Part shown: in pieces, positions 1 through 64,000 of the stretch
How the letters are laid out: each line of letters starts with the position of its first letter
Numbering within the stretch: position 1 is the first letter of the stretch
Assembly (NCBI GenBank): GCA_001599295.1
Contig: BCGN01000001.1
Span: 744,001 to 808,000, forward strand
From: Sporopachydermia quercuum
Lineage: Eukaryota
Length of the DNA stretch: 64,000 nucleotides
Reading direction: 5' to 3'
Translations under genes and position numbers: made by a program
Notes under the pieces: model-generated
Seen by the model: only the letters and a program-made list of their open reading frames with translations
Told to the model about the DNA's origin: nothing
The model's database searches: none

Positions 1-60
1 TTAAGATAAAACCTTAATTACACGAAAATAATAAATATGAAAAACTCAATAGGAAGGAAA

Positions 61-132
61 GACGCGTTTTGTTTGAACCTGTATTTTACTTGAAAAAGAT
101 TTAAATAAATAAGAAGAAAAAACAAACGCGTC
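61..132. promoter_or_regulatory. Two MCB (ACGCGT) boxes within an imperfect inverted repeat
   Basis: ACGCGT at 62-67 and 126-131, within arms gacgcgttttgttt / aaacaaacgcgtc. Probably the promoter of a gene left of the window. Confidence 0.45.
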
Positions 133-2349
133 CGAAATTACTAACTAGGAAAAATATAAGAAATCTTACATTTCAAGAGAAAAATTGCCAAAGTGATTGA
201 ACGCAATCGAGTACGAATAAATGGCTTAGAAACGACTTTCACAAACATAATTGGAAGGTATTTTGAATTGTAGAGTGAGATCATATTTTGCTTGCATCGG
301 AATGGCTGTGAGTATTGCAATATTAGATAAAAGAAGAAAAAAGATAAAACAGTTTATGGTTGATCAATTGATGAGGAAAGTTCCATATGCAAGAGGGCTA
401 ACCTACCATTTTGGCAAACAAAATCCAGGGCTTGCTAGTATGCTCTAGAAATGGACATAAAATATATGAAGTGGTCAGTATGACGAAAAAACGTAAATAA
501 TAGATCGATAATAGCAGTTAGAACGAAGAGATCTGTTAGTGTATAAATCATATAACACAATGCACTTGCAATCCATTTGATTACTCTCAGATTGTAAGAC
601 ATAACATATTTTATCCTATGACTATCATTGATAGCACGAGAAGGACAGGTTCTAGCCTGTCAGTTATCTGAATGTGAACGGATTTAACGCCGTGATGCTG
701 TTTGAAAGGATGAAGAATCTAATTTACTCGATTCGTCTTATCAGTGAACATGTGGAACGATTTTTGATATTTCAGTGATTGAGTAAATAGATATAGAAAT
801 AATGATGAGAATAGTTTGAATAGTTCTACTAACTAGATCAATAGTGTCAACTAGCAGAAATCGTCAAACTAATTGATCCTCATATAGAATCTATGCCATC
901 AACCATGCCAAACAACAAAGCAAGAACTGGCGATAGCAAACAATTTCTATTCGTCGATGTTTCTGAGAGTATAAGTATTTTGCATAGTTAGCGTAGGAGA
1001 GTTCAATTAATTACAGATTTATAACGTTATACTGTTATTTTAAACATGATTAGTACAATGCTAAAAAGAGGCCGAATCTAATTAAGAACAGAAAGCAGTT
1101 TAACTTTATAATTAACATTGAGATGATTTTTCCTAATGTACATTTGTGCACCAGAAAAACAAAAGCACAACTGTACGTAACAGCTGAAATTATGTGAGTT
1201 TGTCAGTTTCAACTGCGCTCGTTGAATGATATTCATGAATGAACAATCGAATAAAGCTTAATAATAAATGAACCTTATTTTCAACGGTTATTCATTCTTG
1301 TTTCTGAGCTTGAGATTGATTCTTATCTCTGTATTCTCTTTGAGAAGTAAATTAATATCAACAAAAATAGAAAATGCAATAATGTTTGTCAATGTACTTA
1401 GATGATACTTGCCCTAAAGATAATTTGAGCTGTTTAAGATGTTAAGTGAATTCATAATGAACCTTTTAGAACAAGGAACTAAAACCTAGTTTTGAATCTC
1501 GGAGAAGTTAGGAAAAAAGAAAATTTAAACTTTAATATCATGATACTATGTTCAGCAATTTTATAACTAATCGGGTAGTGTTTTATGGAAAATGTTTAGG
1601 TTTCACTCACGCCTAGAACTCCTTTTTAAATTAGATGTTGTTGGGTTTTTCAAGACAGATAGATATAAATAATTCAAAATGTTTCTAACATGTCTTCAGA
1701 AGGCTGTGTTGTTTCCAGAAAAATGCGTATCTGCCCAATAATATCAGGTTGGAGAAAACATAGTCAGAAACTTAAAATAAAGACTCCAAGAAAAATCAAA
1801 ACTTACCGTTTATTACTTGAAATAATGAGGAATGTAAGGCGATATTCCATGCCGGAGGCTTGGAAAAAATATAAGCTAACAGTTTCATTGTATGATCTTC
1901 AAACAATCACTCGATTAAGCTTAACGTTTGTCTTTTTTTCTTTCTTTTTCCTTTTTAGATTTTAAGGTTTTATCTGCTCTTAAGAATCTGAAACGAGGAA
2001 CCTTCCGACCTTTGAAAGTGACATCTATTCAATTCACACTCTAAGTCAGGATGATAAAACGAACAGATCAAAACGTTATCTTGCAATCATTGCTCTTTCT
2101 ATATGAGATAATAAGGAGGGTTAAGGTCACCGTATTAATATCTGACTTTCTAATTATGAATCAGCTAACATATCTATGTTTCAAAACATGCTATAGTAGT
2201 TAGGAATAATGGCACCGGTCTATTTACCTAGACGTGATTGTCAAAACATGGCAGAAGTAAATCTCTGTTTTCAACCTTAATTCAGTATATTTTTCAGTAG
2301 GTCTCAGAATAAAGTTAGAATAATTTGCCATAACTAGTCAAACTCAATT

Positions 2350-2660
2350 GTTTACGTAACTCATGACTCAACCAAGACTCCCTTCCAGATGTAATCCCTC
2401 TTGTGATCAATCGACCAATTTCTTGAGCTTTGAGCTTCGAACTAGAAATGCCAAAAATTCGATCGCTCTTGGTAAGAAGTGCGGTAATTTTTGAGTATTG
2501 AACTGCAGCAAAAACATCAGTATATGAGCTGATAGAGCATATCTTCCTTTAGAAGTAACTCTCCCGAGATAGTCAACTTTATCCTTTTCATATTGCAAAC
2601 GATGCAATATATTCTTGAAGGCACTCCTCACTCTTTCGCACTTTCGCACTCTTGTTTATT
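2350..2660 (-). mobile_element. Possible Ty1/copia-type Gag remnant, heavily frameshifted
   Basis: Stitching minus-strand frames gives SEECLQEYIASF / EKDKVDYLG / ELLLKEDMLYQLI / QYSKITALLT...SKLKAQE. This resembles the copia Gag (UBN2-like) pattern S..EY...F..L.D.L...G..(EED).....Y..I......KL.A.E. Confidence 0.3.
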
Positions 2661-5479
2661 TGATAGCTTTCATTTGATTGCACCAGTAACTGCCCTAGTT
2701 TCTTTTTTTCTTTTTTTTTTTTTTGAATAAGACACAGTTGAATTTAACAAATCTCTATCGTTCTTAAACACCAACGGAGAAAACTCAACGGCTTCTTTTG
2801 CCAACCCTGGAATTTGTAAAACCTTATGTTCTATACTATCGTCCTCGGGTTACTGATAATACGTATGCTTTACCAACCCATCAACAATCCTGCGTTATAT
2901 GACATACATGTCTGCGCAATAAGAAACGATGTTGGAGGGAGAAAAAGGTAGAAAGCTAACCAGGAAGAACGAATTATCACATCTGACAAGTGGAACTTTT
3001 CAAAAATCGGGCTTCTGAACTTCCCAAAACGTGTATGATCCTTTGTTATTATAGCACTCTTTGAATATGTATTTCCAGAACGACTCCGCAGTTAAATTTC
3101 ACATCTTTCTATCATAACTAGTTAGTTGAAGTATACGTTCTACATGTGTTGTGAATTAAATGTACTTCTCAGACGTATCTCAGATAATGAATGTTTCTCA
3201 AACTATGTACATACCAAATCTAGTATGCAATATCGATCATACAATTTATATTTTTTTCTTCCGCTTCCTATCTGATTTTACTGATCATTCATTAGTTAGA
3301 TTAACAGCGAGACCAGTTGAAACTGAGTATTGCGTAATGAATTGGATTATCACCTGTCCATTACACTTTTTTTACTCATCGAATCACTGACCAAAAAAAA
3401 ACCTAACTAGCCATACAGGTATTTCCTGTATAAAATTTTTTCGTGAATTAATACTGTAGATAAATTTCCAAAAATATCTTTTAAAGCTACTACTGGCTAA
3501 ATTACTGTGGAGTGACATAAAATCCGAATTCGCTAATCCTATATAGGCTAAAATAATATCAGTCACATACAATCAGTTGGAAGCCAAAAGGCGCACCACA
3601 CCTTCCAGATTTTATATTTTCAAAGCTTGACGTACAGCTCTGAATCTCAGGTCTTTTCTCTTATGTTGTTGAAAGAAAAATATTATTTCTCGTAGAAGCA
3701 AATATGAGGACTAAATTCTCTGAATTGTCATCGTACGAATGAATATACTTGAAAGAAACGATCAATAAGGGCCAAAGTGATCTTAGTGAGATGCCACTTA
3801 AATTTCCATTAACCATAAAAGTTTCGATTTCACATTCTTGGTGTCAAATAAATGAGATGGAAGAGGTTCAGGAAAAAATAACTTACTGAGCTATAACACT
3901 CCTATTAGCACAATTACAGTGCTTCCTTTCAATTGCAAATAATAATCTTTTATATGAGGAGATTTGTCTGTTGTAAGTCTAAGTAATTAACTTTTGGAAT
4001 AAGAAAATGGGTTACTCAATTAAGATGGAAAACTTAACGTTTCACTGGGGTGCATATTACTTTTATATGAAAGAATTGTTCTTAGTATCAATAACTATCT
4101 TTCGACCTATATTCAGCTATCGGCTATTTCATATTATCACCCTGTGTGAGCTTCAAAAATCTGATCATATTCAGATTGAAAATATGGATGCCTCTAATTT
4201 ACACTATCTTCTTCGCATGTCGTTCATTGCTTCTGTTCCCTTTTCATAATGTAAATAATCGTTTCTATTTCTATTTTTATATTTACATTATAGTTAAGGT
4301 TCTCCTACCCATTCTAGAAAAGCAAAATACAGGGTTTGGCTTATTCTAGGATCAATTTGAATCCATTATTGTTGAGTTGTAGAACTTCCATGATAGTCGA
4401 CCGGAAGTATCTAATACGAATTACTATAATGAGACACATACATGTTTCACCATTTTAGGTGAACCAAGTAACATTACAAAAAGATTGTGGCTCAGCCATA
4501 ATTGAAAGAACAACGACTCTAATTTGTTTGGTTGAAGGAGACGAGAGAACAAAAAGTACTATGTAGAAGACATTAAATCGAATGTTTAGGGAAAACCGAT
4601 CTTGATAACTTTTACTATCATGAAAAAGATCAAATATTTCAAAAGTGAGTGAATCGACCATTTCATTATTAATTAATGCTCTATCCTGAATTTGCCGATA
4701 TTTAGCATTAAAGTTTCCACTCTGATCTATACATTAAAATGGAAGTATCAGAACTTTGAAGGTGTATCACAAAACTTATTAACTTAGAGTATACATAGAT
4801 TCATACGTTGAGTATCCTATTCGTTTGAACTACTTAGTTAACTCGTTTCTTTGGTCCTGGGGTTTAATTCTTAGTAGTGATGATAATGTGGATCCCTACC
4901 GACTAGTTCGTAAGATAAGAATTGATTGGCCATAGTGTTCACGTACAATTAGTCACAAAGATTGATCACTAGGAGATGGAATGATTGCCCTTTTAAGTAT
5001 TTAAATTTTGATTGGATTTTAGTTCGGAAACCAATTTCCCTTCTCTTAGTGTTATCATTAAAGCTCCATTTTCTCAAACAACTGATTATGTAGTTTTATT
5101 GTCCTATTCGGAACTGTAAACCCATTTAAGCCTATGTTCAAGCCCCGATCCAAAGAGAGGAACTGAAATATTCTGGGAAGGATGTCATCTAAATGAAACC
5201 CTGTAAGTAATCATATTTGAAAGCCAAGAGTGTATTAATCAAATATTACCAAAAAATTCAACCTCGAATTTACCTTCCGCTTAATAAGGTTTAAAAGGAC
5301 ATCTGAAACAAAAAGTTAACTTGAATAGTGTAAGTATATTTTGTTAACTATTCAATGATGTACCTAGCAGTGCATAAAGTTCGTCACCACTCATTTCTTG
5401 ACAGCCGTCAACTTAATCATTGATGCTTAAGCAACGTTGTAACTGACAAGAAAAGTCGTTCTTTTTCAAAATAAATGAT

Positions 5480-6620
5480 TTCATATTCTATACACCTGGA
5501 ATTTCGGAAGCTGTTTGTTATTCAAAGGTATATCTGAATTGTCAAGATCTTTCATCTTCGCTACAATGTGCAGATAATAAGCTTCGCCATCACAGTAGTA
5601 AGCTTCATTGAAGATCTGGTGGTCTTGATTGATATATATTGATCAAGTAGATGATAATGCCAGGAAATATTTGATATAGCATTTCAAGATCTGCCGTTTC
5701 AGTTTGGTATTTGAGATCTGAGTCTTCAAATATAGGGTACTTGGCATCGAACTTTCTACTAAGTAACTGCCCCGTCCAATGTTTCCTTTCACAGTAGACG
5801 AAAGATTATGATTTCTTAGTGGGTAAGTGAAAGGTGTACTGATTCATGGCGACTATTAAGCTCCTCAATCTTTCTCTTTCAATCAAACTGTCAACTTCTT
5901 TCCAACTTTATATAATGTACACGGCTCTCACAGCACTAAAGTTTCAACCTCTTCCTTCTCATTGCTTCAAACATCGAACAAAGTTCAAGCAGTAGGAAAC
6001 ATTCACATAGTCATTTCAAACTTTATTATGCTTCATCAAGAAAAGTGATACTCCTGAAAGCAGGATGACACTTTCGAGAAAGGGCTACCATTAACTTTGC
6101 TTTGGATACTTTGTTCGGTTGAAAATGAGAATCAGACGCAGGAGGAGAGCTATTAGATGGAATGTCATACCAATTATTGACTAGAAACTGCTGGATAGAA
6201 TTTTTTTCCGATTGATGAAATTATCCATACGATAATTGTATATCTGTACCCGTTTGTACCTCCTGACAAGTTATGTCATTCTTGGTTCTTTCATTAATAT
6301 GACATATTTTTGAAATGAGCTTCTTCCGAAGACAGAAACTTTTTATAATTCCTATAAATTTGTAGGTCCACTAATGAATTTCTCTTCCTGTTGCAAAAAG
6401 ACTCGGAAGAGGTATCTTCATGAGAAAAAGTAACTGGCTTCTCAAATAGAATCCTTCCATCGTTTTCATCGAAACGATGGCCATAAAAAAGGAACTAAAT
6501 TTGTTAAACTTCTTTTGCAAAAACAACGTGAATAGAGAATAGCAATCACATTTTTAATTCGTAGTGTATTGCAGCGCTGAAACTTTGAAGTATTTCTTCC
6601 AGAGCCTCGTCCGATCACAT
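5480..6620 (-). pseudogene. Decayed protein-coding remnant of unknown family
   Basis: Several consecutive 50-65 codon stop-free runs on the same strand, broken by isolated stops or frameshifts, e.g. WKEVDSLIERERLRSLIVAMNQY..*SFVYCERKHWTGQLLSRKFDAKYPIFED..LYQIFPGII; NQDHQIFNEAYYCDGEAYYLHIVAKMKD. Confidence 0.4.
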
Positions 6621-9600
6621 ACTTTGAAATAATAAAATTAACTACTAAAATATGATGATCAATTGTTAATTACACTTTACTTATCCATTATTGTTGTAAG
6701 GTTGAATGAATATGATATTGTCTTTTGATTTACCTAAATAAGTAAGAGTAATAATAATTAAGTATGCAATTTACACTAACTTTACTAATCTAGATGATTG
6801 CTTATTCATCATTAACTATTTTCCAGTTTTCAATTTTTACGAATATTATTCTCATACACTTTGCTAAAATTTAGAAACATTTGTTAAAGAGGGAGCTAAT
6901 TCTTTACCAATTTTTCTATTTGAAAGTTGAATGATAGTCTAAAACATTCATAAGTTATAACAGAAGAGGTTACCAAGGACCTCAGTTAACTGATTTAACG
7001 TTTGAAAGAGTCGTATAACTCGGCTTTAGTCGAGTAATTCTTTTTAGTGAAAAGTTTATCTTTTCCTCTGGCTTACAATTTCATGAATTTCCTAAAATGT
7101 GACTCTTATCACCAGTAGATTTATCTATATTATTTGATCTCATTAGATGTTGATTAAAGCTTCAACAGTAGAAAGTAATTCCAAAATTGAGTTTTAATGA
7201 TTATGAATGCAAACCACTAACAGATTGAGCGTATATTTGTCGTTCCCAAATATGTGTAATACTAGGAAAAGATCTTTACCCACCGTCGGAATTATTTTAC
7301 GAGACTACAGTACTTTCTTCAGTATACAACAAAGTTTGACATATATTTTCGCTGTAGTTGACCAACATTAAGTTTGATCATTCAGACATATGAAACTCTA
7401 AAACTCTATTAGCCCTATGTGAGAAAAAACTGACACTATATTTCTCAAAACATCCATATCCGAAAACTGCCAATAAGATCATTAAATTGATGTCTAATGA
7501 TCAAAATGCAAAACGTGTACTGTTTTTCAGGATCGTACTTCCTTATCCAACGGTTATATCTTGATTTTATTTTATCTATAACTAATACAGAACAGAAACC
7601 AAGGCTGAGATGTTTCCAATGTAGCCAATCAGATGCTTGAACAAGTATCAGATGTTCCAAGCTCTACAACAAGGAGCATTTTCATGCAAGAGTCAACAGT
7701 GTACAGAAATACAAATTTTCTCAGAACAATGTTTAATTGGAATTGTTATGACTTCTTACGAAGTGATCAAGCTGGTTAGTATGCAGTTGATAAATACATA
7801 TAAAAGAGAATTATTAAAAAATAATTTTTCGCGCTATAGAATATATATTCATTTATTAGTTTTCTTGAGTAGCAACCAACCGTTTTGGGAAACTTTAATT
7901 TCACTCATTCAGATCGTTGTTGTGACTCCATTTTCCACTGCCCCATTAGGATATACATAGAACTTTTAGATACCAAAATTCTCGTAAACCTTAACATTTA
8001 GGTGCTATTTAATGTTTCTTTCAGTGACTATTTTCAACTTTAATCACAAATTATTTTCGAAGAATATTTGATTTGGGAACACTCTATAATAGAATACCAA
8101 TTGCTGGTTATTGCTCAATATAGCATGCAAACAAAAGGCCGTGTGTCTACCCATTATCAAGAATCTTAAATCTAACATATTCATAATGCTAAAATGCTAA
8201 CTTTATCGTATTCTTTTTAATGATTGGAAATTCATTTGGACTGAAGATTTAATTGCACCATTAGTTGGAAACTTATAAACGTAGTAATTTTTCATCGCAC
8301 TTATCATAACAAATGAAAAAAAAAGGAAATTGTTTCAACTTCCCAAAAGATCCACTTTGCATCTTGGAATGAAATAAATTCAAACCAATTCAAACAAAGT
8401 TGAGTTGAAGTAGAAATAGTTATTATGTACTGGTTTTCTGAATAGCTACTGTGCAATATTTATTGACCCTTCCTCTACTGCAAAATGGTTTCATTCAAAA
8501 GAAAGATAGATGAGACCTAAGTATATATCATATCCCACATGAGAACGGAGTCTTGGTCTAAATTCTGATCAAGTGATTATCTTTTTCGTTCTAGCATTAA
8601 CGACTAACGGTGTTCTCAGTTACATCAAAGCAATGTTATACAAAATGTAATACTCAAACAGTAGATGTTCAGGCTTAAAAATAATAATTTCTTCAGTTCA
8701 GGTAGACCTAGACAAATCAAATTCGACTGCATTATTACTTAAAGTTGAACTAGACTATTTCAGGTCATTTCAACGTACCCAGAGATATGATCTGCTTGGT
8801 AATAAATTTTAACCAACTAAGGATTATTTTAGTAAAAGCTAGTAAGCTGAATTTTATGGCAGCAATTGATAAGGTGTCTACTAAGGACATAATCCACCCA
8901 TAAAATGTCTGACAATCATGGTTACCTTCAATAACACCGTTGCATGAAATGGAAATATCCTAAGGAAGATCTGTATGTATCGGACCACTATACATATCCA
9001 TACAACCATGATTTCTAGCCTACAGTAAGGAGTAATCTCCAAGAGCTTATACGGCCATTAACTTTCCAAAAGAATAAGACCTGAGAATTACTGCTGTTTG
9101 AGGTCCAGTATTACTTTACTTATTTCACAACTTATTTTGCAATTTAGCAAAATAAAATAAAAGAAATTCTTAGTTTAAGTATCCATACTGGCTCATTTCA
9201 GTTAATCACAATTTATGATTGAGGTTAAAAAGATAGCCAAATCATCTTCCAGCAATTTGTGGTATCAATAAAACCAACTGAGTTGGTTTGGCTCGATCTA
9301 CATATCATCATTCCAAGGTACTTTTCGAATCCTTACAATTACAACAAATTCGTGAAATTCTTTTGATACTCCTTGACAGTAAGTAAATAAGAGAGGCATT
9401 ACATCAAACATTTACAGAATGTTATCTAAAATATCAAACGTAAACGACAATCTACACTACCGTGTTGATTTTAAGGATCGTTTATACATTAACTACCTGT
9501 ATTTTGATGAACTACAGTATCCAAATAAAGTTATCCGCTTTCACCCATTATCTCAAAGAATCACTAATCTAATTTGTACGTACAGATTAACTGGGGTCCT

Positions 9601-10252
9601 AAAATCAAAATTAATGCAGTATTCAAAGAGTAGCAAATTTACAACATAATTATGTATATAAGAGTTCATTTAGTCCATTCTTAAAATCTCATATCTTACT
9701 GCCCATACTGTTGTCGTTTATACCGAAGTCTTCTCATATGAAACTTGTAACATCTGTACAAACTATGTGTTGTGTAAAGTTTATATATTTTAGTAACTTT
9801 ATTTTGATATAAATAAATCACTTGGAAGGACCATTCGTCTAATGCCAGTTCAAAACCTTATAAAGATTTTGGTAACTACAAATAACAAATAATCTTACAT
9901 AACATATACATATATAACGTAGGTTTGCTGCTCCCTCTTTAATTAATGCAATCGTTCCTGAATTTTCTTTCTGGCTGGTTAAAGCAAATTTGATTATCTT
10001 CCACTGTTGAAGCATTGTTCCAACATTGATTATCGGCTTTATTATAGGAGCGAAAGGTTTTCGATTTAGATAGCGGTTGATTTTATTCAGGTTTCTATCG
10101 TTTCAAAAACAGCCTTAGGAACAAATAATGATAAGGCATCTTTAAACTGACCTTCCATTGAAGAGCTAGATAATCAAAAAAAAAGGAAAAAAATTAGACC
10201 TAGAATTAGGCCAAAGAATACGCTGGTCGTTTCCTTACAATTATATTTTACA

Positions 10253-11119
10253 ATGTCAGTGGCTGATGGAAATTTGAATTCCAATCGTCCGATAACCCTT
10301 CCGCCACCAATTCCAAATCACCCAACCGATACAGCGAATCCCTATCCATCTACCTTTCACATTTTACCATATACTATATCCCAGACACACATTCCGAGTT
10401 CTCATAATGCGAATTCAAGCCAATTTAGAGGTCTCGATAAAACAGTTCCAAGTGCATTGAAACTACCGTCAATTACTGATTTGTTCAAAGATCTAGACTC
10501 AAATACTCTACCCTTACCCCTGCCATCACCTCCGGCACTTTCAGGTTCGCATGCTCATCATGCTCATCATATTCATCCGCATTCCCATCAATACATACAT
10601 TCGCAGTCTCAGAATATGACGCGTCCGGGGGTATCAGGATATCCAATTAACTCCAACTCTCCACAATCAGTCATATTACAAGCTCCTACCTCAATATCTG
10701 GAGGGATAGAGTCGTCACATGGAACGCCTAATCCACTGTCGCCAGTAATGGCGACTATACAGTCAGAAAACATACGGCAATCACAGGACTTTTCACAGCA
10801 GATTAGGCCGCCAACACCACGTACCTCACCGCCTTCAGTTGTATCAGCACCTTTATCGTCATCTTCATCATCTTCATCACAACATAGGATCAAGAAACGA
10901 CGGTCGAATCTACCGAAATCAGTAACATCTATATTGATGATATGGCTTTCAGAACATTTAAATCATCCATATCCATCAGAAACAGAGAAAACGGAATTAC
11001 TCATGAAAACGGGTCTCACGGGCTGTCAATTATCAAATTGGTTTATTAATGCTCGAAGAAGAAAAATATCTGGTCTTTCTTCAGGCAAATTAGTACTTAA
11101 ACAGTCGAAACAGAAGTAA
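10253..11119 (+). CDS. CUP9: TALE-class homeodomain transcription factor, Cup9/Tos8 family
   Basis: C-terminal KKRRSNLPK..ILMIWLSEHLNHPYPSETEK..LSNWFINARRRKI after a low-complexity P/S/H-rich N-terminus. Confidence 0.88.
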   Translation: MSVADGNLNSNRPITLPPPIPNHPTDTANPYPSTFHILPYTISQTHIPSSHNANSSQFRGLDKTVPSALKLPSITDLFKDLDSNTLPLPLPSPPALSGSHAHHAHHIHPHSHQYIHSQSQNMTRPGVSGYPINSNSPQSVILQAPTSISGGIESSHGTPNPLSPVMATIQSENIRQSQDFSQQIRPPTPRTSPPSVVSAPLSSSSSSSSQHRIKKRRSNLPKSVTSILMIWLSEHLNHPYPSETEKTELLMKTGLTGCQLSNWFINARRRKISGLSSGKLVLKQSKQK

Positions 11120-11789
11120 TTTCAAGAGTATATAATTATTCATTCTTCAAGGTTTTGTTACATTCGCTTCTCAATAAAAAATATCATACTCAGCTAATTT
11201 CAATTCACTTTTTCTTTATTCTCATGCATGTTCTTCCCTTATTATTCTGGTTCATTGACGACACACACATAAAAAAATGTTGTACCACCTCCTTCTAGGC
11301 CAATTTTGACCTATTAATTGTAAACTGTAAAGATTTAATTATTATTCTTGTAATAAGTATCCCCGTTATCCGTACATTTTTGTTTAGATATTAAACCAGA
11401 TTTCAGTGTTTCTTTAAGTTTCTGACAGTAGTGTAATATTCATGCATGTTTATGCATAAAGCAATGAATCTTGGTAATTCAGCCATTAGGCGCTTGGTGT
11501 ACCATTTTATGTGTCTAAAGGAGTAATTATGACAATGGTCGTTAGACATAAACCTGAAACAACAAGACGTATTCCGTATAAACGTTCTTTGCGTAAACTT
11601 TATACGCATTAGGTATATGCAGAGAAAAAGAGAGAATATACGTAACAGTTGATTAATTGAATAATTCAATGCACAAGGGAAAGTTTTCCGAATTTGGTGT
11701 ATCAGTGGCTCAACTCTAAAAGGTCTGGCAGCAAACACTAGTTGAGAAATCTTTTTTCTTCTTTGGTAAATTATAAAATCAACGCTGTA

Positions 11790-12590
11790 TATATCGAATG
11801 ATGAGTTAGTTGATCAATTGAATTTCGTCTATCTTTTTATAGCATATCCATCATCAATATAGTCTTTCATAATATACGGCGTCGCTGGTATAAGTTGGTG
11901 AAATATAGATATTGGTTTTCACTATCTTTTAGGATCCGCTCGATTACCATTTTTAAACTTATATTATCAGTCATTCTAAGAATTTACCTGTTTTCTACCC
12001 AAGTTTTATAAAGGACGGGTAACTACTACTAGTTTATCAGGTCTCAATTCAGGATATCTGTCTATTAGCAATAACGCGGCTCTTCAATGAGAGTTATTAG
12101 GCCATAAACAAGCCCATAAATACAGGGTTCCTATTATTATTATATAGTCCAATACATCAAAATGTGTATTGAATTCATATTGGAAGGTACTTGTTAAATT
12201 TGAAGTATACATAATATCTGAGGAGTCTGAAATTTTCGGGCGGTACCTCATTGGATAACGCAGTATTTCAACTTGATCCTTCCCAGACCTAGGATGGTAG
12301 TCGAGAGGTCAATAGGAGTTTTGTAGGATGATTTTCTAATTTTACCAAGGGAAACTACTACGATCCTGAGATCATAAGAGATATCACAATCGGAGCATGT
12401 GCTTTGCCAACATCATGATGAACTGTGGTGATGACAATAGATTTGGTATGGGTGAATGCGAATATCAAGAAGAAAAGGAATATAATGACGAAGGAGGTGA
12501 AAGAGATGAATTCGATTGATTTGAGGAAGGAGAAGAAGTAAGCGAATTCCACAAATCGATATCAATTAAAGAGATAGAAATGAAGCATTG
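11790..12590 (+). pseudogene. Harbinger-type DDE transposase pseudogene (DDE_Tnp_4-like)
   Basis: Colinear motifs: LVDQLNFVYLFIAYPSSI*SFIIYGVA (HTH region, ~11805-11885); HQNV (~12155); GRYLIG (12238-12255); FNLILPRPRMVVERSIGVL*DDFLIL (12267-12344, cf. FN..HS..R..VER.FG.LK.RF.IL); YDPEIIRDITIGACAL-[1-nt deletion]-NIMM (cf. ACC.LHN); then an acidic tail. Confidence 0.75.
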
Positions 12591-12997
12591 AAACAATGGA
12601 GAAATATTGCTTCTGATCTCTGGGAAAGATATAATAATAGAGTGAAATGAACTAAATAGCTATATTAACAAAAGATTATAAGCCAAATGATCGAAAAGGA
12701 GTAGGGCTAACTAATTAAGTTTGATTCTGTATGCACATTTTATTCAGATTAATGATCATTGAAATGGAGTTGGTATCTTTGTTCTTTAATCTCTCTTATT
12801 CAGCTCTTAGCGAGCTCTCAGCTGGGTTTTTACTGGGAAGATACTTGGCAAACTCTTCGGAAAATAACCGACAGCAAGCTCTCATTCTGTGGAATTGCAT
12901 CACATAGCTTTCCCTTGAGAATAGTTGAAGCTATCAATTTTGAGGGCTTTTTCAAAGATATCTTTTATACTCAGGCATCACCTCTTCGCCCAATGTC

Positions 12998-13627
12998 CTA
13001 CCTTTTAGTTTTAGTTTTCTTTTTCTCTTTCTTTTTCTTGAGGTTTCTTCGATGCTTACAGTTATCAGATTGGTTCACATCGGCATTCCTAGATATTGCT
13101 TTCTGTTGTGGAGCTCGGGTAGAAGGTGATACATATTTATTATCGTCAGATAAGGCACTACTTACTGATGTATCATCATAACCTAATTCGAGAAGATCAC
13201 CAGAAGAAGAGGAAGGAGAAGTTGTGGAGTAGGAGTTACCAGAAGAGCAATCTACAACAGCGCTTGCCGCGGCGAACAGAATATCCAAAGTTTCAAAGTT
13301 TGGGAGTCCCTTGTTTCTGAATTTAAGAAACGAGTGCCCTTCTTTTTCGTATTCCTCCCAACTTTCTCGAGAAGGAAGCAGCGCATAATTCTAAGTCCCA
13401 TCCCACTCGAGAAGTGTTGCGCGTCTTGTTGAGTACATTATGCTTTCGTTTTAAACTGATAATATTTACTCAATTGAATGGGTGTTACGTTTCGGAATGT
13501 ATAAGAAATTGAACTTCTCAACGATTAGGGCCATTCTTTCAGCCTTCATACTAACTGATCCGTTCTTTTGCTTCCTCTCAATACGCAATATTATCATAAG
13601 CTCAGAAGCTTTTGTAGAAAAAAGCAT
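12998..13627 (-). pseudogene. Myb/SANT-like DNA-binding protein pseudogene (Harbinger accessory ORF type)
   Basis: Across frameshifts: FSTKASELMIILRIE..SMKAERMALIVEKFN / VTPIQLSK / LKRKHNVLNKTRNTSRVGWDLE / SWEEYEKEGHSFLKFRNKGLPNFETLDILF, then an S-rich linker and K-rich NLS-like stretch. Matches the SG.GWD...W.EY.......KFR.K..P....L..LF pattern. Confidence 0.75.
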
Positions 13628-13985
13628 TATTCATCCTTTGTCTTTGTTAAGACGATGTGAAGTATTTAGACTTTTAGATCATTCAATGATCATCAAGTCC
13701 TATACATCCGTAAAACAGTTGTATTATAGCATTGCAGATCAAAGTATAGCAAGAAATAGAGATAATTCTTATTGATTTATGAGAATAGGTCCTTTGGTGT
13801 TTATTCTTATGTATGGCAAACCTAAATAAATACAGTTTATTTCATTCTTTATTTTAATAAAATAATCAATGATAAATGTAAAAAGTTCACCGAACAGGTA
13901 AATTAAATCCTAGAATGACTGAAAATAATAAAATATGCAGTTAAAAATGGCAATTGAACGGACACTTAGTCCTAAAATTAAGCAA

Positions 13986-16057
13986 TTAAGTACTGTAATC
14001 AAAATGATCTCCCACAGAACTGATATCACGTATTCTTGAAATAAGATCATAGTTGACTTTTTTAGAAACTTTAGAGTCATGATGATAATCAGGATGGTTT
14101 AAAACAAATCGTCTAATCCAAGTAGCAGCAGTAGGTATATCGCCCTTCGCTCTTTTAGAGATGAAATCAATATATTCTGTTAACTTGCTCAATTCAGCTT
14201 CTGAAGCAGTTTCGCCATATTCCTCTTTCACGAACTGCTTAACAAGTGGGAAAATCTTACCATTGATAATCTCATCAATAGTGTATTCCTTTACCCTATT
14301 GTTTTCAGTTCCTCCTTGTATATCTTCTCTGAACCAAAACTTTCTCGATAATAATGAATCTCGCTTATGACCTTGTTCCATATTCTCTTCACTCTTTGAA
14401 ATTGGAATATATAAATCTATATTATATTTTGCAATCATTCGGAAGATTAAAGTGATGACCAACGCATATGCTGCATTCTCATAATCAGTCAATTGTATAT
14501 CCATACTTCTGAATTCCACTCTCCAGCCAATTGAAGTTTGACCAGGAGGAGGTGGTTTGAATCTCATAGTTTGCCAGTTCGTAGATTGGATATTTTCAAA
14601 ATGATCAGCTGATACAGTATTGTCTTGATGTAATAGCTCACCAAAAACAACAATTGGATCCCGAATGAATAAATGACCAAAATGTTTTGCCAATAGATCA
14701 TCAAATCCGCGAGTATTCTTTAGTTCCTCGTAAATTTCTTCGTTGTAGACAATATCCACATCATTATATTCATCTTTGAAAAATACCTTATCTTTGTCAC
14801 CTTCAAGATATGAAGAATCTCCCAAATAATTATCAATTGAATCATACCTAGATTTTCGTATTCTATACTTCTTACCATTTTCCTCTCCTTCAGTTGATCC
14901 AACATCAGGCAATGGCTTCAATCCTAGTTCTTCTGGTGTTCTATCATCAACACTAGCAGCAATGACGTTCCATCTTACATCCCAATCTGATAAATATCCT
15001 CTAAAAATGGGGGTTGTAGCACTCAATGACAGAAATATAGGTGCCAGAACAGAGGCAGTGTCATAAAGATATCTCGCCTGATGAACGTTTTTACTTTGAT
15101 ATGTGACTTGAAGACAAGAGCATCCCATTCCAAATCCCATACTATCCATATAAATATGATCTAACTTGGCGGCTCCATCTCTGGCATTTGCGTCTTCGGG
15201 ATAAATGTTTCTATCCCATGATATGGTCTCATCTTTGAACGGTGATGGTGTTTTCTCATCATGAAATATAGGTACATTTATTTGGACTTTGTTGCCTCTT
15301 CTTTGTCTGATATTGGCTGTTAATGTTGGAAATCGTGCATGCTCATTAATCACTTCATCAGGAAGGAAAAAGCTCCTGGAAACAGGTCCATTGGGCTTGA
15401 AATAAGGATATGTAAACTGCCCTGGAGCACCAAGAAGAGGATAAGATGTGATGGTTAAAGTGACAAATGTGATTGATGGATTCTCTTTATCATTAGGCAA
15501 ATATTTTAATGACACTTCTCTTCTTACTTTCATGTTCTTCTCTACATACAATAAATCAGTGATAGTACCAGAGTATGGTCTTGCTGGCGTAGCTTCTAAC
15601 ATAAACCTGCCGTACTCAGGATGGTAAGAAACATCATACTTCTTAGCCAATTGTTCCTCATCATTAGCTATCTTGTCTAAAACTTGTGTAGATATTAACG
15701 CCAAGAAAACTTGGTCCTCTTTCACACTAGCAATATTACCATTAACTATTGTATCCGTTTCTGATTCTGATTCTGATTCTTCGTTGATGTTATCGTTTAA
15801 CTCAGAATTCTTCTCGACAAAAGCAACCATAATATACTCAATTTCGTCTCCCCATAAGAAAGGATCATTGTCACGATTTGAATGCTGGTTGAAAATATTG
15901 ATTAGTTGCTTTATGCCTTCTTTACGAACATGATTCGAATGCTTCTTTGCTTCATCCCAAGGTAATGGGGTTCCCAATGATCTAATTTCACTGTTAGAAA
16001 GAATAATGCACGAAATGGTTAAATTGATCTTATCAGTCTTACATACAATAATCCCAT
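13986..16057 (-). CDS. GSH1: Glutamate-cysteine ligase (gamma-glutamylcysteine synthetase)
   Basis: Exon 1 16057-16047; intron 16046-15982 (GTATGT..TTCTAAC..TAG) restores MGLLSLGTPL. Motifs WGDEIEY, HPEYGRFMLEATP, MGFGMGCSCLQVT, GWRVEFR. Confidence 0.97.
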
Positions 16058-16369
16058 TATGTTCTCTGAAGAACAATTAATAGATGAATAATGATAATAA
16101 TTACAACCTTAGTGGAAACGAAAAAATGGCTTAATTCTTTCCTAATGGTTCACTTGAGCTTCGGACTTTAACTAGAAAGTGTATTAGTTAGTTAAGTGAA
16201 GAGGGCACCTCAAATCGTATGCAAAGATTGCCGGAAGGATCAAATTCAAGTCAAGTCGTAGGTTAAAGCATTTTCCTGCTATCGTCCTCTGAAGAAAATC
16301 TTCAAATGGAGCTGTCATATTCAATGTAAAAAAAAAAATTAAAAGAAAAAAAAAACGACCAAAGGACCG

Positions 16370-16406
16370 CCCACTAGCTATTTGCTCACCCACTAGCTAT
16401 TTGCTC
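16370..16406. repeat. Tandem duplication, 18-bp unit cccactagctatttgctc x2
   Basis: Exact copies at 16370-16387 and 16389-16406, ~310 bp upstream of GSH1. Confidence 0.9.
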
Positions 16407-17830
16407 CTAAACGCACTGTCTATGAAATAACGTCATAAAGAAGAGCTTATAACCCAGCAAATCTTACCAAAGATTACGAAACCTGTTCATATCAGATCTT
16501 GACCGTATTTCACCTCCAGAATGCATGACTAGCAATTAGCAATCAACCGGTAACTTCTAAGTCCTAACAATCATCCATACCTTAGGCGTTGTTCTAAATA
16601 GCTTGACGTCGAGCTCACCACAGACTGTTAATCACCATTCCAATAAGAGACCAACTTGTTTCAAACCTAGAAGCTATAAGAACAAAAAGAACAATTCAAC
16701 TTCGAGGAAACAGCTGCGAACAGTTGCGAACAGTCGCAAATACCTTCAGATTATCTTGAACGGTTGTAAGAAGTGATATAAAAAGTTCAACAAGTTGCTT
16801 TTATTACTTAACAGGGAAGATTTTTGTGAAAGAAAGTTAACCGAATTTGAAGAACTTTAACCGTTTCGGGTCAAAATTCACACCGTAAAACAGAGTAACC
16901 CAAGTGACTTTGCAAGAAAAGGGTCGAATTTGTTCACTGTGTAACTAACTATTCACAACATGCTAAGAGGATAAATACTGTTAAGGAGGTATCTACGTTT
17001 AAAGAAATTAAGGATTATTATCTTTAATAAGAAGAGAAGGAAGAAGTCAAGGAAAATTATACTCGTAGTTTCCTATCAAGATGAGTCTACAAGTTTTGAT
17101 GATCATCAGTTTGCTAGAAAACTTCGGTGTGCACAATCAACGAAAGGAGAAAATAGACTAATAATTACAACTAATTCTTCTATTATTATGTGATTTTCAT
17201 TTCATCGTTGGCAGAACTTCTACTGATATAGGAGATAAGCGAGAGTTCCTAATGGTAAAACAATGGTGGAATTATATATAAGTTTTCCTTTATTTGAAGG
17301 CTGCACATATACTATATGATAAGCATTGACTTATAATGCAACTATAACAACACTCTCACTTAATTGTATCGAGTTGTCATAACTTGATTGCTAATGCAGA
17401 TTACAATCACCAGGAAATTAGTAAGACCCGAAACTGGTGCAATCGTACGACCCGAAAAATTCATTTATTGTTTATCCCCTAGGACTTTTTCAAGTGGCAT
17501 GCACTATCCAGTCTCGGCAATATACATAATTACTGCCAAAAGTATTGAAGGCAACAAAGGAAATTGTTGAGAATCATATTCAATTGCTTTATTACCTCTT
17601 TGCCATCTTCTTTTCACAGATAATTTCATACTACAGTTGCAGCCTTTTTTTGATGGACCAATGAATCAGATGGGAACAAAATGCACCTGCTCTGACATCA
17701 TGTGATATGGTATCAGTTCAAGCAATGAGAGTAAAATAATGAGATAATGAGTAGAATATAATATTGAGCGGAAGAGACTTGAGGTACCAATTAATTGCTA
17801 GGGAAAAACTACAAACCTTTTCTTGCCTAG

Positions 17831-17842
17831 ACTCACGTGAGT
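17831..17842. promoter_or_regulatory. 12-bp palindrome ACTCACGTGAGT (bHLH E-box, Cbf1/Tye7 type)
   Basis: Perfect palindrome ~240 bp upstream of the SLC1 start. Confidence 0.5.
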
Positions 17843-18080
17843 AGTCAGTTGGATTTTAACTCATGAGAAGTCTCAGTTTTCACTGGGAAATTCGATTACG
17901 CTAACTTTTAGTACATGCATGGCATCATAATTCTTCGCATTATCATTAATTCGGACTTCCGGGGTATTGCAATTATCATTGCCCACTAAGAGGAATACTT
18001 GAAAAAGAAATAGTGGTAAACCCTATAAAAGAAATGTTTTATACTGATTAGAAGTATAAGATTTTCAATTGATGATCAAA

Positions 18081-19015
18081 ATGTTTTCTTGGCTATCAAA
18101 TAACTCAATTTTCAGAAAGCTACGCTACACTTTCAAACTATCATTGGCAACTTTTGCCTTGACGTTTTCTGCATCTTATGGTATGTATTTTTCATCGGTT
18201 GTATGAGAAAGCATTCAAACGATGTGAGAGTGTTATAACAACCCTAACCAAATTATATAGGTGTGATAGCGTCGTTGGTGTTGTCTATTGTTGGTAAACG
18301 CTCTCTATCCCAGTGGACTGTGGCTCGAGTATTCTACTTCACTTTCAGCAATTTGCTAGGAGTGAAGATTAATGTAAGAAATGAATCTGTTCTCGAAACT
18401 GTGAAGCCTGCTGTTCTTATTACGAATCACCAAAGTGAGCTTGATATACTTGTAATAGGGAAGATTATGCCTAAGAAAGGGACCATCACTGCTAAACAAT
18501 CGTTGAAATACACTCCTGTATTGGGGTGGTTTATGACCTTAAGCGGAACTTTTTTTATCAATAGAAAAAACAATGAGCAGGCCATTAATTCTTTGAACAA
18601 AGCATTAGAAAAGGTGAAAAGGAACAAGGAAGTTATTTATATATTTCCAGAAGGTACAAGATCATATAGCAGTGTACCGACTTTACTACCATTCAAGAAA
18701 GGTGCATTTCACCTGGCTGTTCAGGCTGGTGTCCCAATTGTTCCCTGTGTTGTGAGTAATACATCAAACATTTTCAGCTGGAAGAACAGCTGTTTTAACA
18801 CAGGTACTATTACAATAGAAGTTTTAGATCCAATCCCAACTGAGAATTTGACGAAGGATGATGTTAATGATTTGGTTGAATCAACAAGATCAAGAATGCT
18901 GGAAGCAATTGAAAGATTGGGGTACTCAGAAACTTCAGAATCAAATAAAGAAACTATACCCTCAGTTTCTGATGAAGCTACACATTTGTTGGCTGATCAA
19001 GATGTTGCTTTGTAA
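18081..19015 (+). CDS. SLC1: 1-acyl-sn-glycerol-3-phosphate acyltransferase
   Basis: Exon 1 18081-18180 (alternative in-frame ATG at 18072), intron 18181-18260. Motifs NHQSELD, FINR, IFPEGTRS, LLPFKKGAFHLA. Confidence 0.95.
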
Positions 19016-19820
19016 TGAGTTTTCTTGATTTGGAACCCAATGAGTCCATGAATCAACCGTTGAATCAACCTGCGCTGTATCAACTATGATTTAACATTTT
19101 CCCATTCACTCTTATGAATCATTATATAAAACATCCTTCCCTCTATACATTATGTATCTACGAAGAATCAAGCAATCTAACCAATCAATAGCCAGCAGTC
19201 AGCCAGTTCGTAAGTCATGTTCCATTCATCATCATTCGGAGTTCCAACTTTCATTTATTTCTCATATAGCAGCAGCGCAGCGTAGTAGAATCCTTTAGTA
19301 CGATCTCATTGATTTTCCAATCAAAAAAAAAAATTTCGCTTTTCTTTTTAACAAGATCCTCAATTACACATTTTTCGCACTATCTATGCATGTTTATATT
19401 CACTTGCTGATTCATTCATTCATCTTCCGAGATCATTATATCATTTCCCATTGACTTTGACATGTGCTGGTCAATCCTGTATGCGCCGTCCCAAAAAGGG
19501 TGCTCAGCAACGCCAAACACGATTCACCGTCCTGTTCTTCGTACAATGCGATGAGATTGATTCCCGATATATTTACATTTTTGCTTATGTAGTGAAAACA
19601 TTATATTTCAGCAGATAAAGTATTTACCAGTAGAGTATTATTAAAATGCATATTTGATCTATTTCATACTTGTAGTTCGCTGTTTATGTTTTGAAGTAAA
19701 TTTATGAGGCTTCTTTTTGGTGTGCGGTTTATGGATTGACTGGAGACGTGTTTGTAGCCGAAATCCGGCTTCATTTAACAGGACAACAATAGATTATAGA
19801 AGGGAAAAGGCTAGAGAACA

Positions 19821-22454
19821 ATGAGCGTGTGTACCAAGAAGAAAACTAATAAAGTTATGGATAGAGAAAATACACAGTTTTATATTAATAGCGATGATAG
19901 TGGTGCTGAAAGTGGATCAGAGTCGGAAGCAGGCACAAAACTGAGACCAAGACGGATGGACCGATCAAGACTACAATCTACTATTAAAGAAACAGAACAT
20001 AATCCCGATGATGAACATACAGGTAGTGAGTCAGATAGTTACAGTGATAGAGAAGGAAGACTTGGAGGGTCAACTCCTTTTAATGTCTTATCAAAAAAGG
20101 CGACCCACAATGAAAAGGCGTCGCCTAATCAACGTGCTATTCTTGATGGAATAGATCAATCATTCTGGAAGAAATGCGTTGAAATGAGTTTACTGCTGTA
20201 TGTCGTATACTTGACAGGAGCCGTATTAAGATCCACGATTATTGAACATATTCGCACGATAGAATTTTGGTTATGTGTTATATTCACTACTTTGTTAATC
20301 CAGTACCTAAAATCTACACCATCTAAACCATCGCCATTGTCTCCAACACTGCCATCAGATTTTTATAAGATATTCTTTCCACCAATGATAGCTTTGATTT
20401 CTAATCCATCCAACTATTTTATGCTGGAGTTGAATATGATATTAAGCTTAAACTCTCTTTTTATCAATAAAAACGCTGGTAACGAAGGTATAGGAGGTTT
20501 AGGATTCAAAGGACTGCTAGTCAATTTCATGCAGCTATTTACAATGAGCTTGATAGACTACGAGGAAAAAGGATGCAAGAGGATTTTAGACGATATCTTT
20601 CATACAAATATCGTGGGTTTGTTGTGGGAAGTTCCTGTTGGTTCACACGTAAAACGGTTGGAACTATGGGTATCCCAATTTGCTTCTGTTATTAATAGAA
20701 ACACCTTACTCTCGAAATGGGATTCATCCAGTCTTTTTCCATTAGATCACCTATCAACAATGCCGGCTAATGATCTGATTTATACAGCGGCTGTTTGTTA
20801 TATACTAATGTTATCATTCAGGACGACTTATAGAACCATTGATAAGATAACGCAAAATAGTTTGACTAAAGTTGAAAAGTCATTAGCTTCGACACTACTT
20901 TTGAATTTGCTTTTCACAAACTCTAAGAAGAACTCAACAATAATAACTCAGTTTTTCATTCTTGGCATGATGATTTCTTTTTATATCTCCATGCTGGTTG
21001 TGTTGCTTTTATCTTCATTCGTTCTCCCTTCATTTATAAGCAAACAGCACTATCAGTTCAGCTGGAAAGTATCCAACAATCTCAAAGCAATAGCTAAACT
21101 GATAAGAATGCCACAATATAAGAGGTCGAAAACATTTGATAGCTTAAAAAAGGAAGGATGTATCCTTCTTCAAGTGATTTTTCTTTTCTTGATGGCTTCT
21201 CCAGTGAGAAAGTTATTAGCTAAGCAACTAGGAATGCAAGATCCAGTTTTTTACGTTCTGAAAATGTTTTTTGATTATGTCAGTGAAGGAAATGAATTAT
21301 CAAGAGAATCAATCATTAGAATTAACGTTGCAATTTACTGGGTTTCGTTTTTAGGACCATTGATTCCTTTGATAGATTATCTATCTTCTAAATGGACACT
21401 AGATATTAGACGAAAGGTTTGGCACGGTTGCATTTTATTACTGTTTTTACCTTTTGGCATCTACAACATTGATAATTCAGTCATTAGTTTTGAAGAGATA
21501 ATGAAAGGCGTAAAACCAATAAGTGACCCATTAACTGGGTCTGAAGGTGTTCTAATCTCTGAATCTCTCCTAGAAAGAGACAATTTTATCCAACTAGCGA
21601 TGTCCATAGCTATTGGTGTATTTTGTCTTTTAGAGCTTCTGAGGATTTTAACAATATATCCTTTGGGACCACTACTTCATATTAAACTACAAAAGTTCAT
21701 TGATGAGAGAGACAGTAATGGCCCTGTTATTATTTCACATATTTTTCTTTTGTTAGGAATATCCTTGCCAATTATAATTCCTACAGTTAGACGGGAATCA
21801 CTGATAGTTGCTAGTCCTGACATGTCTCAACATGTGGTACTCCAATTCTTCTATTCGATTGCTAGTCCTTTAGGGATTATATGTCTTGGACTCGGTGATG
21901 CTTCTGCTTCAATCATTGGCCGACGGTTTGGTAGAGTTCGTTGGTTCAACTCCAAAAAGACTTTAGAAGGTAGTTTGGCATTTATGCTTGCTGTTTATAT
22001 AGGACTTTTATTCACAAAGTATGAGTTCAGTACTTATGGTACTATTATTGGCATAGAGTATAAAACATTCTGTCTGCATTTCCCTTTCGGTTGTAAACCA
22101 AGTACATCAAATCTACAGATGATACTATCTTCCGACGCGGAGGTATTGTCATCTGAGTTTATTTCAGGGAATCCAAATATTTCGACCTGGTTGTTACAAC
22201 GCTTTGGATATAATTGGAATACATTAAGCAATTTCAGAGTTTCTTTATCTGAGCTTTATTTGAGAATACCGGAAATTCATTATGGATTGAAAGAAATGTT
22301 CATTATCTCAAGTTGCACCAGTTTATTAGAAGCAACAAGTGGAATGAATGATAACGTCATAGTCCCTATTTTTATGCATATCTTACATACTCTCCTGAAC
22401 GATAAAGCCAGAATATCAGCATCACAACAATATAAAAAAATTTATGCTCAATAG
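19821..22454 (+). CDS. SEC59: Dolichol kinase
   Basis: Multi-TM protein with RRKVWHG, DERD.GPVIISHIFLLLG, LGLGDASASIIGRRFG and KKTLEGSLAF. Confidence 0.93.
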   Translation: MSVCTKKKTNKVMDRENTQFYINSDDSGAESGSESEAGTKLRPRRMDRSRLQSTIKETEHNPDDEHTGSESDSYSDREGRLGGSTPFNVLSKKATHNEKASPNQRAILDGIDQSFWKKCVEMSLLLYVVYLTGAVLRSTIIEHIRTIEFWLCVIFTTLLIQYLKSTPSKPSPLSPTLPSDFYKIFFPPMIALISNPSNYFMLELNMILSLNSLFINKNAGNEGIGGLGFKGLLVNFMQLFTMSLIDYEEKGCKRILDDIFHTNIVGLLWEVPVGSHVKRLELWVSQFASVINRNTLLSKWDSSSLFPLDHLSTMPANDLIYTAAVCYILMLSFRTTYRTIDKITQNSLTKVEKSLASTLLLNLLFTNSKKNSTIITQFFILGMMISFYISMLVVLLLSSFVLPSFISKQHYQFSWKVSNNLKAIAKLIRMPQYKRSKTFDSLKKEGCILLQVIFLFLMASPVRKLLAKQLGMQDPVFYVLKMFFDYVSEGNELSRESIIRINVAIYWVSFLGPLIPLIDYLSSKWTLDIRRKVWHGCILLLFLPFGIYNIDNSVISFEEIMKGVKPISDPLTGSEGVLISESLLERDNFIQLAMSIAIGVFCLLELLRILTIYPLGPLLHIKLQKFIDERDSNGPVIISHIFLLLGISLPIIIPTVRRESLIVASPDMSQHVVLQFFYSIASPLGIICLGLGDASASIIGRRFGRVRWFNSKKTLEGSLAFMLAVYIGLLFTKYEFSTYGTIIGIEYKTFCLHFPFGCKPSTSNLQMILSSDAEVLSSEFISGNPNISTWLLQRFGYNWNTLSNFRVSLSELYLRIPEIHYGLKEMFIISSCTSLLEATSGMNDNVIVPIFMHILHTLLNDKARISASQQYKKIYAQ

Positions 22455-22936
22455 AATATTAATATACACATTTGATGTCAGCTTTATTCATACTATCTTC
22501 TGAAGTAGTCCATTGTCAATTACTTTCCGGGGTGATGAACGAGATTATACTTTTTATTTCATATTTATTGATTATGTTAACCATAAGTCGTGTATTAAAT
22601 GATTACACCAGGCATATATCATCTATTTGATGATTATGTCATACTATATTATATAGCATATCATAAGATCATGAGCAAATCCATTTGGGTGACAGATGTA
22701 AACAGCTATTAGAGCCCTTTTTGATATCAGTTACAATTTATCAATTGATCCGATGTAAATGATCTACATAGTTTCTGTTGTATGACGATAACTAATATTG
22801 AATTTCATATACTTAAGGTCTCTGTTTCTCATATTTGAGTTCTGCAGAATAAATTGTCAGAAGGTAGACATGGGTTTTTGTTCATAGTCATAATTTCATA
22901 ACACAGCTCGACTAACTTAGAGGGACACGTAATAAT

Positions 22937-25471
22937 ATGAGCCGAAGAAAATCAATTGACCTGGAAACGCCAGATCTCCAGGAAATCGCTCAAAAGTTTG
23001 ATTCCTGTAAAACAGTTTCTGATTTGACAGAGCTACTGGAAACTATTGAGGTAGAGGAAAAGTTTCATGCCTCAAATGTAACAGATTATATCACACATGC
23101 AGTATCACATTATTCACTTCAAGATGTCTCAAGACTTAAAATGCTTAGAGCTCAGCTGGTGACTCTTCAATCATCATCAAGACATTTGATCGAAGAATTG
23201 GATTACAGCTCCGGTCTTGCAAGTAATATCACTTCCAAAGTGCGGCTGTTGGATTTAGAGAAAGAGCAAGTGACAGCTACTTTGCGGTTTGTTGATGAAA
23301 CTATCTTACTCAAGAATGCCATCTTAACAGTTCAAGATGCAATTGATCGTAAAGATTGGAGATTAGCATCCGAGAACATAAATGTTGCAAGAAATATTTC
23401 TAAAGAAGTCTTGAGTGGGAAGTATGCTGATGCAATGGTTCCAACGGTAGAACTACCAGAAAACCCTCAGAAAACTCTCAGTAAGTGGATCGACGAATTA
23501 TCAGAGTTCTTCCTAACTGAATTCAATAAATCTGCCCAAATTAAGGATATGGCTAATTTGACACTTTATTTCAACTTGTTTCCCTTGTTAGGAAAGGAAA
23601 AAATTGGAATTGAAGCGTATGCCAGATTTATCTCTGGTGTAATTTCCTCAGAGAGCAGAGACTTGATTAGAAACATCAGTTCGAAAGCCAGAGAGTCATT
23701 CAACGTCTCTGCAAATACACCTTTATATAGTTTGGCCATAAGCCGTCTTTTCGAAAACATCGCCACGATTATCAACCAGCATGAACCAGTTATCCGGAAA
23801 CATTACGGTAAGAAAAGCATGCTTCATGTGGTTGAGAAGTTACAACTAGAAGCTGATGTTCAGTCAGGGATTATAGGAGAAAGTTTCTGGGACGATTTAC
23901 AGGTTGACCGTAAACTTTACGATATTGAACAATATCCTTTTAATTTCCTTGTTGAAAGTCTGACAGGAAATTCAAGCTCTCTTACTAATTCCCTTGTGCA
24001 AGGAAGCTCATTATTAAGAGCCTCTTCACCTTCAGATGACGGAAGATTATCAATGGAAGAAGAAAATATAGATGTGATCCAAATAGGAGAATTGGTTTCA
24101 GAACTATCAACAATTCTCAACAGATGGGCACTTTATTGTAAATTTATTTCAATTCGTTGGTGGGAGTATTCAAGTGTTACTCTGAAAAGCGATCAGATGA
24201 AGCTTCCCAACCCTTTACTAGTCAGCTCTTTTGGAGATAAAGTAGCTGCTAATTATATACCAGGGTTTGATAAGCTGACTACGTTTTATTTCAGGAGGTC
24301 ACTTGAAAAGGCATTCCAAATTGAGGAGTTACCTGAATTCCCAGAATCAAATATTCCTGACTCACCTTTGATATCTTCTATTGTTGAAGATTCTATGTAT
24401 ATTCTAAACACTACTCTAAAATATTGCATTCAAACGGGCCAATTCAGAGTTATAAGCAATATGATTGGTAACATTAAGCGAATTCTTCTTTCTGATTATC
24501 TTGGTATGATTCAAAGTAAATTAAAAGAGGACTCGTCTATTTTATCATCTATTCTTAGTGGAGCTGGTTCTTCAACAGCAGTAACCACAAACCAGAAATC
24601 AAACAATCAGCAACTGGGATTAGGAGGAATGATCTCACGGAGCATTGGAATGCTGGGCTTATCAGGATCCGATCAAACAAAATTGAGATTAACATTGATC
24701 TCGTTGAACAATTTATCGTTGTCTAACGAATATATAGAAAAAGTCATAACATCGGTGCTGGATAACGTTCAAACCAATGAGTTGATATGTTTCAGTATTG
24801 TTTATAAAGATAATGAAGCAGGGCTCATAGATTCCAACTTCCAGTTCTTGAAAGATCAATTGAATCATTTAGGTGATAGCTTTCGGGAGAAAACAAATAG
24901 AATGATTAAAGACAATCTACAGGTATTTTTCAACCAGATTTTTAAAACATCCTTGAAAAACCTTGTAAATGATTGTTTCAAAGATGTGGATTATATGGTA
25001 TCACCCTCAGAAAATTCTAGTAATTACTACGATGCTAATGAAGGTGATCATATCATATTAGATAAATTCAGAGTTGGCTGGAGAAATACTGTTACGCTGT
25101 TTTCTAGATACTTACATGATGATTTGTACAGTCAATTGATTACGATGATAACTACGAATTTGTCAGCACTACTTGAGAGAAAAGCATGGTCATATGAAGG
25201 AAAGATAAATGAATTAGGAGCTATCAAACTAGACAGGGATATTAGTGGAATTATATCTATAATTGTTTCTGAAGCATCCAAACAGCCGGGGTCGTTTGGA
25301 AAGAAGATGGGTTATAAACTACGAGAGAATTTTGTTCGAATCACTCAGATAGTTATGATTATTGGTTTAGAAGATGAGGATGAAGAGGAAGGAATTGCAT
25401 GGGTTATTTCTGACGAAGATAGAAGAAGGGCCCGCCGGATGACCGTTGAAAGAAGGAAAGGACGTCGATGA
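22937..25471 (+). CDS. COG4: Conserved oligomeric Golgi complex subunit 4
   Basis: ITSKVRLLDLEK, YFNLFPLLG, LQLEADVQSGII, ELGAIKLDRDI, YKLRENFVRITQI. Adjacent to YTH1, as in S. cerevisiae. Confidence 0.9.
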   Translation: MSRRKSIDLETPDLQEIAQKFDSCKTVSDLTELLETIEVEEKFHASNVTDYITHAVSHYSLQDVSRLKMLRAQLVTLQSSSRHLIEELDYSSGLASNITSKVRLLDLEKEQVTATLRFVDETILLKNAILTVQDAIDRKDWRLASENINVARNISKEVLSGKYADAMVPTVELPENPQKTLSKWIDELSEFFLTEFNKSAQIKDMANLTLYFNLFPLLGKEKIGIEAYARFISGVISSESRDLIRNISSKARESFNVSANTPLYSLAISRLFENIATIINQHEPVIRKHYGKKSMLHVVEKLQLEADVQSGIIGESFWDDLQVDRKLYDIEQYPFNFLVESLTGNSSSLTNSLVQGSSLLRASSPSDDGRLSMEEENIDVIQIGELVSELSTILNRWALYCKFISIRWWEYSSVTLKSDQMKLPNPLLVSSFGDKVAANYIPGFDKLTTFYFRRSLEKAFQIEELPEFPESNIPDSPLISSIVEDSMYILNTTLKYCIQTGQFRVISNMIGNIKRILLSDYLGMIQSKLKEDSSILSSILSGAGSSTAVTTNQKSNNQQLGLGGMISRSIGMLGLSGSDQTKLRLTLISLNNLSLSNEYIEKVITSVLDNVQTNELICFSIVYKDNEAGLIDSNFQFLKDQLNHLGDSFREKTNRMIKDNLQVFFNQIFKTSLKNLVNDCFKDVDYMVSPSENSSNYYDANEGDHIILDKFRVGWRNTVTLFSRYLHDDLYSQLITMITTNLSALLERKAWSYEGKINELGAIKLDRDISGIISIIVSEASKQPGSFGKKMGYKLRENFVRITQIVMIIGLEDEDEEEGIAWVISDEDRRRARRMTVERRKGRR

Positions 25472-25724
25472 TGAGAGGAGGTATCGTTTGGTAAATAGTA
25501 AAAGCACGTAGGAGGTTACGAGTAGAATTTCGCTGTAAGGCGTAAATATGTTAGACATGCTTGTTTGATTATATAAAAATATATATGAGGATGAGAAAGA
25601 ATAAAAAAGTGCTCCTTACCAACTTTAAAATAGTGAAGAGAACATATGACTAAATTATTTCATCGTGCTGTAAAGTCATTAGAAAGAGTACTTTCCAATG
25701 CCATCAACACAACTCTTTTGTCTC

Positions 25725-26819
25725 TTATGTATCTCCCATTGTTACATCCTGATATATTTCTGTTGGTAATTTGGGACCATTTGCAGGGACATTTGTTGTT
25801 TCGGGTTCTTCTGTGGCATGACCCTCCGTACTTACAGCCTCATTTGTTGTTTTTTCAATAATCATGTCTTCATTGTTCTCGGTTGTCGTTTGTTTCTCCG
25901 AACCCTCTAAGGTTTCTTCTTCGTGAGAGTTAGTGTCTTCTTTGTTTTCCGGCTCTGGCTTTTCATCAGGCTTTATTCGTTGTTGTTCTGTAATACCTTT
26001 CCACTTTGGATGTTCCAATTCACATTTAGGACCTTTAGGGCAAAAACCTGTAAGGTATAATGGACAGAGTACTTTACGAACATGCTTTTTCACGCATTGA
26101 TCTCCCTTTGGACAGAATCCCGCATCGTAGTCCTCACATGCAGGAATCTTCGATAATGGATCTATATGAAGATATAAGCAATCTGGTGTCTGTGTACAGA
26201 ATCCATTCCTAGTTGATTATATTAGATTAACTTGTATGAGAGGTATAAAATGATTGATCAATTGAAAAGAATAATAGAACCACTTATACTTACTTCGAAA
26301 AAAATTGACATTCAGGCATTTTCCGTAGGTTGTACTCATGCAAAAATTCACAGTTATTACCTTTCTTGCATAGTCCTCGCAGCCAATGTTTACACACTAT
26401 TCTAAATTTACTGTTAGTTCCTTGATATCCTTCTTTCTATAGCCATATCGCTTCAATCGTGACACACTAAAAATGCCATACTAATTATTAATTGGTTTCT
26501 GACTGCTAACCCAATTAACTCTGATGGTAGGGACTTTACATACTTGTTGGAGTAATTTGGTATATTATGTTTATTAGGACATTCGTCGCCCAATGGGCAT
26601 TCGCCGTTCTGATAATAAGGACATACTGGCCGATCTATTCATATGTTAGTCAAGATTCTCAGTTCATATAAATTAATTACTAATTGTCTTTTTTAATCCA
26701 TTTCTCAGTTCTCGGTACTTACCGGGATCAAAACCAAATCGGAATTCTTTTCGTAGAAACGGTTCGAATTTCAGACCAAAGTGTGTTATATCAGGTCTGT
26801 ATATCGTTCTTGTTGACAT
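25725..26819 (-). CDS. YTH1: CPSF30/Yth1 CCCH zinc-finger cleavage and polyadenylation factor
   Basis: Exons 26819-26723, 26634-26544, 26401-26294 and 26208-25725. Spliced product has [53 protein letters not shown]. Confidence 0.95.
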
Positions 26820-27669
26820 GATGCTTCGATGACAATATTCTGTTCGACCTTCTTTCTCAAAATAGCTAAATCTTTCAGCTGTGATTCAACAGAGTACAGA
26901 TGCTGTTTTAGATAGCTGTTTGGTATCCTCAACAAGTACTGAACTATTATTTTACTTCCTCTACAAGCTTCCACTATCTTTATCTCCTATTCGTCTCGCT
27001 TCCGCACAACCTCAGACCTTCTATTAACTATAACACAAGAACTATCAGTCAGGGATCAATTAATAACATAATGAATGCTAGTATTGATTATTCATACATA
27101 AAAAGTCTCCCAAGATGAAAATATCTCATGCTTTGTGATTCTTTTACTGTTTCTTACACTAATCACCAAAACACATTTATTATTGCCTTCTATGATTTTG
27201 TTATTATCACAAAATCACTCCAAACACCTTATTACAAGTCTAAATTTACATTAGCCCTATTTTGGGACATTGTAGTTGATGTTGGTTCTTACCCCTTCTT
27301 CACTTACATGCAATCCATATAAGTCAGCAGTTAAATGATACTTACTTCAAAAGTTTCTATACAATACTGAATTGTATAAACAGTTATTTATAATAGTTAT
27401 TTTTTGGTATTATATTGTGATAAACTGTAATACCTGGAGTTATTCCTTAGATTCCTGGGTTTATTGGGGCAGATGAAGCCTTTTAGTGTTGAACGTTAAT
27501 AATGAAAGGAAGGAATCAAATATTCTGTTTATGTTAGTAAGGGAATATTGAATACAAAAGTCTGCTCTATTATTTGGGTAATCTTTACGATTTGATTCGT
27601 AGATACTTTATGACTCTGCGTTGAACTTTTGATTAGTTATCTTTGGATTCGAACTAGCAACGATTAGGA

Positions 27670-28846
27670 ATGAGTGAAATAAGGAAGAGTGTATGGAATG
27701 GATTGATTAACCTCAGAGTGATATTGTCACCAGAAGAGCTACTTGATCCTACAAATGTACAGGAATGCTATGTAAGTAGTGGAATATTTAATTATATTGA
27801 CGCGCTGAATATACAGAATAATTGTATGATGGTACTAACGTTGCATTTCAGCTCACAATTCCAAGAATTCATTATACACACAGTATTTTAGAAAGACTGG
27901 CAGTGTTTTTCAAACCGTTCCTCTATAATGCAAATGAGAAAAAATATAGTGACTGGTGGCTAGAGTTTGAGAATATGCCTATCAAATGGTAAGCGGAAAA
28001 TACTCCCATTCAATGATATGTTTATAGAAGCATATACTTAGTTAATCGGCTCAATACTAACCAACATCTTTCACAGGAACTGGCCCATAGGTTTACTGTT
28101 TGATCTGAACACAGCAAGTGAGTCATCAGGCGGAAAGCTCTCTATCCCTGATCATTGGACATTATTCCTTCATTGCCAGAATTATCCTAAAGATCATATT
28201 TTACAACGGGTTGATGACACGCTTTTTAGAAACTATTGGGTAAATCAAACTAAAGAAGCTTGTTACGTGATCCATAGGAATTGTAAACCTATAATGGGAT
28301 TATCCAAGAATGATTCCGAGTTAATGTGGGAAGGATTTAATGAACGTATGTTACTTTTATGATGGTCTAATTTCACCACATGCCTTGTTTAGGCGGTTCT
28401 CAATGACTGATTTAAAAAGGATCAAATATCTGTAATTGGATCTATGATTATACTATATTGACCGTTTTCTATCTTCTGAACTGACTGCTAACTGATATTA
28501 TGAAGACGATTTCAACAAATTCTGGAATGTTATGAGTAAACTACTTCCTTCTTCTTGTAATGGATACCATCATATTCCTGTAAAGCTTCATCTTCCAATG
28601 GCTAATGTTGTTATCCAAGCTCCGATTTCACCACTTCTAGATGGATCCCCAAGGTCTTTAGGGACTGCTTTGAATGAGCTTTCACCAGAGCTGTTCCCAA
28701 GCTCTCGAACTTGTATATATGCAAGACCAATCTTGCATGGCATAATAGTACCAATGAACGCTCCATTGTGGGAAATCTATTCGCAAATGGTCTATCCTGA
28801 TGGATTCATGCATATTTCGTTATCAATGATAGTCCGAAAAAAATAA
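27670..28846 (+). CDS. ATG5: Autophagy protein Atg5
   Basis: Exons 27670-27771, 27852-27988, 28077-28345 and 28506-28846. Motifs IRKSVWNG, PIKWNWPIGLLFD, NQTKEAC, HDFNKFW, YPDGFMHI. Confidence 0.93.
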
Positions 28847-28885
28847 TTCAAAGTAATATGTTCGTACAGCTTGACTTAACCTACA

Positions 28886-29974
28886 CTAACTTGCACTTCG
28901 GACCTTGAACACACCTTGCATCCAGATTCTGTACATCTTCAGTCGGCGTTGTCTGTTGACCAGCAACCGTCTATCTGTTGCAACCTTCTCTACAATGAAA
29001 TGTTTACTGAAGATCTCTTTCAGCTCATCTTCATCAAAAAAGTAAACTCGTGTGCCATCACCTCGAATATAAAAGTTTTCATCAAGCAGTCTATTCCTCT
29101 TGAATCTGACTTGAGTTAAATCATATCTTCCGTAGTCACGGAAAAGAATAGTTCCTCCTGGTTTAAGCAACTTCAACAGATTCTTCATTGCAGCGTCCCA
29201 TTGTTCTGGTGCTAAAGCACTGAAAACGAAAATCATAACTGCGATATCAACAGAATGTTCCTCTACACCTTCCGGTAATTCATTTTCTTTATTGGCTAAA
29301 TCCCAAACATATCCTTGGACCTTATTTCCTCCGTCGTATAACTCATGTGACTTCACTATATCAATAGCTCTAGGTGAGAAATCGGCTCCTATCACTGTCA
29401 ACTCTGGATTCTTGTTCTCTCTAATTATTGGGTACATGGTATTTCCAGCACCGCATCCTATCTCGAATATTGTCACATTACCAGCATCCGGATAGGTTGC
29501 TGCAAATAAGCTTGGAAACTCAATTTGCAACCATTTGCGATCTTTGAAGAAATTATCTCTGTTTGATTTATAAAACAGATCCCAGTATCGGGCTGGTTTC
29601 TCCATGTATGATTCTACAAACGTATCTTAGTTAGTACCTCCTAGCCGGACCAGCATCAGGAAACTAGAATATATTACTAATCAAAGCAAAACGTCAGCAA
29701 ACATACTTTTATCATTTTCATGTACTGGGCTTTCCCATTGTAATTTGATCTTTTCTTGCGCTTCAAGCTTTTGCTCTTCTCCCCATTCAACATGATCCCA
29801 TGCATTGAAGTTCCAGACTTCGTCCTCTCCTTCTTTCAGATATCGAGTGCCAAATGTGAAAGGATCGTCTCTTCCCAGCCGTGATTCCAACGGTGGTTTT
29901 AGTGATTTGTCAATCACTTGTTGTTCCATCTCCTTTTTAGCCACTTCTTCTATTTCGTTGAGCTTCTCTGGCAT
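28886..29974 (-). CDS. TRM140: tRNA m3C32 methyltransferase (Trm140/METTL2 family), no long N-terminal extension
   Basis: Exon 1 29974-29707, intron 29706-29614, exon 2 29613-28886. Motifs NAWDHVEW, FFKDRKWL, EIGCGAGN, FRDYGRYD, DRRLLVNR..LKMYR. Confidence 0.95.
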
Positions 29975-31329
29975 TGTGAATATATCGCTGATATGCTGCG
30001 ATTGGTTTCCAGTATAAGCTTGCTTGCTCTAATTTTTCAACTTTCTAAACTTTCTTCCAGCGCATCCAAATTACTTCATTTGACGTAAAGATAATTTTCA
30101 GAATAAAATAATATATTACACTACCATTGGTTAATGAATTGGTTTACTCTATTATCATCTGAATACTATTCTCCTTTCCTATAAATTTCTGATTCATTCC
30201 TTCCAAACAAAAAGTTTTTCAGTTATGATGAGACGGGAAGTACCTTTTTTGCATAGAGTTCGACATATGATAAATCTAATCTATTTGTCTAGTTGCGAAA
30301 GCATGCAGTAAACCTTATTTATTGATACTTATTATTGAACAGTCAAATTGATAGCGCTGTTGAGAGATCGATATAGAACTAGAAATGATTCCTGAACCAA
30401 CAAGCCATCTGAAGTGTTCAAAAATGAAATACGTCGTCTACTGAGCACAGTTGCTTATTTTTATAATTGTTTCAGAAGCGTAGTCTTATATATGTTTCAA
30501 TTGATGTAATACTAAGGTTGCCAACTTTCTGATCCTTTGTCTCAAGAACTCAATAAAATTTCTCCCTTCATGAGAAGGCTTTTTGGCTCAACAGCAAAAC
30601 CATACAATAGGACTCAGAACGTTCTGTGAATCTACTAGATTGGATGATTATGTGACTATTTGATGCCCCCTTGTATCTAGCTATCTTTCGTTTTAATAGT
30701 ACTTCGCTAATAATTTTGTCACTGTTCTATTTTTAAATAATAAGGTTTACGAGCTGCTGGCCCACAAACTTGTGCTTACTTAAGGGAATAATTAACTCAC
30801 GATTTATGCACGGAACTTTCTAATTTCCAGATACAGATTTAAGGTTTCTTTCCCCATATTGACAACCAGCCATTTTAACTAAGAAATAAGGATGATCCAG
30901 CCTTTTCACATAATTATAACGTAGATCACGGTTGGAATCCTACTAACGCGGAAAATATGAGGATTCTCAACCTGCAACTCGCGATGACTATGCTTGCTAT
31001 AATTACTGAATTAGGGATAATCATTTTGGATCAAGATCGAACTATCAATAAAAACTTCTCGATGTCGCTTTCTCCCGCTGTCCTTCCTTCTTTACAATGC
31101 ATCCAACGATAATTAAAGAGAGATAGATCGAGCGTTCTTTATTTCTATACTTGATTGATATATTCTAGCCGCGATTATTTCTACTCTGTTTTACTATTCA
31201 AAGGTGTAAACACAGAACGAATACTTATTGGATTTGATTGTTCGACAAATTCATTTCGTTACCTTAAACAACTTCAGCGCAGTGACCGAGAATAAACAAG
31301 AAAAGTTCCATTTCTCTCCAGCAAACAAA

Positions 31330-32676
31330 ATGAGTCTGTCAGATTTGGCAAAATCGAATCTACTGAATTGGCAGAAAAGCGCTCGCCAAACAGGACACGA
31401 TCAGGAGAATTATGGCTGGCGTGCTCAATCGTTATATGTGCCTAAGAGAAGTTTACCTGCGTTACCTACAACACATCATATCTTAAACTGTGGTGATCTG
31501 CAGTTCATTGAACAGAAGGAGGGTACTCACAATCGCTCAACAAATCCAGATTCAACAGCATCTTCATTCTCAACAAAAAGAGCTGTGAGCTATACTAATC
31601 CTTATGAATTCGTAAGTCAGCGTACTGTTGATGAATATAATATGTCGGATGACAACTGTATGATATGTCAAGATGAAGAAGATGAGGGATATGAAAGTGA
31701 TCGTGATAAAAGCTTTGATTATTGCCATTCTACTAGGCCCAATCGTGAAAGGAGAAGATATGTGTCAATGATGGATACGAGTAACAGTTTTAGTGATAGC
31801 ACTATTAGTTACAACTATCAATTACAACGTCATAGAGATCTTCCTCCATTGCCTACTTTTTCTTCATATAACAATTTCAATAACTCTATCACTCACGACC
31901 TTGACTTGGACTCCTGCTCAATGTCATTATATTATCCATGCAATGAAATAAGAGTGCCAGCAGTCTTCGTTTCTCCGAAAACGTTCAATGGCGCAGCCAA
32001 ATCCTGTGGCGCACAACTACCTTCACCATGTTCTTCTCCAGAACCATTTAAATCTAAAGCGAAATTCAGCAAGGAGAGTAGCAAGAATCAGAAATCAGAA
32101 CTTCATCCAATTGAAATATTGGCTAAAACTGCAAAACCTGTGGTCCAAGTTCACATTGAAAAGAATGATGATTTCCTACCAAATAAGAGGGCCTCTATTT
32201 TATATCCTAGAAGAAAAAGAGCCACAGGAAAACCAACTGGAGAATACAGGAAGGATCCCTTTGTAGTCAATCACAGGACTTTGAGTAATGCTAGTTCTTC
32301 AAGCTATAGTTCAACAGCTAGTCGAAGTTCTAGATCTACTGATTTATCGTCGATAGATTTAAACAATATCATCCCACCAACTGTGCCTGAACATGTTTGC
32401 ATCGATACGTCAAATGAATGGACCATTGAAGATGCCAACTCAAAAGAAGATGAGGGTGAAGATGCAATCATGAAAAGTCATAACTATACAAGAGCGTGTT
32501 CATTTCGAAGGAAATCAGAAGAAGATATGAAGAAGAAAAGTAACTCGATTCCTGATATCAAAGAAGAGTCAGAATCACCAACTGACATTGCATATCTCAG
32601 AAGAAAAGGTGTACCATTGTTTGTATTACCTGGTTATGAGGAAGAGAGAACAGTATTACAAGTTGCAAATTTTTAG
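31330..32676 (+). CDS. Hypothetical low-complexity protein with proline-rich motifs
   Basis: 448-codon ORF from the first ATG. S-rich, with KRSLPALP and RDLPPLP motifs. Confidence 0.7.
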   Translation: MSLSDLAKSNLLNWQKSARQTGHDQENYGWRAQSLYVPKRSLPALPTTHHILNCGDLQFIEQKEGTHNRSTNPDSTASSFSTKRAVSYTNPYEFVSQRTVDEYNMSDDNCMICQDEEDEGYESDRDKSFDYCHSTRPNRERRRYVSMMDTSNSFSDSTISYNYQLQRHRDLPPLPTFSSYNNFNNSITHDLDLDSCSMSLYYPCNEIRVPAVFVSPKTFNGAAKSCGAQLPSPCSSPEPFKSKAKFSKESSKNQKSELHPIEILAKTAKPVVQVHIEKNDDFLPNKRASILYPRRKRATGKPTGEYRKDPFVVNHRTLSNASSSSYSSTASRSSRSTDLSSIDLNNIIPPTVPEHVCIDTSNEWTIEDANSKEDEGEDAIMKSHNYTRACSFRRKSEEDMKKKSNSIPDIKEESESPTDIAYLRRKGVPLFVLPGYEEERTVLQVANF

Positions 32677-33495
32677 TCAGTTAGTTGCTTTAATGCTTGT
32701 CTTTTCTTATTTCTTGTCTTTTCTCATTCATATTGTTATCTTCTGTTACATCACCCTACATTACGTTGCGTTGCCTTACATTATGTAATATATTATACTA
32801 GATTAATTTCCAGTACTGCTATAGAAATAGCATGCGCCTCGGACCTCTTTATTAAGGTCTGTTTTCACTTTGCATTAAAGTCATAATATAGTTACTACTA
32901 TTATGAATATTATTGGGGTTTTATTATTTAGCGCTTTCAGAAGTAATTTGGTATTTCATTCACTTGACAAGTCCGTGCTATATGTGTTTATAAGTTAGAA
33001 TAAAGGTTTGTATACCAAATACATATTCATCTTTCTCTGTAGAGTTTTCAGCTTTGATCGTTACAATAATTAATAGTTTGGAGATTTGAAATGTAATTCT
33101 TGAAACGAACATTACTGAAATGGAATAAAATTAATACTATTGTAATTATACTAATTACAGAAATAGTACCAATTTCTCCCAGTAATGGCAGATAAAGAAT
33201 CATATGGTAAACTTGATCTGGGGAATGATTTATATTGATGAGTTCATAGAAACATTGTTGTTAAGAAACAACAAAAAAAAAACATCAGTATATACTATTG
33301 ATTATCTGTCAGTGGCAGATAATCAAGTACAACTATTTATTCATTCCCGGTAACTTACTAATCTTTTGTGTCTAGAGTAAGAATTAATGTGCATAGCAAA
33401 CATAAGTACTGTTATGAAGTAATTAATTGTTTAAAGGTTGATTGATTGGCTGAATCGCACATTGGGTATTATACTTATTTTACTGTTTCTGTTCC

Positions 33496-36303
33496 TTAAG
33501 TTCTTTGATGGAGTCTCGCTGCTTTGAATCTGCTGATCTTGATTTGATCAGCATTTTCGTCGATAGGAACAAATTCTTTCTCTTCGTCTGTTTTCTTAAA
33601 TCCTCCTGTCTCTGCAAGCATTCTTTCTCGTAATCTATGATATTCAACCGCAACAGACTTCCGCAATATATATGGGTCTAATTCATCAACTTCTGGCGGG
33701 ATTAAATTATCTTCTATTTCATTTTCTATGACTTCTGAAATCACGCTAATTTTCTCTGCTACTTTTATTTCATCTGCACCTGTTGTCCATATTTCTTCCT
33801 CCTTTTCTTCATCCTTTGTCATTTCAAGGTACTCATCTGCTTGATTCATCATTTCTTCTACAGAGTCAATTACTCTTTCACCAGGATCGATATCATCATC
33901 ATAAACTCCAAGAGTATAAGCTTGAGCCATTAAATCCATGTCATCATTCATACAGCTAAAATCTGCTTGCACAGTAGGATATTCAGTCTTTTCATTGGCA
34001 TTACTATCTCTAGATCGGCTGGTTCGTTGTACATTTATTTTGGGGATGGAGATAGAGTCAGCATGGTCCAAATGTTCGCTCGCCGTCCCATTGATAATGT
34101 CTTGGTTAACACTCTGATGATCTCTATCATCGGCTTCTCCTTGCTTTTGTTGTTTTTCAGGCTGTGGTTCATTTTCGTTATTCATGCATTGAGCTTTGAA
34201 GCGTAATACTTTTGATTTAACACCTGTCGTGTCAGATGAAATGATTAGTGTCTTTTCAACAATAGGCTCCATATTAACGATTTCTAGTGGCTTTGACAGA
34301 GAATGGAGATCACTAGGTGGTCGGATAGTAACAGCATGATTCTCCTCCAGCTGTGCTTTGAACCTCGACATCCTTCTTGGCATCTCAGTAATAGTAGTGT
34401 CCATAGGTGTTGATTTTGATATTGGTTGAAAATCAGCTGACTCTCTAATAGAAAAAGCCACTGGGTTCTCAACTAGCTTTGATGGCCTCTCATATTCAGC
34501 TGATTCACCAACAATACCAGTAACAACACCATCAGCATCAGGGCCAAAACATTCTTTTGTGGTAGACTTCAAAGATTCTGGCCGCGAAAAATGATTCCTA
34601 CGTGATTCCTGCAGCCTTGATCTGAAAACTGAAACTTTCCTATAATCTTCATCTTCGGATTCTCCATCGCCCTCATAATATTCGGGTTCTTCGATTTCCT
34701 TAATCTCTAATGATCCACTGAAATGGACTTTCCTACTTGTATTGTCTTTAGTAGTAATCTTTGAGGACTTAGAAATAAGACTGCTTTTCATCCCTGCTGT
34801 CTCAGTTGATTTTTCCTCGTTTTCTCCGTTATTATTATCTTCAACTTCGTCACTGGGAATAGATTGTTCCGTTATATATACAGGATCAATGACTCGGTTT
34901 CCTTTCTTCTGAGCAATTTTTTGTCTCATTTCTCTGATCTGTTCCCAAAAATGATCAGCTGCCCGTGACCTATTAGGCAACATAGTAGCTTTGGAAACAG
35001 TTTGTTCTACTACATCTTCATTTATATCGTTTTCAATATTAGCAAAATTATATTCTTCATCGGAATCGCTTATGTTTAGTTGAGCATTGAACCTTTCAAA
35101 GTCAAACTCTAAATCTTCTTCGTTATTAGCGACATCGTCAATCGTCTTTTCATTAGCAGCATTATCGCTATCTTCATCATTATTATCATCGTCTTCATCA
35201 TTACAGAAGTCCTCAGCTATCATTTCTAGTTGTAATAAGTCATCTTTACGAAGATCAAGGCTTGAATCTGGGTATAGTGGATTTTGAAAGGTGTGTTCAT
35301 CTACTATTACATTTTCTCCTCCTTCTTGTTCAAGGAGTTCTTCTACTGCTTCCTCTTTTTGAATATCACTTGGTTGTTCTCTGATAGCACTAGTGGTATG
35401 TTCTTCAGTAGCATTTTCCTTTTTCTGTTCCTTGGTTCCCAATTCATTAAATTCACTAAAAGTATCTCTCTCAAAAGTGTCCCTAGTTACCAAATTCGAA
35501 GGACCTCCTATCCTGGGTATTGGATGAGTGTCATCGGCGAGGGAACCGTTCTTGAGAGGTGTTGCTTCATTAGGTTCACTATATTTTGCTGTTTCCTCTT
35601 TTTCGTTTTGAGTTTCCTCCATAATCTCTATTTTGGGTTTAAGAGCTCGTGCTTCAGAATGAATGCTCTGAGGCTCAGTTTCCGACACCTGCTCTTCTGG
35701 TATATTACTCTTCTTTGCACTAGAATTCTGACTTCTCTCGGGTAAAATAGAATCGAGTTTATCTTCACCCTCCGTAAACTTGTGGATGAAAGATGCAATT
35801 TTTGAAGGTTTCTGAGGGACAACCGAAGAGCTTATAACATTTCCATCATCATCAAGTTCTTCACGAATATCCATCAATGGGAATCCTTCACTTTCATCTC
35901 CCTCTGCAGCCTGTTGATCTTCTTCTAAACTGTCTAATTCTCTCAACGTACTTTCTGAAAGCTCTTTTTGACCTTTTAGTGAATCCAAAGTTGATTGAAT
36001 GAATTTCAATCTTTCCTCAATTATCTCTATTACTTTTGTCGGTGCTATTTCCGAAGTATTCTGAATTTCTAACAGAGCAGAGAACTTGCTAACATCGACT
36101 CGAATTGCTTCACCTAATTTATTCAAGTTCACATTCTTGTCCATGCTTAGGCCAAAAGCTACTAAAATACGAGTTTTCAAAAGCTCATATTTATTTTGAT
36201 GATCCATGAATTCTCCTGTTCTACTATTGATCTCTTCCAAGTTTGACCTAAGTCTAACCTTGATATTATTGAACGGATCACTTGATTCATCTTGGGTACT
36301 CAT
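33496..36303 (-). CDS. BUD27: Unconventional prefoldin Bud27/URI
   Basis: N-terminal coiled coil, GFPLMDIREELDDDGNVISS motif, acidic middle, repeated SRFKA motifs and C-terminal KISRFKAARL. Confidence 0.85.
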   Translation of the reverse strand: MSTQDESSDPFNNIKVRLRSNLEEINSRTGEFMDHQNKYELLKTRILVAFGLSMDKNVNLNKLGEAIRVDVSKFSALLEIQNTSEIAPTKVIEIIEERLKFIQSTLDSLKGQKELSESTLRELDSLEEDQQAAEGDESEGFPLMDIREELDDDGNVISSSVVPQKPSKIASFIHKFTEGEDKLDSILPERSQNSSAKKSNIPEEQVSETEPQSIHSEARALKPKIEIMEETQNEKEETAKYSEPNEATPLKNGSLADDTHPIPRIGGPSNLVTRDTFERDTFSEFNELGTKEQKKENATEEHTTSAIREQPSDIQKEEAVEELLEQEGGENVIVDEHTFQNPLYPDSSLDLRKDDLLQLEMIAEDFCNDEDDDNNDEDSDNAANEKTIDDVANNEEDLEFDFERFNAQLNISDSDEEYNFANIENDINEDVVEQTVSKATMLPNRSRAADHFWEQIREMRQKIAQKKGNRVIDPVYITEQSIPSDEVEDNNNGENEEKSTETAGMKSSLISKSSKITTKDNTSRKVHFSGSLEIKEIEEPEYYEGDGESEDEDYRKVSVFRSRLQESRRNHFSRPESLKSTTKECFGPDADGVVTGIVGESAEYERPSKLVENPVAFSIRESADFQPISKSTPMDTTITEMPRRMSRFKAQLEENHAVTIRPPSDLHSLSKPLEIVNMEPIVEKTLIISSDTTGVKSKVLRFKAQCMNNENEPQPEKQQKQGEADDRDHQSVNQDIINGTASEHLDHADSISIPKINVQRTSRSRDSNANEKTEYPTVQADFSCMNDDMDLMAQAYTLGVYDDDIDPGERVIDSVEEMMNQADEYLEMTKDEEKEEEIWTTGADEIKVAEKISVISEVIENEIEDNLIPPEVDELDPYILRKSVAVEYHRLRERMLAETGGFKKTDEEKEFVPIDENADQIKISRFKAARLHQRT

Positions 36304-37001
36304 TATAAATCATACAATCAATTAAACACACCAATTTCCTTTCCAGGTACCTCAAAATCCAAGTTTCCTTCTTTTTGGTTATATGAATCTCTACTATTTC
36401 TTTATACTTTCAACAAGAACAAGTCACACTTCTATCTTTCCCTCAAAGTGTACATATAGAAAGAATACTTTTTTACCTTTCGCTATGGCATATGAAAATT
36501 GTTAAAAAATGGGGGGGTTCAGAAGATAGTAACTAATGTCTTAAGAACTGCTTCTCCTATAGGAATGAATGAAGGCTTCTTCAACGAGAATACGTCAATT
36601 ATAATAAATTAACTAAATAAAGGAAGAATTTTAAGTATTATTACTTATTTCTGTACTTCAAGTAAGAATTGTATAATGAATTCAAACAGGAAATCCATTT
36701 ATCCTCAACAGAACACGTCCTCTTTACTACCATAAGAACATTGCATCTCATCATGATTGGCATATTATGTCTCATGTCAGGTGTTTTGCCACTTGTTTGG
36801 GTTACTCAAGTTGGAAATTGACTTTTTGCCTTAATAAGCAAATACAATACATTAAATTTACAGGAGCAAAGTATCTCCTGTTTAATAAGCAACTATCAAT
36901 TATAGATACATGATAGTTGAGGGTTTGACGGTTTGATTGGTATTAAAGAAGTTTGAGAAGTTTATTAAATATCAAAAGCAGGAAGAGCGCTATGGTTCAA
37001 A

Positions 37002-37506
37002 ATGGCCCCATCTGAATTGCAAATTAAAACGTCAGTTGTGTCACGACTGATAAAAGAGGAAAAGTATTATCACGAAGAAGTGAAGGAACATGAAGAATCA
37101 ATTGAATCTATGAAAAAGAATAATGCGGACGAGTATGAAATCAAGAAAATGGTATGTTATCCTAGAAGTTTATATTCATTGGGGTTGTATGTAATATTTG
37201 GAGTTGTTATTAACAAGATTGCAATTTGAAGATTGAAGTGTTAGAGGACACTAAGAAAATGATCCCGGAGTTAAGGAAAAAGATCAAGACTGCAGCTGAA
37301 GGACTGCAAACCGCAATTGTAAGTATATCTAAGCTTTTTGATGGAACGGTATTTCATTGTTTTTAGTTCTATCATGGCAGTATCTGGTTCATCGAGAGTT
37401 ATAGACTGATACTAACTTGCCGGTTTATAAGATTAGTACAACTGAGGACACCACTGAAGCTAAGAGTGTTCTTGCTCAAGCAGAACCTTTTCTCAATGGC
37501 ATATAA
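37002..37506 (+). CDS. RBL2: Tubulin-folding cofactor A
   Basis: Exons 37002-37151, 37232-37318 and 37432-37506, both introns ending in AAG. Product MAPSELQIK..RLIKEE..DEYEIKKMIEVLEDTKKMIP..TEAKSVLAQA. Confidence 0.9.
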
Positions 37507-37618
37507 TCTGCGATTTTCATGTGAATATTATTAGTCCGAGTCTTCTTATGTAAAATAGGAGGAATTATGTTCAATCTATGTCTTATATGATTTATCACTG
37601 TTTTCTTTTGAGAGCCTG

Positions 37619-38653
37619 TCACCTTTTAACTGTTGTATTATGTTCCTCTTCCCATTCTTTCAAGGCGTCTTCCCATTCAGTTTCTGGATCGACTGGTTTC
37701 TTCTGCTTTTCGTATTCCTCAATTTCTTGACCTTCTCGTTCATCTCTTGCTTTTTCATATGCTTCTTTATTTTCAATCCATCGCTCCTGTATGTCAATTG
37801 CTTGATTAAGGTAGCCTCCTTGTCTAGTAACCTCAGTCCAAATACTATCACCACCTATTTCGCTAGTCCCAAATGTATAGCCATTTGATTTATCTATAAC
37901 TGCGAGCAAAGAAATCATAGATTGTTTATCCTCGACAGCTAAAACTTCGTAACTAACTAGTCCAAAACTTGATACGACATCTGCTATTGCTTCTGTCAAT
38001 TTAGCATATTTCTTCCCTAAAGCAGACTTCTGCTCATTCTCTATCGCCGGCTGTAAATATGACAAATCCTGCACCTCTGTATAAAAATCAAGATTAAATT
38101 CAAGTTTGCCATAGTTACTAAGCAAATCAATTTTGCTTAGTACATTAACACATGGTAGTTCAAAATGCAACATAGATCTAAGAGTCAAAAGAAGTACTGA
38201 GATATACTGTGATGGAGAAGTGATATAGTAAGAATCCACAAGACTCACAATGCAAAACCTGTAATCAAGCTCTTTCTGTAGTTTCCTGAAAATAACTTGT
38301 AAGCTTCCATGATGTGTAAAAAGTTCAACCTGGCCAGGACAATCTATTAGTAAGTACTCCTGCTTGCCTAACTTTCGTACTTCATTTATTAGTTCATTTG
38401 ACAATTCTTCTATTTCTTCTACAGCGTACATTATAGCACCATTAGGACCAAGATTTTGTTCCTCCATTACTTCCTCAAGAGTTATATAGTCTCTTATATC
38501 AATAGCCACTGGATAATTCAAATTATCGTTAGCAGGGTCCAAATTGATTATTGATGCCTTCCTACCTATGGCTGATAAGAATTGGAACATTCCGTAGCAG
38601 TACGTTGATTTTCCAGCCCCAGGGGGGCCAATAACAATTTGTCCAAATGACAT
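37619..38653 (-). CDS. GPN2: GPN-loop GTPase 2
   Basis: GQIVIGPPGAGKSTYC, NLDPAND, LGPNG, DCPGQVELFTHH, NVLSKIDL. Confidence 0.95.
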   Translation of the reverse strand: MSFGQIVIGPPGAGKSTYCYGMFQFLSAIGRKASIINLDPANDNLNYPVAIDIRDYITLEEVMEEQNLGPNGAIMYAVEEIEELSNELINEVRKLGKQEYLLIDCPGQVELFTHHGSLQVIFRKLQKELDYRFCIVSLVDSYYITSPSQYISVLLLTLRSMLHFELPCVNVLSKIDLLSNYGKLEFNLDFYTEVQDLSYLQPAIENEQKSALGKKYAKLTEAIADVVSSFGLVSYEVLAVEDKQSMISLLAVIDKSNGYTFGTSEIGGDSIWTEVTRQGGYLNQAIDIQERWIENKEAYEKARDEREGQEIEEYEKQKKPVDPETEWEDALKEWEEEHNTTVKR

Positions 38654-38789
38654 TTTATCAGTAAATACTGTACAATAAAATACAAAAGACAGAAAAAAGA
38701 ATTGCCGAGGATATTATTACATTATCGCAATAATGATAAGGAAGAGAAAGTCGAAAAAATGCTCATATAAGAAGATTCTTATATTGAAG

Positions 38790-38836
38790 CAATAATAGCG
38801 GAAAATATATGTTTTGTACAGTTTCCGCTATTATTG
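38790..38836. repeat. Perfect 15-bp inverted repeat with 17-nt spacer
   Basis: caataatagcggaaa (38790-38804) / tttccgctattattg (38822-38836). Confidence 0.9.
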
Positions 38837-39080
38837 TTTGTAACCTCTCACTTTCAAGAGGAATGTAATGTTATTAACTATCAGATAAATATGTGGATGA
38901 GTATACTGATAATTTAATAATGACCATAATGATGAAATACGATATATTCATGTAAATAGATCCATTTATATAACAATAATTTTAGAAAATTACTTATATT
39001 ATTCCCGTCTTTGGTTCCTTGATCCTTGCCCAATTTTGCTATGTATACATATATCTCTACTCGAACGTCTAGTTCTAGAG

Positions 39081-40223
39081 CTATTTTAAAGAATTCTCAT
39101 CCGTAAAAGGATTCAGACTTTCCTGTGAACGGGCTTTAGTAGTTGGGTCATACTCTAAATCAAGAAGCACACTTCCAGCTGAGCTGAAAGTGGAGGCTCT
39201 GGTTTTGGTATCAACTGTTGAGTCAACGTCATTTGAACTAGGCTGCTCTGATTGATTGGGCACGTTATACTTACTAGCTTTGGAAATCATAGTAGGAACA
39301 CCATCATTTTCGTGAACACTATAAGCATCTATGTCCTCCAGAGTTAAATCAAAGTTTGACTCAGAAGTTGAAACTGTTGATACTGACCGTTTGTCAGCTA
39401 AGCTGACTAATCTAGCATTTGCTCTAACTGCTGTCATTAAAGAAGGCTGAAGGACTGCTGATCCTCTCGAAGCTACTGATAAACGAGATTGATCCTCTGA
39501 ATCGTCATCACTAGAATAGTTATTGTCAACGGCAAATGAAACCTGTCTCTTGTATGATTTTTGGAATTTGCTAGCTCGAATAGTCACACCAGGAATATAT
39601 GCAATGGGAAGAATATTTGATGCTCTTGACCATATTGTTGATGCAGTGTTAGAAAATGTGGATTCTCGTGATGAAAGAGCTATTCTAGAGCCAGTTATGT
39701 TGGCATTATATCTCGTATTTCTGGCAGTCGTATGCATCTTTTCTAAATCTGCTAACCTCTCATCCCCATTGTTTGAACCACTCATCTCATATTCAGCTGC
39801 TTGTCTTAATTTCCTTTCTAATCGCAATCTTCCTCTTGGTGATTTGATACTATAGAAGTATTTCCATATAAGAATACTCAGCGTCAGTCCCAAAACTACT
39901 ATACCAGCTACCAGGCCTCCAGCAATTGGCCCCACATTGTTTGGTTCTCCCGTGTCGACAGAAGTAGTTGAAGACGAAGTTGACTTCAGTTTTACGCAAA
40001 ATGTAGTGGGACATTCCGTACAAGTTTGAAGCGTCATTGAACAATATTCATCCTCTGCACATGATGGACATGGTGGAACCTCCCCACACGACACGCAACC
40101 AGAGGAAGTATCTTCTCGGGCAAAAATATCTATTGTCCATGTTAGTATTTAGATGTAATAGTGATAATAGTTCATAAGCCTCAGAAGTTCAAAAACCACA
40201 CCAAAAGACATACTATAATCCAT
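39081..40223 (-). CDS. OPY2: Opy2 membrane anchor of HOG/filamentation MAPK signalling
   Basis: Exon 1 40223-40214, intron 40213-40130. Cys-rich GCVSC..PPCPSC..EYC....QTCTECPTTFC domain, single TM, SRASNILPIAYIPGV motif. Confidence 0.92.
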
Positions 40224-41098
40224 TATGTTAAAATTGCTTGCACTTATTATTTTTTGTCCTTGATATACAGTAAACACAACGCGATGTCTCGGTCAAAAAA
40301 TGCGTAATCCTTAACATCAGTTGGCTTACAAAAGGAAATATTTAAGTATCCGATCATGCCAATTGACTCGTAGAGTATTAGATCAACATGCAATGATAAC
40401 TACTGATAGTAAAACAAAAGATTTGATCTTCTTGCTATTTCTCAAAATTTCTCCTATCCTGGAACGCAATAAAGTCTGTGTCTTGCCCACATAAAACTTG
40501 GAGCCTGGAACGTTAAAATAAGGTTGCAAAATTAGAGGATAAGGTTGAACTTCAATCTTGGTCTTTCTTGTGTACATGTGTTTTATTTTTAAGATTTTTT
40601 TGAAGTGTTAATGTACTACTTCTTCAGGCTTACTTATTTTGCAAAAAATACCACTTCCACTCAAAACATCATTATTTTTCTCGCGTTTCAGGTTCAGAAT
40701 TTATTTTAGGTTTCTATTTTTAGGAATTGAATAATCTTGCATGAGCTTTACATGATCTTGCAGTAATGGAACTATAATAGATATGGATAATGATGTTCAA
40801 AAGATTGAATTGATATGAAGATAAAACGATGGAAGCATTAAATAAAATAGAAGTTATGGTTCGTTATAAAAAGATAGCTAGCTCATACATCGTCTATCTT
40901 AAAAACCCTCTGTTACCGAAGTTACATCACTACCGATACCCAATTGAAACTCATAAGAGAATTATCATACGAATCATTTATTGTAACTAAAACGAACAAA
41001 GTAAGTAAAGACGACATCTAAATCATTATATCATTAATCATTTCAAATTGACTTCACAGCTCAGAAAAATCTTAAAATTGAAATGAGTTGTCAAACAT

Positions 41099-42145
41099 CT
41101 ATTTAGAGTTATCAACAACATATCTACCAAGGATTGCACCCTTCTCCATTAATTTGTATACACTTTCAAGTTCAGAAAGGCCAACTATCTTGATTGGAGA
41201 CTTGACTTTTCCTCTAGCAAAGAAATCAATAGCTTCAGCTGAATCAGCTCTGTTACCAACATATGATGCCTTGATGTTAAAAGTCTTGACAACTTGTAAG
41301 AAGACAGATGATTTGACTACGGCACCAGCAGGTAAACCAACCAATACAACATTACCACAAGGTCTAATATATTCACAAGAATTATTAATAGCTGCCTCTG
41401 ACACAGAGACATTAATAGCGGCATGTGGACCGCCATTGGTGATTTCTTGAACTTCCTTTGTTACGTCTTTAGTCTTAGTAAAGTCGACGTAAGCATCAGC
41501 ACCTAATTTCTTAACCAAATCTCCCTTTTCTGAACCACCATCAATACCTAAGACTCTATAGCCCATTGCAACAGCGTATTGGATAGCCAAAGTACCTAAA
41601 CCACCACCAGCACCAGAAATAGCAACCCAGTCACCAGCTTTGATATCGGCTGTCTTCAAAGCCTTGTACACAGTTATACCTGCACATAAAATTGGAGCAA
41701 CTTCTGCTAAATCGCAGGACTTAGGAATCTTTGCAGCATGAATAGCATTAGCAGTAGCATATTGTTGGAAAGAACCATCGTGTGTATAACCAGATAGGAC
41801 AGCATCAGGACAGTTTGGTTCATTGCCGTTTTCACAGAATTCACAACCAAGACATGAACCGTTCAACCATTTGATTCCGGCATAGTCACCAATTTTCCAA
41901 CCTTTAACATTTGCACCAAGAGCCACAACTTCCCCAGCACCTTCGTGTCCACCGACTAATGGAAGTTTAGTGGGAAGAGGCCAATCACCTTTCCATGCAT
42001 GCAAATCAGTGTGGCACACACCAGAATACTTAACATTGATGAGAAGCTCATCAGCTGCAGGAGTTGGAACTGGAATATCTTCATACTTCAATGGCCCGCC
42101 ATTCTCGTAAAATATAACAGCTTTCTGTGTCTTAGGAATTCCCAT
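41099..42145 (-). CDS. ADH1: Zinc-dependent alcohol dehydrogenase, Adh1/Adh2 type
   Basis: [30 protein letters not shown], structural Zn cysteines, GAGGGLG, GRYVVD. ADH1 versus ADH2 orthology not resolved. Confidence 0.93.
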
Positions 42146-42256
42146 CTTGCTAGCTTTTTTTTTCAATGATAGTAGTTTAGTAGTGCTGGTTAGCTTATCT
42201 TTTGGTTTTCTATTTTGAATTCAAGTAGAACTTATCTTAATGAGACGTCTTAGTAT

Positions 42257-42558
42257 TCACGTGAGTTTTTTCTTGATTCTGAAAATTGAATAAAAGATCT
42301 ATTCTACCAATTCATTTTTCCACTTTGATAGGTGAATTGTCTTAATATTTATACTTTTACTAGTTCAATGAGGATCAATATAATACCGGTTCTCAATCCT
42401 TGACCAAGCGGGGTATTATTCAATTCAATTGCTTTGACCAACTTTGTTGTACCTTCGAATGAAATTCTGGGGTAAGATGGTTCTATTCACTAACCACTAT
42501 TCTTACACGCTCAAATATCCTCCAGTAATTCATCGGGCATCGGGCATCAGGCATCTGC
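42257..42558. promoter_or_regulatory. ADH promoter motifs: E-box, two Mig1-like GC boxes, 7-bp CGG-containing repeat
   Basis: TCACGTGA 42257-42264; GCGGGG 42408-42413; aaattCTGGGG 42462-42472; catcggg-like unit x4 at 42531-42558. Confidence 0.45.
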
Positions 42559-42960
42559 CGTCGTCTCGTATTCAAAGTAAAGTCATAACGTATCGGCACC
42601 TCAATACTATTCCTTAGTTGACTATTCTTAACATCGTTACGTATTAAGTACGATCTTTTTACTTTCTCGGAGACTCAAACTATATAGCGGCAAACTAGTA
42701 ATATTATTTATATCAATATCACCCCTAAGTGGAAGTTAAAGAGCCATCTTAGTTTGAGTAAGAACCCTAACAGTGAACAGACATGTTCAGAGAAGTGTAC
42801 GGTGAGGTGACAATCTCGCTTGAAATATTCTTATTATCAGGTTTCAAAATATTAACTCTTGGTTGTTCTAACGTAAATGATCAAATCTAGTTCGTAGCTC
42901 TATAGGAATAATGGAGAACCTATTTACGGAGAATAATTATCGTTATTCTTTCCAATTAGT

Positions 42961-43740
42961 TTTAGACTACTTCAACTGGGCGGTCTCCTAAGATTGAATG
43001 CTACCAAGTCAAATTCGCATAAACTTCAGTATCATTTCTGTCATCAAGTCAATCAATTGAAGATATTCAATGTGACGATGATGTTCAATATATCTGAATA
43101 TCAATATTTGACTGACAAAGCATTGAAGGTAATCATCCTTTTGTGACACCAAGATCGTCATCTCAGCACAAATCTTCTTCCAAATTGCATTGGAGTTTGT
43201 GATTCTTTAAATTAGGGTTTTCGGGCGCCTTCCAATTACGGATTAAAGTTTAGAGAAGCTGCACTTCTCCACATCTCATCATCAATACGGAAGGAAGGAT
43301 CAAGACTAGAGAAGAATTGAGTTGATTGTCACTAGGGTGGAAATTTGTTTAGGAACTATGATCGAAAGAGAGAAGTTGCCAGAGAGTATACAAGGTGATT
43401 GGATGAAATATTAATTGATGGCTGAAGAAGAAATTGAAAAGCTTATCAACCTTGTTTCCTCCTTAATTAATCAAGGAGATCCGGATACTCTCAAGTCTGG
43501 AAACGAGTAGAACGGTGAAGAGATTGAGGCTGGAAGGCTTATTGTCATGCAATAATCCCTAACTACTGAGACAAGTTGCTTTCGCACAAAATCATCAATC
43601 CCTTAACTATAAATTCTGTATGGAGCTCTGGATGAGGTGATGCTAATCGGAAAAACTCATGAAGGGTTCGTTGAGTCAATTGGGGGTCTCTTATCCACAC
43701 ATTGTTGGATGAATCTGAGGTCAAATCAGCAGCTAGCTAA
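42961..43740 (+). pseudogene. Decayed coding remnant, in part Harbinger-transposase-like
   Basis: One frame from 42961 to 43320 has only two internal stops in ~120 codons and contains MMFNISE..KALKVIILL*..LLPNCIGVCDSLN*GFRAPSNYG (cf. FPNCIGAIDG.HI.I.AP.N.G). Further interrupted frames run to ~43740. Confidence 0.35.
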
Positions 43741-44307
43741 AATTGCAGTCTTTTTCTACTTGATTGATATTAGTATGTTAGAATGTGTATTTTAGAGCTG
43801 TGTCTCTATGTACTTCTCTCTGTTGAGATGCTAAATCTGATATGCCAGGGAATTCCAAGATTTCTTTAGTTTTAATCTGAGATTACTCAACACTTCATGC
43901 TCCGTTGGAAACCCCTTACTATCTATCACCTTTGGCATCCAAGAATTTTCGCTGTCACTTATTTGATCAATTAATCATGCTATCAATTGGTATTATCATC
44001 ATTCCCAGCCATATTTATTCAGTAAAGCCAATGTTCCACTAAGTACACTCCCAAAAATGAAGTTGCACATTGTTTGTTTGGGAATATTTCCGGAACTTTT
44101 TGATTGAACTATCGGCTGTTTAGATTCTATACGCGACAGGAAACTCGTTAAAAAAAAAAACCAGAGAGATCGTTGATCTATGTACCTGCCTCAAATGTAT
44201 CATTTCTTTAAAAAGAAAACCTCATGGTAAATTATCTATAGATGAAATAGTTTACTGTACAAGCAGGTGAATGTTTCTTCTGATTCTACTATAGAAATAT
44301 ATTGAAT

Positions 44308-45660
44308 ATGTCTCAGATTTCGGATGTGGTGGCTGTAGAGCTGCTAGGCTCTTCACCTTTCAAGATCAATCGGTCGATTAGACGCGGATCAATTCTTGAT
44401 GACACTAAAGCGAAGACTTGGGACGACCTACTTAGCTCTTTACACACATTAGCTGTAGAACCAGTATCCAAATCTCATATAACTAGGGAAAGAAACGAAT
44501 TGAGAAAGCTCTTAGAAACTGAGACTAAGCTGAACAGTGGTCTATTAGGATCACGAGTGGATGAGGTCTCACAGAACTCTAGTTATCTTATTTTATTGAT
44601 AGAAAAGGCTTTGATAGAGCTAAATGAACACGGTTTGAAAGGAAATATACTTCTGGATGAAGTTCTAGAAGCATTAAGAGATAAATACAGAGAAAATGAG
44701 ACTGATCCCGATATTTTGTTGAACATATTACAACACGTACAAGGATTATTATCTTTAGTTTATGCCAGCTATTTGAAAACAGTGAAAGAACAAGAGACTG
44801 TGAAGATCACTATTGATAATCATTTAGTAGAGACAGGAAATGGGTTCTATGATTCAGAACAATCCATAATCGAGAATCTGAATCTCATTCTTTATGAGTC
44901 CAGGAAAAAGTCAAAATTAAGAAGAACCATGACCACAACGGGGACACTGAGATCTCTGAAACATCTTCAAGATACCTTGGAGAAAACACAAGATGAAGTG
45001 AATAATAAACAAATGATTGAAACAGATTTGAAAGCTACAATTGATCAGTTAAAGTATCAGCATTTACTTTTGCAGAGACAGTATGAGGAAGAACGACTAA
45101 GTTATAAGGAAGTATTGGCAGAGTCTCAACAATCATGTGAATCACTGAAAAAGGAACTAGATGCTGTAACAAATGTGTTGGATAGTATGACACGTCAAGC
45201 AGTAGAGTCGGAGAATGATCGGAATGAATATAAGATTAAGTACGATCATTTGTATGACCAATATAATGAACTAAAAAGCCAGTTTGAAATAAGTAAAGTC
45301 AATTCCTTGGGATTATCACCTTCATTAGCCCCAAGTTCTACTCTTGGTTCAGGCGAAAACTATATTATCACACCTCAACCCAAACCTTTTGCAGCAGATG
45401 CCTCACCAGTCAGATCATTTTCTCCTGTGAATAGAGACCTATTAAAATCAGCCTTGGCAGCCTCGCCTGGAACGGGATCAAGTAATACTGTATCCTCTTC
45501 TATTCTGAGGCATGAATTCAAAAAGTATGTGTTAGAATTACAGAACAATTTTAAGGAACAATTAGCAAAGGAGAAAGCTGAACGAGACAGGATAGAAGAT
45601 TTGTTGAGTAGATATAGGAATGACGCTCTACATAATGATGGACTAGAGAACTTGGGCTAA
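44308..45660 (+). CDS. Coiled-coil protein, Pea2/Uds1-like C-terminus (polarisome candidate)
   Basis: Long heptad region; C-terminal SSSILRHEFKK..EQLAKEKAERDRIE motif. Confidence 0.65.
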   Translation: MSQISDVVAVELLGSSPFKINRSIRRGSILDDTKAKTWDDLLSSLHTLAVEPVSKSHITRERNELRKLLETETKLNSGLLGSRVDEVSQNSSYLILLIEKALIELNEHGLKGNILLDEVLEALRDKYRENETDPDILLNILQHVQGLLSLVYASYLKTVKEQETVKITIDNHLVETGNGFYDSEQSIIENLNLILYESRKKSKLRRTMTTTGTLRSLKHLQDTLEKTQDEVNNKQMIETDLKATIDQLKYQHLLLQRQYEEERLSYKEVLAESQQSCESLKKELDAVTNVLDSMTRQAVESENDRNEYKIKYDHLYDQYNELKSQFEISKVNSLGLSPSLAPSSTLGSGENYIITPQPKPFAADASPVRSFSPVNRDLLKSALAASPGTGSSNTVSSSILRHEFKKYVLELQNNFKEQLAKEKAERDRIEDLLSRYRNDALHNDGLENLG

Positions 45661-46447
45661 AGATGTCCTGAAAATCGAATGACAAGAATTATCAATGTAT
45701 AGTCCTAGCAGGAAAACTGTTTTGATATCTGGCCGTTTCAAATTGTCAGGTTCAAGCTTGATGGGACAGTCTTTCCAAGTTCACATTGGTTTCAGAAGGA
45801 CTTCTCACACCAGATGTTCGTTAATGAGTCTATTGAAACAGATATCTATTGAAGTGCAATTGAGCTGATCGTGTTTTTGTTCATTCTTTGAGTGAAATAG
45901 TTCCAAAATTACGGAACGGATGAGTGTTTAAGGTTTCCTAGTTAAATCAAACCTCAACCCTGCAGGAAATGTATTCGAAGCTGGAAAGTTTATATGTAGC
46001 TGATCTGTGAGCTAGTATTGCATCCATTAAATATCCTCATTATTTTTATACTATCCATTTCTTGACAGTATATTACTAATTTATAATTTGTCTTATAGAT
46101 ATAATAATTTATGATGTAGTTATTTTCTTCATTATGCTTCTATGCTATAATCATAATGTTTTTTTGTTTTTCAGTCATAGTCGCATCTCAATCTGTAGAT
46201 TGGTATATCAGATGAGACTTCATGTACCAGATGTTCGGGTGGGGCCTTCTTAGCCACAATAGTGAAAGATTTCAATCTGATCCTAGCAAAATTTTCAACA
46301 TCAAATTAATGTATTGAAATATAGATGTTATATTATGTCTATAGACGTATATAGATCTCTTGGGATACTTTGGAATATTAGTAGGTTGATCTGTGGTAGA
46401 TTTATCCTATTAATAAGTTGTTGAATTAAAGAAAATACACAGTCAAT

Positions 46448-47639
46448 ATGAGACCTATTGTGTTGTAAGTAATTCATATGTTCAATTTGATGATGAACGA
46501 GCCAAACCAACTCCAAGTTCAAATACTAACTGAATGAATAGACACGGTCATGAAAGACCTTTAAACCAAGTGAAGTATAACAAAGATGGTGATTTAGTGC
46601 TATCTGTATCCAATGACAAAGTGTAAGTATTTAAATTTTGAGTCTGACGCGAGAATCAGTAGTCAGTGAAGTGGCATTATTGAAAGAAGGATGATACTAA
46701 CAAACGTATGATAGGGCATCTATTTGGTACTCACACAACGGGGAGAGATTAGGAACTTTAAGTGGACATAGTGGTGCGATTAAAAGTATTGACATAAGTG
46801 CCGATTCTTCTGTTATTGTAACGGGATCAGCTGATTTTTCTATTAAATTCTGGAATACTCAAACTGGTAAATGCGTCAAGACTCTTCCATTAAGTACTCC
46901 AGTGCGAAGAGTTCAGTTCAATCCCGATTCTACCAAAGTTTTATTGATTACAGATGGGGTTATGGGCTACAAGGGTTCACTCGAGGTTTATAAAGTGGAC
47001 ACAAAAGAGCTTTTAGAAAAGGAAGAAGAATACGAACCTGAATTATTGTGGAAGGTTGATAACACTGGATCTTCCGATGAAAAGTTCACTGTTGCCGGTT
47101 GGTCATATGGTAGTAAATTTATCATTGCTGGACACGAACATGGTTTGGTTTCCAAGTTTGATGGGGAAACTGGAGAATTCATTGCTTCAGAACAAGTTCA
47201 CGAAAAGCTTATCACTGATATACAATTCAACATTGAAGATCAAACTTACTTTATAACTAGTTCCAAAGATAAATCTGCAAGGCTTTTGGATGTTGACGAC
47301 TTGAAAGTCTTGAAAAGTTATTACTCAACTGCACCTGTTAACTCAGCAACCATCACTCCTGTGAAAAACTTCATACTACTTGGAGGTGGTCAGGATGCTA
47401 AGGATGTCACAACTACTTCAGCAAGAGAAGGTAACTTTGAGGCTAAGATTTTCCATAAGATCTTTGAAGACGAAATCGGTAGGATCAAAGGACATTTTGG
47501 TCCTATGAACTGCATTGCTATTCATCCTCAAGGTACTGGTTTTACATCTGGAGGAGAAGAAGGTCTTGTTAGAATCAATCATTTCGATAAAAACTATTTC
47601 GATTTCCAATACGATGTTGAACGAACTGCTGATCTCTGA
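46448..47639 (+). CDS. TIF34: eIF3 subunit i (WD40)
   Basis: Exons 46448-46464, 46542-46622 and 46715-47639. [46 protein letters not shown]. Confidence 0.96.
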
Positions 47640-48061
47640 GTGTGGGGGATATATACTAAGTAATCAAATAATACAGATCAATAAAATGAAGAACTACTTA
47701 AAAACCAAGTAATTATTCTCTATCATATTCTCGCCACATGTTAATTTGTATGGAAGTTTCCTTTTGCTGTTTCAATATCCAGAAGTAATTTAACATGGTG
47801 TATAACAATAGTGTTCTCTACTGATTGTTTTACTTGTTACTAAATTTACATTCTACCGGGTGCTGTCTTCTTCTGAAGCTTAAAGCATATTTGTAGACAA
47901 CCACAGAAATTTCCGAAATTGAGTCTGACAGTATATTGTTTCTGAAAACTCACTTTCTAGCTCATCAACAAGATCTCTATAGTGCATCTTAAAAATCTAG
48001 TTAACAGTATGTACAATTGCTTCAGAGAAAGCACACTAGATTGCTCCCTTTGGTAAAAGCT

Positions 48062-48305
48062 TTAGGCAGCAAGGGCTTTTCTCTTTTCCTCAGCTGTGAG
48101 TTAAATAGTTAGTAGCGACGTCTAATTTAATAGTCTACAGGGATTCTCACAAGAATATTAGCATACCCTCTTTCTGCTTTGCTCTCATAATGGCGGCCTG
48201 AGCTTCTAATCGTTTCCTTGGATCCCCATCTTGTTTCTTCTTTTCTTGAGCTTTTTTCTTTTGATTCTTTTCACGGGCTTTTTCTCTTTGATTTCCTCTT
48301 GTCAT
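48062..48305 (-). CDS. SERF/4F5-family small EDRK-rich factor, 56 aa, missing from the ORF track
   Basis: Exon 1 48305-48167, intron 48166-48094 (GTATGC..TACTAAC..CAG), exon 2 48093-48062. MTRGNQREKAREKNQKK..AAIMRAKQKEAEEKRK. Confidence 0.93.
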
Positions 48306-48974
48306 TATTATTAGCAATTTTTATTTGGTTCACGTAGTTTGCTCAAAATTCTGGGTTTTATGTAGCAATATCTTTTTTCCTTATCTGTCCTTTTTTGTTT
48401 TTTCTCTTTATCTTTCCTTGCTTCTTATGTTTTCGTATCTACTTGTACAAGTCTCGAAAATCACTTTCGTTGAATTCGAATTACACTCTATACTTGCGTA
48501 TTGTTTTGTACAACGCTTTCCATCCCAATAACATGTTCAATATCTGTATACTAAATTCATTTTTACAACTGAGGAAAGCTGTAATTTGTTGTCCAATTTG
48601 ACGATCTCTGTTAGTTCCTTCTTGTGGTTTTTTCTGGAAACTCAGAATCCCTCTCGCTCGCATTCATTGGGGGTATTGGAGAGATAGTTGCAGTAATTGT
48701 GAAAGGGGGTGATTCTTACAATCCCAATCATAGTTAGAGGGTATCATTTTATCATGTATGCATGTGCATTAAAGATCCTCCAGATACGTAAAAAGATGGT
48801 TAGTAGTTAAGTGATCAAACAAAGGAAAGAGAGAGGGTAAAGCGTGTTTGTAAGAATAGGGTTATAGGAAGAAACCAGCTGTAATTTGAGTCAGTGATTT
48901 TTAAAATTGAATGAAGAGTGCTATCATTGATACTTCCTATCAATTGAAAAGTCAGTGAATAAATAACGATAACG

Positions 48975-50108
48975 ATGTCTGAAGAAGCAGAGGAGCTGCT
49001 AGCGTCAATTGAGAGTGAAACAGGGGCTGGGGGAATTCAAAGTAGGAAAGGAGATAAAATAGATATAGCTGAACTAGATGAACTGCTTGGTATGGTGAGT
49101 GTTATTTGTTTATTATTTAGATGTGGACTCTGGGGTCTGTCGATGAGATGCTAACCTCATGACCTGAAATAGGCTGATGAAGTGAGTAAGTCAAAAAAGA
49201 AGAGTAAGAAGAAGAAGAAGGCTAAAAAGGCAGTAGAGGCTGTCGGTGACACTGTCGCTGAGCCCGAAGAAAGTGTTGATAATCTATCCGATGAGATCGA
49301 GGGAAAGGAAATTTCCGAAGAGATTGTTGAAAAAAAAGATAGCAATGAACATGTTGATACAATCAGTGATATAACTGAAAAGGCTGAGGAGCCTACAAAA
49401 GAAGAAACCGATACACAACATAAATCCACAGAAGGTATTGAACCTGCTGAAGAACCTTCTGAAGAGCCTACCAAGAAACGTGTTGAAGAACATGCTGTCG
49501 AACATGTTGAAGAACCTACAGAAAAGCCTATCGAAGACGCTATCGGAGATCCTGTTGAGGAAACGGGTAAAGAGCTATCTGTAGATAATACTGAAAGCTT
49601 GCCAGGTTCTGTAGCAAGCAGTATCTCTTCCACCAATGATCTAAAGGGAGAACTCGAAAAAGCAAAAGCTGAAATAGAGGTTCTCAGAAAAGAAAATGAA
49701 GAGTTGAAGCAAACATTACAGGCTAATGATACAAAGACTTTGAATGGCTTGTCTGCGGCCATAGTAAAACTAACAAAAGAAAACAGTCTTTTGAAGAACG
49801 AGGTAGAAACTCTAGAGGCTAGTTTGAATAATATTAATGTTAAATTCAATAAACTGAAGATTGACCATTCAACAAATCTTAATAGTTTATTATCTGATGA
49901 TGAAAACTTCAGCTCAGTTTCTGCAACTAAATCCTTAGATGATTTTGAAACTGGTTTTGCTGATACAAATCATAGTTCAACACCTATCATAAAAAAACTG
50001 GAGTTAGATGAGGCCTTAACTCCTCAAGATTTCAGTAAGTGGAAAGGATTTCAAATAGATATGAGATCGTGGAAAACATTAGGTAATGGGCCAATTCTGG
50101 ATATTTAA
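48975..50108 (+). CDS. BUG1: Bug1-like cis-Golgi coiled-coil protein
   Basis: Exon 1 48975-49094, intron 49095-49172 (GTGAGT..GCTAAC..TAG). K-rich patch, acidic region, coiled coil and C-terminal KWKGFQIDMRSWKTLGNGPILDI resembling the Bug1 C-terminus. Close to SNU23, as in S. cerevisiae. Confidence 0.8.
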
Positions 50109-50368
50109 TGAACTGAATGACACTGAAATCATAGCATATTGTACGCAATACAATAGGTTTATAATACTCCACCGAATCCTCTCTTTATAAGCACAGTTTA
50201 CTATAAGCTCTTTCTTTTCTATCCCTAAAGTTAATTGAATCCAAAATTTGTTAATGAAACCCAGAGCAAATTCTATAGGAAAAATAATATTTCATTCAGT
50301 TATATACACGTACGCAATGCCATCTTGCTCTTCCGAATCAGCAATGTAACAATAGTTTTATTCACTGT

Positions 50369-50848
50369 CTATGACGCTCTGCAAAGTAACTCACCACCGA
50401 CTCCCTTATCCGTTGCTTGATCTAAATCCAAAATAACTTTCTTTCCATTAATCTGAGTTCTGACAAGAACTAACTCAGCAGGTTGTGGGGGAGCAATATT
50501 TCTAACTCTTCCACCATGAGCAAATGCATGCAAATCCTCTGGTGACAAAATCACTTTATTATTTGGTTTAGATATCAAGGAAAACTTCTTCAGAACAGGT
50601 CGAATATTATGATACTTCAACCCTACCCAAATTTTTCTAGTGGCTATATTATCAGGTGTTGCTGGTGTATATTCTGGATCAGGTCCTTCAGGTCCTCCTC
50701 GTTGTATTGATGAAATGAAGCCATTTTTATATAGTTGAACGAAAACTTCAAGATTTAATCTGTTAAGAGGAATACTAGTAAGAGGTTTATGAACCCTGCT
50801 CACATTCTGAATGTGAGAACAAACTTTAGCGAGGCTCACTAAAGACAT
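50369..50848 (-). CDS. MRPS8: Mitochondrial ribosomal protein uS8m
   Basis: MSLVSLAKVCSHIQN, GFISSIQRG..GPD, TPDNIATRKIWVGLKY, GGELLCRA. Confidence 0.95.
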   Translation of the reverse strand: MSLVSLAKVCSHIQNVSRVHKPLTSIPLNRLNLEVFVQLYKNGFISSIQRGGPEGPDPEYTPATPDNIATRKIWVGLKYHNIRPVLKKFSLISKPNNKVILSPEDLHAFAHGGRVRNIAPPQPAELVLVRTQINGKKVILDLDQATDKGVGGELLCRAS

Positions 50849-51824
50849 TTTCAATGAAATGTGTTGTCACTCAATTATAATCCAAATTAATAGAGGCAAC
50901 CAAGTTTTATCATGTACCTCTCTTTTTTGAACACAGACTGGTCGGGCTTGTAATATTAATTTAACCCACTGTAGCCACTGTTTGCAGAGTTCTACTCTGC
51001 TCTTTCTGAAAATCAATCTGTCTCGAGATCTACTTCCAATGCTTCAAATAGCAATCGAAACAAGCACCCTATCCAGAAAAATGTTTGAATTGCTGCTGAG
51101 ATACTAATCAACCTCTTTTATATCATGTTCTGTTCTAATCAAAGTCATGATCTAATACATTGACTTTTACTACTTGATTTATGTTGTTTGATAAAGCTGG
51201 GAGAATTTTCAGTCCAATTAACTATGTAAAACACCCAAACCGCTGCTTGGTCAGGTGGTTCAACCTTTAATGTAGCTTGATGCAGTAGTATTTCTGTCAC
51301 TATATATTTTCATGCATCTTGATGCTTCAATTGGTATTAATTTGGTTCATGCAGATCACATGCAGTCTAAAAAGGTGTGGGCTATTACTATAATCAACGC
51401 AAAACATTATAACTTGTGACTGAATGAGAAATAAGAAATTGAATTTGTTTGGTATAGCTATGTATGCAAACCAACATTGCTGTCCTTTTATACAAAACTT
51501 CATCTATATACAAAAGTGTTATGAACTATTCAAGAGATACTTTTGTTAGAATGCATGGTCCTGCAGCATCATGCCAAGTTATAAATCGTCCAATAACAGA
51601 TGCTATAATGTTTTCTATCAGATCATCGATCTTTGATGTGTCAATTATTCAACCACATTCATGTCTGGCTGGATTCATTAGGTAAAGTAAACATTAACAA
51701 GTTGGTCTGCTTGCTATTCAGCGTAAGTCCATGATTGAACTCATCGGCTTTTGGTATGATTCCTGTTTACAATAGAAAAACTTCATAGTTATTTCGTTTC
51801 TCGCGTAATTATAAATATCCGGAA

Positions 51825-52778
51825 ATGTTTGGGGTTCGAGGATTGAAGCCACTGAATCGAGTTGGCGCAATGAGAATAGCCTTAACAAGAGCAAACAGTC
51901 AATATGGATCTCATTTAATCAAAAATGCTAATTTCGTTAGACTAAGTGGCTTCAAAGTGTTCAATAGACAATTCAGTAATACCAGGATATCTTTAGGTCC
52001 AGAAGGAACCCGGCGCGGTGATAAGAATCCTAGATTCAGAGATCTTTTCATTGTCGGTATTGTGTGTTTTGGTCTGTTTGCAGTAGCCGTGAATAGATTG
52101 GATAAGAAAAATCCCAAAAACACACTTACTGAGGAAGAGTTCAAAAATTCAATTGCTCGTAAGAAGTTAGCTTTCGGTCCTGGTGAAATATCTGTTGTCT
52201 TTGTATTAGGAGGACCAGGTGCTGGTAAGGGAACTCAATGTAGTAAATTGACTAAAGACTATGGATTTGTTCATTTATCAGCTGGTGATTTGTTGAGAGC
52301 AGAGCAACAAAGGGAAGGTTCTAAGTATGGTGAATTAATTCAAAACTATATAAAAGAAGGTAAAATTGTACCGCAGGAAATCACAATTGCTTTATTGAAG
52401 AATGCTATAACTGATTCATTGAAATCATCTAACGGAACTAAAAATAAATTCTTGATCGATGGATTTCCAAGAAAGATGGATCAAGCAGTTAAATTCGAAG
52501 AAGAAGTTGCTGTTTCAGATTTGGTTTTGTTTTTCGATTGTCCTGAAGAGGTTATGTTAAAGCGATTGTTAAAGAGAGGTGAAACAAGTGGTAGAATCGA
52601 TGATAATATAGATGCCATTGTCAGAAGGTTCAAAACCTTCACTGAGACTTCAATGCCTGTTGTTGATTACTTTGATACCGTTGGCAAAGTTGTAAAACTC
52701 AGCTGCGAAAAATCTCCTGATGCAGTTTATGAAGATGTGAAAACTGCATTGCATGATAAAATCAATCTTGAACTATAG
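51825..52778 (+). CDS. URA6: UMP-CMP kinase with mitochondrial presequence and Aim36-like TM segment
   Basis: GGPGAGKGTQC P-loop, HLSAGDLLR, FLIDGFPRKMDQ, LID RGETSGRIDDN. About 115-aa N-terminal extension, Arg-rich and then one TM. Confidence 0.9.
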   Translation: MFGVRGLKPLNRVGAMRIALTRANSQYGSHLIKNANFVRLSGFKVFNRQFSNTRISLGPEGTRRGDKNPRFRDLFIVGIVCFGLFAVAVNRLDKKNPKNTLTEEEFKNSIARKKLAFGPGEISVVFVLGGPGAGKGTQCSKLTKDYGFVHLSAGDLLRAEQQREGSKYGELIQNYIKEGKIVPQEITIALLKNAITDSLKSSNGTKNKFLIDGFPRKMDQAVKFEEEVAVSDLVLFFDCPEEVMLKRLLKRGETSGRIDDNIDAIVRRFKTFTETSMPVVDYFDTVGKVVKLSCEKSPDAVYEDVKTALHDKINLEL

Positions 52779-52968
52779 TTCAGTTCCGTCTAGATCATTA
52801 TAGAAACGAACAAAACGATCGATTTAACAATATCGGAAGAGCTTTGGGTAATGTCCACATCGTACTTTTGTATGAACAGAAGAATATAGATTGTCTGACT
52901 ATAATTTGTAAGGTTTGTAGCTGATGAACTTTTTTTTTGACACGACAGTTGGTTGAGTTATTCTTACG

Positions 52969-53670
52969 TTACTTTTTCGTGCTTGAAAATCCAGTAAATC
53001 CCATCGTTGAACTGATTTCAGAGCTTGTTGACGGTGCAATAGGTCCTTTGTCCGTAAATCTTAGGCTTTTCTTCTTTTCGTTTCTTTTTTTGTTACGCCG
53101 TATTCTTCGTTCTTCTTGCATTTGTGCTTCTTTCAATTCAAATTCCCGCCTTCGTTTAATTCTTTCTTGAAAATCAATATCTTCTTGTGTGTTTTTTGCC
53201 TGCTGTTCGTCATATAATTTCTTTAAGGCTTCTTTTACTTCTCTTAATGTACTTGGTGTGCTTATTGTTATATTGGCATTTGACATATCTTTGAAAGTGT
53301 TAGTTAAATGAACCTCTTACATATCTTCCTAAAAGAAATGGACTCAACCAAACTTACGTTGTGGACTGTTATAATGCATTACAAGTGTTAGATTATCCTT
53401 GAATGTCAAATTGCAAACCTCGCAATAGAACCCAACTCCCTTCCCTCGTATACCTACAACATTGACATCGCCAGTAATGACTCTGGCTTCATTTAACCCT
53501 TCGTTGAATTTCAAATCTTCCCGAGCAGTTTGCTTTTTCCTCTCATCTCTCTCTTCATTATTAAAAGACTTGTTCCTTCTTTCTTCCGATTTTTTCTTGT
53601 ATTCTTCTAAGTCCCATGTTTTCCTACCAGTGTCTACAACACCAGCTCCGTAGAATGACTTGTCCGTCAT
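52969..53670 (-). CDS. SNU23: U4/U6.U5 tri-snRNP zinc-finger protein Snu23
   Basis: Exon 1 53670-53358; intron 53357-53289 (AAG acceptor) restores the zinc finger GFYCEVCNLTFKDNL...HYNSPQH. GRKTWDLEEY motif. Confidence 0.92.
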
Positions 53671-54192
53671 GGTGTTCCAATGTCTGATGTGTAGTGTTTA
53701 CTATCAATAAATGATCAATCGAATATTTTTTCGATCCACTGCTTAGAAAACCAATAGACAGCGTTTTTATTGGTTATTAGCATACCAAATATTGTACATT
53801 ATTTTTAAATCGTACTTCATTAATGACTTTAGAGATAAAGAAAAAGAAAGTTGTGTGGCTAATTCCCTTTGCATATGATAATTAATTTTTAAGCTTAGCC
53901 AAGATCAAATATCAAAAATGCTAATTACTCCGGGTACATTTGGCTTATATTGATTGTTACAAGAGTAAGACTCGAATCAATTGAAGGTTTTACATTTAGA
54001 AATATAATATTTAAAATCGGAATATCGAAAATAGTTTCTAAAATTCATCAGTTATGATATGAGGATTTAAACAATAGATATAGAAAGTGGATGGAGTAAG
54101 TGATACATATTGTAAGATGTACTGGAAAACGAACATTATATGAATCTTTGATAAGAGGAAATAGTTACAAGAAAAGAATATGTACTGTTGAA

Positions 54193-55047
54193 ATGGCTAA
54201 TGACATACTACAAATGCTAGGTAGAAAAAGAGTGAGGAATGAAGAATCTGATAAAGAAACCAATATTAATAAAGTAAAGAAATCAGTTGTGAACAAACTG
54301 GAAAGCAATATAACTAACAAGAATGGTTGCCGTGTAACATGGGCAAGTAAAGGCACATATCTGTTGAAAGGCACTGTAAAATCCGATTTCAAACGAAAGG
54401 AAGAAAAGTCTAAGAAAGTAGCGATTGCAGCTTTTGATATGGATTCTACAATTGTTAAAACGAAATCAAGCACCTCGAGATTCGCTAGAGGACCTGATGA
54501 CTGGGTATGGTTCAATGATGCGACCAAGGATATACTACAAAAGATTTATAAGAACAGGAGAGAAGATTTAGAGACTACATTAAGAGAGAAGCTATTCAAA
54601 ACCGATGTACCATACGTATTGGTAATCTTGTCTAATCAAGGTGGAGTAACATTACCACAGTCAAATAAAGGAGCAGTGTCCTTGAAATCAAGAGTTGAGA
54701 AGATCCTATGTGATTTATGTGAAAAGATAGAAGAGAAACCCTTGCCAATATACTTCTATGGTGCTACAAAAAGGCCCGCGAAAGAAAAATCAAAATTGGC
54801 TGAAGAGATGCACGAAAAATACCGTAAACCAAAAATTGGCATGTGGCAGGAATTGATTGAAGATCTAAAATCTATTTCAGATGAAGTAGATATTGGGAAC
54901 AGCTATTATGTTGGGGATGCCGGTGGTAGACCTGGTGATTTTGCGGATACTGACAAATTATTTGCTGAGAATGCCAATATAACTTTTTACGTCCCAGAGG
55001 AGATCTTCGATTTGAAAACAATTCACTCAAAGCAAGGAATTGAATAA
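54193..55047 (+). CDS. TPP1: DNA 3'-phosphatase (HAD, PNK3P family) without kinase domain
   Basis: AAFDMDSTIVKTKS, ILSNQGGV, YRKPKIGMW, YVGDAGGRPGDFADTD. First in-frame ATG at 54193. Confidence 0.9.
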   Translation: MANDILQMLGRKRVRNEESDKETNINKVKKSVVNKLESNITNKNGCRVTWASKGTYLLKGTVKSDFKRKEEKSKKVAIAAFDMDSTIVKTKSSTSRFARGPDDWVWFNDATKDILQKIYKNRREDLETTLREKLFKTDVPYVLVILSNQGGVTLPQSNKGAVSLKSRVEKILCDLCEKIEEKPLPIYFYGATKRPAKEKSKLAEEMHEKYRKPKIGMWQELIEDLKSISDEVDIGNSYYVGDAGGRPGDFADTDKLFAENANITFYVPEEIFDLKTIHSKQGIE

Positions 55048-55606
55048 AAGGCGAGGTAAAGCAAAACTACATTGTAACCAACTCCATCGTGATCGATCTG
55101 TATGCATGAATCTTTTAATATTTATAGTACAACAGTGTTTAATAAAATCAGTTGTAACGGTAGCAGCTTTGAATAGCTCTCATGATAGTAAAAGATGGTT
55201 TACTTTGGAATCTCGAGGTCGCACAAACAATAATAGCCTCTAAGAAAACAGCCTCAGTGATGGCGAACTGCTCTACAACGTCAAGAGCACGAGAAAATGT
55301 CTAATGACTCTACACCCTACAAGTTCGTATAACCCCTTCCCATGATAAATTTTCTACGTACCGCATTCTTCCTTCCACCGCTGAAGAATTGGCAAAGTGG
55401 AATTAATAAGTAAACCTTATCCAATTACAAATTATTGTGAAGAGAAAATAATACATCAAGAATAATGAAAATTGGTTTATCACCATTAAATATCATCAGA
55501 CAGCTTTCCAATCACCTTCCACTATCACATATATGCAAAACATCATGATTATCGTCTGATTGTACCTAAATTAAGCAACAACCAATATTGCATAGTCTCA
55601 ACTGAT

Positions 55607-56173
55607 TTACTCGGCCTCAATGGTTCCTCTTTCTGAGACGTAGATACCATCTAAGAACTTTCTGATATCCTTGTTTCTGACACGGCAGATTTGTTGAACG
55701 TCAGCGGCACATTGAGAAACATTTTCCAAAGAGTTACCGGTTAAGATGAGTTCATCCTTTTGAGCAGTTGAAATTTCAACAGTGACACCTTCGTGAATTT
55801 TGACTTGTCTAACTCTCTTTTCACCCAAGAAATTTCTAATTTCGACAATGGTTCCGTTTTCAACAACATTGACATTGATAGGGAAATGGGCATATACATA
55901 TCTCATTTTGTATTTGAAACCCTTGGTGACACCTGTTATCATATTGGCAACCAAAGACTTAACAGTTCTCAAAGTAGCGACATGCTTTCTATCACCGTGT
56001 AAGACGGAGACCTTGATAAGTTCATTGCTGACCTTATTGAAGGTGACATCAACGTGTCTTAAGTTCTTGGTCAATTCACCTCTAGGTCCCTTAACATGAA
56101 CAATTCTGGCCTTGATGTTAACGGTGACTCCGTCAGGAATGGGTAAGTCAACTTCGGTCTTGATGAACTTCAT
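55607..56173 (-). CDS. RPL9: 60S ribosomal protein uL6 (L9)
   Basis: [40 protein letters not shown]. Intronless. Confidence 0.97.
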
Positions 56174-56489
56174 TTTGATTATTTGTTGTATATGTGTTTG
56201 AGTGCCGTTAAGATATCTTAATCGAAAAAATCTAACAATAATCAAAATGATTATTTCACCTGGATCTACACTATAGAAATTGTGTAGATAAAAATCAAGT
56301 TGATAAGTACGAAAACTTCCCTGAGCGTAGAAGGGATACGGATTGTGTCTCCCTGCCTTTCCCAATGACAGAGTCCTACAAACCCGCTCCAACATTGAGA
56401 CAGCAGTTGAATTTTTCACTAGAGAAGCGTTCTACTATCCCTCTTTATTGAGAAAACATGAATTTCCGAAACGGGACAAACTATTTTTA

Positions 56490-56520
56490 TCACGTGGTAA
56501 ACATAAAACAAAGCACGTGA
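56490..56520. promoter_or_regulatory. Paired Cbf1-type E-boxes upstream of RPL9
   Basis: TCACGTG at 56490-56496 and CACGTGA at 56514-56520. Confidence 0.55.
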
Positions 56521-56938
56521 GATAAGTAGGTCAAAATTATTCCTAGAGTATAATGAGACATGATGTTGAATACACGGTGTTTGGGTGGAATGCATTCATT
56601 AACCAATCAAGATGATAGAAGTTCTTTCAATTACACACATTTGATTACATATTTGTAGGCCTGTTGTAAGTCTGTTGCTGTACTGACCTTATAATTGAAT
56701 TACTTGGGGTTTACCTTCAACTATCAACGTAGCCTAGCTAAGGGATTGGATTCTATTTCAAGTTTATTTATTAGCAGGTTTAGAATTGATTGCTAGATCG
56801 AAGAATCGGTGCTCGTTATTAACAGTGAGAGCATTGGCAGCGTAGGAAACAGTTCTATCTACTTCGAAGTGTACCTGAAGATTTGTATATTTAAGTAGAA
56901 TAGGGACTATACACTTATATACTACGAGCCTTCTCAAA

Positions 56939-57679
56939 ATGTTTTCCAGAAGACTGGTTTCATCACTAAGGGTTCTTGCGCGCCCATATCCAAGCCAACA
57001 ATTGGTTCAAACTAGAGCTCTTTCGGCTTATATTTCAGTTGGTAATTTCTCTCTTTACTCTGAACAGCGTGAAAAAGAAATCAGACAGATTTTAGATTCG
57101 TTACCAAAGGTGGGCTCCATTTTTCAAAATGCCGATGGATCTGTTAGAATCCCAACTGATGCTGAATTACGAGCAGCAGCTGAATTGCAACATTATGCTC
57201 AAATGAAAAGATACACATTTATTGACACGTTTAGACTAAGTAAAGAACAAATGCAACTATTAATGGCAAATAGTAGAGGACTCAGACACTACTCAGATAA
57301 TAGAAAGATCATTGACAAAATTCCTTATGAAGATCACCAAACAGGTGAAACCAAGTGGAAAGTGGTGAGAGAAGGTCATACTGAAGGCTGGGAGGGTCCA
57401 TTCTTTTACTGGTATTTACCTACATTATTAGTAGCCGGCTTAGTTTATTTCTCCAAAGCTCATACTGGTATTCAAGACTGGGCATTGGAAGAAATCAACA
57501 GAAGAGCTCAAGATCAATACGATGCATCAAGTGAAGAATTACCAGCGGAAGCCACCACTCCAGAAGCTATTAAGAAGCGCGATTCCATTTTGGTTGAAAG
57601 AATCTTATCAGGTGAATACGACAGACTACAAGATCTCACTACACCTACAAAGAAGGGTGTCATTCCAGTTTTGGACTAA
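56939..57679 (+). CDS. Complex I accessory subunit ESSS/NDUFB11 (NESM-like)
   Basis: Mitochondrial presequence; EGWE + TM + K..TGIQDWALEE..RR signature. Confidence 0.82.
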   Translation: MFSRRLVSSLRVLARPYPSQQLVQTRALSAYISVGNFSLYSEQREKEIRQILDSLPKVGSIFQNADGSVRIPTDAELRAAAELQHYAQMKRYTFIDTFRLSKEQMQLLMANSRGLRHYSDNRKIIDKIPYEDHQTGETKWKVVREGHTEGWEGPFFYWYLPTLLVAGLVYFSKAHTGIQDWALEEINRRAQDQYDASSEELPAEATTPEAIKKRDSILVERILSGEYDRLQDLTTPTKKGVIPVLD

Positions 57680-58059
57680 TTCAAATATAATATTCAAATA
57701 TCATGACTCACCACGTCCAGAGCATTCCTCATCTCTCAATTTATGAATCTCGTTCCACAATCATCATTGTCAACGCTCAATTATCTCTAGCATAACTTGA
57801 TTGACTATATTCATCAGGGTTTACTGTGGAAGGCTTTCTCTGCAGATCTTACTTCAAAACTCTATTTTTATTTGTTTATTTTCACTCCAAGTTCCTTTTT
57901 TGGTCGGATCGTCATATTACTAGTTGACTATTTATTCAGTATTCAATAGATATTTCTTTTTGCATGTATTACTGAGAGAAAAATTCATCCAGTAACTTAC
58001 TACAGTATTGGTCATTTACGAGTTAGATTGTTATATGAATGCTTTATGTTAATTTATTT

Positions 58060-59151
58060 TCACTTATGTGATAACCGTTTGCCAATACCTTTTTCCTTGT
58101 CTTTATTCTCATCATCATCATCCGCTATTGCATAATTATCAATCTTGCTATCCCGCGATCTGAACATATCTCTTACATTGCTAATACTGGTATTAGAGCT
58201 ACTGCTAGATTTATAATCCTCGTCTCTCAAACTAGCATATGTTCTGTCTCCTAAATGTGCAATGGCGTTTCTGCTAGACGCACTATCACTCGAAACTGTA
58301 CTCATTGAATTTGACCTAAGTAAACCGTCCTGAAGATAATCAGTTGAGAGGATCTCTGCAATGGAATTTCCATTGGTATGTGAATTTGAATGTGAATATG
58401 ATCGTATATGTGAACCGGAAGACTTGTGTGCGTGTAGAAGTTCGGGTCTTTGTTTTTTGTCAAGTGATTGCGCTTCCTTTTTTTCTTCAATCAGCATTTG
58501 AGAAGCCAACAATCCCAATGTATCGAGCATGAGATTAGGAGAAACCGGAGCCGTATTCTTCTGAGACCTTCTTAGTGAAACCTGTTTCTGCAATAAAGCT
58601 AATTGCGCATCTTTTTCCGCATTCTCTGCAATATAACTTTTCAGTCTCGTTTGAAGGTTTAATATCTTGTCAATATACGTTTCATATAACTCAGCATTGG
58701 ATATCAAATCATTAACGTTCTTGAGTCTTTCTACTTCACGCTTATTTATGGTATTCTCAACAGCATACCTTCGTTGAACTGACTCAGCATCTATAGTTTT
58801 CAATTGGGACTCAAGTTGTAACTGTGCGATTTCTGAGGTTGAAGCTTTCAACTCAGTTTGTACATTTTCTAGTAGTTCCAGCTTCCGTAGTAATAGAAAC
58901 TGAAGATCTTCTTTTGATTGGATGTCTATATCTTGTTTCAAATCCTCTTGACGTGCCAGTAATCGTTTGTCTATCTCGAATGTTCGTTCCGCGGCCTTCC
59001 CAATTATCTCGTGCCTACCATTTTCCAGTACTGTATCCTCATCAGGCATGAAGCTTTTTTGAGAATCTTCAGGCGTAACAAGTCCATTGTCAATTCGCCT
59101 GTGAATCTCTTCTGATGATTCGTTGTTCTTCTTGAGAGCCATTTGAGCCAT
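58060..59151 (-). CDS. Hypothetical coiled-coil protein
   Basis: 363-aa ORF with a heptad N-terminal half and S-rich tail. ACGCGT at 59160-59165 and ACGCGA at 59184-59189 lie just upstream. Confidence 0.75.
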   Translation of the reverse strand: MAQMALKKNNESSEEIHRRIDNGLVTPEDSQKSFMPDEDTVLENGRHEIIGKAAERTFEIDKRLLARQEDLKQDIDIQSKEDLQFLLLRKLELLENVQTELKASTSEIAQLQLESQLKTIDAESVQRRYAVENTINKREVERLKNVNDLISNAELYETYIDKILNLQTRLKSYIAENAEKDAQLALLQKQVSLRRSQKNTAPVSPNLMLDTLGLLASQMLIEEKKEAQSLDKKQRPELLHAHKSSGSHIRSYSHSNSHTNGNSIAEILSTDYLQDGLLRSNSMSTVSSDSASSRNAIAHLGDRTYASLRDEDYKSSSSSNTSISNVRDMFRSRDSKIDNYAIADDDDENKDKEKGIGKRLSHK

Positions 59152-59841
59152 AATGTGAAACGCGTCCGGTTGTATAATAAATGACGCGACACTTTGCTCT
59201 CAAAGACTCCTGAAAAACCCCATTACAACAGTATCATAAAACCCAGAATATTTTTCTTAATATCTATTAGTAATACGCTATATATCAGCATATATTCACA
59301 CCACACTTGTTATTCATATTGAACGGGTACTCTTCTGTCACGTCGTTTGAGTTTTCATGTTTATGATAACTAGACCATTTGCACTCACGCCTAAGACAGC
59401 AGATTAATGCATTGTTTCTACCAGTAAACAACTGCATGTTTCTGCAAGAGTAAAATTAGAAGTTATATAATATTACGTTATCATTTAATGGCTTTGATGT
59501 ACCACTTGATGTAACACAAACAGAAATCAAATGTATATAAAAGATGAAGAAAAAAAGAATGGGAAAGGAATGTCATGCTACTATACATCAATCACATCCA
59601 TGAGCAGATTGAATAAGAAAAATCATACATATTTGTTAGAGAAGATTTTTGACAAGCAAATAATAGCTCCTTAAGAAACATCAAGTCTTGTCTGGAGTCA
59701 ATGAGCTGAAATGGGTAAAATACTGAATACCCTACGTAAATGTGCAATACATTAATGATTATCCTCCATTATGAGTATATTTTTATATATGGGATACACT
59801 TAAAACGTAGCACCTCAGAAAATGTGAAAGATATGATACGC

Positions 59842-60644
59842 TTAACGGTAAGACTTTTGGTAACGAGCACGGGCACCTGGACCACCAAACTTCTTTGGTT
59901 CAGATCTTCTGAAATCGGCAATCAACAAGGTTCTGTCGTAAGCGGTGAAGGCTTTCTTCAATTCATTCTTGGATTGTTCGTCAACGTATTTCTGATGATA
60001 AGCAACAATACCCTTTGCAATGGCTTGTCTGATGGCATAAACTTGAGAAACATGACCACCGCCGGTGACTCTAACTCTGATATCAATATTGGCGAATTTT
60101 TCAAGTCCAACAACCAAAAGAGGTTCATAGACCTTGAATCTCAAAAGTTCAGGTTCAACCAAAGTGATAGGAGAACCGTTGACCTTGATGAGACCCTTAC
60201 CAGCCTTAACATGGGCTACAGCAGTAGCGGTCTTCTTCTTACCGAAGGTCTATAAATTGGTTAGTATTGCTCGCTTTACAAATTAGTATGGAAAACCCAA
60301 TAATACAGCCTAGTTTGAATTTTCTATTCTCCGTCAATCCTTCATCATCTATCTGGCTATAACCCTGAATGATATATAATAAATTTCTTGTGTTAAAAAT
60401 TATTGTAGACTACGAGATCCTTCCACAATTCTACTACCTTGTCTGAAATCCATGCTGACTGAAAACAGATATTTGACTTATACCTTCTTTGAATATATCG
60501 TAATATTTATCTTTTTGTAAGTCATTATTCATCAATTCCGTATCTTGATTGAACCCCAGAAGACGATGTTAAATAAATCAAACAGATGGTGGTTTCCTTT
60601 TCTTCCGTAAAATTAGAACATACTTGCACACTAGGAGTAGACAT
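59842..60644 (-). CDS. RPS16: 40S ribosomal protein uS9 (S16)
   Basis: Exon 1 60644-60624, intron 60623-60250 (374 nt). [33 protein letters not shown]. Confidence 0.98.
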
Positions 60645-61355
60645 CTTTACTAATGTTGGCTATATGATAACTGTGCTGAATATTCGACAAAGAAAATATA
60701 TTCAAATGCGTATTCAGATATGAACAACGATCAACCACAAGATGTTTGAGTGATGTGTGAAAACCTACGGAGAGTGTCATTATGTGATTACTGAGAGTGG
60801 TGACAGACTGTTCCAACTGCTGAGTCTATTCCGAGTTTGGATTACCAAGTGCGTCGTTTGTTGGTGTCTACGTAAAATTTACCAAAGAACGTAATTTCTT
60901 AATTACTTTACTTATGGGTAAATAACAGAATGGGTAGAAAAATACTACGTATTGCACGTGTTTATTATAATATATATTATTAGCTGTCACAAAAGGAGGG
61001 GACTTGTAATTATGAGCAGAATAGATCAGAACGGACTGAAATATTCCATTTGTAGAAGACTTTGAAGACATTAATTATCGTTTAGTAAAGAGACTCAAAT
61101 GTTGACTGACCCACGCACAGTTACCCAGTTCAGAAAAGGAAACTTGAGCATTGTAATTCGTAGTGGGGACGCTGCGTCTGGAAAGTTTGTATTACTCTTA
61201 CCAACCTCTTTCTCAATACAATGATTTCTAGAACTTGTTTTCTTTGATCATACAATTTTGCTATAAAAGTTTCATATTTTTACTATTGTATGATAGGTAT
61301 AGTTCGTGGTTTAAGCTAACGGCAATCAATACTTAATATTAGTACATAATTCACA
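60645..61355. promoter_or_regulatory. Divergent RPS16/RPL13 promoter
   Basis: CACGTG ~60955-60960; Homol-D-like CTGTCACA 60984-60991; palindromic GACGC-T-GCGTC 61168-61178 (Fhl1-type core); TATAAAA 61262-61268. Confidence 0.55.
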
Positions 61356-62316
61356 ATGGGTATGTAATTGGAAATGGATTATTTGAAATTGAAACAATAC
61401 AGTTATGTTATCTGAGATTTGGTCAGTGTACAAGAAGAGGGATAGTGACGGTTCAACAAGAAAGGAGAATACAGGAAGAGTGATACAGCGCAGCTGAGTT
61501 AGATTGTCACCAGCAATAAATTTTGACAGTTGGATGGGCATACGTGTGATGAATACGGAAGGAGTAGGGTTGATTATTTTGGTCAATGTTTTCGAAGATA
61601 CAAGGCGACTATCCAATGCAACATTATTTGTTTGTTTCAACTAATTGATCTATTTGATTCATTTACTAACTATTTATCTAGCTATCTCTAAGAACTACGT
61701 CATCCAAAAGAACCATTTCAGAAAGCACTGGCAAGAAAGGGTCAAGACCCACTTGGACCAAGCTGGTAAGAAGGCTAGCAGAAGAGTTACCAGAGCCAAG
61801 AAGGCTGCTGCTATTGCTCCTAGACCTCTTGACTTATTGCGACCTATTGTTCGTGCTCCTACCATCAAATACAACAGAAAAGTTAGAGCTGGTAAGGGTT
61901 TCACTTTAGAAGAAGTTAAAGCTGCTGGTTTGACTCGTCAATATGCCAGAACTATCGGTATTGCTGTCGACCACCGTCGTCAAAACAGAAGCGAAGAAGG
62001 CCTTGCTTTGAATGTTCAAAGATTAAAGGCTTATCTCGACAAGTTAGTTGTTTTCCCCAGAAAGGCTGGTAAGCCCAAGAGCGGTGACGCTTCTGCTGAA
62101 GAAGTTGCAGCTGCCAAGCAAGTTCTTTCTGCTGCAGCTACCTTCCCCATTGAACAAATTTCCGAAGAATCTGAAACCAGACCTATCACTGAAGAAGCTA
62201 AGAACTTTGAAGCTTATAGAACTTTACGTCTCGCCAGATCTGAAGCCAGATACAAGGGTGCTCGTGAAAAGAGAGCCAAGGACAAGGCCGAAGCTGATGC
62301 TGACAAGAAGAAATAA
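61356..62316 (+). CDS. RPL13: 60S ribosomal protein eL13
   Basis: Exon 1 ATGG at 61356-61359, intron 61360-61681. [28 protein letters not shown]. Confidence 0.98.
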
Positions 62317-62823
62317 GTGCACTAACAATTTTGTAGCAGAATATAGTTGGGTGTTTTCTCTTAATAAATCAAATCATTGTAATGATAAAATACTGTAAGC
62401 TGTAGACGGCTTTTGTTAAGAAGTTCGAACTCGGACTCGGACTCGGTTCTTAGGGGGTAGCAATGCTTTTCAAATCATGTGAATCATACATAGGTAGAAG
62501 GATGGATTAGGTATGAGATTGATGATCAGTGGCCTGTATCATCTTACCTATCTCTAGTAAAGAAAGTATTTTATAAATCACAAGATGAATCATTGTACGA
62601 ATACATTTGAAACATTTTCTTAGGGAAAGCTAACAGTTTAATCTACTGTGTTATCACTCGCATGATAACAATTACGAACAAACTAGATAACAGTGTATGA
62701 CCATAAACATAGGAGCTACTACGAAATACAATCTTCGCATTGAAGAATGTTGCAAGGTACAGTTGATAAGTTTGAAAAAAGAATTAAAGTATTATTATTC
62801 CAGGCAATCATACCCTAAGTAAC

Positions 62824-63248
62824 CTAGTCAAACAATCCGAATCCCATGTCATCGTCAGATTCTTCCTTTTCTTCTTCCTTTTCTTCTTCAGCAGCGGCTT
62901 CTTCAGTAGCAGCACCACCGGCAGCGGCAGCAGCACCACCAACGGCAGCAGCAGGAGCACCAGAAGAGATGTTGAATAACAAATCCTTAATGTCCTTTCC
63001 AGCTAAAGCCTTGGCGAAAAGGTCAAACCAAATCTAATTGTATGTTAGTATACAAGTAGTAGAACACTATAACCAAACATCACCCAATTGACCTTCAATT
63101 TGGATGGCAGTTAGTATTAAAGAAAACTTACACCTTCGATTTGGAAACCAGCTGCCTTGGTTAAGGTAGCGAGCTTTTCGGAAGTAATTTCAACCTCAGC
63201 ATCAGCAAGGATGAGAGCGGCGTAAGAAATAGCAGTTTCGTTAGACAT
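62824..63248 (-). CDS. RPP1: Acidic ribosomal stalk protein P1
   Basis: Exon 1 63248-63132, intron 63131-63034. [32 protein letters not shown]. Confidence 0.97.
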
Positions 63249-63556
63249 TTTAAAAACTAGAATAATCAATTTAAGCCGATGGTAGCAGACTATCCTTTCT
63301 TGACAATTTACAATATCCAAATTTCTGAAAATAGTACCTCTCTTGATGTATATCCTGTATATCTGTATATAGTGTTAGAGGGTGGAAGAAAGTATTGAAC
63401 TATGGTGTTGGTTCCAAACACCCCGATTCCCTGAGAATGGATTTCCTTCCCAAATTGAAAATTTTCCTTTTTGAGATTATATTTTCATGTTTGTTTGAAA
63501 TCGATACATGTAAAATATCAATGAAGTTGGCTTCCGCATTGCCCAATTAGAAAAAG

Positions 63557-63564
63557 CAGTCACA
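63557..63564. promoter_or_regulatory. Homol-D box CAGTCACA upstream of RPP1
   Basis: Exact match to the fungal RP-gene Homol-D element, ~310 bp upstream of the ATG. Confidence 0.55.
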
Positions 63565-64000
63565 ATAGATTGTGAAAGAGGGTGAGACCCAGGGATATCA
63601 CCATATCAGAGAACTATACTTCTTGTCTCAATCAATTATTCGTAAATTTCCAAAGGAAGAAACAATAATTGATTCCTTCTCTCTTTTCAAATGTGGAGGG
63701 AATAGTGTTGGTGAATGATGCAATGTGACAATGCATACTTCGTTCATGATGTGAGAACTGCAAGATAAGTGTGGAAATATTATATATTATAACAACAGAA
63801 ATTATCAGAATACTTATAGATATATCAGGAATATGTTGCAGAGTTGAGAGTTCATATATAAACTATGGCGAAAATAGTAAAAGTATTGAATATCGTGATG
63901 ATGCAGAATTGAAAAGGCAATTTGCTTTAAGCGATAAATTGAAGGAACATATATATAGTACAAACTTTCAGAAGACAATATTTGTTCATCTGTCACTTTG

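Follow-up and report, generated by a model that had tools for sequence, protein, structure and literature searches.

A probable PIF/Harbinger-type transposon relic beside GSH1 in Sporopachydermia quercuum

What lies between a CUP9-like homeobox gene and GSH1 in Sporopachydermia quercuum? In the window (the whole 64,000-nucleotide stretch of DNA that was analyzed), these genes are separated by an unusually long gap of ~2.9 kb that is free of ORFs. The initial annotation placed a fossil two-gene PIF/Harbinger transposon there, with a plus-strand transposase pseudogene converging on a minus-strand Myb/SANT-like pseudogene. DNA transposons are scarce in budding-yeast genomes, and the ones known there belong to other superfamilies, mostly hAT, Mutator, and Tc1/mariner types.

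Judged from sequence comparisons, the stretch at ~11932-13972 is, with a probability of about 0.88, what remains of a cut-and-paste DNA transposon of the PIF/Harbinger type (PHIS superfamily), a copy that is dead and non-autonomous. The proposed identity holds for a transposase block and a Myb-like stretch in convergent orientation, and it is strengthened by terminal inverted repeats (TIRs), a second copy in the genome, and the layout of an intact metagenome relative. Both genes were recovered, but not as a full set: the copy is internally deleted, and roughly two thirds of its transposase gene are gone.

Extent and ends of the element

The element measures 2041 bp and contains two converging pseudogenes (Table 1); its limits of ~11932-13972 replace the span of 11600-13700 that was first assigned to it. 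The TIRs are imperfect, 58 to 80 nt in length, bracket both pseudogenes, and are made up of three colinear inverted-repeat pairs recovered by a repeat search. A local alignment of 11935-11992 with 13962-13893 scores 51, which was equaled by none of 300 shuffles of 11121-13985 (mean, 26.1; sd, 2.8; largest, 44). The arms differ by a 7-nt indel, and the exact ends of the element are approximate. Within that precision, the left flanking triplet is TTA and the right one is TAA, both of which are TWA and which agree at two of three bases as a direct repeat; the perfect direct repeat at these approximate flanks is the 2-bp TA only.

The base composition of the element is the same as that of its surroundings (0.354 in each), suggesting that it is an old resident. 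A search for further copies of the element or its repeats found none within the window. The right end of the element lies 13 bp from the stop codon of GSH1. Both neighbors named in the initial annotation are confirmed at the family level only, and the name CUP9, which comes from that annotation, goes beyond what the Homeobox_KN match covers.

Table 1. Coordinates of the element's features and neighboring genes in the window and of the intact genes of metagenome locus L038
Feature	Position	Strand	Details
CUP9/TOS8-like TALE homeobox gene, left neighbor, outside element	10151..11119	+	Pfam Homeobox_KN, 74.4 bits, E 6.4e-21
Candidate left target-site duplication, TTA	11929..11931	.	Read from sequence
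Left terminal inverted repeat	11932..11992	.	Significant core 11935-11992; outermost GGA tentative
Transposase remnant, first frame	12267..12331	+	FNLILPRPRMVVERSIGVL then TAG; Harbinger profile columns 281-306
Transposase remnant, second frame, one-base shift	12332..12406	+	FSNFTKGNYYDPEIIRDITIGACAL; frameshift-aware alignment
Transposase remnant, third frame	12407..12564	+	ANIMMNCGDD then acidic tail; family profile's acidic C-terminal tail
Myb/SANT-like (Myb_DNA-bind_3-type) pseudogene	13001..13627	-	Domain 13618-13277, then Ser-rich and Lys-rich tails
Right terminal inverted repeat	13893..13972	.	Significant core 13893-13962
Candidate right target-site duplication, TAA	13973..13975	.	Read from sequence
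GSH1, glutamate-cysteine ligase, right neighbor	13986..16076	-	Pfam GCS, 499.5 bits; PDB 3ig5, 537.6 bits
L038 transposase, metagenome contig Ga0307478_10043967	207-1574	+	Intact, 456 residues
L038 partner ORF, metagenome contig Ga0307478_10043967	1589-3136	-	Intact, 516 residues

Remnants of the two genes

What survives of the transposase is its last third only, ~100 codons at 12267-12564 (+). The reading of FNLILPRPRMVVERSIGVL, a stop, and DDFLIL at 12267-12344 (+) contains a catalytic-E block, FN..R.VVER..GVL, whose VVER glutamate falls in the column of the DDE domain's catalytic E. Over its 26 residues, this block scores 22.3 bits, compared with 10.9 at the second-ranking place in the window, against a profile made from Harbinger transposases P0002-P0121 (120 sequences, each carrying PF13359) whose seed, metagenome locus L038, was picked as the locus most window-like in the motif and favors the window somewhat. 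The score was reached by none of 200 whole-window dinucleotide shuffles, though the largest, at 21.6, came close. The profile columns outside the retrieval motif contribute 6.3 bits, a value reached by only 4e-4 of window positions. When the first-frame block was aligned by hhalign with 67 Harbinger transposases, it matched at the correct columns (Prob, 83.9; P = 7.7e-6).

Extending the match across the frameshifts raises the score. A frameshift-aware alignment of 12267-12438 yields 24.4 bits, which none of 300 shuffles of the region reached (largest, 22.9), and addition of the third frame brings it to 30.3, a weakly supporting gain in a stretch of low complexity. The acidic tail noted initially is present as an acidic stretch at 12440-12540 (+) and corresponds to the acidic C-terminal tail of the profile, with the same low complexity. 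Across the whole window, frameshift-aware transposase scores are at the level of noise (30.3 versus 28.1 and 23.9 versus 22.8), as is that of the other strand (24.9 versus 27.4). In a plain hmmsearch of ORF fragments from the window with the 120-sequence profile, the remnant ranks fourth (E = 1.1).

Upstream of this block there is no transposase signal: profile columns 1 to 280, which include the helix-turn-helix (HTH), score 15.6 bits, a value that 92 of 300 shuffles attain. Because only 275 bp separate the left end of the element from the FN block, ~280 transposase codons must be missing. The HTH and the first two catalytic aspartates are absent, leaving the E-bearing block as the only part of the DDE triad, a pattern that fits a deleted copy and constitutes no argument against Harbinger ancestry. 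LDYHF (11939-11953), a one-time candidate for the first catalytic motif, falls within the left repeat and was rejected as a chance occurrence.

Every motif string quoted in the initial annotation occurs in the sequence; the catalytic-E block and the Myb-like stretch rise above chance, and the HTH region and GRYLIG do not. GRYLIG (12238-12255, +) is situated ~8 codons before FN, as opposed to ~40 in the family, and other proposed readings share part of its DNA. GACAL (12389-12403, +), taken alone, likewise does not exceed chance (local P, 0.19 to 0.30), and the second-frame stretch that contains it is not significant by itself.

The motif used for retrieval is, as far as its sequence matches indicate, specific to the Harbinger family. 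Its degenerate back-translation retrieved at least 119 metagenome loci, and Pfam assigned DDE_Tnp_4 in all 6 of the loci tested out of 119 retrieved. In the window, the degenerate motif has no match at one mismatch or fewer because two differences, an ATA codon and the TAG, set the window apart from it.

Stops and two frameshifts, one near 13470 and the other near 13375, interrupt the Myb-like gene. It reads SRVGWD at ~13395-13410 (-) and WEEYEKEGHSFLKFRNKGLPNFETLDILF at 13274-13360 (-). Against a profile built from 20 pieces of natural partner ORFs that adjoin Harbinger transposases, the frameshift-aware score of this stretch is 37.5 bits, compared with 21.4 at the second-ranking place in the window and with a null of 60 shuffles whose mean is 19.9 (sd, 1.7; largest, 25.2; Gumbel P ~1e-6). 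In addition, hmmsearch ranks 13001-13390 first among 1,903 fragments (E = 0.045) and 13326-13469 third, and hhalign aligns three colinear pieces with P values of 4.6e-4, 0.012, and 0.26. Of 57 scanned ORFs adjoining Harbinger transposases, 4 contain PF12776 itself, and a local profile matches 18 ORF pieces in 16 of the 119 metagenome loci. With an iterated Myb profile that had lost the C-terminal extension, the candidate was not the top match (16.0 versus 22.8).

Searches of curated and large databases were blank. Pfam, whose profile match had been set beforehand as the refutation test, returned no families for 12 fragments (16 to 49 residues per frame) or for four read-throughs with stops treated as X at E values up to 10; the curated threshold for DDE_Tnp_4 (PF13359) or Plant_tran (PF04827) was not reached, and PF12776 gave no match. 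Formally the identification failed this test; the fragments are short, and the best-kept Myb part is located past the end of PF12776 (as mapped on P0080 and P0107). A phmmer search of PDB produced no relatives. In a word-indexed protein search, the 48-residue transposase piece had 1 candidate and the Myb read-through had 253, none at E ≤ 10. When the Myb read-through was compared by BLASTP with six comparators, no match fell in the domain, and exhaustive phmmer detected a single match, P0001, confined to the Ser-rich tail. In the ESM Atlas, the top matches of the 130-residue ORF are unnamed plant clusters; a PF12776 cluster at rank 29 (score, 0.82) provides a lead and no evidence.

Two further ORFs in the window were considered as Harbinger relatives on the basis of weak tblastn matches. 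The ORF at 58063-59199 (hhalign P = 0.03) has no Pfam family, and that at 44284-45657 encodes a DUF7801 protein; both were dismissed as noise.

Other copies and known relatives

A second colinear copy, in five colinear pieces, occurs on another contig of the same genome and is present in both assemblies compared. It is ~80% identical to the window copy in the coding remnants, less so elsewhere, and is broken at other places. In 10 residues adjoining the block, copy 2 reads KKEYFNLVHF (profile consensus, KKELFNLRHS) and scores 16.1 bits versus 0.8 for the window copy, and none of the 127,942 10-mers of the window reaches 16.1. Copy 2 has one extra base after 12326 and no stop, such that GVLNRQFSLFNKENNYGPDIT is read in one open frame across the frameshift of the window copy, and its Myb gene is frameshifted at a different place. 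This description derives from a table of differences in which ~32 nt around the ends of the pieces are unlisted and which stops short of the ends and flanks of copy 2.

A third contig matches the right TIR at 13912-13942, with 1 difference in 31 nt and unrelated flanks. Because there is a second colinear copy and this 31-nt right-end piece at a third locus, the family appears to have once multiplied, or been duplicated, in the lineage. The element has more than one copy at separate places in the genome, a distribution that copying of a larger segment could also have produced, as the data on copy 2 stop short of its flanks. Data from two other organisms cover no part of the window, GSH1 included, and this blank carries no weight as to an empty site.

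Among the sequences found, the closest to the window in the catalytic-E block is L038 (15 of 26 residues identical), and its transposase and partner ORF share the tail-to-tail layout of the window element. The partner ORF of L038 has a weak, below-cutoff match to Myb_DNA-bind_3 (20.5 bits) and shares with the window a W..Y...FR...LP..Y..L..IL extension and a Lys-rich stretch after the Myb region. The ORFs of L038 are intact and much longer than those of the window, and similarity outside the motifs is too low for BLAST. Plant PIF/Pong-like elements and ALP1-like or HARBI1-like genes (P0057, P0060, P0075, P0080, P0107, and others) share the block FN..HSSLRNV[VI]ER.FGVLK.[RK][FW].IL and the Myb_DNA-bind_3 partner, which is fused to the transposase in gene models P0080 and P0107. 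Many of these plant relatives are host genes or active families, and the ~60 residues that can be aligned are too few to carry any claim of relationship or transfer.

The PHIS superfamily, including the PIF/Harbinger group, was characterized by Han et al. 2015 (PMC4482050), and excerpts from that paper serve for comparison. The element has in common with PIF/Harbinger a DDE_Tnp_4-type transposase accompanied by a Myb/SANT-like second ORF, TIRs starting with G, and an AT-rich target with TWA-like flanks. At 2041 bp, it falls short of the average of ~4124 bp for autonomous PIF/Harbinger elements, and its TIR arms are at the long end of a range in which ~93% are under 60 bp (PMC4482050). Unlike PIF/Harbinger elements, it lacks ~280 transposase codons (with the HTH and two aspartates), its genes are broken, and its flanking triplets are not identical.

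Alternative readings, origin, and significance

The least credible alternative is that decayed, AT-rich intergenic DNA came to resemble the motifs by chance. The blank database searches, the noise-level whole-window transposase score, and the similarly weak match of the unrelated ORF at 58063-59199 speak for chance, but four independent signals fall within 2 kb: the transposase block, the Myb profile match, the inverted ends, and a second copy that fits the profile better. Pseudogenization of domesticated, Harbinger-derived host genes, of the HARBI1/NAIF1 or ALP1/ALP2 kind, is very improbable. Such domesticated pairs occur in animals and plants, and ALP1-like or HARBI1 is the source name of several of the nearest relatives in the database. 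Against this reading, TIRs bracket the pair, the 5' deletion of the transposase starts right behind the left repeat, both genes are colinear in a second copy elsewhere, and a piece of the TIR is found at a third locus. The two copies could instead stem from a segmental or whole-genome duplication of a region bearing one insertion, in which case they offer no proof of transposition. In yeasts with a whole-genome duplication, the duplicate of CUP9 is TOS8, and this duplicate pair, together with there being only two colinear copies, at ~80% identity in the coding remnants and with the ends of copy 2 outside the data, gives the duplication some weight. It is nonetheless unlikely, given that no other contig covers the flank at 11400-11931 or that at 13973-14500, a stretch including GSH1 coding sequence, at ≥80% likeness, and that the right-TIR piece on the third contig has unrelated flanks.

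Whether the element belongs to PIF/Harbinger proper or to another group of the PHIS superfamily, such as NuwaII, turns largely on its flanks. According to the excerpts of PMC4482050, PHIS groups are defined by their target-site duplications, and NuwaI and NuwaII also include two-ORF, Myb-carrying elements; the TTA and TAA flanks form no identical TWA pair and match perfectly over the 2-bp TA only. Against such an assignment, which we consider improbable, both triplets are TWA, and a single change in an old relic accounts for the mismatch. Moreover, the flanking sequence matches none of C|TNA|G, CWG, ANT, and AAA|TTT, the first base of the TIR is G, the usual one in PIF/Harbinger (PMC4482050, same excerpts), and the closest relatives of the block are PF13359 proteins whose source names are ALP1-like or HARBI1.

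Taken as a PIF/Harbinger relic, the element would descend from a living ancestor in which, by analogy with the known family, two genes lay between TIRs. Its DDE transposase would have excised the element and pasted it into an AT-rich target, and its Myb/SANT-like DNA-binding protein would have recruited the transposase to the element ends. The loss of ~280 codons may represent an internal deletion of the gap-repair type after excision. Both genes are broken by frameshifts and stops, and nothing suggests any remaining activity. The element is an ordinary relic, a real one, and belongs to a known kind of transposon; because it is dead, its practical consequence is small.

The initial annotation was right that the ORF track is blind to this element, owing to frameshifts and stops in both genes. 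More generally, fossils of this kind escape ORF tracks and Pfam scans but are recovered by a frameshift-aware profile and paralogous copies. The relic also explains the unusual length of the ORF-free gap of ~2.9 kb.

A survey terms PIF/Harbinger ubiquitous in fungi (PMC5751038). Within the coverage of a full-text literature search, no Harbinger family described in budding yeasts was found. We raise tentatively, with the odds somewhat against it, the proposal that this is the first recognized PIF/Harbinger family in a budding-yeast lineage, surviving only as relics at three or more loci; in this reading, GSH1, an essential glutathione-synthesis gene, would now take its 3' untranslated region and termination signals from the right end of the element. 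Once dated, such a relic family would extend the mobile-element record of the lineage by one superfamily, and if intact relatives exist only outside yeasts, the family would be a case of horizontal arrival.

Two convergent pseudogenes of a Harbinger-type element

Between a CUP9-like gene and GSH1 lie two adjacent, convergent pseudogenes that are homologous to the two proteins of Harbinger elements. Every motif string quoted for them in the initial annotation is present when all frames are translated. That annotation had named Pfam profile matches of the reconstructed peptides as its test, and, taken literally, the outcome went against it: no family was found in 12 fragments or in the read-throughs of four frames with stops as X. 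We therefore built comparators from Harbinger loci. Word-indexed protein searching yielded no relative, either with the Myb read-through (253 candidates) or with a 48-residue transposase piece (1 candidate); phmmer against PDB gave no match, and exhaustive phmmer with the Myb read-through gave a single match, confined to the Ser-rich tail.

Features of the element and its neighbours, in window positions
Feature	Position	Strand	Translation	Basis
Transposase region, frame 1	12231-12374	+	NFRAVPHWITQYFNLILPRPRMVVERSIGVL*DDFLILPRE	Six-frame translation
Transposase region, frame 2	12332-12415	+	FSNFTKGNYYDPEIIRDITIGACALPTS	Six-frame translation
Transposase region, frame 3	12370-12516	+	Acidic stretch	Six-frame translation
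Myb-like fragment	13326-13469	-	..SLKRKHNVLNKTRNTSRVGWDLEL..	Six-frame translation
Myb-like fragment	13001-13390	-	..SRESWEEYEKEGHSFLKFRNKGLPNFETLDILF.., then Ser-rich and Lys-rich tails	Six-frame translation
Left neighbour, Homeobox_KN protein (CUP9-like)				Pfam, 74.4 bits
Right neighbour, glutamate-cysteine ligase (GSH1)				Pfam GCS, 499.5 bits; PDB 3ig5, 537.6 bits

Scanning metagenome contigs with a degenerate back-translation of R.V[VIM]ER.[FI]G[VIM]LK yielded at least 119 loci, and the ORFs of all six that were submitted to Pfam contain DDE_Tnp_4 (63-119 bits). L038, the locus nearest to the window in motif among the at least 119 matches listed, seeded a protein search whose 120 listed relatives all carry this domain (PF13359). 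Myb-like comparators were drawn from ORFs adjoining Harbinger transposases (57 scanned of 301 other ORFs of at least 90 residues); these 57 include PF12776 in the partner ORFs of L035, L037 and L065 (50-69 bits) and Myb_DNA-bind_5 in that of L029. Of the 119 loci listed, 16 yielded Myb-like ORF pieces with a local profile, and both domains occur together in the plant gene models P0080 and P0107. L038 (207-3136 of its metagenome contig) looks like an intact Harbinger element whose two ORFs, 456 and 516 residues long, converge. Its partner ORF matches PF12776 at 20.5 bits, just under the 23.6 cut-off, which shows that some partner proteins of this branch escape the curated model.

Against a profile of the 120 transposases, a 26-residue ungapped block at 12267-12344 scores 22.3 bits (window runner-up, 10.9), a value reached in none of 200 whole-window dinucleotide shuffles (maxima: mean 10.0, sd 2.8, largest 21.6), with the same outcome under two alternative weightings. 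The 14 columns outside the motif used for fishing give 6.3 bits, attained by 4e-4 of window positions, and hhalign places the 48-residue piece in the correct columns of 67 Harbinger transposases (Prob 83.9, P 7.7e-6). A custom-written frameshift-aware profile alignment covers 12267-12438 with two frame changes at 24.4 bits (0/300 region shuffles; largest, 22.9), rising to 30.3 bits with the acidic tail added. In a whole-window scan by this method, the site (30.3) did not separate from noise (28.1 in a coiled-coil ORF), and a second run was similar. Profile columns 1-280, upstream of the block, give no signal (15.6 bits, equalled by 92 of 300 shuffles), so the "HTH region" and GRYLIG of the initial annotation are unsupported as transposase motifs; GACAL, taken singly, is not significant. 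A 379-residue ORF without a Pfam family lies at 58063-59199 (-); its ENGRHEIIGKAAERTFEIDKR weakly resembles the Harbinger block in tblastn, a likeness attributable to chance (hhalign Prob 1.7, P 0.03).

The Myb/SANT-like partner is upheld by a profile of 20 natural pieces that includes a C-terminal extension (consensus ..SGLGWDDTTKLIEASDEVWDEYVQAKPKYEKFRNKKIDHYDELAIIVGK). As mapped on P0080 and P0107, PF12776 stops short of the best-kept Myb part of the window, and with a profile lacking the extension another place outranked the site. With the extension, the frameshift-aware alignment at 13600-13277 (-), which requires two frame changes plus stops, tops the whole window at 37.5 bits (runner-up, 21.4; 60 whole-window shuffles: mean 19.9, sd 1.7, largest 25.2; Gumbel P ~1e-6). 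Standard tools concur, more weakly: among 1903 window ORF fragments, hmmsearch places 13001-13390 at rank 1 (E 0.045) and its neighbour 13326-13469 at rank 3, and in hhalign three successive fragments align to successive template positions 32-70, 85-108 and 114-150 (P 0.26, 0.012 and 4.6e-4). BLASTP of the Myb read-through against six comparators gave no match in the domain.

Ends, size and surroundings

A repeat search found three colinear inverted pairs bounding the element. The segment 11935-11992 pairs with 13962-13893 at an alignment score of 51, reached by 0 of 300 shuffles (mean 26.1, sd 2.8, largest 44), and if a 7-nt indel is allowed the matching ends reach out to GGA at 11932 and TCC at 13972. 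The flanking triplets, candidate target duplications reading TTA on the left and TAA on the right, both conform to TWA and are not identical, with only TA forming a perfect duplication. According to Han et al. (2015, PMC4482050), PIF/Harbinger elements are marked by a TWA duplication and by a pair of ORFs, one with DDE and HTH and the other with Myb/SANT; their terminal inverted repeats, mostly <60 bp, begin with A or G, and autonomous members measure ~4.1 kb; further groups of the PHIS superfamily are distinguished by their target duplications. The element is 2041 bp long, and no more than 275 bp separate the FN block from the left repeat; it is therefore an internally deleted copy. The proposed two-gene fossil stands as convergent remnants of both genes, with the 5' part of the transposase gone.

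The G+C content of the element equals that of the window (0.354). The GSH1 stop codon (13986-13988) lies 13 bp from the right end of the element, so this gene most likely takes its 3' untranslated region and termination signals from the transposon's right repeat and the subterminal DNA. On the other side, no gene is recognisable in the ~810 bp from the CUP9-like stop codon to the left repeat (11120-11931), where a 136-codon stop-to-stop frame occurs at 11403-11813 (-).

Other copies and independent decay

Contigs from two assemblies of one organism, each a possible source of the window, were aligned to 11400-14500 at 80% likeness. The search recovered a second copy on a different contig, itself broken rather than intact, in five colinear pieces (12284-12407, 12735-12760, 12880-12923, 13060-13115 and 13193-13366). 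Between the first two, copy 2 has 876 letters versus 327 in the window, so ~550 bp were either lost from the window or inserted into copy 2. Inside the right repeat, the 31 nt at 13912-13942 recur with one difference on a third contig, where unrelated sequence flanks them; this match may be a remnant of a further copy or of a miniature derivative.

The sequence of copy 2 was reconstructed by applying the listed differences, which exclude those within ~32 nt of piece ends. Where the window has TAG, copy 2 carries AAT and one additional base, and it reads GVLNRQFSLFNKENNYGPDIT in one open frame, which shows the loss of one base from the window copy between 12324 and 12332. Its letters just upstream, unaligned to the window, translate as KKEYFNLVHF (profile consensus, KKELFNLRHS) and score 16.1 bits, versus 0.8 for the window's copy; none of 127,942 window 10-mers attains 16.1. 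In the Myb gene of copy 2, the frame runs through PFLDFKNKGLPNN before changing to ..LFDILFEAARANR.., at a point where the window is unbroken, so the copies are broken at different places. Independent decay of the two copies from a coding ancestor is the strongest single argument that the genes are real and that they belong together in a repeated element.

Beside the homology of the pseudogene pair, the data establish that the element has inverted ends, lacks the 5' part of its transposase, occurs at several loci and has decayed separately in its copies. The best matches to the block (13-15 of 26 residues identical) come from metagenome, fungal and plant sequences alike, and a horizontal origin cannot be judged from ~60 alignable residues. 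A fungal survey calls PIF/Harbinger ubiquitous in fungi (PMC5751038); our literature search, with that survey's per-genome counts outside the comparison, found no description of a Harbinger family in budding yeasts. By analogy with the family, the ancestor would have transposed by a cut-and-paste reaction of its DDE enzyme, which the Myb-like protein would have directed to the element ends; the deletion probably originated during repair, and the window copy would long have been immobile.

What the first reader, a model, noticed from the sequence alone, without database searches (positions are those of the whole stretch)
51825..52778. Intact UMP-CMP kinase at the AIM36 locus: Aim36 may be a dead nucleotide kinase
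Seen: presequence, then PRFRDLFIVGIVCFGLFAVAVNRLDKKNPKNTLTEEEF..RKKLAFGPGEISVVFVL, running directly into a complete Ura6-type kinase. Known, from memory: S. cerevisiae Aim36/Fmp39, a mitochondrial membrane protein of unclear molecular function, has a very similar P.F..IF.V....F...V..LDK..PK.TLSEEEF...RR...F..GE.. segment but no P-loop. AIM36 lies divergent from MRPS8 and next to TPP1, the arrangement seen here apart from the intervening SNU23. Inference: the ancestral gene was a membrane-anchored mitochondrial UMP/CMP kinase that later split into soluble Ura6 and a pseudokinase Aim36. There is also no Met between the TM and the P-loop, so a soluble form would need proteolysis, non-AUG initiation or a second gene.
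Basis: partly seen in the sequence, partly recalled or inferred. Interest (0 to 1): 0.75.

Follow-up and report, generated by a model that had tools for sequence, protein, structure and literature searches.

The report
Membrane-anchored UMP kinase; Aim36's living relative
This yeast gene encodes a complete UMP/CMP kinase tethered by a mitochondrial targeting signal and membrane anchor, and it shows that Aim36, a yeast mitochondrial protein of unknown function, is a degenerate, catalytically dead relative of that enzyme.

Summary
The ORF at 51825-52778 (+, 317 aa) is real. Residues 123-312 are an intact Ura6-type UMP/CMP kinase (Pfam ADK E 2e-47; S. cerevisiae uridylate kinase 1UKY E 1e-87). 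Residues 1-122 are a basic presequence, one hydrophobic anchor and a linker. The only significant match of that N-terminal part among 1.8 billion proteins is an Aim36-family protein (E 4.9e-4). Full-length Aim36 aligns with the window protein through the kinase core (BLASTP E 9e-19). It also matches S. cerevisiae Ura6, which has no anchor (E 1e-6; hhalign 94%, though two profile rows carry part of the linker). Aim36 has lost the P-loop, a 34-residue LID block and the C-terminal helix, and Pfam ADK does not detect it. So the claim that Aim36 is a dead nucleotide kinase is supported. One correction: an anchored Ura6 is the rule in ascomycete yeasts (52 of 58 examined), not an oddity. Saccharomycetaceae Ura6 keeps a different anchor (Pfam YKL023C-A). 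Aim36 keeps the older anchor type seen here and in Dipodascomycetes (hhalign 99%). It remains open whether this gene is a still-active Aim36 ortholog or the gene before duplication. No paper found by my searches links AIM36 to kinases.

The parts
51825..52778 (+). Whole ORF, 317 aa plus stop: presequence, membrane anchor, linker and UMP/CMP kinase
   Evidence: ORF and DNA; kinase family
51825..51974 (+). Putative mitochondrial presequence, residues 1-50. R48-Q-F50|S51 fits the R-3 processing motif (motif recalled). An R-x-[YF]-[SA] motif sits at the same place in type A relatives and in Aim36.
   Evidence: 10 K/R and 0 D/E in the first 59 aa; aligned R.YS motif. Import and cleavage are inferred, not shown.
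52041..52091 (+). Single hydrophobic anchor, residues 73-89
   Evidence: Best 17-residue Kyte-Doolittle window, mean 2.56. It aligns with the Aim36 helix 67-90 of the AF2 models.
52092..52190 (+). Linker, residues 90-122 (NRLDKKNPKNTLTEEEF...KKLAFGPGEI), shared with Aim36 and with the 'type A' Ura6 of Dipodascomycetes
   Evidence: hhalign on the extensions alone, Aim36 against type A, 99.0%, E 3.8e-18
52191..52760 (+). UMP/CMP kinase domain, residues 123-312
   Evidence: Pfam ADK 127-286, E 2.1e-47; 1uky E 1.1e-87, query 114-312; 66.7% identity to S. cerevisiae Ura6 over 198 aa
52209..52235 (+). P-loop GGPGAGKGT, residues 129-137. Intact here; TTLPDIKSA at the same columns in Aim36 P0122.
52575..52607 (+). 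LID segment RGETSGRIDDN, residues 251-261. Intact here; it lies inside the 34-residue block that Aim36 lacks.
   Evidence: invariant R/D columns of Ura6
50369..50848 (-). MRPS8-like gene, divergent neighbour, 976 bp between the two start codons
   Evidence: Pfam Ribosomal_S8 E 6.9e-9. In S. cerevisiae MRPS8=YMR158W is numbered next to AIM36=YMR157C.
52969..53670 (-). SNU23-like zinc-finger gene, two exons with a 69-nt intron at 53289-53357
   Evidence: Pfam zf-met / zf-C2H2_jaz; the splice junction restores the second His of the finger
54193..55047 (+). TPP1-like DNA 3'-phosphatase gene, same orientation as the kinase gene
   Evidence: Pfam PNK3P E 1.8e-39

Best explanation
The gene encodes an active UMP/CMP kinase of the Ura6 family made as a mitochondrial precursor. 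A basic presequence directs import. A single hydrophobic segment arrests in the inner membrane. The complete kinase domain then hangs from the membrane on a 33-residue linker. I infer that the domain faces the intermembrane space, where UMP, CMP and ATP exchange freely with the cytosol. No AUG lies between the anchor and the P-loop, so no soluble form can be made by ordinary internal initiation. This anchored architecture is the ancestral, common state of Ura6 in ascomycete yeasts. The Aim36 (YMR157C/Fmp39) family of Saccharomycetaceae descends from the same kind of anchored kinase. It kept the presequence, the anchor, the linker and the beta/alpha core of the fold. It lost the P-loop, the LID with its arginines and the C-terminal helix, so it is a membrane-anchored pseudo-kinase. 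The window gene sits where AIM36 sits in S. cerevisiae: divergent from MRPS8 and upstream of TPP1. It is therefore the positional counterpart of AIM36, either the gene as it was before duplication or an Aim36 ortholog that never decayed. Shown: the ORF, the intact motifs, the homology and the losses in Aim36. Inferred: import, cleavage site, topology, enzymatic activity and orthology.
For: Kinase: Pfam ADK 161.4 bits. 1uky E 1.1e-87. 66.7% identity to S. cerevisiae Ura6. All columns invariant in Ura6 alignment A2 (P-loop K, LLR, DGFPR, RG..SGR.DD, KRF) are present. Anchor: 10 K/R and 0 D/E in the first 59 aa; hydrophobic window 73-89; Met only at 1, 16, 218, 244, 277. Link to Aim36: the N-terminal 127 aa against 1.84e9 proteins gave 1 hit at E<=0.001, which is Aim36 family. 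BLASTP of full lengths gave E 9e-19 over 206 aa and 1e-16 over 222 aa, running through the kinase core. Aim36 against anchor-less S. cerevisiae Ura6 gave E 1e-6. hhalign gave 94.2%, E 1.2e-7, 163 columns; two of the five Ura6 rows carry part of the linker. The Aim36 profile against 177,635 PDB sequences gave 2 hits at E<=10, and the only one below 0.01 is yeast uridylate kinase, matched in the kinase-derived part. In shuffle controls on the part after PGEI, 0 of 1000 shuffles reached the observed score in 9 of 9 comparisons, z 5.9-11. An AF2 model of Aim36 with a 60-row alignment had C-domain pLDDT 86-97; its best Foldseek match was 1uky, E 1.7e-6, TM 0.53, and nearly all listed hits were adenylate or UMP/CMP kinases or kinase-like domains. 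Ancestral state: of 58 fungal Ura6-like proteins of <=360 aa, 55 have >=45 aa before the P-loop and 52 of those have a hydrophobic 17-mer. The Aim36 anchor matches the type A anchor (Yarrowia, Blastobotrys/Trichomonascus, Sugiyamaella, Nadsonia, Magnusiomyces, and the window) at 99.0%, E 3.8e-18. It matches the type B anchor at 75%, E 2.5e-5. S. cerevisiae Aim36 is an integral inner-membrane protein in Vögtle et al. 2017, Supplementary Data 5. Synteny.
Against: No experiment bears on this gene. Import, topology and activity are inferred from sequence alone. I could run no mitochondrial-targeting predictor. Orthology with AIM36 is weak. In the kinase-only tree, Aim36 held together with the type B Ura6 clade is not rejected (p-AU 0.47). 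The Aim36+window sister grouping has support of 17.8 (kinase only) and 76.6 (full length). The Aim36 branch is saturated (length 10). In the N-terminal part alone, the Aim36 profile scores Blastobotrys/Trichomonascus higher (38.0 bits) than the window protein (27.7). Pfam ADK finds nothing in 6 of 6 Aim36 proteins even at E<=10. AF2 on the six Aim36 sequences alone gave a poor model (pLDDT 43.2). The good model used an alignment that contains true kinases, so its fold match is partly circular. tblastn with P0122 did not report the locus, whereas P0126 did at E 1.4e-14. The 58 proteins come from a search with a long query and a length window of 174-555 aa, which favours long forms. The S. cerevisiae Aim36 sequence itself was never seen.
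Confidence: 0.8

Rival explanations
1. The window gene is a second, mitochondrion-dedicated UMP/CMP kinase: a true Aim36 ortholog that is still active. It coexists with a canonical type B URA6 elsewhere in the genome. Its kinase domain faces the matrix and feeds pyrimidine nucleotides to mtDNA and mtRNA synthesis. Aim36 of Saccharomycetaceae is what remains after that activity became dispensable.
For: Position equivalent to AIM36. Aim36 is sister to the window protein in both best trees. The type A anchor is shared with Aim36. The aim36 null phenotype quoted in the Vögtle table is mtDNA loss and poor respiratory growth. Two C. albicans proteome papers came up in the AIM36 search; in the one I opened, AIM36 is listed as a C. 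albicans protein in a table. This hints that the Aim36 lineage predates the Serinales/Saccharomycetaceae split (its sequence was not seen).
Against: Sister-group support is not significant (76.6 and 17.8). The window protein has a short branch (0.13-0.14) and 66-69% identity to other Ura6 kinase domains, as expected of a sole essential enzyme. All named type A carriers are Dipodascomycetes, where no Aim36 was seen. Only 64 kb of the genome could be searched, and it holds no second copy.
Confidence: 0.3
2. Aim36 arose late from the type B Ura6 of Saccharomycetaceae, for example at the whole-genome duplication. Its resemblance to the type A anchor of the window protein is convergent or a retained ancestral trait.
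For: On kinase-domain columns alone, a clade of Aim36 plus type B is not rejected (p-AU 0.47). The kinase-derived part of Aim36 scores type A and type B kinases about equally, 19-29 bits.
Against: The Aim36 anchor and linker match type A at 99.0%, E 3.8e-18, but type B at only 75%, E 2.5e-5. Non-duplicated Saccharomycetaceae (K. lactis, Torulaspora) already have type B. With full-length columns, Aim36 plus type B is disfavoured (p-AU 0.035). By recall, the sister region of the AIM36 locus in S. cerevisiae is on chromosome IV, not at URA6 on chromosome XI.
Confidence: 0.08
3. Only the N-terminal anchor is shared, through domain shuffling or chance similarity of membrane segments. The C-terminal half of Aim36 is unrelated to kinases.
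For: Pfam ADK misses Aim36. The Aim36-only AF2 model is poor. Membrane segments can inflate scores.
Against: Anchor-less S. cerevisiae Ura6 matches Aim36 residues 187-237 at E 1e-6. The PDB-wide profile hit to 1uky lies entirely in the C-terminal half. The shuffle controls on the C-terminal part gave z 5.9-11. The alignment is collinear, with conserved [IV]DFP[KR] / FE.E[IV]AV / YF.T..KV blocks. Even the poor model's best Foldseek match is 1uky (E 0.12, not significant).
Confidence: 0.04
4. The long ORF is not what is translated. The real product is a soluble Ura6 started downstream, and the N-terminal 120 codons are 5' leader.
For: S. cerevisiae Ura6 is short, 204 aa.
Against: There is no AUG between codons 16 and 218. 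The extension is open and conserved in architecture in 52 of 58 relatives. It is significantly similar to Aim36, a detected protein.
Confidence: 0.05

Closest known systems
S. cerevisiae uridylate kinase Ura6 (PDB 1uky/1ukz)
   Same: The kinase domain is collinear, at 66.7% identity over 198 aa. The P-loop, NMP-site and LID residues are all present.
   Different: S. cerevisiae Ura6 is 204 aa and has no presequence or anchor. The window protein carries 122 extra N-terminal residues.
Aim36/Fmp39 (YMR157C) family, seen here as Maudiozyma P0122 and P0124 plus four unnamed relatives
   Same: Presequence, R-x-Y-S motif, anchor, LD[KQ][KN].PK..EEE[YF] linker and F.PGEI junction. The core blocks VPQE..ALL, [IV]DFP[KR], FE.E[IV]AV and YF.T..KV are shared. 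The gene position next to MRPS8 is the same.
   Different: Aim36 has no P-loop (TTLPDIKSA in place of GGPGAGKGT). The R of LLR is D or E. It has a 34-residue LID deletion and no C-terminal helix. It is about 25% identical overall. The window protein has all of these features intact.
'Type A' anchored Ura6 of Dipodascomycetes (Yarrowia lipolytica P0072, Blastobotrys/Trichomonascus P0054, Sugiyamaella P0046, Nadsonia P0093, Magnusiomyces P0116), annotated 'uridylate kinase'
   Same: The whole architecture and the linker motifs are the same. The kinase domain is up to 69% identical (Yarrowia).
   Different: The window protein has a shorter linker (a 5-column gap). It does not fall robustly inside their clade.
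'Type B' anchored Ura6 of Saccharomycetaceae and Serinales, whose N-terminal extension is Pfam PF23521 'YKL023C-A'
   Same: Presequence, a single hydrophobic segment, a [QK]K..P motif, then the kinase.
   Different: The extension sequences are barely related: hhalign A against B gives 18%, E 1.3e-3. The window N-terminus does not match PF23521 even at E<=10. The type B kinases form their own clade (99*, 96*).
Intermembrane-space and membrane-bound nucleotide kinases of mitochondria (adenylate kinase 2, NDP kinase D; human CMPK2 as a mitochondrial UMP/CMP kinase). All recalled, none tested.
   Same: The idea of phosphotransfer enzymes stationed at mitochondria.
   Different: These have different families or anchoring modes. 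By recall, CMPK2 is thymidylate-kinase-like, not Ura6-like.

Membership tests
UMP/CMP kinase (Ura6/CMPK1 type; Pfam ADK PF00406) | Match to the ADK model above the curated cut-off | tested here: met
   161.4 bits against a cut-off of 26.8, residues 127-286
UMP/CMP kinase (Ura6/CMPK1 type; Pfam ADK PF00406) | P-loop G-x-P-G-x-G-K-G-T | tested here: met
   GGPGAGKGT at residues 129-137
UMP/CMP kinase (Ura6/CMPK1 type; Pfam ADK PF00406) | NMP-site and LID arginines and aspartates (LLR, DGFPR, RG..SGR.DD, [KR]RF). Their roles are known by homology with adenylate kinases (recalled). | tested here: met
   Present at 156-158, 212-216, 251-261 and 267-269. The same columns are invariant in Ura6 alignment A2.
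UMP/CMP kinase (Ura6/CMPK1 type; Pfam ADK PF00406) | Closest solved structures are UMP/CMP kinases rather than adenylate kinases | tested here: met
   1uky 297.5 bits, human and Dictyostelium UMP-CMP kinases 187-202 bits, adenylate kinases <=178 bits
UMP/CMP kinase (Ura6/CMPK1 type; Pfam ADK PF00406) | Phosphorylates UMP/CMP with ATP | not testable with these tools
   Needs an enzyme assay or complementation of a ura6 mutant
Aim36 (YMR157C/Fmp39) family | N-terminal presequence, anchor and linker of the Aim36 type | tested here: met
   Sole hit at E<=0.001 among 1.84e9 proteins; hhalign on the extensions, Aim36 against type A (window included), 99.0%
Aim36 (YMR157C/Fmp39) family | Degenerate C-terminal domain, as in all 6 Aim36 proteins seen: no P-loop, no LID, about 245-260 aa | tested here: not met
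   The window protein has an intact P-loop, LID and C-terminal helix, and is 317 aa. It is a relative of the family, not a member as the family is currently known.
Aim36 (YMR157C/Fmp39) family | Gene divergent from MRPS8 and upstream of TPP1 | tested here: met
   Window gene order. AIM36=YMR157C and MRPS8=YMR158W are in the Vögtle 2017 tables. TPP1=YMR156C is recalled. An SNU23-like gene is intercalated here.
Aim36 (YMR157C/Fmp39) family | Integral protein of the mitochondrial inner membrane | not testable with these tools
   Reported for S. cerevisiae Aim36. For the window protein it is only inferred from sequence.
YKL023C-A domain (Pfam PF23521), the N-terminal extension of Saccharomycetaceae Ura6 | Match to PF23521 | tested here: not met
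   0 families at E<=10 for residues 1-127. 4 of 8 relatives scanned do match at E<=0.01: K. lactis, Naumovozyma, Vanderwaltozyma, Torulaspora.

The most novel reading that the evidence does not exclude
AIM36 is the positional descendant of the ancestral, essential UMP kinase gene of budding yeasts, and the enzyme originally worked from the mitochondrial inner membrane for the whole cell. In this organism that state survives: the cell's UDP and CDP are made by a kinase tethered at mitochondria, with no soluble isoform. In Saccharomycetaceae a transposed copy (URA6, with its own anchor) took over catalysis. In S. cerevisiae that anchor was later split off as the separate small protein YKL023C-A. 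The copy left at the original locus persisted as a pseudo-kinase, Aim36.
Probability: 0.25. Interest if true: 0.8.

Novelty: new variant of a known kind. Interest (0 to 1): 0.62.

Why it matters
Aim36/Fmp39 is a conserved protein of the mitochondrial inner membrane in the best-studied eukaryote. It has a respiratory and mtDNA-loss phenotype but no assigned fold or function. The Pfam ADK model does not see it as a kinase relative, and it carries no Pfam domain in the database's precomputed list. An evolutionary study dedicated to the URA6 family names only ADK1 and ADK2 as its S. cerevisiae relatives in the passages I saw (PMC4625875). The window protein is a bridge sequence that makes the relationship plain, and it turns 'unknown function' into a testable idea: a dead UMP/CMP kinase at the site where pyrimidine nucleotides meet mitochondria. 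It also shows that the textbook picture of a soluble cytosolic/nuclear Ura6 is a Saccharomyces peculiarity. In most ascomycete yeasts examined here this essential enzyme is encoded with a mitochondrial presequence and a membrane anchor, often with no internal start codon for a soluble form. That raises a concrete question about where cellular UDP and CDP are made.

Tried and rejected
- A word-indexed search with residues 1-125 found nothing: 100 candidates, none at E<=0.01.
- Pfam on the N-terminal 127 aa found nothing at E<=10.
- The ESM Atlas gave no usable hit for residues 1-122. For Aim36 P0122 it returned only Aim36 clusters with no Pfam family.
The accessions and organisms of the unnamed hits therefore stayed unknown.
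- AF2 on the six Aim36 sequences alone gave pLDDT 43.2. Its Foldseek list has 1uky first, but at E 0.12, so I do not count it as evidence.
- I tested the 246-aa ORF at 56939..57679, which has a presequence and a hydrophobic segment, as a possible 'true AIM36'. BLASTP against P0122 gave E 0.03-0.05 over short pieces and Pfam gave no family. I rejected it.
- There is no second Ura6 or Aim36 locus in the window. The only other tblastn hit is a 13-aa P-loop in the GPN-type ORF at 38597-38635.
- The kinase-only phylogeny cannot place Aim36 (p-AU 0.47). A third AU test, Aim36 with the Saccharomycetaceae subclade, did not finish in the time limit.
- I could not name the organism. No listed hit exceeds 69% identity. 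RPL9 scores highest with 7pzy, which I recall as the C. albicans ribosome, at 307.8 bits. K. lactis (named by its KLLA0 locus tag) scores 291.4, and the chains I take to be S. cerevisiae score 284.6. The two CTG codons in GSH1 align with F and L of yeast Gcl, and CTG makes up 54 of 638 Leu-box codons. This suggests the standard code, weakly.
- Literature searches: AIM36/FMP39/YMR157C found 14 papers, none with a term in the title or abstract. In the two I opened (PMC5858828, PMC8118320) AIM36 appears in tables and gene lists. YKL023C-A found 1 paper, which I saw only in the listing. URA6 + 'N-terminal extension' + mitochondrial found 1 paper, about upstream UUG codons, which is irrelevant. The search 'YKL023C-A, MIN10' was swamped by unrelated 'min10' strings. 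Four systematic names together found 1 paper, not useful.
So synteny in other yeasts stayed unchecked.
- No complex-prediction job was sent, because I make no binding claim.
Full report
THE OBSERVATION. Residues 127-286 match Pfam ADK at E 2.1e-47, 161.4 bits against a cut-off of 26.8. The best solved structure is S. cerevisiae uridylate kinase 1uky: E 1.1e-87, query 114-312 against chain 7-202. UMP/CMP kinases of human and Dictyostelium come next, and adenylate kinases score lower. Identity to S. cerevisiae Ura6 is 66.7% over 198 aa.

The catalytic motifs are all present. The P-loop GGPGAGKGT is at 129-137, LLR at 156-158, DGFPR at 212-216, the LID RGETSGRIDDN at 251-261 and RRF at 267-269. 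These are the columns that are invariant in an alignment of Ura6 proteins.

Upstream of the kinase, the first 59 residues hold 10 K/R and no D/E. The best hydrophobic 17-mer is residues 73-89. Methionines occur only at 1, 16, 218, 244 and 277.

The neighbours are as described. A Ribosomal_S8 (MRPS8-like) gene lies divergently at 50369..50848 (-). A C2H2 zinc-finger SNU23-like gene lies at 52969..53670 (-). A PNK3P (TPP1-like) gene lies at 54193..55047 (+).

IS THE N-TERMINUS REALLY AIM36-LIKE? I scored residues 1-127 alone with HMMER against 1.84 billion representative proteins. Exactly one protein reached E<=0.001: P0121, at E 4.9e-4, 35% identity, query 46-124 against 47-126. A search with P0121 found 7 proteins at E<=0.01, including itself. 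One is a Maudiozyma saulgeensis protein annotated 'similar to Saccharomyces cerevisiae YMR157C AIM36' (67% identical). [quoted passage not shown] Maudiozyma is a genus of Saccharomycetaceae. The ESM Atlas places P0122 in a cluster named Aim36p, whose representative is 255 aa. That is the length given for S. cerevisiae Aim36 in a proteomics table. I did not see the S. cerevisiae sequence itself.

IS AIM36 A DEAD KINASE? Full-length BLASTP of the window protein against Aim36 P0122 gives E 9e-19 over 206 aa. Against P0126 it gives E 1e-16 over 222 aa. Both alignments run from the presequence through the anchor and linker and on into the kinase core.

The kinase similarity does not depend on the anchor.
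- S. cerevisiae Ura6 has no anchor, yet it matches Aim36 residues 187-237 at E 1e-6.
- Profile against profile (six Aim36, five mostly short Ura6) gives 94.2% probability, E 1.2e-7, over 163 columns. Two of the five Ura6 rows carry part of the type A linker, and this adds to the score.
- An Aim36 profile searched against 177,635 distinct PDB sequences returns two hits at E<=10. The only one below 0.01 is yeast uridylate kinase (E 0.0044), matched in two stretches that both lie in the C-terminal half.
- In shuffle controls on the Aim36 part after the PGEI junction, none of 1000 shuffles reached the real score in 9 of 9 comparisons, with z between 5.9 and 11.

The nine-sequence alignment shows what Aim36 kept. 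It kept the blocks corresponding to VPQE..ALL, FLIDGFPR (as VVIVDFPK or VVIVDFPR), MDQA..FE.E[IV]AV and YF.T..KV. It also shows what Aim36 lost.
- The P-loop is TTLPDIKSA at those columns in P0122.
- The arginine of LLR is D or E.
- A 34-residue block that contains the whole LID is deleted.
- About 27 residues of C-terminal helix are missing.

Pfam ADK detects none of the six Aim36 proteins even at E<=10. This may be why the relationship is not annotated.

The structure predictions need care. With the six Aim36 sequences alone, AF2 gave a poor model (pLDDT 43.2). Its Foldseek list is headed by 1uky, but at a non-significant E of 0.12. With a 60-row alignment that also contains the kinases, the model reached pLDDT 77.4 overall and 86-97 over the C-terminal domain. 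Its best Foldseek match was 1uky (E 1.7e-6, TM 0.53), and nearly all of the listed hits were adenylate or UMP/CMP kinases or kinase-like domains. That result is partly circular, so I treat it as a compatibility check only.

THE ANCHOR IS THE RULE, NOT THE EXCEPTION. A search with the whole protein returned thousands of kinases. Among the 120 listed, 57 are single-domain fungal proteins of <=360 aa. Counting the window protein, that makes 58.
- 55 of the 58 have at least 45 residues before the P-loop.
- 52 of those 55 have a hydrophobic 17-mer in that stretch.
- 30 of those 52 have no Met between that segment and the P-loop.
- Only the three Saccharomyces sequences are short, at 204 aa.

This sample is biased toward long forms by the query and by the length window of 174-555 aa.

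The extensions come in two kinds.
- Type A has the pattern P.[FL]R[YW], a hydrophobic segment, LDKK.PK, TEEEY, basic residues and then AF. It occurs in the window protein and in Yarrowia, Sugiyamaella, Blastobotrys/Trichomonascus, Nadsonia and Magnusiomyces, all placed in or recalled as Dipodascomycetes.
- Type B has the pattern GKGK-LL, a hydrophobic segment and then YQK.P. It occurs in K. lactis, Torulaspora, Naumovozyma and Vanderwaltozyma, where it matches Pfam PF23521, a family named 'YKL023C-A' (4 of 8 proteins scanned). By eye it also occurs in Suhomyces and Spathaspora of the Serinales. These two carry PF23521 in the database's precomputed list, but Suhomyces did not match in my scan at E<=0.01.

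The window extension does not match PF23521.

On the extensions alone, profile comparison gives these results:
- Aim36 against type A: 99.0%, E 3.8e-18.
- Aim36 against type B: 75%, E 2.5e-5.
- Type A against type B: 18%, E 1.3e-3.

So Aim36 carries the type A anchor, while its sister enzyme in the same genomes carries type B.

PHYLOGENY. Type B kinases form a well-supported clade: SH-aLRT 99 with full-length columns and 96 on kinase columns only. The window protein falls outside it. The Aim36 clade sits on a saturated branch of length 10. In both reduced trees its best position is sister to the window protein, but support is 76.6 (full length) and 17.8 (kinase only). Forcing Aim36 together with type B is disfavoured on full-length columns (p-AU 0.035). 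It is not rejected on kinase columns alone (p-AU 0.47). The argument that Aim36 split off before the type B anchor arose therefore rests mainly on the anchor comparison, not on the kinase tree.

One C. albicans proteomics paper lists an 'AIM36' protein in a table (a second such paper turned up in the search listing, which I did not open). This hints that the Aim36 lineage is older than the split between Serinales and Saccharomycetaceae. I did not see that sequence.

SYNTENY. In a published table, AIM36 is YMR157C and MRPS8 is YMR158W. These are adjacent systematic names on opposite strands, which on a right arm means divergent transcription. That is the arrangement in the window. From memory, TPP1 is YMR156C, SNU23 is YDL098C, and the chromosome XIII and IV segments are sister regions of the whole-genome duplication. 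This fits the window order MRPS8 / kinase / SNU23 / TPP1. An eIF3i gene (TIF34, recalled as YMR146C) lies 4 kb away at 46962..47639. The window gene is therefore the positional counterpart of AIM36. No yeast genome collection was available to test synteny in other species.

HOW IT MOST LIKELY WORKS. What is shown is an intact kinase fused to a basic, acid-free leader and one hydrophobic segment, with no internal AUG.

What is inferred is the following.
- The leader is a matrix-targeting presequence. R48-Q-F50|S51 fits the R-3 processing motif (recalled), and an R-x-[YF]-[SA] motif aligns at this place in type A relatives and in Aim36.
- The hydrophobic segment stops transfer in the inner membrane.
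- The N-terminal flank is more positive than the C-terminal flank, so the N-terminus should stay in the matrix and the kinase should face the intermembrane space.

From that side the enzyme could serve the whole cell, because small nucleotides cross the outer membrane freely (recalled). This would explain how 30 relatives manage without a start codon for a soluble form.

S. cerevisiae Aim36 is classed as an integral inner-membrane protein, and YKL023C-A as a 75-aa inner-membrane-associated protein (Vögtle et al. 2017, Supplementary Data 5, supplement tables and passages seen). URA6 is essential (passages of two papers). The aim36 null phenotype quoted in the same table is poor respiratory growth and mtDNA loss.

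Aim36 is well conserved: 75% mean column identity among six relatives. It is also readily detected, with up to 11 peptides. It is therefore a functional pseudo-enzyme, not a decaying gene.

NOVELTY AND LIMITS. The window gene itself is an ordinary member of the anchored Ura6 group. What is new is the bridge to Aim36. My searches for AIM36/FMP39/YMR157C found 14 papers, none with a term in the title or abstract. In the two I opened, AIM36 appears in tables and gene lists. An evolutionary study of the URA6 family names only ADK1 and ADK2 as S. cerevisiae relatives in the passages I saw. The paper library covers open-access papers only. Fold databases that I could not query may already class Aim36 as P-loop-like.

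The organism could not be named. GC content is 35%. The evidence on CTG codons weakly favours the standard code. RPL9 scores best with 7pzy, which I recall as the C. albicans ribosome. Only 64 kb of the genome was available, and it holds no second copy. So the choice between 'sole ancestral-type kinase' and 'still-active Aim36 ortholog' stays open.

Noticed in passing
relatives P0078, P0103, P0070, P0091 (not in the window): The N-terminal extension of Saccharomycetaceae Ura6 matches Pfam PF23521, a family named after the S. cerevisiae small ORF YKL023C-A. That ORF encodes a 75-aa protein associated with the mitochondrial inner membrane. By its systematic name it lies next to URA6 (YKL024C, recalled) on the same strand. 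This suggests that S. cerevisiae split an anchored Ura6 into a small anchor protein plus the short soluble kinase. Naumovozyma has a Met just before the kinase domain, which could be an intermediate state.
   Followed up: partly
window 52969-53670 (-): The SNU23-like gene is in two ORFs joined by a 69-nt intron at 53357..53289, with GTAAGT ... AACTAAC ... AG. Splicing creates a CAT codon that supplies the second histidine of the C2H2 finger (H-x5-H).
   Followed up: yes
window 46962-47639 (+): The eIF3i (TIF34-like) ORF matches only positions 116-324 of the 324-position Pfam model. The N-terminal third must lie in an upstream exon, so there is at least one intron. Together with the SNU23 intron, this suggests a yeast with more introns than S. 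cerevisiae.
   Followed up: no
window 56939-57679 (+): A 246-aa ORF with a basic N-terminus (MFSRRLVSSLRVLARP...) and one hydrophobic segment near residue 155-172. It has no Pfam family and is not related to Aim36 (E 0.03). It may be another uncharacterised mitochondrial membrane protein.
   Followed up: partly
window 13986-15830 (-) and 15 ORFs overall: CTG makes up 54 of 638 Leu-box codons. The two CTG codons in the GSH1-like gene (codons 262 and 267) align with Phe and Leu of yeast glutamate-cysteine ligase 3ig5. This weak evidence favours CTG = Leu, i.e. not a CUG-Ser yeast. Window GC content is 35.4%.
   Followed up: partly
window 55607-56395 (-): The mechanical 262-aa ORF over RPL9 starts too early. 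The conserved protein begins at MKFIKTE, giving 189 aa at 55610-56176. Its best PDB match is 7pzy, 'Ribosomal 60S subunit protein L9B', which I recall as the C. albicans ribosome.
   Followed up: partly
window 19821-22454 (+), 31330-32676 (+), 39081-40037 (-), 58060-59151 (-), 59740-60255 (+): Five ORFs of 171-877 aa have no Pfam family at E<=0.001. I did not examine them further.
   Followed up: no
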